A DNA stretch of 24,564 nt from an uncultured Nitrososphaerota archaeon (GCA_964594835.1 CAZQNA010000007.1:1-24564); one strand, 5' to 3'. Positions 1-24,564 are shown, counted from the first letter of the stretch. The notes: a model not told the origin generated them from the letters alone. Numbers and translations: made by a program.

Positions 1-2
1 AC

Positions 3-413
3 AAAGAGAAAGAGACTCATAGGGAGTTAAGACAGACTGCGGCCCACGCGCTCATTGATATGGGGTTCCCCCTGATCGTCACGGAGTGGCCAATCTTACT
101 CAAGTTCGTGAGAACGAGGGTGGGGTATGGCCTATGGACCCACGCCACAATAGCTGATGTGGTGGGGATCTCCCCGCGGCTGCTAGGAACTACGGACTAC
201 AATTACACAGTAGAAATGGCTTGGGTCGAATGTAAGGTAACTGGAAATGGTATCGCAAAGAAAGCAAAATGGCTGGAAGAAATTAAAGGTGAGATAGAGC
301 CCTTAGAATCGCCTATTCTCCTTAGACTCATGGAGATCAGGAAAGACCGCATCTTGAGGGAGGTGAAGACGCTTTCTTTCAAATGGAGTCACGGGAGCCA
401 ACTCGTTGTGTAA
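3..413 (+). CDS. PD-(D/E)XK nuclease-fold protein, 5'-partial
   Basis: Frame is open from position 3 (KEKETHRELRQTAAHALIDMGFP...); ADVVG...AWVECK resembles the D...ExK catalytic motif; lower GC than flanks. Confidence 0.55.
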   Translation, partial: KEKETHRELRQTAAHALIDMGFPLIVTEWPILLKFVRTRVGYGLWTHATIADVVGISPRLLGTTDYNYTVEMAWVECKVTGNGIAKKAKWLEEIKGEIEPLESPILLRLMEIRKDRILREVKTLSFKWSHGSQLVV

Positions 414-432
414 GTGTAACATGTTACACTTA
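411..432. repeat. Perfect 22-bp palindrome TAAGTGTAACATGTTACACTTA
   Basis: Read directly; self-reverse-complementary; overlaps the TAA stop of the upstream ORF. Confidence 0.95.
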
Positions 433-460
433 TGTGTAAAAGTTGCGGGGGTTCGAGCCT

Positions 461-514
461 GGTGGATTCCGTTCCACCCGCCTTTATTAAGCCCGGGTGG
501 AGTCCGTGCCACCC
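461..514. repeat. Two 19-bp near-identical hairpin-forming repeats (GGTGGATTCCGTTCCACCC 461-479; GGTGGAGTCCGTGCCACCC 496-514)
   Basis: 17/19 identity; each has a GGTGG...CCACC dyad; separated by an AT-rich CTTTATTAAG segment. Confidence 0.85.
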
Positions 515-579
515 TACGGAGTTCCTCCTTCATTGGTTCAAAAAGAATGCTTGACTCACAAGCGATTTTCTTTCACATG

Positions 580-588
580 CTTATATCC
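580..588 (+). promoter_or_regulatory. Putative TATA box (CTTATATCC) for the antitoxin-like gene
   Basis: TTATAT about 28-33 nt upstream of ATG 614, the spacing expected for a leaderless archaeal transcript. Confidence 0.55.
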
Positions 589-613
589 TTGGGTCGTGAG
601 AGTGCGCTCAGAC

Positions 614-832
614 ATGCCAGCCGAGGCGAGGCCCAACATCAAGGTGAGCTACAAGGGGAGCCTCGAGGAGGACGAGTTGACCCCGGAGGAGGTTGAGTCC
701 CTCAAGGAGGCAATAATGGACGTCCTCATGGGTAGGACGATGAGCTTCAACGAACTCCTAGACGAGCTGGTGAGGGAGGGGAAGCTCACCGAGGAAGAGG
801 CGGAGGAGCTCAGGGAGCCCGAACAGGACTGA
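614..832 (+). CDS. Small acidic antitoxin-like protein (72 aa; likely start ATG 614 rather than 497)
   Basis: EDELTPEEVESLKEAIMDVLMGRTMSFNELLDEL resembles the acidic C-termini of archaeal RelB-type antitoxins; adjacent to a RelE; TATA upstream. Confidence 0.6.
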   Translation: MPAEARPNIKVSYKGSLEEDELTPEEVESLKEAIMDVLMGRTMSFNELLDELVREGKLTEEEAEELREPEQD

Positions 833-1147
833 GGGGATCTTGAACCTCATTCCTCTGAATCCCCTCCTTCTGTGCCAGACGTCCAGAAGGTAGACGACCT
901 TCTCCTCCTGACTGATCGCGTAGAAGACCCTGTAGGCCCTCTTGGGGCCGACCTTCAGCTCCCAAATTTGGGCCTCAACCCTGCCCACGGGAGTATCCAC
1001 GGGAAAGGAACCCTTCAGCCTCTTCCCAGTCGTGGGGTCTCGCTCCAGTCCAGACTCCCTTATGTCCCTCAAAATCTCCCTGACCACTGGCGGGTCAAGC
1101 TTGCTGAGTCGCTTGCTGAACTTCGACGTGGGGACGAGCCTCCACAT
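758..1147 (-). CDS. relE: RelE/ParE-family toxin
   Basis: WRLVPTSKFSKRLSKLD...GKRLKG...WELKVG...YRVFYAI...VYLLDVWHRR matches the RelE fold pattern. Confidence 0.85.
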   Translation of the reverse strand: MWRLVPTSKFSKRLSKLDPPVVREILRDIRESGLERDPTTGKRLKGSFPVDTPVGRVEAQIWELKVGPKRAYRVFYAISQEEKVVYLLDVWHRRRGFRGMRFKIPSVLFGLPELLRLFLGELPLPHQLV

Positions 1148-1177
1148 CTCGGGCGCGCTCCTCTAGCTCGTCTCCCC

Positions 1178-1186
1178 CTTTTAAAT
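1178..1186 (-). promoter_or_regulatory. Putative TATA box (ATTTAAAAA on the minus strand) for relE
   Basis: About 31 nt upstream of ATG 1147 in otherwise GC-rich DNA. Confidence 0.55.
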
Positions 1187-1228
1187 GGAGGCGTGCCCTT
1201 TTCCACTCTGGAGCCCCCAAAGCCGTGC

Positions 1229-1250
1229 CGTTACGCGTAACGTAACGCTC
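1229..1250. repeat. 14-bp palindrome CGTTACGCGTAACG followed by another GTAACGCTC
   Basis: Read directly at 1229-1242; shares the GTAACG core with the element-wide motif. Confidence 0.8.
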
Positions 1251-1329
1251 GGGTCAGGGAGTCCGCCAGCCTGCCGACATCGACCAAGGCGAGCGTCACC
1301 AATCTGGTCCCAGGCCCATCTCAACGGGC

Positions 1330-1761
1330 TCACGAGATCAGCCCCGACCTCTTGAGCCACCTCTTGAGGTTTGAGACGGTCAGCCTGCCCAGCCTGCCGT
1401 CCCTGCCGGGCTTCGTCCAGATCCAGGCCCTGGCCCTGGAGGACAGGAGGGACTCGGGGCTGTGAGGGTAGCCCAAGACCCCGACCACCACGAAGGGCTC
1501 GGGGTGCTCCCTCCTGAATGCCTCGTTTACCCTCCTGATCAGCCGGTCGAAGGTCTTGGAACCCTTGACCTCGATGAAGGCCCTCCTGCCGTCGTGGATC
1601 AGCTCGATGTCGTAGGGGGCGTGGTCTGACTGCGTTACCACCCTGACGTCCGGCAGGTTGAGCCAGGCAAGCATGACCTCCAGGGCCTCAGTAACTGCCC
1701 GCTCGAGCCTGAGGCCCATTCTCCTGTTGTAGCCGCCTAGGGCTGACCCGCGAGAGGTCAC
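1330..1761 (-). CDS. PD-(D/E)XK endonuclease, Hjc/restriction-endonuclease-like
   Basis: NRRMGLRLERAV (Hjc-like N-terminal G..xE motif) and PYDIEL...FIEVKG catalytic motif. Confidence 0.75.
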   Translation of the reverse strand: MTSRGSALGGYNRRMGLRLERAVTEALEVMLAWLNLPDVRVVTQSDHAPYDIELIHDGRRAFIEVKGSKTFDRLIRRVNEAFRREHPEPFVVVGVLGYPHSPESLLSSRARAWIWTKPGRDGRLGRLTVSNLKRWLKRSGLIS

Positions 1762-1767
1762 TATCGG

Positions 1768-1962
1768 CTACCTCCCAAAGCGAGGAACTCCCGATGTGTC
1801 AAAATCTTCAACGGCACCGGGGGAGGAGCGGGGCGGGCTGAGGTCGGAACTAACCGCATCTCTCGAGCGGTAGGCGGTAGCTGAGAATGCCCGCGGAAAA
1901 TTGGATGGCTGTGAGAGGAGATAGGCGGGAGAGAGAAAGTAGCGGGCGGGTATGCCCCTCAT
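1768..1962 (-). CDS. Possible small hypothetical protein (64 aa)
   Basis: ATG overlaps the ATPase stop (ATGA) and the ORF ends 6 nt before the nuclease start; no recognisable motif. Confidence 0.3.
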   Translation of the reverse strand: MRGIPARYFLSPAYLLSQPSNFPRAFSATAYRSRDAVSSDLSPPRSSPGAVEDFDTSGVPRFGR

Positions 1963-3590
1963 TTTCTGCCACCGGCTCCCTCCCACTTCCGCACCACCCT
2001 GTCGTAGCTGGAGCCATTGGCATTCACGTGGGCAAGGTAGCGCTGGACATCGAGAGAGCCCCACAGATTTCCCTCCGTGTCCCGCCAGAATCTAAAGCCC
2101 GCGGTCCTCAGGTGGAGCCTGTTCTTGGGTACCCTCAGCATCTCCTCGACCTTGCTCGGGGAGAGGTAGATCTGGGCCTGCCTCCCCCAGAGCTCTCTGG
2201 CCCAGGACGACACCTGAGAGATCGAGAAGTTGAAGGCCTCGTGCCCGTCTAACGGGGCCTTCAGCTTGAATATCTTGACGAAGAGGGCCATCTTGAGCGA
2301 TATCCTGTTCAGCACCATCGCCTCGGGCGGCGGAAGTTCGACCTCGAGGCGGTCCAGCTCGTCGACATCGGGCTCCCTCTGTAGAATCTGAGCCCTGGCC
2401 AGCCAGAACCTGTACCGCCTCCTGGCCTCCACGAATTCCTCTCTGAGTTCTCTCCTGGGGATCAGCTCAGCGTACATCCTGCTGAGCCTGGCGGCATCCT
2501 CGGGGCTCCTGGGTTCTGGCATCCTGAGGCTCATGGGGGGAGGCGATGTCACGAGTTCAGCGTGCCCATTCTTGGCAATGAAGATCCACTTGCCTGGGAC
2601 CATCTTCCTCATGGGGGCCACCGTGTGGATCACGGCCTCGGATATCGGGAAGTACTTGGCCAGCTCCTTCCTCTGCCTCTCCTCCTTCAGGTTCATGGGG
2701 TGCACGAAGACGGCCTGGGTGTTGTCCAGCAGGGTCTTGGGAACGCTCTGGACGTTCTGAACCTCGTAGAAGACTCGAGTCAGCGCGGTCCTCGTCTGCC
2801 TGAGCAGGGTGACGAAGTTCTCGATTCGCTCCCTGAGGTGCCACGTCGAGCCCATCGCCCCGACCCTGGGCGCGACTTCCCTCAGCTCGCGGAAGTGGAC
2901 TATGATCCTGGCGTCCTCTATGGCCTGGACGAGGTGACCCATGAGGTTGTCCAGGACCACGTTCAGGGCGAACCTGCCCAGGTCCCTGACGCTCGGCTTG
3001 AAGTAGGCGTTGCTCAGCACGGTGAACTCGTGCCTCTGAACCGTCCTGACGAGCTTATCAGGCTCCAGAGGGCTCTCGTCATCGAGGAAGCCCGAAGTTA
3101 GTAACGCAAGTAGCCTGGAGCTGACCCTCTCCCCCCGCTTCCTGAGCAGGGCCTCGATGATGTCGTCGAGCTTGGCGTCGGGGCCTCCAGCCTGGTAGTA
3201 GGCGTCGAAGAGATCCCTGGCCTCGGAGGGACTCAGGAACCCTCCCAGCGTCCTGAAGTGTCCGAAGCTCAGCATCCTGACGCTGAGAGGGGCCAGCCTG
3301 AACCTCGTGGGTATGGCCTCCATGGCCAGGGGGAAGTTGAAGGTCAGGTACTCCACGTCCCACCCTCGGGGCTCGAGACCCCTGGCCCTGAGGGTCCTGG
3401 CCTGCAACCCTCGAGCGGGCAGGTGGAGGGTCTCGTCCTCACCCTTGACGTCGATTATGAGGGGGTGCCAGCCCCTCAGGGCGAGGAGCTCCAGCACGAG
3501 CTGAGCCGTCCAGGTCTTGCTCGCTCCCCTTATGCCGATGAAGCCGATGCACGCTGTCTCCCTGGCCAGGATCTGCTCGAGGTAGCTCAT
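1959..3590 (-). CDS. Divergent HerA/FtsK/VirB4-superfamily P-loop ATPase
   Basis: GIRGASKT Walker A variant followed by IIDVKGE (HerA/TraD-like hhDxxGE); IVHFRELREVAP at the Walker B position; LRQTR...YEVQ at the Arg-finger/Q-motif positions. Confidence 0.7.
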   Translation of the reverse strand: MSYLEQILARETACIGFIGIRGASKTWTAQLVLELLALRGWHPLIIDVKGEDETLHLPARGLQARTLRARGLEPRGWDVEYLTFNFPLAMEAIPTRFRLAPLSVRMLSFGHFRTLGGFLSPSEARDLFDAYYQAGGPDAKLDDIIEALLRKRGERVSSRLLALLTSGFLDDESPLEPDKLVRTVQRHEFTVLSNAYFKPSVRDLGRFALNVVLDNLMGHLVQAIEDARIIVHFRELREVAPRVGAMGSTWHLRERIENFVTLLRQTRTALTRVFYEVQNVQSVPKTLLDNTQAVFVHPMNLKEERQRKELAKYFPISEAVIHTVAPMRKMVPGKWIFIAKNGHAELVTSPPPMSLRMPEPRSPEDAARLSRMYAELIPRRELREEFVEARRRYRFWLARAQILQREPDVDELDRLEVELPPPEAMVLNRISLKMALFVKIFKLKAPLDGHEAFNFSISQVSSWARELWGRQAQIYLSPSKVEEMLRVPKNRLHLRTAGFRFWRDTEGNLWGSLDVQRYLAHVNANGSSYDRVVRKWEGAGGRK

Positions 3591-4852
3591 CCCTCCCCGC
3601 CCTCAGATTCCTCCCCAACGCCGCCCTGTTCGAACGCTTCCATGATGTCCGTGCGCGTCAGAGACCTCGGGGGCTTCTTCTCGACGTTGGCCATGGCCTC
3701 GATGTAGACCTCAGGGTACCTCCTCATCAGCTCCGGGATCAGGACCTCAGCGGCCCTCGCCAGCGCCTGATAGGCCGCGCCGACATTGAGGTAAATCCCG
3801 TTTATGCCCAGCGTCCCCTTCGGGCTGGCCTGGGCTCCCTTCAGGATGAGGTAAGCCTCGTCCACGGTCCGTATGACTACATTCGACTCTGGGTCTCCCC
3901 TAAGTGTCCAAACCGCCAGCGGGGCCTTGGGCTCTATTCCGAGGGCCGCCAGCAGGGGGGCCAGCTCGAAGATGAAAATGGTCAGCTTGTGCTGTTCCGC
4001 GTGGTAGTTGAAGTACCGGGCCAGCACCGTGACGAGGGTCTTCCTCATGGCCTCGTTCAGCTCGATCCTGCCCCCGTAGGACCTGACCGCCTCACCGGGC
4101 TCGATCACCTTACCAGGTGGACCCATGACCAGGCCGACGTCCGTCGCTAGGATGCCGACGGTCTGCCCCTCGAGGTCGACGGTCAGGAGGCGGTCCGGGG
4201 CCTCCACTTCCGCGTAGTGAGCGGCCATCTCACCGGTTGGCCTAAGTTCAGTCCAATATTGGCTGACGTGGACGGACTCCTTCAGGTTCTCAGCGAGCCA
4301 CTTCCTGGCGTCTACCCTGTACTCGGTCCAGCCCCTGTTTCTCACTAGGTCCAGGATGATATCCCTGACCCTCGGGGGAACCTTCAGAACCTTTACCTTG
4401 CCATCTTCAACGTATTCGGGCACGATCGACTTCAGCTCCTCTATCTGAGCCTTCAGCTTGGAGTTCTCCTCCTCGCTGGACTTGAGTCTGCCCTTCAGCT
4501 CCTCTATCTCGCCCTTGAGTCTGCGGTTCTCCTCCTCGAGCTTCTTAGCCCCCTCCCGAGAGCGCCTCAACTCTCCCTCCCTCAACTCCAGCCTCTCGGT
4601 CAGCCTCCTCTTCTCGTCCATCAGATTCGTTACCTGCCTGGCGAGCCTCTCCCTCTCTTGGTCTTCCCTCGACTCCAGCGCCCTCTTCTCCGCCTTAAGC
4701 CTCAGGACCTCGTTGGTCAGCCTCTCGATCTCAGCCTTGAGTTCCCTGATTCTCTCCTCCCTCTGCTGGAGCTTCTCCCTCAGGGCCTCGATCTCCCGCC
4801 TGAGACGGGCGATCTCGATGTCTGCCCGAAAGAACTCCACCACCTTACTCAT
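3587..4852 (-). CDS. Protein with a long N-terminal coiled coil (~140 aa) and an unknown C-terminal domain
   Basis: E/K/R/L heptad pattern over residues ~10-145; start/stop overlaps with both neighbours. Confidence 0.75.
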   Translation of the reverse strand: MSKVVEFFRADIEIARLRREIEALREKLQQREERIRELKAEIERLTNEVLRLKAEKRALESREDQERERLARQVTNLMDEKRRLTERLELREGELRRSREGAKKLEEENRRLKGEIEELKGRLKSSEEENSKLKAQIEELKSIVPEYVEDGKVKVLKVPPRVRDIILDLVRNRGWTEYRVDARKWLAENLKESVHVSQYWTELRPTGEMAAHYAEVEAPDRLLTVDLEGQTVGILATDVGLVMGPPGKVIEPGEAVRSYGGRIELNEAMRKTLVTVLARYFNYHAEQHKLTIFIFELAPLLAALGIEPKAPLAVWTLRGDPESNVVIRTVDEAYLILKGAQASPKGTLGINGIYLNVGAAYQALARAAEVLIPELMRRYPEVYIEAMANVEKKPPRSLTRTDIMEAFEQGGVGEESEGGEG

Positions 4853-5564
4853 TCACTTCGGCCTCCCCGGGCGTTGGACGCCTCGTCATCTCGAGGCCAG
4901 GCCGCCCGGTCGCCTCCACCCGATCGTCGGGTGGCTTTTCGCAAACGAAGCTTGCGACCTCGTCAACCAGCCTCTCCTTGGTCTCCTCGATCGCGTGGGC
5001 GTAAACCTGCGTAATCTTGAGGCTGGAGTGCCTGGCAAGGTCCTGGACGTCCCTCGGGCTCCCTCCCCTGAGCAAGCTGAGGGTCACGAAGGTATGCCTG
5101 AGCGTGTGGCAGTGTCCGTCGGGCCTGCCTATCTGGGCCATCAGTCGCTTGACCCTGGCCTGAACCGCCCGCTTGGAAACGTGCTTGCCCGCCCTTCTGG
5201 GCGAGGGGAAGAGCCACTCGTGCCCCTCGCTTCTCTTGAGCTGTTTACGAAGGTCTCGGAGCAGGGGCTGGGGTATCGGGAGCCACGCCTCGACCCCACC
5301 CTTTCCCCTGACAAACAGCCTCTTGGCAGGCAGGTTCACCTCGTCCCTCCGAACCTTGACGGCCTCGTGGACCCTGAGACCCATGAAGAGCATGAGACCG
5401 TAGATCAGCCGCCAGGGGAGCGGTTCCTTACTAGCTAGAGACCAGAAGGCCCGGGCCTCAGACGGGCTCAGGAACCCCTTTGGCGACCACCCTCTTGAAA
5501 TTCGGGATCTTTTACCCCGAGAACTGCCACCCTGGCTAGAAACGACCCTTACCTTCTCGCCCAA
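4845..5564 (-). CDS. Short tyrosine recombinase (catalytic domain only)
   Basis: GLRVHE (R), GKGG (K), HTLRH (HxxR), ARHSS (H), TQVY (Y); only ~30 aa precede the catalytic domain. Confidence 0.9.
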   Translation of the reverse strand: MGEKVRVVSSQGGSSRGKRSRISRGWSPKGFLSPSEARAFWSLASKEPLPWRLIYGLMLFMGLRVHEAVKVRRDEVNLPAKRLFVRGKGGVEAWLPIPQPLLRDLRKQLKRSEGHEWLFPSPRRAGKHVSKRAVQARVKRLMAQIGRPDGHCHTLRHTFVTLSLLRGGSPRDVQDLARHSSLKITQVYAHAIEETKERLVDEVASFVCEKPPDDRVEATGRPGLEMTRRPTPGEAEVNE

Positions 5565-5968
5565 TAATCACCACCTCTTGAACCGATAATCGTAAAATCG
5601 AAAAAGGAAGGGAGAGATGGGAAGGCAGGCAATGCGCCCTTCGCCCCGAAGTGTGCACAGGCCTCGTCCTCCTCCTCGTCCTCGTCTTCAGGGTCCTCGG
5701 GTACTGGAGGCCCTCTGAACGGCAGCATGTCGGGGTGGTCCAGCGGGTCCTCGGGGTGCGTTACCAAGGCGCCTGGGTTGGTAACGCAGTCCTCCACCTC
5801 CCCGTCGTCGGGCTCCTCCCTGGGGTCGACCCCCTCGGGTACTAGCACCTGAGGCATAGGGGAGTAGTCCTCAGGGCTGTCAACCTCGAGGGGCAGCCAG
5901 CCCAGGGGCTCCTCGGGCTCACCATGCGTTACCAAGTCCAGGGTCGGGTTGGTAACGCTCTCCGTCAA
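5549..5968 (-). CDS. Acidic, Pro-rich hypothetical protein carrying DNA inverted repeats
   Basis: Start overlaps the upstream stop (TTGA); its VTNP..LVTH peptide repeats correspond to DNA inverted repeats. Confidence 0.5.
   Translation of the reverse strand: MTESVTNPTLDLVTHGEPEEPLGWLPLEVDSPEDYSPMPQVLVPEGVDPREEPDDGEVEDCVTNPGALVTHPEDPLDHPDMLPFRGPPVPEDPEDEDEEEDEACAHFGAKGALPAFPSLPSFFDFTIIGSRGGDYWARR
5757..5788. repeat. Inverted repeat TGCGTTACCAA-N10-TTGGTAACGCA
   Basis: Perfect 11-bp arms at 5757-5767 and 5778-5788. Confidence 0.95.
5926..5958. repeat. Inverted repeat GCGTTACCAA-N13-TTGGTAACGC
   Basis: Perfect 10-bp arms at 5926-5935 and 5949-5958, same arm sequence as 5757-5788. Confidence 0.95.
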
Positions 5969-6186
5969 CCCACCAGCACCTCCCTCAGGGCCAGCCTGAC
6001 GGCCTCCTCAACGCTCTGAGCCCTCAGCTTCAGGATCAGCTCGTAGCTCGAGCCCACCTCTGGCGTGAACCTGGCGTAGAATGCCCCATCTCGCGTGTAG
6101 AGCTTGAGCCTCCAGCCGTCGTGCCCCAGCACGGCCAGCCTCTTCGCTCCCCTCGGCAGCCTGTGGAGGTACACCACCTCAGTCAA
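5965..6186 (-). CDS. Small hypothetical protein (73 aa)
   Basis: Overlap-coupled with both neighbours; codon usage matches the element. Confidence 0.65.
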   Translation of the reverse strand: MTEVVYLHRLPRGAKRLAVLGHDGWRLKLYTRDGAFYARFTPEVGSSYELILKLRAQSVEEAVRLALREVLVG

Positions 6187-6589
6187 CAGTCATCACCTCC
6201 AGCCCGACCCTTTCCAGGGCCGGATGGCCCTCAGCCCTGAGCAGGGCCAGGACCTGCCTGCCCAGGGGAGTCAGACCGTTCCAAACGGCCTGCCTTCCGT
6301 TTGCGATCCCGATCCTCCGGCTGATCAGGCCCAGGGCGGCCAGTTCTAGGAGCCTCTGGTGGGTGTGGGTCCACGAGCCGACCCTCCTGATCACCTCCCT
6401 GGTCCAGAGGGCGCCGCCTCCCTCCTCGATCGTCGCGAGAATCCTGACTAGGCTGGGCCTGCGCCTCAGGGCCTCCAGGACTTCCGGCTCGATCCCGTCT
6501 CGGGAGGCCAGGGCCGGGTCGGGGGAGGTCCCTTCTTCAGAAAGAGGGGCGATCCCGACCCTGGCCTCTCCCGCGGGCTCAGCCATCAC
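6179..6589 (-). CDS. Winged-HTH DNA-binding protein (ArsR/MarR-like)
   Basis: RILATIEE...TREVIRRVG...RLLELAALGLISRR...LTPLGRQVL is a wHTH pattern. Confidence 0.7.
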   Translation of the reverse strand: MMAEPAGEARVGIAPLSEEGTSPDPALASRDGIEPEVLEALRRRPSLVRILATIEEGGGALWTREVIRRVGSWTHTHQRLLELAALGLISRRIGIANGRQAVWNGLTPLGRQVLALLRAEGHPALERVGLEVMTVD

Positions 6590-7995
6590 TGATCACCTCC
6601 CCTCACCTCGATGACGCCAGCCTCCTCGAGTGCCTGGAGTAGGTTGTCCCTGAGATGCCTGAGTCCCTCGGGGTCCTTAGACGGCCCCAATCTGCCCTTG
6701 AGGGTTAGAAGAGTTCTCCAAGTCGGTGGATTGACCTTCCCCTTCGAGTTGTAGGCTAGCTTCCGCAGATAGTGTCGGACATCCTTCTCGGGGTCGGGCT
6801 TGGCCTCTAAGCACCTCCTGACGTAGTCCTCGGCCTCCTCCCTCTCTACCAGCCCAATCCCAACCGCTGGCCCGAGAACCCTCCAGATGAGAGTCTGCCT
6901 GCCGTCAGCCGGGTAGATGCCTCCTAGGAGGACCTCTATGTAGCCGTAGCCCTCCAAGCTGGCCGGGTAGACGACCCTGAGCCCATCCACCTCCAGGACC
7001 CTCGACTCCACCTCCTCGACCTCAACCTCCACGCGCCTCCTCGAGGGCCGGGGCTTGGAGGCGCCTCTGACCCTCTCGAGGGCTCTCCTCCTCTCGACCC
7101 TCTCCCTGGCCCTCGTGAAGAGGTCCAGGAAGGCCTCGACGCCCCTCTCTCCGTCAAGGTAGCCCCAGTCTCCCGAGGCCCTGCCTAGGCCCTCGAGACT
7201 GTAGAGACGGCCAAAGTTCCTCTCGCAGAATGGAGGCCAGCCGAGTCTGGCGGGAACGCAGACCGTGCCAGTCTCGTGGGGGCTGTAGATTGCCCTGATC
7301 GTCCCGTTGGCTCGGTAGATTTGGTGGTCGAAGATCAGCCTGTACCCGGCCCTGGCGGCCCTCCTCTCCAGCATCCTGGCAAGCTCTGAGTAGACCGCCC
7401 AGACATCGCCAGACATCAGCGACCTGAGCCTCTCTGACCCAAGGGAGCCGAGGGCCGAGAGTTCAAGATAGCCGTGAACCCCACCATGCGTCAGGACCCA
7501 TCTAATTCGGATTCCGCGCTCCCTCAGCCACCCGTCAAGAAACCTGAGGCCTTCCCACGCCTCGAGCCTCCTGGGCTGATGCTTCCAATCAAGGTCAAGG
7601 GTGAAGTCGACGATCACGGTCTCGTCCATGTAGAGCCTGTGGAGGGTCAGGAAGAAGCAGGGGATGGTCAGGTCCATCGAGAGTCCGCTCACCACGGCCC
7701 TGAAGCGCTTGAGATCCGTGGTGACCCTGAGGCGGGAGAAGATCCCGTCAGATCTATTCCCAACTTGGAACTCCCTGAAGGTCAGGATCTCCCTCCCTTC
7801 AAGCTCCATGGGCCTCTCGACCTGCCTCCAGATCACGGAGAGCAGGTCGTCGAGCGCCAGTCTGATCCTCCTGATCCTCTCCAGCCTCTCGGCCTCGTGG
7901 TCGGGTCTCGGTACCGGCAGGTCCTGCCTGAGGATTGCCAGCTTCTCCTTGACCTCGGGCGATAGCTTCTTGATCTCCACAGCCTGTCTGCTCAT
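6586..7995 (-). CDS. Archaeo-eukaryotic primase (AEP/PriS-like) with a PriX-like C-terminal domain
   Basis: DFTLDLD (DxD motif I), THGGVH (motif II), FDHQIY...IRAIYSPHETG (motif III region); C-terminal YIEVLL...DGRQTLIWRVLGP...EEAEDYVRRC recalls PriX. Confidence 0.75.
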   Translation of the reverse strand: MSRQAVEIKKLSPEVKEKLAILRQDLPVPRPDHEAERLERIRRIRLALDDLLSVIWRQVERPMELEGREILTFREFQVGNRSDGIFSRLRVTTDLKRFRAVVSGLSMDLTIPCFFLTLHRLYMDETVIVDFTLDLDWKHQPRRLEAWEGLRFLDGWLRERGIRIRWVLTHGGVHGYLELSALGSLGSERLRSLMSGDVWAVYSELARMLERRAARAGYRLIFDHQIYRANGTIRAIYSPHETGTVCVPARLGWPPFCERNFGRLYSLEGLGRASGDWGYLDGERGVEAFLDLFTRARERVERRRALERVRGASKPRPSRRRVEVEVEEVESRVLEVDGLRVVYPASLEGYGYIEVLLGGIYPADGRQTLIWRVLGPAVGIGLVEREEAEDYVRRCLEAKPDPEKDVRHYLRKLAYNSKGKVNPPTWRTLLTLKGRLGPSKDPEGLRHLRDNLLQALEEAGVIEVRGGDQ

Positions 7996-8279
7996 CTCTC
8001 CCGCCTCCCAAAGAGCATCTCTGAGCCATCGAAGAGGATCAGCACTAGGGAGCCATCGGGCATCTTCTCCAGCCTACCAACGCCTAGGAAGGCGAGCCAG
8101 GTCTCGGATGTCTCTGCTTCGACCAAGGCCGATGTCAATTCCTCCAAGTTCTTACCAGTCGCTTTCGAGATCTCCTCGAGTGCCACGGCAAGCTCTTCAT
8201 CTCCGCCCTCGACCCACGACCACCATGCCCTGAGAGCCAGACCCTGGAGGTCGGCTTCTTCGATCGAGAGGGTCCTCAC
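7992..8279 (-). CDS. Small acidic hypothetical protein (95 aa) between helicase and primase
   Basis: GTGA/ATGA overlaps with both flanking genes. Confidence 0.65.
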   Translation of the reverse strand: MRTLSIEEADLQGLALRAWWSWVEGGDEELAVALEEISKATGKNLEELTSALVEAETSETWLAFLGVGRLEKMPDGSLVLILFDGSEMLFGRRER

Positions 8280-10447
8280 TCGCTCACCCCCCTGAGTTGG
8301 GCCTCAATCCACGCCTTTACTGCCTCCAAACCTCTCTCGTCGCTCAACTTCCTGAGTCTAGCAAAGAGAACCGCTATATCTCCCTCACTCGGCTCTTCCC
8401 CGCCTTTCAAGACTTTGAAAAACTCCCTCAGAGCCTCACGGAGATCCTCGTCTCTCCTCCAGCTTAGTCCATGCTCTCTCCAGATCCCGATTGCTCGGTT
8501 GGCCCAATGAAGCGCTCTGAAAAGCTCTCTTGAATGTGCATATGACCCCTTGTCTTCGAAGGCGCCGGAAATGTCGGAAGCGCCGGAAGTGGCGGAAGCC
8601 CTTTCTAGCGTTTCGGTCTTTTCCGACATTTTCGGCAGCTTTGGAGACAAAGATCCATCACCAACTTTGAGTGGGTCAGCCTCTTCCCTCCAAGAGCCGA
8701 GAGGCTCGATGTCCTGAATGGGCTCGGCTTCATGGAAGATCACGTGAAGTCTTCCATCCACCCGCTTCAGCTCGAGCCCGAAGAATCGCTTTAGGCGTTC
8801 GTTATGGCGATCTGGGTTGCGCCTAAGCACATCGTGAATGATCTTCGAGAAATAAAGCCCCGAGGAGGGCGTGTAGTGCCGAGAAAATGCTAGGAGATCG
8901 ATCTCAGCCCCTCTCTCAATCTTCCCTGCCCTCCTAGCGTGCTCGCACGCACTAATGATCTCTTTGAGGTAAGTAGGCAGAGCCTCGAACGTAGCCCTGA
9001 CCTGCTTCGACCACGTTTCCTCCCAAGTTGCATTAATGGCCTTCAGGCTCGCGAGAACATCGTTTAGATAGTCAAGGAGCAGGTCTTCGGCCAGCGCCAA
9101 GAGTTCGTTAACACACATCTCGCCCAGGGCTAGATCTTTGAGTTGGCGAAAGATCGCGGCTCTCAGAGCCGCGTTTCTGAGCCTCACCTGGCCCGCGGTG
9201 ACGAAATTCCCAAGGAAGTCGCTGACAAGTTCATCGTCGATCCCTTTGATTGCATCGAGCGCCAAGTCCCTCCATGCGTCCATTGGACGGTTTAGCCAAT
9301 CCCAGACCGCCGGATCAGCGTAAATAGCCTCAATCTGAGGGCGAGCTAACTCCTCGACGGCGCGCGCGATCTCGATTGCAGCCCGCCACTCAGCCCTCTC
9401 TTGTGGACTGAGCTTCCTCTTCAAGGGTTGAGCATCCTTGAAATAATAGATTAAGCCGAATCGACGGCCCAGAGATGGATTTAGTGTCAGTTTACTGATC
9501 AAATGCCCAAAGGACCTAGCACTCTCGCCCACGCCAGGGTTCGCCAGAAAGATCAGAAGCCCGCCAAACCGCACACTGAAGTTTGTGCCTCCTGTAGAAA
9601 TCCGCGCCACGCCCGTCTCGCCTAAATCAAAGAGATAGCGGGCAATCGCCCACGCAGATTGTTCGTCGATTTGATCTATAGCATAAGGAAGATCCACTCC
9701 GTCCAAGGAGCCCGGATAAATCTCCTTCCCCGATTTGGCATATCCCAAGAGTCCGTTTGCCGTAACCTTCGCGTCATGCCTCCCAGCAAGCTCGTAAAAC
9801 TCCGATTTTCCAATCCCGCTCGGTGCGGCCACGAGGGCCCAGGGCTCGGCCTGAGGGACAACCCCGCGCAGGAAGGTAGCCTCGCGTAGCCTTAGAAGCC
9901 TAGGGTCGACTCCCTCGCCTCTCTCGTTCTCCTCCCTGCTGAATCCAAAGCCGACGACCGCGTTCACGGCCTCAGCCCAGTCAAGATTACGAACGAGTTT
10001 TGGATCCTTGAGGAGCCCTACCGGGCGGTAGAGAACCTTCCCCAGGCTTTGGAGGAAGTTTAGTGCTTCCCTCCACTTATCTCTTCCCCTCTGACCCTCA
10101 TGTGAGGTCCAGCCCCAGTCTTGGGCAACTCGCACGAGAATCTGCCGAACTGCGGGATAGGCCTCACCTAACTCCTCGATCTCGGCCACATCTGGCCCAT
10201 CCAGCAATTCCAAGGCGAGGCAAAGGTCTCCAGGGCTGATCAGGTCATCACGGTCATAGATAAGGACAGGAGGCGCAGTCCTATGCACGGCACCCTTCCA
10301 CAGGCGCGCCCCAATGCCCGCTGAGGATAGGCTCGTTGAATTCAGGCCCAAGCGCGGCTCTGTGAACTCGAGTCTGACATATCCGAGTTCAACTCTTGGA
10401 TTGAGAAGTTCGCGTGCGAGTTCGCGCCACGCACGCACCTCATTCAT
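8276..10447 (-). CDS. Divergent MCM-like AAA+ helicase
   Basis: APSGIGKS Walker A, TANGLLG...PGSL helix-2 insert region, AIDQIDE Walker B variant, ANP sensor-1, LGRRF Arg finger, VRL sensor-2; next to a primase. Confidence 0.75.
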   Translation of the reverse strand: MNEVRAWRELARELLNPRVELGYVRLEFTEPRLGLNSTSLSSAGIGARLWKGAVHRTAPPVLIYDRDDLISPGDLCLALELLDGPDVAEIEELGEAYPAVRQILVRVAQDWGWTSHEGQRGRDKWREALNFLQSLGKVLYRPVGLLKDPKLVRNLDWAEAVNAVVGFGFSREENERGEGVDPRLLRLREATFLRGVVPQAEPWALVAAPSGIGKSEFYELAGRHDAKVTANGLLGYAKSGKEIYPGSLDGVDLPYAIDQIDEQSAWAIARYLFDLGETGVARISTGGTNFSVRFGGLLIFLANPGVGESARSFGHLISKLTLNPSLGRRFGLIYYFKDAQPLKRKLSPQERAEWRAAIEIARAVEELARPQIEAIYADPAVWDWLNRPMDAWRDLALDAIKGIDDELVSDFLGNFVTAGQVRLRNAALRAAIFRQLKDLALGEMCVNELLALAEDLLLDYLNDVLASLKAINATWEETWSKQVRATFEALPTYLKEIISACEHARRAGKIERGAEIDLLAFSRHYTPSSGLYFSKIIHDVLRRNPDRHNERLKRFFGLELKRVDGRLHVIFHEAEPIQDIEPLGSWREEADPLKVGDGSLSPKLPKMSEKTETLERASATSGASDISGAFEDKGSYAHSRELFRALHWANRAIGIWREHGLSWRRDEDLREALREFFKVLKGGEEPSEGDIAVLFARLRKLSDERGLEAVKAWIEAQLRGVSE
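8562..8638. repeat. Opposed 9-bp iteron-like arrays inside the MCM-like gene
   Basis: GCGCCGGAA-ATGTCGGAA-GCGCCGGAA-GTGGCGGAA (8562-8597), then inverted units; CCGGAAATGTCGGAA (8565-8579) vs TTCCGACATTTTCGG (8621-8635) is a 14/15 inverted match. Confidence 0.85.
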
Positions 10448-10675
10448 CTAGCCTCCCTCCTTGCCCTCCTCGAGGGCCTCAGCGATGAGTTGCAAAATGG
10501 CGCGCTCTATTGGCGTGAGTAGGGGATCTAGAGCCTTCAGTTCCTCCTTATTGGCAAGGAGGTTGCGTATTTTTGTTCGCGTCTCTGGGTCGTTAATGTT
10601 AAAAGCAGGGGCTTCTCCACTTCTCTTGGCCGCGGGGGAACTTCCAGAGTTGAAAATTGGCTCAGGTGGCATCAA
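10448..10675 (-). CDS. Small hypothetical protein (75 aa)
   Basis: GGAGGTG/GGGAG SD-like sequence upstream; stop directly abuts the MCM start; ends in GGAGG serving as the MCM RBS. Confidence 0.65.
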   Translation of the reverse strand: MMPPEPIFNSGSSPAAKRSGEAPAFNINDPETRTKIRNLLANKEELKALDPLLTPIERAILQLIAEALEEGKEGG

Positions 10676-10871
10676 CTCCCACCTCCGCGGCCAACCCTAG
10701 CCTTATACCTCTCCTCTCACATTCTCTCCGGACCAACTCGCGTAGAAGTTCTGATTTTGTGGCGTATCCTAGATTCTTGGCCAGCTGCTCTAAGGCCTCA
10801 TCCAGCCAAGTTGGCACCCTAACAAACCAAATCTTCACATCCTCAGCATGGCTCAGGTGGCATCAACTCCC
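10658..10871. repeat. Exact 23-bp direct repeat TGGCTCAGGTGGCATCAACTCCC (10658-10680 and 10849-10871)
   Basis: Read directly; copies are 191 bp apart. Confidence 0.95.
10662..10838 (-). CDS. Ribbon-helix-helix (CopG/MetJ-like) protein, 58 aa, absent from the ORF track
   Basis: Manual translation from GTG 10838: VKIWFVRVPTWLDEALEQLAKNLGYATKSELLRELVRRECERRGIRLGLAAEVGVDAT*; beta-strand + helix + G-x-T/S-K-S-E-L-L-R RHH signature. Confidence 0.85.
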   Translation of the reverse strand: MKIWFVRVPTWLDEALEQLAKNLGYATKSELLRELVRRECERRGIRLGLAAEVGVDAT

Positions 10872-10933
10872 GAGGGGCGCGGCCCTATAGTTGCAGAGGG
10901 CTTAGCCCCTCGCAAATATGCCCGCAAGCAGGA

Positions 10934-10947
10934 ATATTTAAGCTCTT
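10934..10947 (-). promoter_or_regulatory. BRE-TATA promoter (GAAGAGCTTAAATA) for the leftward replication operon
   Basis: Consensus-like TTAAATA with a purine-rich BRE, upstream of the RHH gene that begins a tightly coupled gene run. Confidence 0.65.
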
Positions 10948-11006
10948 CCTGGCTAGATACAACTCTGTCCAGTTACCGGAAAATAGCGAAGAGAGGGCTG
11001 AGAACC

Positions 11007-11055
11007 TGAGTAAAGTTGAGTAAGACTTACTGAGCCTTACTAAGGCAGGGTAAAG
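11007..11055. repeat. 10-bp-phased AGTAA/TTACT dyad array
   Basis: AGTAAAGTTGAGTAAG-A-CTTACTGAGCCTTACT (11009-11041, 13/16 inverted match) plus the GCCTTA-C-TAAGGC palindrome (11034-11046). Confidence 0.75.
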
Positions 11056-11108
11056 CCTAGTGAGGTTCCAAAAAGTAGGTAGAAGGGAACTGGCGATAGT
11101 GCCCACCC

Positions 11109-11558
11109 TTACTGTTCCGCCAACTTACTCACGATTCTGGATTTGAGGTTTTGTACCCCCAACCAAAACCTCCGAGCCCATGGAACTGGCAGACTCTTTC
11201 TACCCTCCTCTGTGATTGCAAAGACCCCTCTCTTGACTCTTGTGACTTTCCCCTCATTTATGAGTTCCCTGAGGAGGTCATAAGTCCAAGATCTAGAGAG
11301 ACCCAACTCCTCAGCTAGCTTATCGGCCCTCTTGGGACCCTTCGCCAACTCCTCTAGGATAGCCTCTTTGGCCTCTTCAGGTCTCCACTCTGAAGTTTCA
11401 GATGCGACGAAGAAGACCCAGGCAATTGTGAGTAGAAGGAGGATGAGATCTTCTGTGAAAAATCCAACATAGATGACTTGAAACAGCCATAAAAGAGTCA
11501 TTAAGGAGCCTTTGTGCCTGTCAAACCACTTCTCCTTTCTTCTTTCCCCATTAGGCAA
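11109..11558 (-). CDS. Membrane-anchored winged-HTH protein
   Basis: Two hydrophobic segments (residues ~19-53), then EAILEELAKGPKRADKLAEELGLSRSWTYDLLRELINEGKV...ITEEG wHTH. Confidence 0.75.
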   Translation of the reverse strand: MPNGERRKEKWFDRHKGSLMTLLWLFQVIYVGFFTEDLILLLLTIAWVFFVASETSEWRPEEAKEAILEELAKGPKRADKLAEELGLSRSWTYDLLRELINEGKVTRVKRGVFAITEEGRKSLPVPWARRFWLGVQNLKSRIVSKLAEQ

Positions 11559-11564
11559 CCCTGA

Positions 11565-11765
11565 TCACCTCTCTCCAATTATCCGCTCTACTTCAGTCTC
11601 TGGCACGACGTAGATCCCGCTGGGGAGCTTTACCGCCTTGATCTTCCCTTCCTTGATCCACCTCCAGACCGTCCTCCTGCTCACGCCCAAGATCTCAGCA
11701 ACTTGGCCGAGCTTAAGGTGCCTCTCAAACTCTGTCGACTTGGTCAACTTGAGACCACCAAGCAC
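11565..11765 (-). CDS. xis: Excisionase / MerR-like HTH_17 DNA-binding protein
   Basis: LKLGQVAEILGVSRRTVWRWIKEGKIKAVKLPSGIYVVPETEVERI; directly downstream of the integrase. Confidence 0.85.
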   Translation of the reverse strand: MLGGLKLTKSTEFERHLKLGQVAEILGVSRRTVWRWIKEGKIKAVKLPSGIYVVPETEVERIIGER

Positions 11766-11776
11766 AAATGAGACAG

Positions 11777-11830
11777 AAGGTAACAGAAAAACAAGGTTGG
11801 TAACGCTTGGTAAGAGTTGGTAACGCTCTC
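11777..11830. promoter_or_regulatory. Tandem 10-bp direct repeats TTGGTAACGC-TTGGTAAGAG-TTGGTAACGC (11797-11826) plus an in-phase AAGGTAACAG (11777-11786)
   Basis: Read directly; fills the int-xis intergenic gap; the regulatory role is inferred. Confidence 0.75.
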
Positions 11831-11831
11831 T

Positions 11832-12992
11832 CTAAGAGCCCTCGAGGAGTCTCTCCTTCACGACCTTCAAGATGGCCTCCTTTACTCTCGGGTCTGAGAG
11901 CAGGGCTAGGATCTCTTGGTCAATCGCCTCCTTTTTCTCCAGAGCCCGTCTCCTGGCCCTCTCACTGAGCGGATATCCACATCGAAGGCAGAACTCCGCG
12001 TCCCGAGGGTTCACGTAACCGCAGTTCGGGCAGGCCTCGGGCCTCAGGGGGCTCTCCTCCTCGCTGACCTCCTCGGGCTCGATTCCGTGGACCTTCCTCA
12101 GCACCGCCCGCTCCACATCCCTCCCGCTGAGGTGAACGTAGACCGCGGCCATCTTCGAGTCCGCCCCCCAGCCCGCAAAGGCCTTCAGTTCCTGCTCCGT
12201 CAGCCTCTTCGCCAGCTCGGTCAGCCTTGTGTGCCTCAGCATGTGGGGGTGGACGCTCTTCCCGAGCCCTGCCCTCTCTCCGGCCCTCCTCACTATCTGG
12301 TATAGCGCCCTCCTCGTCAGGGGGCCGCCTCCCCTCTCCACGAAGAGGGGGGCGTCGGGGTCCCCGGGCCTTGGGTGGACCTGGAGCCACGCCCTGAGGT
12401 AGGGCGCGGAGTCGTGGAGGGGAATGGTCCTGACTCCCGTCTTCCCCCTGACCCTGATCCTGAGGCCGTATTCCGTGAACTCCAGGTCTCGCATCCTCAG
12501 CGAGCACAGCTCCCCGGCCCTCAGGGCGCCCTCGTAGAGCACCGCTATGGCGGCCTTGTACATCGGGTTCCTCCCGGCCTTCACCAAAGCCCTGACCTCC
12601 TCGGGGCTGAGGACCTTGTCCCTGAGGTTGTCCACCTTGGGGGGCCTGACCCTCACCTCCTCCCACGCCTCAGGGAGCTTCCCCCCGTTCCTCCACCTCA
12701 CGAGCGCGCTCAGGCGGGCGTGGTACTGCCAGGCGGTCCTCTCGCTCCTCCCTCCCGCCTTCAGCTCCGAGAGGAACTTCCTTATCGCCTCCGAGTCGGC
12801 ATCCCAGGGCATCGTCCTGATCGTCTGCCACCAGGCCCTTGCCGCGGTCAGCATGCCCAGCTGAGACTCCTGTGAGAGCCCCCTCTCCAGAAAGTAGGAC
12901 TTCAGGGTTTTTGAGAACTCATCGGGGAGCTCCCTCAGCCCCCTCTCGATCTTCTCAGCCGCGCGGGGATCCCCGACCATCGGCTGGCCCAT
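11832..12992 (-). CDS. int: Tyrosine integrase with a C-terminal zinc ribbon
   Basis: ALRAGE, GKTG, HMLRH, AGW, AVYVH catalytic motifs; CPNC...CLRC; adjacent to xis. Confidence 0.92.
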   Translation of the reverse strand: MGQPMVGDPRAAEKIERGLRELPDEFSKTLKSYFLERGLSQESQLGMLTAARAWWQTIRTMPWDADSEAIRKFLSELKAGGRSERTAWQYHARLSALVRWRNGGKLPEAWEEVRVRPPKVDNLRDKVLSPEEVRALVKAGRNPMYKAAIAVLYEGALRAGELCSLRMRDLEFTEYGLRIRVRGKTGVRTIPLHDSAPYLRAWLQVHPRPGDPDAPLFVERGGGPLTRRALYQIVRRAGERAGLGKSVHPHMLRHTRLTELAKRLTEQELKAFAGWGADSKMAAVYVHLSGRDVERAVLRKVHGIEPEEVSEEESPLRPEACPNCGYVNPRDAEFCLRCGYPLSERARRRALEKKEAIDQEILALLSDPRVKEAILKVVKERLLEGS

Positions 12993-13049
12993 GTGACACT
13001 CCCTTAAAAGGGTGGTGGTAACGTAAACATTCGGTGGCTATTAAGGTTT

Positions 13050-13895
13050 TTACGCTCCCGAACGCCCACGCATCCTGAACAGCTTCTCATACTCCCTCTT
13101 GAGGTGCCTGGTGCTCACGTGCGTGTAGATCTGGGTCGTGCTCAGGCTGGCGTGCCCAAGAAGCTCCTGGATCGCCCTTATGTCCGCTCCGGCCTCCAGC
13201 AGGTGGGTCGCCAGAGAGTGCCTCAGGGTGTGGGGCGTGACCCTCTTCTGGATGCCAGCCCTCTCCGCCGCGGCCTTCACGATCCTCTGGACCGTCCTGG
13301 GGCTGACGTCGAAGACCCTCCCGTTGGAGTTCCCAGAGCTCTCCCTCAGCGCCCTGAGCTCGCCGGCCGTCTCCGGGTCTATCAGGACCACGCGATCCTT
13401 CCCGCCCTTCCCGCTCCTGACGAGGATGACTCCGTCCTTCAGGTTAACCCGGTCCCACGTGAGCTCGCAGAGCTCGCCCACCCTCATCCCGGTCACGTAG
13501 AGCGTCCTGAGGAGCAGGCGGGAGCGGTCGTCCCCCGCGGCCTCTATGAGCCTCTCCACCTCCTCCCGGGTGAGGACCGAGGGCAGGGCCCGCCTGACGC
13601 GAGGCCTCTCCACCTCGACGGGGTTCTGCTCGACGAAGTGCCTCTGCTCCATGAACCTGTAGAACGTCCTCAGGGACGCTATGCGCCTCAGGAGGGTCCT
13701 GTCCGCGAGGCCCCTGGACCTCCTCAGGTGGGTCAGGTACCTCCAGATGTCGTCCGGTGTCGCCTCGGCGGCGTCCCTGCCGAGCCACCGCAGGAACCGC
13801 CTCACATCGTAGGAGTACTGGCGGATCGTGCCCGGCCTGTAGCCCTTCACCTCCATCCAGGTGATGAACTCGTCGAGGTAGCCCTCGCTGTCCAT
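13050..13895 (-). CDS. xerA: Tyrosine recombinase XerA (XerC/D-like); likely start ATG 13895
   Basis: SAM-like N-domain, GMRVGE, GKGGKDR, TPHTLRHSLATHLLEAGADIRAIQELLGHASLSTTQIYTHV; a TTTTAA box lies ~26-31 nt upstream of ATG 13895. Confidence 0.9.
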   Translation of the reverse strand: MDSEGYLDEFITWMEVKGYRPGTIRQYSYDVRRFLRWLGRDAAEATPDDIWRYLTHLRRSRGLADRTLLRRIASLRTFYRFMEQRHFVEQNPVEVERPRVRRALPSVLTREEVERLIEAAGDDRSRLLLRTLYVTGMRVGELCELTWDRVNLKDGVILVRSGKGGKDRVVLIDPETAGELRALRESSGNSNGRVFDVSPRTVQRIVKAAAERAGIQKRVTPHTLRHSLATHLLEAGADIRAIQELLGHASLSTTQIYTHVSTRHLKREYEKLFRMRGRSGA

Positions 13896-13978
13896 GCTCT
13901 CGATTTCTGGCGTAGGCAAGTTAAAATGGGTTCAGGAGACTTTGGATGCGCTGACTAAGTGATATCATCATTCGGTCG

Positions 13979-16858
13979 GTGAGGATAATGAGGCTTCACC
14001 CCTTCACCTCCATGCGCCCCCTCCTATCGCTCGGCCTGGTCGCTCTGGCGGCTCTACCGGCCGGACTGTCCGCGGCGGCCCAGCCGGCGGTTCAGGCCGC
14101 CCAGCCCGAGCCCGTCAAGGTCGTCTGGAACGCAACCCTGGGCTACTTCCCCGCCACCCTGAGGCTTCCGTCCCCTGTGGCAACTAGCGTCGGCTTCGTC
14201 TGCGTCTACCCAGACCTCGGGTCCGTCTCCCTCATCAACCCGACCACCTTCTCGCCCTCGTGGACGTTCAGGGTGGAGTCGACCCCCTCACAGATAGTCG
14301 TCGGAGGGGGCTCGGTCTACGTCCTCACCCAGTGGGGCAGGCTCTACGGGATCAACCTGCTCGACGGGACGGTGGTCTTCGACTCGAAGGGGATCCAGAT
14401 AGACGGCGCCGACGGGTCCGTCAGGCCGGCCTACGCCTCCGGGGTGATAGCCGTCTCCACCGGGAGGGGGGTGGTCGGCCTGGACGCCGCCACCGGGAAG
14501 GAGAAGTGGAGGACCGGGACGCCCGGGGAGGTCCTTCTCCTGCTCAGCGGCGGGGGGAGGGTGATCGTAGGTCACAGCTCGGGCGTGTCCGCCATCGATC
14601 CGGTCACGGGGGCTTCGATCTGGAACGCAACCCTGGGAGCGCCCGTGAGGGCCGCGGCGATAGTGGGGTCCTCCGTCTACGCTGTCACGGACGGGGGGAC
14701 CCTGGGGGAGATAGACGCCGCCACCGGGAGGGTTACGAGGAGCCTCAAGCTCCCGACCCCGGACCCAGCCCCTGGAGAGATCCCGTCGGGCCCTGACATT
14801 CTCTACGTTGTCACGAGGAGGGGGAGGATCTACCCGGTGGGCGTGAGGAGCTTCAGGCGGCTGGACATAGTCTACCTGGAGCAGAGCCCCGTGGCACAGC
14901 CCGAGGTCTCCAACTACCTCATGATACTCTGGACCCTTCAGGGGGTACTGCTGGGCGTGCCCGCCGTCCCGTCTCCAGTGGACGTGGTCTTCTCCCACCG
15001 GGTCTGGGCCAGGTTCGCCTCGGGGGTGGGGTACGACCCCGTGTCCCAGGTCGCCATGTTCTACCTCTCGGACGGCAGCCTGGTAGCCCTCGAGGTCCCG
15101 CTGTACACGGTCCGCGTCCTGGAGTACAGCCTGGAGGAGGGCAGGCTCACGGCCGACCTTCAGCTGTGCGCGTTTCCGGGGTCCGAGGGGCAGGTCACCC
15201 TGACCGCGAAGGACGAGTTGGGCAGGCAGCTCCTCTCCGATCGACTCTCCGTCTACGGAGGGGGGTGCTTCCTCAGGTCGGTGAACTTCGACGTGGGATC
15301 CTCCAAGAGCGTCGAGTTCACCCTGACGGGGCTCGGCCTCCAGAGCCCGCCGACCGTCGTGGCCCTAGCCGCCCAGGTCCAGCCAAAGCCGCCCGAGCAG
15401 CCCGGCATGGTGATCGCCGCCCCGCCCACCCTCGTCGTGGGGGAGTCCGCTGAGCTATCGATAGCTGTGACCAACGGGTGGAGGGACGGGCTGGCGTACG
15501 TCTCGATAGACTGCGAGGACCTCGAGAAGGTGAAGTCCGAGGAGGGGTACGTGGCCGTCGGGGCGTCGAGGATGTTCACGGTGGAGGTCGTCCCTAGGAG
15601 GCCTGGGGAACTGCGCTGCCGCGCGTCCTTGGTGATCGAGTCCGAGGTCGTGCACTCGGCTGACTTCACCCTGAGGGTGGAGAGGGGCTCTATAATCGAG
15701 GGGTCACCCCAGGCGTCCCCGCAGAGCGTGAGGGAGGGCGGGAGGTTCAGGGTGAGGGTCAAGCTCGTCAACAGGTACGAGGAGGGGGCCACCTTCACGG
15801 TCGACGTTAGCGGCCCGGGAGTCGTGGGCGAGGCCGTCCAGGTGGGCCCCCTGGCCGCCGGGGAGGAGAAGGAGGTCTCCGTTTCCGCCAGGGCCTCGGG
15901 GGCTGGATCCAAGGATCTGACCGTGACCGTCTCGGTGGGGAGCGCTCTCGTGGACTCCATGACGCTGCCTGGGGCCGTGACCGTCGTCGCCCCCCAGCCG
16001 ACCACGCCCCCGCCCGCCACCTCGCCGAGTCCGGGCGCGGGGTTGATCTCCAAGATACCGGAGCCCGTCCTCGACTACCTGCCCTACCTCATCGCGGCGC
16101 TGGTCGCCGGGGGCGTCGCGACCATCCTGCGCAGGAGGGGAGGCCCCACCCCGCCGGAGAGGAGGCTGCCCCGCCCGCCCCCAAGCAGGCCCAGGCTCTC
16201 AGAGATCCGCGAGGTCCCCACGCCCCGGGTTGAAGCTGAGGAGAGGGTGAGGCCCGCCGAGGAGATCGTCCCGAGGGTCAGGCCTCCCAGGCCGGAGGAG
16301 GTCGAGAGGGTGGAGAGGCCCAGGGAGGAGGTGGCTCCAGCCGCGGCGCCCGCTCCTGCCCCACCCCCAGCTCCAGCCCCAACCCCAACCCCGGCCCCGC
16401 CGGTGAGCGCCGAGGAGCTGTCGTCCACCATATCAGAGCTCAGGGAGTCTCTAAAGAGGGTGGTGTCCCAGGCCAGGGAGCTCGAGGGTGAGGGGCTGGT
16501 GGGCGTGGACGAGAGGGCCTCCGTGGTCGACAGAAGGCTGGCCAGGGCCGAGGTGCTGATCGACATCGGGGACCTGGAAGAGGCCCAGAAGGTCGTCAGG
16601 GAGGTCGAGGAGACCGTCAGGACCCTCGAGAACACGGTCAAGCAGTTCAGGGAGATACTGCTCGGCAAGGTTTGGTCGAACGTGGAGAAGAGGATAGCGA
16701 CGATGCTCAGGGTCTGGGGCAGGGCCCCGGCGTCGATGCTGACGATGATCCCGTCGGAGCTCAGGGTGGCGGCGCTGGCCAGGTTCGTGAAGCTGCACCC
16801 GGAGATGAAGCTGGAGCTGAGGGGAGACGAGCTCTACTCCCTGGAGGAGGGGGCCTGA
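13979..16858 (+). CDS. Secreted, membrane-anchored protein: PQQ/BamB-like beta-propeller, Ig/CARDB-like domains, TM helix, Pro-rich linker and cytoplasmic helical domain
   Basis: Signal-peptide-like N-terminus; repeated (L/I)DAATG..W blade motifs; beta-rich middle; PTTPPP linker; YLPYLIAALVAGGVATILRRR TM + stop-transfer; coiled-coil C-terminus. Exact start uncertain (13979/13988/14012). Confidence 0.8.
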   Translation: MRIMRLHPFTSMRPLLSLGLVALAALPAGLSAAAQPAVQAAQPEPVKVVWNATLGYFPATLRLPSPVATSVGFVCVYPDLGSVSLINPTTFSPSWTFRVESTPSQIVVGGGSVYVLTQWGRLYGINLLDGTVVFDSKGIQIDGADGSVRPAYASGVIAVSTGRGVVGLDAATGKEKWRTGTPGEVLLLLSGGGRVIVGHSSGVSAIDPVTGASIWNATLGAPVRAAAIVGSSVYAVTDGGTLGEIDAATGRVTRSLKLPTPDPAPGEIPSGPDILYVVTRRGRIYPVGVRSFRRLDIVYLEQSPVAQPEVSNYLMILWTLQGVLLGVPAVPSPVDVVFSHRVWARFASGVGYDPVSQVAMFYLSDGSLVALEVPLYTVRVLEYSLEEGRLTADLQLCAFPGSEGQVTLTAKDELGRQLLSDRLSVYGGGCFLRSVNFDVGSSKSVEFTLTGLGLQSPPTVVALAAQVQPKPPEQPGMVIAAPPTLVVGESAELSIAVTNGWRDGLAYVSIDCEDLEKVKSEEGYVAVGASRMFTVEVVPRRPGELRCRASLVIESEVVHSADFTLRVERGSIIEGSPQASPQSVREGGRFRVRVKLVNRYEEGATFTVDVSGPGVVGEAVQVGPLAAGEEKEVSVSARASGAGSKDLTVTVSVGSALVDSMTLPGAVTVVAPQPTTPPPATSPSPGAGLISKIPEPVLDYLPYLIAALVAGGVATILRRRGGPTPPERRLPRPPPSRPRLSEIREVPTPRVEAEERVRPAEEIVPRVRPPRPEEVERVERPREEVAPAAAPAPAPPPAPAPTPTPAPPVSAEELSSTISELRESLKRVVSQARELEGEGLVGVDERASVVDRRLARAEVLIDIGDLEEAQKVVREVEETVRTLENTVKQFREILLGKVWSNVEKRIATMLRVWGRAPASMLTMIPSELRVAALARFVKLHPEMKLELRGDELYSLEEGA

Positions 16859-19800
16859 CCGGGCCCCCCGGACTCCCGGGCCCTGGCGACCCTCGCCGCT
16901 ATCTCCCGGTAGACCTCAGACAGGACCTTCTGGTAGTCCGCCAGCCCAGCCTCGACGGCCTCCATCCTCCTCTCCAGGTCCGCGGTCCTCTCCTCGCTGA
17001 CCAGGTCCCCGTACCTCTCGGCCAGGTACTCGTAGACCTCAATGCCCCTCTTTGTAGGTATGAGCTTCCCGCCCCTCTCCAGGACGTACCTCCTGGTGAG
17101 GAGCCTGTCAACTATGACGGCGTACGTGGACGGCCTCCCAATGCCCCTCTCCCTCATCAGCCTTATCAGGTCCCCCTGCGTGTAGAGTGGGGCTCCTGGA
17201 ACCTTCAGATGCCTGATCTCGGCGTCCACGTATCCCTCCCTCAGAGGCGGCTCCACCCTCAGGGCGAGGGGATAGTGCGCGGCCCACCCAGGCTGCAGGA
17301 GCTCCACGATGCGCTCCACCTCCGCGGACGACCCCCCCACCTCAACCCTGTAGAGGGCCCTCCTGACGCGGGCTGGCCTCGACTGGGAGGCCATGAACCT
17401 CCCAAAGATCAGCCTGTAGAGTCGAAGGTGGTCCCTGGTCATCCCCTCGGAGGGGAGGATCCCCTCCCTCAGGTACTGTATCAGCTCGTCGACGGGGAGG
17501 GGCTTGGTCGGCCTGATGCACTCGTGCGCCCCTCCCTCGCCCCACCTCCTTGGGCTGAACTCGCCCCCTAGGTACTCCCTCGCAACCCTCAGGCCCGCGT
17601 CCGAGACCCTGGTGCTGTCGGTCCTGTGGTACGTGATCAGCCCGGCCTCGAAGAGGCCCTGGGCCAGCGCCATGGTCTCCCTCGCTCCGAGCCTGAGCAC
17701 CCTGCTGGCCTCCCTCAGCATCTCGTCGGTCGTGAAGGGCGGCGGGGGAGGCACCTCGGTCTCCTCCTCCCCCACAAGGGTCACCCTCACCCTGGTCGGC
17801 CCGGGCTCCCCCACCCTTCCCTCCATCCTCAGGCGGAGCAGGTCTCCCGCGACTACCAGCGTGACCTCTCTCTTCCTCCTGTGCTCCCGGTACCTCTCGA
17901 TTATCCAGCCGAGGGCGGGCGTCTGGGCCCTGCCCGCGGAGAGGTTCCTGTCTCCGAAGACTCTCTGGAGTTCTTGGCTGAGCTCGAACCCTATCCACCT
18001 GTCCTCCACCCTCCTGACTATCTGAGCCTTGACCCGGGGCTCGCTCACGGAGTGGAGTTCCCTCAGGGCCTCCGAGATCGCCCTTTTTGTCACCTCGTGG
18101 AACTCGGCCCTGACGACGGTCTCGGCGTGGGTTGAGAGGAGCTGCTTCAGGTCCCACGCGATCTTCTCGCCCTCCGTGTCCGGGTCGGTGGCGATGATCA
18201 CCCTCCCGGCCTCGAACGCGAGACGCCTCAGCGCCTCGATCGTAGAGGCGGAGTCGATCACGTCCTCCGAGCCGCAGACCGGGCACCTGTCGAGGTCGGT
18301 GAACTGGTACCCGCAGGACTTGCACCTCTTCCTGGTGGTGAAGACGGGGACGAAGAGGCCGTCCTCCACCAGCACGCCGTGGTACCCGCCCCGGGTGGTG
18401 AGGTCAACCACGTGGCCTCCGCTGGCCGCCACCGTGAGCAGGAGGTCCCCAGCGCATACCTCGTACACCGGTATGCCGCCCACCACCCGCCTGGTGGGAG
18501 TTCCGAAGAACCTGGCGATCGTCCTGGCCTTGTTGGGGCTTTCAACCACGAACAGAGACGTCCTGAGGAGCTCAGCCCCCCTTCTGGCCTCCCTCCAGGC
18601 CTCCCTGACCCTCACCCTGTCCCCGTCGATGTCCGCCCTCAGGGCCTCCAGGTTCACCTCCTCCACGGACTTGAACTCTAGCTCGTACGCGCTGGCCCTC
18701 CTGACGAACGCGTCGAGGATGGGGCCGTCGTCCACGAGGAACGCCGCGCCCCTGGTGAGCCCTCCGGGGTATAGCCTCGAGGTCCTGCCCGAGCCTTGGA
18801 TGTAGGTCCTCACGTCCGGGATGGAGATCCTCTCCGCCCCGTCGACCTCCTCCACCACGATCGTGGACATCTTGGAGACCCTCTCGAGGAGTTCCGGATC
18901 TCTGAACACCATCTCGACCAGAGAGCGCGCCTCCCGAACCGCCCCCTCGGCCGCCCTGCCGAGCCTGAGCCTCCTTGAGAGCGCCACCGCCCTGGCTCCC
19001 AGAACGGGCGAGAGGATCCCGATGAATGTGGCCAGAGCCCTCTCGCTCAGCTCGGCCACGTCCGAGAGGGTTGCCGTGAACCTGGGGGTCCCCACGAACA
19101 CCGCGTACCTTATCCTCTCCGGCAGGTCTATTCCCCTGACCAGCACGCCGTATGGCCTCGCCGCTCCTATGAGGGCGTCCAGCTCCCCCTCGGCGAACGC
19201 CCTGATCGCCTTCTCCTCCGAGCCGGACACAACCTCCGCCCTGAGGCCGGCCGACTCGGCCACCTCCCTCACCCGGTCGGCGAGGCCCATGTCGGCCAGC
19301 AGGATTATGGCGCCCCCGCCCATCCTCTCCAGTATCTCCCGGACCCTCTCCAGGCCCCCGCGGGCGACCACATCCTCCACGTTCCTGAGGGTCGCGCCCC
19401 TGAGGGCGCCCACGTCGAACCCCAGGAGCCTCCTGAAGAGGAGGGCCCTGGGCCCCGGACGGCCGGTGGCGGTGGAGAGGACCAGCACTCCACCGGGCCT
19501 CCTCTCCGGCCTGTAGGTCGGGTCCCTGAGCGCCCTGGCGATCTCCTCCCGCGTGAACCCGACGAGCATGAGCACGCGGTCGATGTTCCTCGAGTTCTTC
19601 AGGAGCGAGTCCACGTCGTCCACGAAGATGAACGCGTACTCCTTGCCCAGCAGCAGATCCAGGTTCCTCGAGAGGAACTGGGAGGTGGTGACCAGGACGT
19701 CAAACCCTCCCGACTCTATGGACCGCAGGGCCGCCTCCCTCTCCGCCCTCCTCATGCCGCCCCAGTACGCGACGATCTCGAGCTCAGAGTCCAGGAGGCC

Positions 19801-20184
19801 CTCCTCCCGGGCCCTGGCCGCGTAGGCCTCCAGGTCCCCCATGACCTGCCGAACGAGCAGGACCGTGGGGAGGACGATGTAGGACCGCCCCCACCCCTGC
19901 GCCCCGTGGAACAGGGCGGTCACCACGCCGAAGGCGGTCTTGCCCACTCCGGTGGGGGCGAGCATGGCGAAGCTCTCCCTGAGGAGCACCCTCTTTGCCC
20001 AGGCCCTCTGGACGGACCACGGCCTCGAGCCGACGCACGCCCTGAAGAACTCTTCATACCTCTGGAGGAGCCTCTTGACCTCCCAGATCTTGGATCTGGG
20101 GAGGCACCGCGCGCAGGCGTCCCCGTGAGTCACGAGGTCTTCCCCACAGTCCGGGCAGAGTCCCCTGAACACCGCCGGGATCAT
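16834..20184 (-). CDS. rgy: Reverse gyrase
   Basis: N-terminal CPDC..C zinc finger, APTGVGKT, DDVD, YIQGSGRTSRL helicase-like domain fused to a topoisomerase IA (VESPNKA, ATDPDTEGEKI, ITYHRTDS, GIGRPSTY). Confidence 0.98.
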   Translation of the reverse strand: MIPAVFRGLCPDCGEDLVTHGDACARCLPRSKIWEVKRLLQRYEEFFRACVGSRPWSVQRAWAKRVLLRESFAMLAPTGVGKTAFGVVTALFHGAQGWGRSYIVLPTVLLVRQVMGDLEAYAARAREEGLLDSELEIVAYWGGMRRAEREAALRSIESGGFDVLVTTSQFLSRNLDLLLGKEYAFIFVDDVDSLLKNSRNIDRVLMLVGFTREEIARALRDPTYRPERRPGGVLVLSTATGRPGPRALLFRRLLGFDVGALRGATLRNVEDVVARGGLERVREILERMGGGAIILLADMGLADRVREVAESAGLRAEVVSGSEEKAIRAFAEGELDALIGAARPYGVLVRGIDLPERIRYAVFVGTPRFTATLSDVAELSERALATFIGILSPVLGARAVALSRRLRLGRAAEGAVREARSLVEMVFRDPELLERVSKMSTIVVEEVDGAERISIPDVRTYIQGSGRTSRLYPGGLTRGAAFLVDDGPILDAFVRRASAYELEFKSVEEVNLEALRADIDGDRVRVREAWREARRGAELLRTSLFVVESPNKARTIARFFGTPTRRVVGGIPVYEVCAGDLLLTVAASGGHVVDLTTRGGYHGVLVEDGLFVPVFTTRKRCKSCGYQFTDLDRCPVCGSEDVIDSASTIEALRRLAFEAGRVIIATDPDTEGEKIAWDLKQLLSTHAETVVRAEFHEVTKRAISEALRELHSVSEPRVKAQIVRRVEDRWIGFELSQELQRVFGDRNLSAGRAQTPALGWIIERYREHRRKREVTLVVAGDLLRLRMEGRVGEPGPTRVRVTLVGEEETEVPPPPPFTTDEMLREASRVLRLGARETMALAQGLFEAGLITYHRTDSTRVSDAGLRVAREYLGGEFSPRRWGEGGAHECIRPTKPLPVDELIQYLREGILPSEGMTRDHLRLYRLIFGRFMASQSRPARVRRALYRVEVGGSSAEVERIVELLQPGWAAHYPLALRVEPPLREGYVDAEIRHLKVPGAPLYTQGDLIRLMRERGIGRPSTYAVIVDRLLTRRYVLERGGKLIPTKRGIEVYEYLAERYGDLVSEERTADLERRMEAVEAGLADYQKVLSEVYREIAARVARARESGGPGQAPSSRE

Positions 20185-20284
20185 CCCGACCCCCCACCGA
20201 CCCCCCGCATCAAAAATCGGCCCGCCCGGGCTGAACGCGGGCGCAAGTCTTTAAGGGAGCGCCCCCTCGCCGCCCGAGCCAAAG

Positions 20285-20650
20285 TTGATCAGGCTGGCGA
20301 TACTGATCTCGTACGGCGACGCGGGCGTTGAGGTCTGCAGGAGCTGCGGGGAGTGCTCGGGCCTCCTCTACGTCGAGATAGGGGACTCGGGCCTGGTGGT
20401 GGAGGCGGAGTTCTTCAACCTCTCCGGGGGGTGCTCCGACGAGCTCCTCACAATCGCGGAGGAGCTCGAGGTGGACCTCGTCGTGGGCTCCATGTCCCCC
20501 ACCCTCGCGGAGGCCCTGATAGAGCGGGACATCGCCGTAATGACGCCGACGATCTCCGACCCGATGGAGCTCGTGAAGGCCTACATATCCGGGGAGCTCT
20601 CCAGCCCGCTGTCGGAGGTCGGCCTCTGGCTCAGCAGGCCGAACAACTGA
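20285..20650 (+). CDS. NifB/NifX-like (dinitrogenase FeMo-cofactor family fold) small protein
   Basis: IRLAI...VDLVVGSMSPTLAEALIERDIAV...ELVKAYISGEL pattern; TTTAAG TATA-like box at 20250-20255. Confidence 0.6.
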   Translation: MIRLAILISYGDAGVEVCRSCGECSGLLYVEIGDSGLVVEAEFFNLSGGCSDELLTIAEELEVDLVVGSMSPTLAEALIERDIAVMTPTISDPMELVKAYISGELSSPLSEVGLWLSRPNN

Positions 20651-20665
20651 TCCCCGGCCGAAGGG

Positions 20666-20890
20666 GTGATCGACCTGGTCAGGCTGGTGGTGAGGCTTCA
20701 GGAGAAGACCTGGGTGAGGGACGGGAGGAGGTACAGGACCTACCACGTCACGCTCCCGAAGCCCTTCGTCGACCGCCTCGGCCTCTCAAAGGGGGACAGG
20801 CTGGAGGTCCGGCTTGAGGAGGGGAGGAGGATAGTCTACATCCCGAGACGGAGGAGGGAGGTCAGGGGCAGGCAGACCACCCTCTTCTGA
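20666..20890 (+). CDS. AbrB/MazE/SpoVT-family DNA-binding protein
   Basis: YHVTLPKPFVDRLGLSKGDRLEVRLEEGRRIVYIP. Confidence 0.85.
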   Translation: MIDLVRLVVRLQEKTWVRDGRRYRTYHVTLPKPFVDRLGLSKGDRLEVRLEEGRRIVYIPRRRREVRGRQTTLF

Positions 20891-20919
20891 CTCCCACCCC
20901 ACCCGGCGACCCCCAGCGG

Positions 20920-22128
20920 TCACTCCACCAAGACGGCGTATCCCTTCAGGTACCCGGTCCAGGGATGCAGCGGGTCCACGGGGTGGTCCGGGGACTGGCC
21001 CAAGACCCCGAAGAGGAACCTCATCCTCCTCCCGGCCCTGGAGGCCGCCGCCAGGAGGACCCTCCTCAGCCTCTCCGCGTCGACGAACTGGCTGCAGCTC
21101 GTGGAGATCATGAGGCCCCCGGGCTCGAGGACCTCCATGGCGGCCGAGTTCACGGCCGCGTAGGTCCTCAGCCCCATGGAGAGCCTGTCCCTGCTCGGGA
21201 CGAGGGCGGGTGGGTCCACGACCACGGCGTCGTACCTGTCTCCCCTCTCCCTGGCGGCCTCCAGGAACTCCCTAACCCTACTCCTGACCGCGCTAACCGC
21301 GCCGGACAGGCCGTTCAGCTCGGCGTTCCTGAGGGCCGCCCCGACGGCGTAGTCCGACTCGTCCACCAGCACGGCCTCGGACGCCCCGCCGGCCAGGGCG
21401 TGTAGTCCAAAGCCCCCCGTGTATGAGAAGAGGTCCAGGACCCTGCCCCCCCTGGGGGCGTACCTCTGCATCAGGAGGCGGTTCTCCCTCTGGTCTATGA
21501 AGAACCCCGTCTTCTGCCCCCTGAGGACGTCGACCTCGAACCTCACTCCCCCCTCATCTATCATGGCCGTGGGCCCGGCCTCTCCGATCAGCCTCCCCCT
21601 CCAAGTGGGGAGGCCCACCTCCCTCCTCGTCCTGGTGTCGTTCCTGGCGTAGACGGCGTCCAGACCCAGGAGGTCCGACAGGACCTCGGCCACCAGCCCC
21701 AGCCTCCTGTCGAACCCCACCGAGGTGGAGGAGACCACCCCCAGGCCGGAGTAGACGTCGACTATGAGGCCTGGTAGGTCGTCCGCCTCACTGTGAACCA
21801 GCCTGAAGAAGTTGCCCAGCCTCAGCCTCTCCCTGATCCTCAGGGCCCGCTCCAGCGTGGACCTCAGCCAGCCCTCGTCGGGCCTCTCCTCCCTGTCCAG
21901 CGAGAGCACCCTCAGGGCCATGGCCCCGACGCCCTCGTAGAACCCCCAGGCCAGGAATTCCCCGGAGTCGTCGACCACCTCCACCAGGTCTCCCGGCTCG
22001 ACCGGTCCCTCCCTCCTCCTCAGCCACTTCAGGTAGACGTTCCTCTCTCCCCGGAGGAGGCGGTTCACCCCCTCCCCGAATATCACGACCCTGCCCGAGG
22101 GGGTGAACTCGCCCGACAACGGGGTCAC
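20920..22128 (-). CDS. rlmI: RlmI-like class I SAM-dependent rRNA methyltransferase (PUA domain); likely start GTG 22128
   Basis: SEADDLPGLIVDVY, GQKTGFFIDQRENR, VLDLFSYTGGFG, VVVDPPAL, STSCS, YLK motifs; GTGA overlap with the upstream peptidase. Confidence 0.88.
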   Translation of the reverse strand: MTPLSGEFTPSGRVVIFGEGVNRLLRGERNVYLKWLRRREGPVEPGDLVEVVDDSGEFLAWGFYEGVGAMALRVLSLDREERPDEGWLRSTLERALRIRERLRLGNFFRLVHSEADDLPGLIVDVYSGLGVVSSTSVGFDRRLGLVAEVLSDLLGLDAVYARNDTRTRREVGLPTWRGRLIGEAGPTAMIDEGGVRFEVDVLRGQKTGFFIDQRENRLLMQRYAPRGGRVLDLFSYTGGFGLHALAGGASEAVLVDESDYAVGAALRNAELNGLSGAVSAVRSRVREFLEAARERGDRYDAVVVDPPALVPSRDRLSMGLRTYAAVNSAAMEVLEPGGLMISTSCSQFVDAERLRRVLLAAASRAGRRMRFLFGVLGQSPDHPVDPLHPWTGYLKGYAVLVE

Positions 22129-23309
22129 CCGAGCCTGAACTCCCTGGTCAGCCTGTCGGTGAGGACCTCGGCCCCCTCCCCCCTGACGACGACCGTGTCC
22201 TCGAACCTCACGCCGCCCCATCCCCTGACGTATATTCCGGGCTCGACCGTGACGACCATACCGGCCTTGAGGGTCCCCTCCGCCCCGACTATGAGCCTCG
22301 GGTACTCGTGGATGTCCAGGCCCACCCCGTGTCCGAGTCCGTGTACGAAGTACTCCAGGAGACCGTCGTGGCCCTCTAGGACCCTTCTGGCCTCGATGTC
22401 CGGCTCCATGATCGGCACCCCGTCCCTGACCGCGGCCTTCCCTGCCTCCTGGGCCCTGAGGACCGCCTCCAGCCTCTCCCTCACCTGCCCGCTGGGGTCT
22501 CCCCCGAACACGAACGTCCTGGTCATGTCGCTGCAGTAGCCCCTGTACCTGGCCCCGAAGTCGAAGAGGACCATCTGCCCCCTCTCGAGCCTCTTCTCCG
22601 TGGGGACGTGGTGGGCATTGTACGTGTGCTCGCCGAAGGCTACGATGGAGGGGAAGCTGGGTCCCTCAGCGCCCAGCTCCCTCATCTCGAACTCCAGCCT
22701 GTTGGCCACCTGGGCCTCGGTCTGCCCCTCCCTCAGCTCGGCGGCCGTCCTCTCGAACGCCTCGATGGCTATCTCCGAGCTCCTCCTGATGAGGTCGACC
22801 TCCGCCTCCGACTTGACGGCCCTGAGTTCCCCGATCGCCCTCTCGACGTCGACGAGCGTGGGCCTCCGCCCTCCCCTCCTGAGCCCCTTCCTTATCTTGG
22901 AGAGGTGATCCTCCCCCTTGCCCCTCTCGACGCCAACCCTCCTGATCCTGAGCCCGAACTCCCTGAGCCTCTTGGCGGCCTCCGCAACCAGGTTGGGCTT
23001 GACGACCTCCCTGGGCGAGGTGCCGTACCTTGGCCTGACCACCAGGACGTCCAGGAAGGACTCGCTCCGGGCGAGCTCGTCCCCGAAGGCGTACTGCGTC
23101 ACGAGGAAGGGGTCCCCATCTATCGGAACCACTAGCAGGCCCGCGTTCTCAGTCCCAGAGAGGTAGCGCATGTTGCTCCCGGAGCCCAGCATGACCGCGT
23201 CGACCCTCCTCCCCTCCATCCACCGCCTCAGCCTGACGATCCTATCCTCGTACTCTCCCCTCTCCACGTCCAAGGCTTCGCACCACTCGGGCCCGGGAAC
23301 CCGGATCAT
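22125..23309 (-). CDS. pepQ: Xaa-Pro peptidase (M24B, prolidase/aminopeptidase P)
   Basis: LRAVKSEAE, DFGARYRGYCSDMTRT, HGLGHGVGLDIHE, TVEPGIY, GVRFED metal-binding motifs. Confidence 0.93.
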   Translation of the reverse strand: MIRVPGPEWCEALDVERGEYEDRIVRLRRWMEGRRVDAVMLGSGSNMRYLSGTENAGLLVVPIDGDPFLVTQYAFGDELARSESFLDVLVVRPRYGTSPREVVKPNLVAEAAKRLREFGLRIRRVGVERGKGEDHLSKIRKGLRRGGRRPTLVDVERAIGELRAVKSEAEVDLIRRSSEIAIEAFERTAAELREGQTEAQVANRLEFEMRELGAEGPSFPSIVAFGEHTYNAHHVPTEKRLERGQMVLFDFGARYRGYCSDMTRTFVFGGDPSGQVRERLEAVLRAQEAGKAAVRDGVPIMEPDIEARRVLEGHDGLLEYFVHGLGHGVGLDIHEYPRLIVGAEGTLKAGMVVTVEPGIYVRGWGGVRFEDTVVVRGEGAEVLTDRLTREFRLG

Positions 23310-23347
23310 TTAATCCGCTCGCCCCCTCCGAGTGGGGGAGGTCCGTT

Positions 23348-24564
23348 GTGCCGGTCGACTCGGGTCGCCTCCTGAGGGAACTCGGTTACGATTTCTACAG
23401 CTTCACGGAGCCGCCCGTCAGGCCCGAGAGGGTCGACAAGACGTTCGCCGAGTTCCTGCCCGGCCTGTCCTCGGGGGGACCCCTCTCCAGGTCCATCTCC
23501 GGGAGGAGGCTCTACTCCCACCAGCTCGAGGCTATAGACGCCCTGAGGCGTGGGGAGAATGTCATACTGATCTCCGGGGCCGGGAGCGGCAAGACGGAGT
23601 CCTGGTTCGTCCACGCCGCCCGGGAGGGCGCCAGGACAATGGCCGTCTACCCCACCCTCGCGCTGGCAAACGACCAGCTCCGGAGGCTCGAGGACTACTC
23701 CGAGTCCCTTGGAATCAGGGTCTTCGCCATAGACGCGGCCAGGAGGAACGCCATGAGGTCGAAGATCGGAACCAGGGGCATCAGGTCTGCCGTCTCCCAG
23801 TCCCAGATCCTCGTGACCAATCCGGCCTTCCTCCTGAACGAGCTGAAGAGGTGGATCTCCGGCAGGGCCCTGCTCAGGGACTTCTGCGCGGGGCTCGACC
23901 TACTCGTGTTGGACGAGCTGGACTTCTACGGCCCGAGGGAGCTGGCCCTCCTGCTCTCCATGATGAGGATAATGAGGCTCCTCACGGGGAGGGACTTTCA
24001 GGTAGCCATCCTGACGGCCACGCTGGGCAACCCAGATGAGCTCGCGGAGTTCTTGACTCAGGTAAACGGCAGGGAGACGAGAGTCGTCTCGGGGAGGCCG
24101 TTCAGGGCCGAGAACAGGGTCTACGTGGTGCTCGGCAAGAACCTGCGGGCGATCTGGGAGATGCTCAGGGACAGGAGGGAGGAGCTGGAGGAGGCGGGGG
24201 TCGGAGAGGACGTGATGAGGGCTCTCGAGGACTTCGAGGAGTTCAGGACGTCCGCCTACAAGGTGATAGAGGCGGCCAGGTGGGCCGGGATCCGGGTCCC
24301 GAGCCCCGCCGTGGACCCGTCCGAGATCGTGTCCCGCTACGCCTCTGACGACGGCGTGACGCTCGTCTTCACGAGGAGCATAAGGTACGCGGAGGAGCTC
24401 AGGAGGAGGGCCGCCTTGGAGCTCGGGGACATGGCAGACCGCGTGGCGGCCCACCACCACCTGGTGCCGAAGGAGGAGAGGGTCGAGATCGAGAGGGGGG
24501 CGAGGGAGGGGGAGGTCTCGGTCCTCATCTCTCCCAGGACCCTGGCCCAGGGGATCGACATCGG
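23348..24564 (+). CDS. DExD/H-box SF2 helicase (Hrq1/YprA-like), 3'-partial, absent from the ORF track
   Basis: From GTG 23348 (GGGGAGG RBS): LYSHQLEAI (Q motif), SGAGSGKTE, YPTLALANDQ, TNP, LDELDFY, LTATLGN, TLAQGIDI; runs off the window end. Confidence 0.9.
   Translation, partial: MPVDSGRLLRELGYDFYSFTEPPVRPERVDKTFAEFLPGLSSGGPLSRSISGRRLYSHQLEAIDALRRGENVILISGAGSGKTESWFVHAAREGARTMAVYPTLALANDQLRRLEDYSESLGIRVFAIDAARRNAMRSKIGTRGIRSAVSQSQILVTNPAFLLNELKRWISGRALLRDFCAGLDLLVLDELDFYGPRELALLLSMMRIMRLLTGRDFQVAILTATLGNPDELAEFLTQVNGRETRVVSGRPFRAENRVYVVLGKNLRAIWEMLRDRREELEEAGVGEDVMRALEDFEEFRTSAYKVIEAARWAGIRVPSPAVDPSEIVSRYASDDGVTLVFTRSIRYAEELRRRAALELGDMADRVAAHHHLVPKEERVEIERGAREGEVSVLISPRTLAQGIDI

Follow-up and report, generated by a model that had tools for sequence, protein, structure and literature searches.

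The window analysed here, the whole stretch of 24,564 nt, carries at 1330..5564 a minus-strand quartet of genes for a tyrosine recombinase, a coiled-coil protein, a P-loop ATPase and a predicted PD-(D/E)XK nuclease. The quartet sits within an integrative plasmid-like element of about 13.8 kb in a hot-vent Korarchaeota-like archaeon (Table 1). All four open reading frames have exactly the coordinates and the strand given in the initial annotation. The overlapping or near-abutting junctions it described were found between recombinase and coiled-coil genes (8 nt overlap) and between coiled-coil and ATPase genes (4 nt overlap), but not between ATPase and nuclease genes, which lie 197 nt apart. An alignment of this spacer across five loci has a mean column identity of 52%, an in-frame stop lies three codons ahead of the nuclease start, and the 98-aa ORF listed at 1768-2064 is probably not a gene. 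At three other loci (L005, L024 and L025) the nuclease ORF overlaps the end of the ATPase gene, and the spacer arrangement of the window does not occur.

Table 1. Features of the element, with positions counted from the first letter of the window
Feature	Position	Strand	Description
RelE/ParE-like toxin gene	758..1147	-	left arm of element, downstream of nuclease
PD-(D/E)XK nuclease (predicted), NOV_C/DUF3883 type	1330..1761	-	143 aa; Pfam NOV_C match
ATPase-nuclease spacer	1762..1958	-	197 nt; poorly conserved; C-rich on coding strand
HerA/FtsK-superfamily P-loop ATPase (predicted)	1959..3590	-	543 aa; fold comparison of model
Coiled-coil protein	3587..4852	-	421 aa; stop overlaps ATPase start
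Tyrosine recombinase, short	4845..5564	-	239 aa; Phage_integrase catalytic domain alone
Three small upstream genes	5549..6589	-	acidic 139 aa, 73 aa, winged-helix-like 136 aa
Two inverted pairs of the 10-mer TTGGTAACGC	5758..5958 (5758-5787, 5926-5958)		180-400 nt upstream of recombinase start
Putative replication block	6586..10447	-	469-aa, 95-aa and 723-aa proteins; no family match
Element integrase and membrane-anchored wHTH protein	11109..12992	-	Pfam and NCBIfam
Direct pair of the 10-mer TTGGTAACGC	11797..11826	+	just beyond integrase stop
Right end of element, attR core ATTAAGGTTT	13033..13043		7 nt past xerA stop

Boundaries and gene content of the element

The element is inserted immediately behind the host xerA gene, and its left end falls on C8, the contig before this one, at about 101,070; the ends of contigs C8 and C7 overlap by 55 nt. 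The sister species G009 has an empty site, at which blastn joins C8:101070 to C7:13043, and metagenome run X2 contains one empty-site contig together with occupied contigs. The element is mobile. Because of these empty sites, the patchy spread of the ATPase-nuclease pair (7 of the 43 genomes of the phylum) and its presence in two diverged copies in the host genome, the pair can be said to sit in mobile DNA.

In related DNA the module is accompanied by the three small genes found upstream of the recombinase: L004 has homologues of both the 139-aa and the 73-aa protein, L023 has one of the 73-aa protein, and the stretch 1492-6409 is covered by run X5 contigs with 95-99% likeness. The proteins of the putative replication block gave no matches in Pfam, PHROGs, PADLOC or NCBIfam; the 723-aa protein has a P-loop, its primase-like and P-loop motifs having been read by eye only, and both putative replication proteins have homologues, 26% and 36% identical, in the int386-type element L044. 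The integrase (11832-12992) is a 386-aa tyrosine recombinase with a zinc ribbon and has homologues in 13 of the 43 genomes, and in the wHTH protein (11109-11558) a TM-like window falls at residue 22. Between these two genes, a further small HTH ORF that is not listed was read by eye. In Pfam the toxin gene product matches ParE_toxin at 26.5 bits and Gp49 at 25.2 bits, and it also matches a PHROG of RelE-like toxins (E 6.3e-8), and a paralogue 70% identical lies on contig C5.

The 10-mer TTGGTAACGC occurs in six exact copies in the window, against 0.32 expected even with one mismatch allowed, and none of 100 shuffles reached 10; it is absent from all other loci. Peptides encoded by the TTGGTAACGC region are unconserved in the L004 homologue, and the inverted pairs are candidate protein-binding or recombination sites. 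As the initial annotation had stated, no capsid, relaxase or multi-TM secretion genes were recognised in the window (Pfam, PHROGs, TM scan). The TM scan revealed no multi-TM protein in the element, which has no pore or pilus candidate, and Pfam and NCBIfam searches recognised no ParA-like or centromere-binding protein.

Predicted folds and catalytic residues of the quartet

The domain assignments made initially held for all four proteins (Phage_integrase, coiled coil, HerA-like fold and NOV_C). The ATPase gave no matches in Pfam, NCBIfam or PADLOC, the Pfam search including DUF87 at E <=0.1. Its structural model is of moderate quality only (mean pLDDT 69.8) and weakest in the nucleotide-binding core, with pLDDT <50 at residues 1-28 and 224-277. 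Foldseek matched it to HerA, VirB4, DndH-C and TdpA at E 1e-5 to 1e-3 (best E 1.3e-5). Comparison of model residues 1-368 by VIA returned Z scores of 12.7 to 9.5 for the same group, namely HerA (12.7, rmsd 4.6, 295 residues aligned), VirB4 (11.9), HerA-DUF (11.1), DndH-C (10.9) and TdpA, and 7.5 for TrwB, the likeness to VirB4 and TrwB being one of fold alone. The best structural matches include the HerA–SIR2, HerA–DUF and TdpAB defence complexes. The Walker A lysine (Lys25, in a motif spanning residues 19-26) and the Walker B glutamate (Glu235) are invariant in 21 family members. On its modelled fold, the protein is predicted to be a P-loop ATPase that belongs to the FtsK–HerA superfamily, of HerA/VirB4/FtsK type.

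A predicted winged helix occupies the C-terminus of the ATPase (approximately 418-539), with VIA Z scores of 5.4-7.0 to domains of JetABC, SarR/SarA, Cdc6/Orc proteins (Orc2) and F93; the FtsK gamma domain is absent from the matches listed. The predicted layout of a motor followed by a C-terminal winged helix resembles that of the FtsK motor and its gamma domain. Identification as an FtsK/SpoIIIE/TraB protein by sequence was rejected, given that Pfam and NCBIfam yielded no FtsK_SpoIIIE match and that the protein has no N-terminal membrane anchor; a Kyte-Doolittle scan detected no TM-like 19-residue hydrophobic window. Identification as HerA proper was rejected as well: the HAS barrel is missing, structural alignments beginning at HerA residue 115 (4d2i) or 149 (7f6d), Pfam DUF87 is not matched, and the adjoining nuclease is of the NOV_C type, not NurA. 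The paralogue scores 19.8 bits to DUF87 against a cut-off of 23.2, and 3 of 16 distant family members exceed that cut-off; the sequence link of the family to DUF87 is thus indirect only, through those three.

The nuclease matches Pfam NOV_C/DUF3883 at 25.4 bits (cut-off 22.1). Residues E20, D51 and E64-V are invariant in seven homologues, and K66 is lysine in six of the seven and arginine in the paralogue. Together with the E…D…(D/E)-x-K motif, this match points to a PD-(D/E)XK nuclease of the NOV_C/DUF3883 type. The D-to-E spacing of 13 equals that of the host's own Hjc, and Hjc clusters appear among the language-model neighbours of the protein (score 0.91, rank 10); there is no match to Pfam Hjc (PF01870) at E <=0.1, and hhalign against the host Hjc gives a probability of 0.7%. 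Kinship with Hjc is accordingly a lead only. The nuclease has no transmembrane segment.

In the AF2 model of the coiled-coil protein (pLDDT 69), residues 2-141 form a single predicted helix of about 140 residues, followed at 147-410 by a mixed alpha/beta region whose fold is without known match, and by an acidic Gly/Glu tail. Many coiled-coil families are matched in Pfam, PADLOC and NCBIfam, and the fold search matched nothing except the coiled coil itself. Homologues 24-32% identical occur in L004, L005, L008 and L023, and one hydrophobic 19-residue window, at about residue 290, falls within the most conserved stretch.

The recombinase matches Pfam Phage_integrase over residues 32-191 (E 8.8e-25, 87.9 bits) and consists of the catalytic domain only, without an N-terminal core-binding domain. 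It has the Arg…His-x-x-Arg…Tyr signature of tyrosine recombinases, with R64, H153, R156 and Y188 in invariant columns of an alignment of six recombinases. It was rejected as XerA (NF040815), scoring 91 bits against a cut-off of 220, covering profile positions 112-258 only and having no N-terminal SAM-like domain, while the host XerA adjoining the element scores 259.6 bits to the NCBIfam XerA model. A homologue 72% identical occupies the equivalent position in L008; among the other 42 genomes of the phylum there is no close homologue.

Recurrence and exchange of the module

The nuclease gene follows the ATPase gene in 10 of the 10 loci with at least 300 nt of downstream DNA. In the closest clade (5/5 loci) the ATPase gene is preceded by the coiled-coil gene, which overlaps its start, and by a small recombinase gene; judged by gene coordinates, at least 11 of 12 loci have an overlap between the ATPase start and whichever gene lies immediately upstream. 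Both families are tiny, with about 20 clusters each (22 for the nuclease), and are found only in Korarchaeota-like archaea; the contigs that carry the nuclease-family clusters agree in length with those of the ATPase matches. The four-gene set recurs beyond chance. Since ATPase and nuclease co-occur in all ten informative loci and their families are equally small and on matching contigs, the two are an obligate pair and the conserved core of the set. In place of the four-gene module proposed initially, the obligate unit is the ATPase and nuclease with a translationally coupled upstream protein, rather than all four genes.

As a set, the four genes match no PADLOC, Pfam, NCBIfam or PHROGs model, and tblastn against phage and plasmid records gave no match, so the earlier view that this is not a named system stands, and the set is undescribed, as far as these search tools reach. 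It was rejected as a known anti-phage system of PADLOC-DB 2.0 (SIR2–HerA, DUF4297–HerA and others), with no model matching the ATPase, no family (0) matching the recombinase, LmuB and JetC matching the coiled-coil protein through its coiled coil only, and TmtA matching the nuclease weakly (E 1.3e-3) over 29 residues.

The position upstream of the module is occupied by recombinases of three unrelated kinds, two tyrosine types and a serine resolvase, the latter in the second element of the host genome. The recombinase is a swappable slot, not a fixed component. Plasmid pMEFER01 has a single annotated recombinase, of 183 aa, to which the short recombinase type in L023 and L005 shows 40% identity (E 9e-38). 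Rather than being tied to the motor as a fixed partner, the protein in the slot may be an integrase or resolvase of the element. These observations bear on an unlikely reading in which the set is a stability module of the free plasmid: the recombinase would resolve multimers, the motor, winged helix and coiled-coil protein would align or segregate copies in the manner of FtsK–XerCD, and the nuclease would clear leftover junctions. The small recombinase directly upstream in 5/5 close loci, including a classical serine resolvase among its three unrelated kinds, is in keeping with such a role and argues for a need for recombinase activity, not for one particular protein, at this place; likewise in keeping are the FtsK-like layout of motor and winged helix, the Hjc-like spacing of catalytic residues in the nuclease, the inverted 10-mer pairs, which could be recombinase sites, and the downstream toxin gene, which parallels plasmid resolution-plus-addiction regions such as the RK2 par region. 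However, distant loci keep the pair with no neighbouring small recombinase, serine resolvases make no Holliday junction, so that the paralogue would have no work for a junction nuclease, and the short recombinase type of pMEFER01 may simply be an integrase. The lack of a recognised ParA-like or centromere-binding protein likewise speaks against stability.

The integrase and the two putative replication proteins of the window element have counterparts in L044, where other genes take the place of the module. Because this related backbone does without it, the module is an exchangeable block, which in this respect behaves like accessory defence genes, and the "self-contained" machine of the initial annotation has to be given up in favour of one block of a 13.8-kb integrative element. 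Exchangeability is one of several points in favour of a possible, albeit rather doubtful, role as a cargo defence system, in which the HerA-like ATPase would be a scaffold activating the PD-(D/E)XK effector against invading DNA, as in SIR2–HerA and DUF4297–HerA, with the coiled-coil protein as sensor or regulator. The closest folds include defence complexes, the nuclease matches TmtA, if weakly, the RelE/ParE-like toxin gene adjoins the module, the paralogous element encodes a 991-aa Eco57I/MmeI-like (type IIG-like) methylase protein right after its nuclease, and two diverged copies in one genome would fit diversifying defence genes. On HerA, the HAS barrel is the docking place for the NurA, SIR2 and DUF4297 partners; its absence from this ATPase argues against defence, as does the lack of any PADLOC match to the motor. 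A C-terminal winged helix suits the recognition of particular DNA, not of foreign DNA at large, and both the site-specific recombinase that always precedes the pair in the close clade and the fixed place of the pair, at distant loci, in long conserved arrays alongside surface and membrane proteins are atypical of defence islands.

The replication genes also vary around a constant pair: L004 has a Prim-Pol protein of 1023 aa where the window has the 723-aa and 469-aa proteins. At a contig joint in X5/X7, position 6844 is linked to 11841 with 23 other letters between, and because of this joint the module can sit in DNA that does not carry the replication block of the window. Both observations count against a very improbable role as replication or recombination helper, in which the ATPase would be a helicase for branch migration or replication and the nuclease would resolve the replication intermediates of the element. 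That role would be consistent with the adjoining putative replication block, with the Hjc-like motif and with HerA-type rings acting with nucleases in DNA end processing (as PDB titles state), but the host encodes an Hjc and five DUF87 proteins of its own.

Five distant loci (L010, L012, L013, L024 and L025) have the pair within a conserved array and with no small recombinase next to it. The array comprises TM-wHTH proteins, 4-TM proteins, a PEGA/CarboxypepD_reg Ig-like protein of 700-930 aa and another protein of about 300 aa, together with small two-helix membrane proteins; distant loci also have neighbours with 4 to 6 TM segments. These arrays suggest a complete envelope-spanning transfer or virion-like apparatus, of which the window element appears to keep the cytoplasmic part only; the host genome contains no relative of their membrane proteins. 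The large Ig-like and small two-helix membrane proteins could be virion parts, which would accord with a quite unlikely reading of the element as a satellite of a helper virus, its terminase-like motor and nuclease being shared with virus-like elements into whose particles it would be packaged. The fold matches of the ATPase include B204, which packages DNA in STIV2 (Z 7.0), a PHROG terminase is matched weakly (E 0.0025), and in phages such as T4 packaging is aided by nucleases that cut junctions. Yet no capsid protein was recognised in the window or the distant loci, searches of IMG/VR and a phage collection found no relative, the host genome has no helper-type genes, and the window ATPase far exceeds the known packaging ATPases of FtsK/HerA type in length, B204 having a chain of 204 residues.

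Proposed role and comparison with known systems

The quartet probably handles the DNA of the element itself. We tentatively favour, at somewhat less than an even chance, a module in which motor and nuclease would serve to mobilise or package the dsDNA of the excised element, like TdtA–NurA of the Thermus element ICETh1 or like TraB; that the module acts as the DNA-handling part of the integrative plasmid-like element we regard with similar reserve, as plausible but short of probable. The small recombinase would act on the element by excision, monomerisation or another site-specific step. The ATPase would assemble as a ring, as HerA, VirB4 and FtsK do, recruited or positioned by the coiled-coil protein, and its winged helix would recognise the element. 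It would then pump dsDNA into a carrier or to the outside of the cell, while the Hjc-like PD-(D/E)XK nuclease would cut or debranch the substrate to let it pass. The segregation, resolution, transfer and defence roles named initially are all possible candidates for the quartet.

Several observations favour this reading, among them the fold of the motor, its C-terminal winged helix, its obligate pairing with the nuclease, the overlapping gene upstream and the location in mobile DNA. Pfam, PHROGs and the TM scan reveal no other candidate for cell-to-cell spread in the window element, the distant arrays resemble the core module of the pT26-2 family, for which a DNA-transfer role is proposed in the available part of its description (PMC6972569), and ICETh1 offers a precedent, joined by the type IIG-like methylase protein of the paralogous element. 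Against it stand the absence of the module from L044 despite the shared integrase and replication proteins, the lack of a TM segment in ATPase and nuclease, with one hydrophobic window in the coiled-coil protein, the lack of a pore or pilus candidate in the element and of relatives of the distant membrane proteins in the host genome, the low model confidence in the nucleotide-binding core, and the toxin–antitoxin-like gene beside the module and restriction-modification-like gene in the paralogue, which are the usual company of defence genes. Furthermore, the pMEFER01 ATPase has no more than the P-loop in common with this family (single-sequence hhalign, probability 3%).

FtsK and TraB are ring translocases whose C-terminal winged-helix domain reads short DNA repeats. 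FtsK works with XerCD, and TraB belongs to Streptomyces plasmids and actinomycete integrative conjugative elements, where this single motor suffices for dsDNA transfer. The window ATPase resembles them in superfamily, in its predicted winged helix and in the company of site-specific recombinases, but differs in having neither an FtsK_SpoIIIE match nor an N-terminal membrane anchor and in its nuclease partner, which is not a known part of FtsK and TraB systems. With the repair complex HerA–NurA and the HerA-based defence systems SIR2–HerA (Nezha), HerA–DUF4297 and TdpAB it has in common the core ATPase fold and the pairing with a nuclease or effector; unlike them, it has no HAS barrel and no DUF87 or PADLOC match, and the set includes a nuclease of another family, an added winged helix and a coupled coiled-coil partner. 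The nuclease resembles Hjc (PF01870) in its length of about 140 aa and its E…D…E-x-K motif with a D-to-E spacing of 13, but its best family match is NOV_C. The element was rejected as a type IV secretion or archaeal conjugation system, with no VirB4/VirD4 family match and no multi-TM partner.

The pT26-2 family likewise comprises integrative plasmids of hyperthermophilic archaea, reported in the available part of the source only from Thermococcales and Methanococcales (PMC6972569). Its make-up resembles that of the distant loci: a conserved block of a large carboxypeptidase-regulatory/PEGA protein, numerous membrane proteins and a HerA/VirB4-like ATPase, beside replication and integration genes that vary. 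The window element has no membrane part at all. The comparison covered pMEFER01 alone and, of the seven-protein core, its ATPase, the protein following it, which is unrelated to the window nuclease, and its PEGA protein, to which those of the distant loci gave no significant BLASTP match (E 0.1).

ICETh1 of Thermus thermophilus is a 14.9-kb low-GC integrative element in which, according to the portion of the report available, DNA donation requires the HerA-like TdtA and a NurA-like nuclease, and which also encodes a type IIG restriction enzyme and methylase and does not replicate after excision (PMC5365140). The window element differs in its putative replication genes, in its coiled-coil partner, absent from ICETh1 as described there, and in its nuclease, small, PD-(D/E)XK-like and downstream of the motor instead of NurA-like and upstream. 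No sequence relation was found in comparisons that left out the TdtA sequence itself, and donation is demonstrated for TdtA, whereas we infer it for the window ATPase. In what is described of ICETh1, the two are nonetheless alike as integrative elements of about 14 kb with a lower G+C content than their thermophilic hosts and a site-specific recombinase of their own, with neither relaxase nor classical type IV secretion genes. Both place a nuclease beside an ATPase of the HerA/FtsK superfamily, hexameric in ICETh1, and restriction or methylase genes lie in or beside the operon in ICETh1 and in the paralogous element.

The four proteins of the module

The host genome (1.82 Mb, 97% complete), of which the window forms the leading 24.6 kb of contig C7, encodes reverse gyrase and XerA, indicating a hyperthermophilic archaeon, and the labels on relatives of the genes studied here are Korarchaeota or Thermoproteota. 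All four minus-strand ORFs proposed in the initial annotation are present at the positions listed in the table. The tight junctions it described hold for the recombinase, coiled-coil and ATPase genes, which overlap by 8 and 4 nt, but not for the nuclease gene, which follows after a 197-nt spacer and is preceded, three codons 5' of its start, by a stop codon in its own frame.

None of Pfam, NCBIfam, PADLOC and the PDB sequences has a match for the ATPase, and PDB-sequence profile searches returned nothing meaningful for it, for the nuclease, or for the element proteins of 469 and 723 aa. In its AlphaFold model (mean pLDDT 69.8, with parts of the core poor), residues 1-368 resemble HerA, VirB4, HerA-DUF, DndH-C, TdpA and TrwB (VIA Z 12.7 to 7.5), with Foldseek matches to the fold from E 1.3e-5; residues 418-539 in turn resemble winged-helix domains (Z 5.4-7.0). 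The P-loop already begins at residue 19, leaving the protein without a HAS barrel, and no membrane segment was found in it. The family is small, comprising 20 clusters among 5.8 billion and, by profile, 21 representatives among 1.84 billion, with K25 and E235 invariant throughout. Of 16 distant members, three score above the DUF87 cut-off, which ties the family to HerA-like proteins by sequence and not by fold alone. Scanning IMG/VR with the ATPase profile yielded 66 pattern matches and no relatives, and tblastn gave a single chance-level match (E 0.2) against plasmids and none against phages.

The nuclease scores above the Pfam NOV_C cut-off and retains E20, D51 and E64-V-K66, a motif spacing also found in the host's own Hjc without establishing homology to it. 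Its family comprises 22 clusters, on contigs equal in size to those with ATPase matches.

The tyrosine-recombinase match of the 239-aa recombinase is confined to the catalytic domain (Pfam E 8.8e-25), where R64, H153, R156 and Y188 are retained; the protein is XerA-like, yet scores far under the XerA family cut-off. In its model (pLDDT 69) the coiled-coil protein forms a single helix spanning residues 2-141 and then an alpha/beta region; the protein closes with an acidic Gly/Glu tail. It has four homologs with 24-32% identity, and its best-conserved stretch (H288-K289 … P299-L300 … G305-I306) is also its sole hydrophobic window. Foldseek gave no match for this protein at E up to 0.001, VIA rows reached only the helix (residues 1-144), the ESM Atlas had no usable match for residues 146-421, and a word-based homolog search returned only the protein itself.

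Features of the element and its surroundings. Order is the order of transcription, from the integrase at the right end leftwards onto contig C8; positions are those of the window unless a contig is named.
Feature	Order	Position	Strand	Remark
Integrase	1	starts at 12992		386 aa, zinc ribbon
Small HTH ORF	2	~11565-11770	-	read by eye
Membrane-anchored wHTH protein	3
723-aa P-loop protein	4	8276-10447		putative replication, no family match
95-aa protein	4			putative replication, no family match
469-aa protein	4	6586-7995		putative replication, no family match
Three small proteins	5
Small recombinase	6	5564-4845	-	ORF, 239 aa
Coiled-coil protein	6	4852-3587	-	ORF, 421 aa
ATPase	6	3590-1959	-	ORF, 543 aa
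Nuclease	6	1761-1330	-	ORF, 143 aa
RelE/ParE-like toxin gene	7	758-1147	-
Two small ORFs	8
Candidate antitoxin, 111 aa		497-832	+	convergent with toxin gene
Candidate antitoxin, 59 aa		1181-1360	-	just upstream of toxin gene
Inverted TTGGTAACGC pair		5758-5787		spacer 10 nt
Inverted TTGGTAACGC pair		5926-5958		spacer 13 nt
Direct TTGGTAACGC pair		11797-11826		just beyond integrase stop
Core repeat ATTAA(A)GGTTT, right end		within 13033-13052		~10 nt
Core repeat ATTAA(A)GGTTT, left end		C8 ~101,070		~10 nt
Host 959-aa propeller protein		13979-16858	+	adjoins xerA and reverse gyrase

The integrative element in the window

The module lies within an integrated element that extends over two contigs, the last 55 nt of C8 being identical to the first 55 nt of C7. 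In the sister species both flanks are contiguous, with C8:101070 meeting C7:13043, and this empty site together with the contig overlap defines an insert of approximately 13.8 kb. The insertion point lies 7 nt past the stop codon of host xerA, the core repeat is present at both element ends, and the G+C content of the insert is below that of its surroundings. A search for attachment sites based on shared words of at least 12 nt recovered only chance matches, and the borders were taken from the empty-site comparison. Furthermore, metagenome run X2 contains a 4.9-kb empty-site contig alongside element-bearing contigs, revealing that the element is polymorphic in nature. No RNA run is present among the sequencing runs listed for the stretch.

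The 10-mer TTGGTAACGC occurs in six exact copies in the window, against 0.32 matches expected even with one mismatch allowed. Both inverted pairs are located within the acidic ORF of 139 aa that lies 5' of the small recombinase. TTGGTAACGC was missing from all other loci compared, and in five other elements no clustered repeated 10-mer of this kind was detected. In the paralogous element of the same genome the encoded peptides are not conserved, so TTGGTAACGC looks like a DNA-level site, a candidate operator, recombination site or translocase recognition site.

Several further genes merit description. The small ORF between the integrase and the membrane-anchored wHTH gene, previously unlisted, resembles an excisionase/MerR-type helix-turn-helix protein in a by-eye translation. 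The 469-aa protein shows primase-polymerase-like motifs and the 723-aa protein a P-loop, both by eye and with no family or PDB match, and the two may form a new replication module. The toxin has a 70%-identical paralog on contig C5, where the 111-aa candidate antitoxin also has a paralog. Beyond the element, in the 959-aa host protein, PQQ/BamB-like beta-propeller repeats are accompanied by a Pro-rich linker and a membrane anchor, and the C-terminal region is a coiled coil.

Recurrence and modularity of the ATPase-nuclease pair

The initial annotation had proposed a coupled gene set, and its co-occurrence elsewhere is borne out by 12 informative ATPase loci from genome and metagenome collections. 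The nuclease gene follows the ATPase gene in all ten loci with enough downstream DNA, the contig ending within 280 nt in the other two, and in at least 11 of the 12 the gene 5' of the ATPase overlaps its start. Among the 43 species genomes of the phylum, seven encode the ATPase and 13 the integrase family. The five closest ATPases (67-82% identity) form one group in the tree with moderate support (82/88), and all five loci have a coiled-coil homolog 5' of the ATPase, preceded by a small recombinase.

One of these relatives belongs to a second element of about 24 kb in the same genome (~C3:112,000-136,400; locus L004, G000:C3:116000-135999), whose integrase shows 76% identity across the full gene (80% over the part within L004), its ATPase 78% and its nuclease 67%. 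The replication gene of this paralogous element encodes a Prim-Pol protein of 1023 aa, and directly 3' of the nuclease is a gene for a 991-aa Eco57I/MmeI-like methylase protein; the motif Lys of its nuclease is replaced by Arg.

The tyrosine type of the window occupies the recombinase position in the window element and L008; L023 and L005 have another short tyrosine recombinase there (194 and 189 aa, respectively), and the paralogous element has a serine resolvase (Pfam E 2.6e-49). A 205-aa ORF of L005 was rejected as its recombinase, the true one lying in another frame. The L023/L005 type shares 40% identity with the recombinase (183 aa) of pMEFER01, a pT26-2-family plasmid, and recombinase type is at odds with the ATPase tree. 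The genome carrying L023 has no integrase of the 386-aa type at E 1e-30, and the 194-aa protein may thus be the sole recombinase of that element. In L023 (G026:C19) the ATPase gene (~5859-7466) is broken by one in-frame TGA. The constant presence of some recombinase upstream would accord with a role of the module in resolution and segregation, which we regard as unlikely.

Locus L044 (G041:C6:15000-34999) encodes the same integrase family and homologs of the 723-aa and 469-aa proteins, and lacks the module. In its place are proteins of 215, 144, 314 and 721 aa, two with signal-peptide-like starts. In contigs of runs X5 and X7, which leave parts of the stretch without cover, position 6844 is joined to 11841 with 23 other letters between, and X5 contigs cover 1492-6409 at 95-99% likeness. 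Accordingly, the module and the three small upstream genes together behave as a transferable block.

The distant ATPase loci are 34-59% identical, and in L010, L012, L013, L024 and L025 the pair lies within a conserved array; L006 and L009 show only the TM-wHTH gene before the ATPase. Besides a PEGA/CarboxypepD_reg Ig-like protein (700-930 aa) and a second protein some 300 aa in length, the array encodes small coiled-coil proteins, others of roughly 130 aa, TM-wHTH proteins, and 4-TM proteins (390-426 aa). Compared with the C-terminal domain of the coiled-coil protein, the 120-138-aa proteins 5' of distant ATPases gave an hhalign probability of 1.6%, over the tail only. The arrays of L025 (G039:C7:1-20000), L024, L010 and L013 also encode small two-helix membrane proteins, anchored surface proteins of very large size, and 4- to 6-TM proteins, one of them a Rce1-like protease, and are candidates for a transfer apparatus or virion module in Korarchaeota. 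In L013, a metagenome locus, a XerA-like gene (60% identical) lies directly 5' of the array, which may reflect a shared insertion preference or use of Xer. Relatives of the distant-array membrane and surface proteins were not found in the host genome of the window, where two of 22 queries matched, both in the paralogous element.

Possible functions and relation to known systems

Taken together, these data fit a DNA-acting motor-nuclease unit of mobile elements. We tentatively favor the reading that it handles double-stranded DNA of the element itself, to export or to package it, because the motor carries a winged helix, is strictly paired with a small, putatively junction-type nuclease and is coupled to a candidate adaptor upstream, and because the distant pairs are embedded in arrays of membrane and surface proteins. 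Precedent also supports this reading: DNA donation by ICETh1, a 14.9-kb integrative element, is reported to require a HerA-like ATPase and a nuclease (PMC5365140), and a similar proposal has been made for the pT26-2 core module (PMC6972569).

The window element itself, on the other hand, has no pore or anchor, a related backbone does without the module, and toxin and restriction-like genes adjoin it. These features weigh against export and keep a HerA-type defense pair well alive as an explanation of lower probability. Packaging into the particles of a helper seems improbable, and processing of replication intermediates very improbable, both being less supported than the other readings.

A more specific and more doubtful form of the export reading is a gene-transfer route not previously recognized in archaea, in which a minimal relaxase-free donor machine would export the excised double-stranded element. 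The components of such a machine would be a HerA/FtsK-like motor whose own winged helix reads DNA, an adaptor of the coiled-coil type and a nuclease of the junction type. It would be switched on jointly with a site-specific recombinase that can be freely exchanged, and the larger relatives, which have Ig-like surface and multi-pass membrane proteins, would represent the complete apparatus.

The analysis defines a bounded, recently mobile element with its empty site, a new and very narrow ATPase family with an obligate nuclease partner, two settings of this pair (small integrative plasmids and large membrane-protein arrays), and one position at which recombinases of three kinds have been exchanged for each other. 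To our knowledge, almost no mobile elements have been described in Korarchaeota. A 2026 survey reports no provirus in 124 Korarchaeota genomes (PMC13573593). If the donor-machine reading is true, these elements would be the first in the phylum for which a transfer system has been described. If the motor moves element DNA, it would explain relaxase-free transfer of double-stranded DNA in archaea, a question that also concerns the Sulfolobus conjugative plasmids and the pT26-2 family; if the pair acts in defense, the HerA defense systems would gain a branch that lacks the HAS barrel and bears a winged helix. Under either reading, these small, thermostable proteins lend themselves to biochemistry.

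The literature searched contained no description of this gene set, though supplements might list related islands. The initial annotation had not recognized it as a named system, and our comparisons agree: the module falls outside HerA proper, FtsK/TraB, the VirB4/VirD4 systems and the PADLOC systems, and, as far as compared, outside the pT26-2 core. We class it as a mobile-element motor plus nuclease, and by analogy the systems that it would most resemble in its working are TdtA-NurA and TraB.

Follow-up and report, generated by a model that had tools for sequence, protein, structure and literature searches.

Dual-function RDFs that also act as regulators include P2 Cox, 186 Apl, KplE1 TorI, and Pf4 XisF4, and the global plasmid operator networks of RK2 KorA/KorB and pSM19035 omega link the regulation of genes for replication, partition, and maintenance. 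BldC is described to form multimers of variable number on head-to-tail direct repeats (PMC5859096), D29 Gp36 is described as a MerR-like repressor acting on GC-rich direct repeats (PMC12266134), some RDFs are described to be transcription regulators as well (PMC5861418), and RepE of F is described with one word as direct and inverted repeats at several loci, one of them just downstream of the gene of the binder (PMC13028717).

The locus analysed here is an integrated element of a heat-loving archaeon, placed at the 3' end of the host xerA gene, which carries dispersed copies of a 10-mer, TTGGTAACGC, partly next to a small xis-like gene (xis66). It shares with BldC, mycobacteriophage Xis, and D29 Gp36 the family and fold of the encoded protein, Xis66, and short direct repeats of about one turn adjoining the gene; it differs in its archaeal host, in the additional presence of the word in inverted pairs (spaced by 4, 10, or 13 nt) and in coding sequence, and in that binding is putative here. 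As for Cox, Apl, TorI, and XisF4, a small xis-type protein is encoded next to int, and repeats lie at a putative early promoter and at further sites of the element, whereas here the strong sites are outside the att arms and int is followed by xis in the direction leading away from the junction. A literature search found no archaeal example of a dual-function RDF/regulator. The resemblance to RepE of F lies in a word used in direct and inverted repeats at several loci and in a wHTH gene within the replication module; however, the units here abut at 10 bp instead of forming iterons of about 20 bp, there is no adjacent AT-rich unwinding element, and the candidate protein, o136b, is a single MarR/PadR-like wHTH and not a WH1-WH2 Rep. 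Like the KorA/KorB and omega networks, a short element-specific word is dispersed on the replicon in direct and inverted orientation, but the protein folds are different and no ParA-type partner was recognised on this element. Since multi-locus operator networks of mobile-element regulators are already well known in bacteria, the original prediction of an undescribed system is too strong.

Borders and gene content of the element

The window (the whole stretch of 24,564 nt analysed) contains the element at 1148..13039 (about 11.9 kb), with a defined right end and a left end located somewhere in 1148-1340. At the right end, an att core copy (13040..13049, AAACCTTAAT on the minus strand) abuts the stop codon (13050-13052) of xerA (13050-13919), the host tyrosine recombinase gene. 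The empty sites of the congeners G005 and G006 are composed of the xerA stop, AAACCTTTAAT, and then an oxidoreductase gene, and identity to the window ends at 13040-13049. In G000, the oxidoreductase-side flank is found at C8:101070, and the far-left junction on C8 carries a second att core copy, AAACCTTTAAT; the end of C8 and the start of C7 overlap by 55 nt. A contig of the X5 run links 818 with 13051, with 529 other letters in between. The GC content is 0.50-0.64 for the element and 0.65-0.70 for the host.

The co-directional gene string comprises xis66, wh149, atp723, pp469, o136b, acid139, rec239, cc421, and atp543. The second gene, wh149 (11109..11558, minus strand), encodes a wHTH (TrmB-type HTH at 3e-6) after two hydrophobic stretches, the membrane segments being read from the sequence by eye; it is element-specific, with matches in 5 of 43 genomes and every non-self match at most 47% identical. 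The replication module (6586..10447, minus strand) was assigned by sequence reading to atp723 (P-loop), o95, and pp469 (primase-polymerase-like motifs), none of which yields a Pfam match, and has homologues in G038 (35% and 24%) and G008 (61%). Instead of the two tyrosine recombinases originally counted, the window has three such genes: the host xerA, int386 (11832..12992, minus strand), an integrase with a C-terminal zinc ribbon and homologues in 13 of 43 genomes of the phylum, and rec239 (4845..5564, minus strand). The latter is short and consists of the catalytic domain only (PF00589, 8.8e-25), aligning with XerA/XerC from their residue ~108 onward.

Distribution and arrangement of the word

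The 1.82-Mb genome has eight exact copies of TTGGTAACGC, six of them within the 11.9 kb of the element (P ~7e-15), at 5758-5767(-), 5778-5787(+), 5926-5935(-), 5949-5958(+), 11797-11806(+), and 11817-11826(+). Of the remaining two, one falls within an ABC-transporter gene on C2 and the other belongs to a CRISPR spacer on C8, and the reversed word, serving as a control, has no copy genome-wide; the concentration noticed originally is real. With up to one mismatch, the window yields 10 matches (0.32 expected; reached by 0 of 100 shuffles), and the element holds 4 of the 24 one-mismatch copies of the genome (about 0.13 expected, P ~1e-5). The core GTAACG occurs 13 times in the element compared to 0.63 expected, and 9 of the 31 genome copies of GTAACGC fall there. 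The proposed absence from host DNA holds at up to one mismatch, where the scan of 13050-24564 finds no copy, and not at two mismatches, where there are copies at 13150 and 23811. A codon-usage comparison shows that the copies within coding sequence are spelled in rare codons, which fits selection at the DNA level.

Direct reading confirmed the positions given earlier for the tandem copies in the gap between int and xis66 and for the two inverted pairs upstream of rec239. The tandem array (11777..11826, plus strand) sits in the 66 bp separating the int stop from the xis66 start; a T-rich TATA-like stretch, which is a candidate promoter, follows immediately downstream. Its copies start at 11797, 11807 (a variant), and 11817, and because 11807-11816 reads TTGGTAAGAG, three head-to-tail copies abut at exactly 10 bp; a partial copy at 11777-11786, two turns away, matches 6 of 10 positions. 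These short repeats lie 32-62 nt upstream of the xis66 start codon and are about one turn apart. Units abutting at 10 bp would accommodate no more than a small monomeric domain. No RNA structure is found at the array (z -0.32).

Both inverted pairs are carried by acid139 (5549..5968, minus strand), a small acidic low-complexity ORF that is coding, since a 6-nt indel relative to the metagenome relative L072 is in-frame and a homologue with 49% identity is found on C3. Pair 1 (5757..5788) has a 10-nt spacer and pair 2 (5925..5959), covering codons 4-14, one of 13 nt, which places the half-site centres 20 and 23 bp apart; the distance between the pairs is 168 bp. The codons TTG-GTA are used in both pairs, and the C3 homologue is degenerate at the word positions. 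The pairs could fold into RNA hairpins of -19.5 and -16.8 kcal/mol, and an Rfam search gave no match. The pairs do not fit an iteron-type origin, as the surrounding DNA has a GC content of 0.63-0.64 and lies inside an ORF, and 10676-11108, with other repeats, is a better origin candidate.

All weaker variants named earlier (1229-1250, 1632-1641, 3098-3107, and 13015-13024) are present, and two further one-mismatch copies had been missed, at 1293-1302(-) and 2737-2746(+). Weaker copies are found near both element ends. The left-end intergenic cluster (1229..1302) is composed of three GTAACG cores at 1229-1250, which include a 14-nt palindrome, and the copy at 1293-1302(-); as the left border is only placed within 1148-1340, these sites might instead be part of the adjacent TA islet. 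The one-mismatch copy at 3098..3107 (plus strand) lies inside atp543 and uses the rare Leu codons TTA-CTA, whereas the homologues on C3 and in G009 write the same residues, LALLTS, in common codons. The status of the one-mismatch copy at 1632..1641 (minus strand), inside nov143, is ambiguous, the G009 homologue having near-identical sequence at this site, yet no network. The two-mismatch copy at 13015..13024 (plus strand) lies shortly upstream of the TATA-like box of int, within a block of about 30 bp common to the sister element, and may represent a different site class, belonging to the int promoter or an att arm.

L072 is 89% identical over 1723 columns and keeps all four pair copies, both pairs identical in sequence, and their 168-bp spacing; however, the pairs lie within blocks of ~100% identity, so their conservation alone shows no constraint. 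In a contig of a genome of the same genus (G008:C121), three copies of the word are found, at both ends of an o136b homologue. Three of the 234 host CRISPR spacers contain the word with up to one mismatch (about 0.11 expected), and one of them matches 1257-1302 at 36 of 46 positions, with the exact word where the window has the 1293 variant. The sister element on C3 of the same genome (int 76% and atp543 78% identical) is without xis66, wh149, o136b, rec239, and the word, and has a word of its own, GTTGGACA, which occurs 8 times in 460 bp.

Candidate readers of the word

That the direct and the inverted arrangements share one 10-11-mer points to a single DNA reader; the 10-bp tandem array suits Xis66, and the inverted pairs suit o136b. 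The original prediction of a site network for one element protein stands insofar as the word is element-specific, strongly non-random, embedded in part in coding sequence through rare codons, and recurrent in relatives and CRISPR spacers, but not with regard to lambda-type arm sites.

Our favoured reader, at somewhat less than an even chance, is Xis66 (11565..11765, minus strand), the first gene product of the leftward string, which would bind TTGGTAACGC with its core GTAACG. Xis66 is a MerR-like minimal wHTH of the HTH_17/excisionase family, scoring 51.2 bits against PF12728 (cut-off 27) and 35.8 against TIGR01764 "excise" (cut-off 28.8). Its PDB sequence matches are Pukovnik Xis, RacA, and BldC, which are also the best Foldseek matches of the 66-residue model (pLDDT 82.5), with a TM score of 0.86-0.90 on target and an rmsd of 0.9-1.3 Å for BldC. 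The model predicts a wHTH fold that has neither the coiled coil nor the effector domain of classical MerR. The profile, PDB, and Foldseek matches agree with the earlier placement of Xis in this group, whose solved members bind short repeats. Four close homologues are 70-72% identical.

The array lies upstream of and around the TATA-like box of the putative gene-string promoter and would therefore be the operator of the element's main operon. As a BldC/Xis-type wHTH, Xis66 would polymerise head-to-tail on the array with one protomer per 10 bp, so the operon is proposed to be autoregulated. It may furthermore act as a dual-function RDF of the Cox/Apl/TorI type, binding the weaker copies near both ends and helping Int386 to excise the element; near the ends, only weak copies (1229-1302 and 13015) are found, with 1.2 kb between the strong array and the core. 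The inverted pairs, 6 kb downstream, could be a second binding locus, serving as a roadblock or loop anchor, or alternatively an accessory site for the neighbouring recombinase rec239. Several observations speak against Xis66. The arrangement known for BldC and Xis does not include inverted pairs spaced by 10 or 13 nt, or by the 4 nt seen in G008. Two further stand-alone xis-like genes from the phylum (L036 and L040) lack tandem repeats upstream. No xis66 orthologue was found in G008, though the word flanks the o136b homologue there; the best match is 43% identical within a 205-aa frame, in a fragmented assembly whose contig starts inside atp723. The block of the 13015 copy is also present in the C3 element, which is without xis66.

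The strongest alternative, which we regard as a little less likely than Xis66, is that dimers of o136b (6179..6589, minus strand), encoded right after the replication genes, bind the inverted pairs just downstream of the o136b gene, a locus that would be incC-like, ori-like, or of the handcuffing type, and also bind the direct repeats at the promoter of their own operon. The o136b model (pLDDT 76.9) is closest to MarR/PadR regulators (E 1e-4, TM about 0.5), with flanking helices typical of dimers, but no Pfam family reaches its cut-off, the best being sub-threshold wHTH families. The G008 homologue, 73% identical, carries an inverted word pair over codons 3-10, forming a compact palindrome over the first codons, and a third copy at the stop codon; the pair, however, is in the translated region behind a Shine-Dalgarno-like stretch and not at a promoter, and the o136b start in the window has no palindrome. 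In all three contexts with the word (the window, L072, and G008), the recognition-helix stretch does not vary. The sister element encodes a wHTH fused into a PrimPol Rep protein, and about 220 bp separate the part coding for this wHTH from the start of that element's word cluster downstream (about 290 bp in the window), but its operon promoter is without a copy of its word. The described use by RepE of direct repeats in oriS and incC together with an inverted-repeat operator (PMC13028717) would be a precedent. Against o136b, two-fold symmetric MarR/PadR dimers do not bind abutting head-to-tail 10-bp repeats, the half-site centres are far apart for a compact dimer, and the origin candidate at 10676-11108 disfavours an ori-locus reader.

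It is improbable that the pairs form a multimer-resolution or inversion site of rec239, with one pair as crossover core, the other as accessory site, and the direct repeats elsewhere as regulatory recombinase motifs, comparable to TnpI and the internal resolution site of Tn4430/Tn5401. The core site of a tyrosine recombinase consists of two inverted binding elements and a 6-8-bp overlap that is identical in partner sites. The start of the catalytic-domain-only rec239 is 185 bp downstream from pair 1, the break of one X4 contig, at 5770, falls within pair 1, and the corresponding slot of the sister element is occupied by a serine resolvase (PF00239, 2.6e-49), a non-orthologous replacement that suggests a resolution function at that slot. 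Pair 1 would match a lox/FRT/dif-type core only with arms of 11-12 bp, giving an 8-nt spacer; that of pair 2 would then be 11 nt, and the two are mutually unlike. The spacers between perfect 10-mers (10, 13, and 4 nt) likewise differ in length and sequence, so that the pairs cannot exchange strands with one another. Moreover, a 27-kDa catalytic domain is probably too large for each abutting 10-bp unit, G008:C121 has the word on a contig without a rec239 homologue, and the contigs of four runs, which drop rare forms, contain no inversion or deletion joint between the pairs.

Lambda-type arm sites occupy the P/P' arms at some 100-150 bp from the core and are read by an N-terminal arm-binding domain. 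That the sites are such arm sites of Int386, or are read by wh149 or another element protein, or that the pairs are RNA hairpins unrelated to the tandem copies, is very doubtful: the two elements of this genome share a conserved GGTAAC-containing block by the int start, the pairs are foldable, and wh149 is element-specific, but 1.2 kb separate the att core from the array and about 7 kb separate it from the pairs, no such network accompanies the sister integrase (76% identity), Int386 residues 49-264 align with XerA 22-230 with no separate arm-binding domain recognised, and the array shows no RNA structure, with nothing in Rfam.

Judged from sequence, TTGGTAACGC is most likely a docking site for one of the element's own small winged-helix DNA-binding proteins, with Xis66 as the favoured reader. 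The best reading is that the cognate sites comprise an operator at the putative promoter of the xis-replication operon and a second cis locus further along. This would be a control circuit of a familiar kind, here in an unstudied group of archaeal elements.

Distribution of the word and the element that carries it

The 10-mer TTGGTAACGC (called the word here, with the core GTAACG) is found in six exact copies in the window, at 5758(-), 5778(+), 5926(-), 5949(+), 11797(+), and 11817(+), in agreement with the original observation. At ≤1 mismatch the window has 10 matches versus 0.32 expected, and none of 100 shuffles (0/100) gets to 10. Reading the DNA confirms that the tandem copies between int and xis, at 11797, 11807 (TTGGTAAGAG), and 11817, adjoin at exactly 10 bp. 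This array lies in the gap that separates the int stop (11832) from the xis start (11765), with a 6/10 partial copy at 11777, two turns off the array. The two inverted pairs described earlier are also present in the ORF at 5549-5968 (acid139), with spacers of 10 and 13 nt and 168 bp between the pairs.

The whole-genome motif scan, which had been proposed as a check, found 8 exact copies in the 1.82-Mb assembly, 6 of them on the element, with zero for the reversed-word control. The two exact copies outside the element are located in a transporter gene on contig C2 and in a CRISPR spacer on contig C8. Four of the 24 one-mismatch copies genome-wide are in the element (~0.13 expected, P ~1e-5), together with 9 of the 31 genome copies of GTAACGC, and GTAACG occurs there 13 times versus 0.63 expected. 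The word core is scarce across the GC-rich genome and clustered on the element, and therefore the weaker copies are enriched as a class, with any single one being uncertain.

Some copies are embedded in coding DNA. At 3098, the peptide LALLTS is encoded with TTA-CTA, codons that account for 2.0% and 7.8% of the leucine codons of the element; the homologues on contig C3 and in genome G009 have the same LALLTS, encoded by common codons and without the word. The copies in acid139 are spelled by TTG-GTA codons. Judged from its sequence, acid139 is a real gene that is poorly constrained; it shows an in-frame 6-nt indel relative to the metagenome relative L072, and the homologue on a second element of the genome is 49% identical and degenerate in sequence at the word positions. 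A protein-level meaning of the encoded VTN and LVTH peptides was rejected, as they are missing in the C3 homologue and the word falls in other reading frames in the congener G008.

The host genes in the window include reverse gyrase (16834-20184) and XerA (13050-13919, above the NCBIfam equivalog cut-off); the host's phylum comprises only 43 species genomes. Two congeners (XerA 92% identical) have an empty site, in which AAACCTTTAAT and then an oxidoreductase gene come directly after the stop codon of xerA. The same oxidoreductase-side flank is found in our genome at C8:101070, and the end of C8 and the start of the window's contig share a 55-nt overlap; therefore, the island extends from C8:101071 to window position 13039. 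Copies of the att core are located at both island junctions, the right-hand one at 13040-13049. In a contig from sequencing run X5, positions 818 and 13051 are linked by 529 letters of other sequence, indicating that a RelE/ParE-type toxin-antitoxin islet (1 to ~1147) can adjoin xerA without the 12-kb part, and therefore that the element proper spans about 1148/1340 to 13039. The islet genes (497-1147), which separate the element from the far-left att copy, are a RelE/ParE-type toxin gene (758-1147) and an overlapping upstream ORF (497-832), with a paralogous pair, 70-75% identical, on C5:62637-63164.

No tRNA target is present in the window or in the fetched stretches L009 and L010, and in a search for long att repeats at ≤9 mismatches, the 32-nt int-proximal block recurred in the second element alone. 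Integrases of the int386 family (L016/L017 in G038/G036; L013) lie directly after the 3' ends of protein genes, which is xerA in our genome and, in both G036 and G038, a TFS/RpoM-like gene with a zinc ribbon; their cores are very short and are not tRNA genes. The contigs of four runs contain mosaic relatives, but no pair-to-pair joint and no circular junction, with rare forms being dropped from contigs; none of the sequencing runs listed for the locus is an RNA run.

The element genes all point leftward, and most overlap by a few bases. The first is int386, with a C-terminal zinc ribbon, followed by xis66 and by wh149 (11109-11558), which has a TrmB-type winged helix-turn-helix (wHTH) behind two hydrophobic stretches (~residues 17-35 and 38-53, read by eye) and would be a membrane-anchored DNA-binding protein with a cytoplasmic wHTH. 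Between wh149 and atp723 lies an apparently non-coding stretch of ~430 bp (10676-11108, GC 0.45-0.56), a candidate replication origin or regulatory RNA. This region shows a 22-nt direct repeat (10660-10682 and 10850-10872) and a GAGTAA/CTTACT repeat cluster at 11005-11045, upstream of atp723. The order continues with the P-loop protein atp723, pp469 with primase-polymerase-like motifs, the wHTH protein o136b, o73a, acid139, the short tyrosine recombinase rec239, the coiled-coil protein cc421, the P-loop protein atp543, and, last, nov143. The 3' part of atp723 (8550-8650) includes a 39-nt imperfect inverted repeat (77% complementary) and CGGAAG-type repeats, and CCACTTCCGC has three genome copies, all on this element (1984, 2890, and 4205).

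Relatives, possible private words, and CRISPR spacers

L072 (89% over 1723 columns) has all four pair copies at the same spacing, but the surrounding blocks are ~100% identical, so that L072 alone does not prove constraint. In window regions 5500-5650 and 6250-6460, blocks of ~100% identity to L072 alternate with patches of 62-75%, and most changes in the divergent patch of o136b are synonymous; such a mosaic suggests that diverged lineages have recombined. Three public collections contain the exact inverted-pair pattern in 69 stretches (46 from metagenomes, 22 from genomes, and 1 viral), of which one, L072, is related to the element by blastn and tblastx against window 1-13100. The other 68 were set aside as chance matches in unrelated bacteria.

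Among 40 genomes of the class, the exact pattern is found in G000, the genome of the window, alone. A relaxed pair pattern matches G000, G005, G008, and G016 among 43 genomes, where the G016 and G008:C177 matches look like chance. The G005 locus L138 (G005:C5:2964-2985) is a compact palindrome of a variant half-site with a 4-nt spacer, located between convergent genes in unremarkable intergenic DNA, and is nearly the same as one in a CRISPR spacer of G000. The same-genus assembly G008 contains, on contig C121, homologues of atp723 (61%) and o136b (73%), and its o136b gene carries a compact inverted word pair over codons 3-10 and a third copy at the stop codon. The congeners G005-G008 have 1-3 exact copies each, and their counts at ≤1 mismatch are not above the reversed control, save for the G008:C121 cluster; G008:C72 and G008:C88 have one host copy each. 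Two 1-mismatch copies lie downstream of int on G005:C41, which ends 2.2 kb on; int alone matches there, and the other element proteins have no match in this short contig. IMG/VR yielded no relatives of wh149 and atp723, and one weak match (45% over 40 residues) to the o136b alignment.

The second integrated element of the genome, hereafter the sister element (C3:124500-136380; L009 2500-14380), shares int (76%), atp543 (78%), and nov143 (67%), as well as related o73a and acid139. It is without xis66, wh149, o136b, and rec239 and has zero copies of the word. It encodes a 1023-aa PrimPol-wHTH fusion as its replication protein, and a serine resolvase takes the place of rec239. The sister element has its own word, GTTGGACA, with 8 copies in 460 bp in the 3' part of the PrimPol-wHTH gene, a cluster resembling an origin situated inside the initiator gene. 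The far side of the element has a 991-aa N6-methylase/Eco57I-like gene, and the element ends share no repeat of ≥13 nt. Between their att core and the TATA-like box of int, both elements have a ~30-bp block (window 13011-13039 and L009 14339-14370, 24/32 positions kept) with GGTAAC and GGTGGC/GGTAGC, which is likely to bind the integrase or to be part of a promoter. The word copy at 13015 lies inside this common block and may therefore be another class of site.

A relative in G038 (L030, G038:C6, 3688-15524; int 54%, atp723 35%, pp469 24%) contains GGATCC-centred sites, 18 over 12 kb versus none in its 6.6 kb of flanks, and three of the 18 fall in a 70-bp stretch ~300 bp downstream of int; the G038 genome overall has 331 matches to the flanked GGATCC pattern in 1.8 Mb. 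The three motifs hint at a private word for each element of the family.

The CRISPR arrays on C8 (28818-45039 and 52568-55194) comprise 203 + 34 repeats (237) with a 37-nt unit and 234 spacers, of which 3 contain the word at ≤1 mismatch (~0.11 expected, P ~2e-4). One spacer matches window 1257-1302, a left-end intergenic region, at 36/46 positions and has the exact word where the window reads TTGGTGACGC, and another contains a compact inverted pair of a variant half-site. A spacer matching the xerA gene (13225-13267) at 36/43 positions probably derives from an xerA-like gene of a foreign element or strain.

Candidate readers of the word

The protein reading the word is quite possibly Xis66, an assignment we make tentatively. 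Xis66 passes the curated cut-offs of the HTH_17 and "excise" domains, its best PDB sequence matches are Pukovnik Xis, RacA, and BldC, and its predicted structure (pLDDT 82.5) superposes on BldC, RacA, and Xis. BldC is described as binding direct repeats, arranged head-to-tail, in multimers that vary in number (PMC5859096), and D29 Gp36 as a MerR-like repressor on GC-rich direct repeats (PMC12266134). By analogy, the adjoining 10-bp units just upstream of xis66 would fit the BldC mode and leave scant space for a larger protein. The inverted pairs are left unexplained by Xis66, and the stand-alone xis-like genes in L036 and L040 have upstream regions without tandem arrays. An Xis66 orthologue was not found in G008, which is weak evidence because the contig starts inside atp723 and the assembly consists of 230 contigs.

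In the mechanism we propose, the array would begin just upstream of a TATA-like box, weak and T-rich, and would reach almost to the start of the xis66 message, which is probably leaderless; cooperative binding there would tune the whole xis-replication operon. The pairs would be a second occupancy point, 6 kb downstream, ahead of an apparent internal rec239 promoter, the AT-rich hypervariable stretch 5585-5610, and, through the weak end copies, this protein might also bend the att arms in excision.

The other candidate that stands out as reader of the word is o136b. MarR and PadR regulators bind palindromes as dimers, and the o136b model (pLDDT 76.9) resembles them; o136b is present in all three word-bearing contexts with an invariant recognition-helix stretch. 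The gene is part of the replication module, as is the wHTH in the fusion protein of the sister element, where the word cluster begins at a similar downstream distance. The head-to-tail array is left unexplained by o136b. We consider o136b somewhat less probable as the reader than Xis66.

A further scheme, to which we give little credence, assumes that one 10-bp word is read by two winged-helix proteins and forms a switch, with the private word of each element serving as a code. A Xis/BldC-like monomer would bind the direct repeats, and a MarR/PadR-like dimer or the membrane-anchored wh149 would bind the pairs, so that excision would be coupled with the replication operon and with the recombinase/ATPase module downstream. 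An incompatibility or identity code would be made up of such words (TTGGTAACGC for our element, GTTGGACA for its sister, and the GGATCC-centred word for the one in G038), and host CRISPR arrays would have sampled it repeatedly. It is similarly improbable that rec239 reads the word: its position suggests this, and the serine resolvase at the same slot of the sister element suggests a resolution function there, but the pair spacers are unlike in length and sequence, and the adjoining direct repeats are too tight for one catalytic domain per unit.

Of the original interpretation, the element-specific site set holds, whereas lambda-type arm sites are unsupported, given distances of 1.2 kb and 7 kb between the strong sites and the att core. 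In RNA folding, the pairs can form hairpins and the array cannot, and Rfam gave no match at E ≤0.1. The pairs as a replication origin were dropped as a first choice, having no AT-rich flank.

Comparison with known site networks

Multi-locus site networks are well known in bacteria, where they belong to small recombination directionality factor (RDF)/regulators (Cox, Apl, and TorI), iteron initiators, and plasmid global regulators. RepE is an iteron initiator with such a network (PMC13028717). What is new here is the archaeal setting and the use of one word both in adjoining direct repeats and in inverted pairs whose spacers vary, and also the presence of copies within coding DNA, the hint that every element of the family has a word to itself, and the CRISPR record of the word. 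A limited literature search on archaeal excisionases found no comparable archaeal case, although printed cases may exist.

To our knowledge, the control of archaeal integrative elements is nearly unexplored territory, and accessory factors of archaeal integrases have been described in very few cases. The SNJ2 paper sets simple SSV-type integrases against SNJ2, with its own two accessory proteins. The locus offers a compact, testable circuit with a 66-residue Xis/BldC-type protein, a MarR/PadR-like protein, and three well-defined probes, and with natural controls in the sister element of the same genome, which has another word, and in relatives sharing the word. If Xis66 binds the word, it would be an archaeal counterpart to the bacterial dual-function RDF/regulators. 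A private word per element, if it holds, would bear on the immunity and incompatibility of co-resident elements and would provide a simple sequence signature to find such elements.
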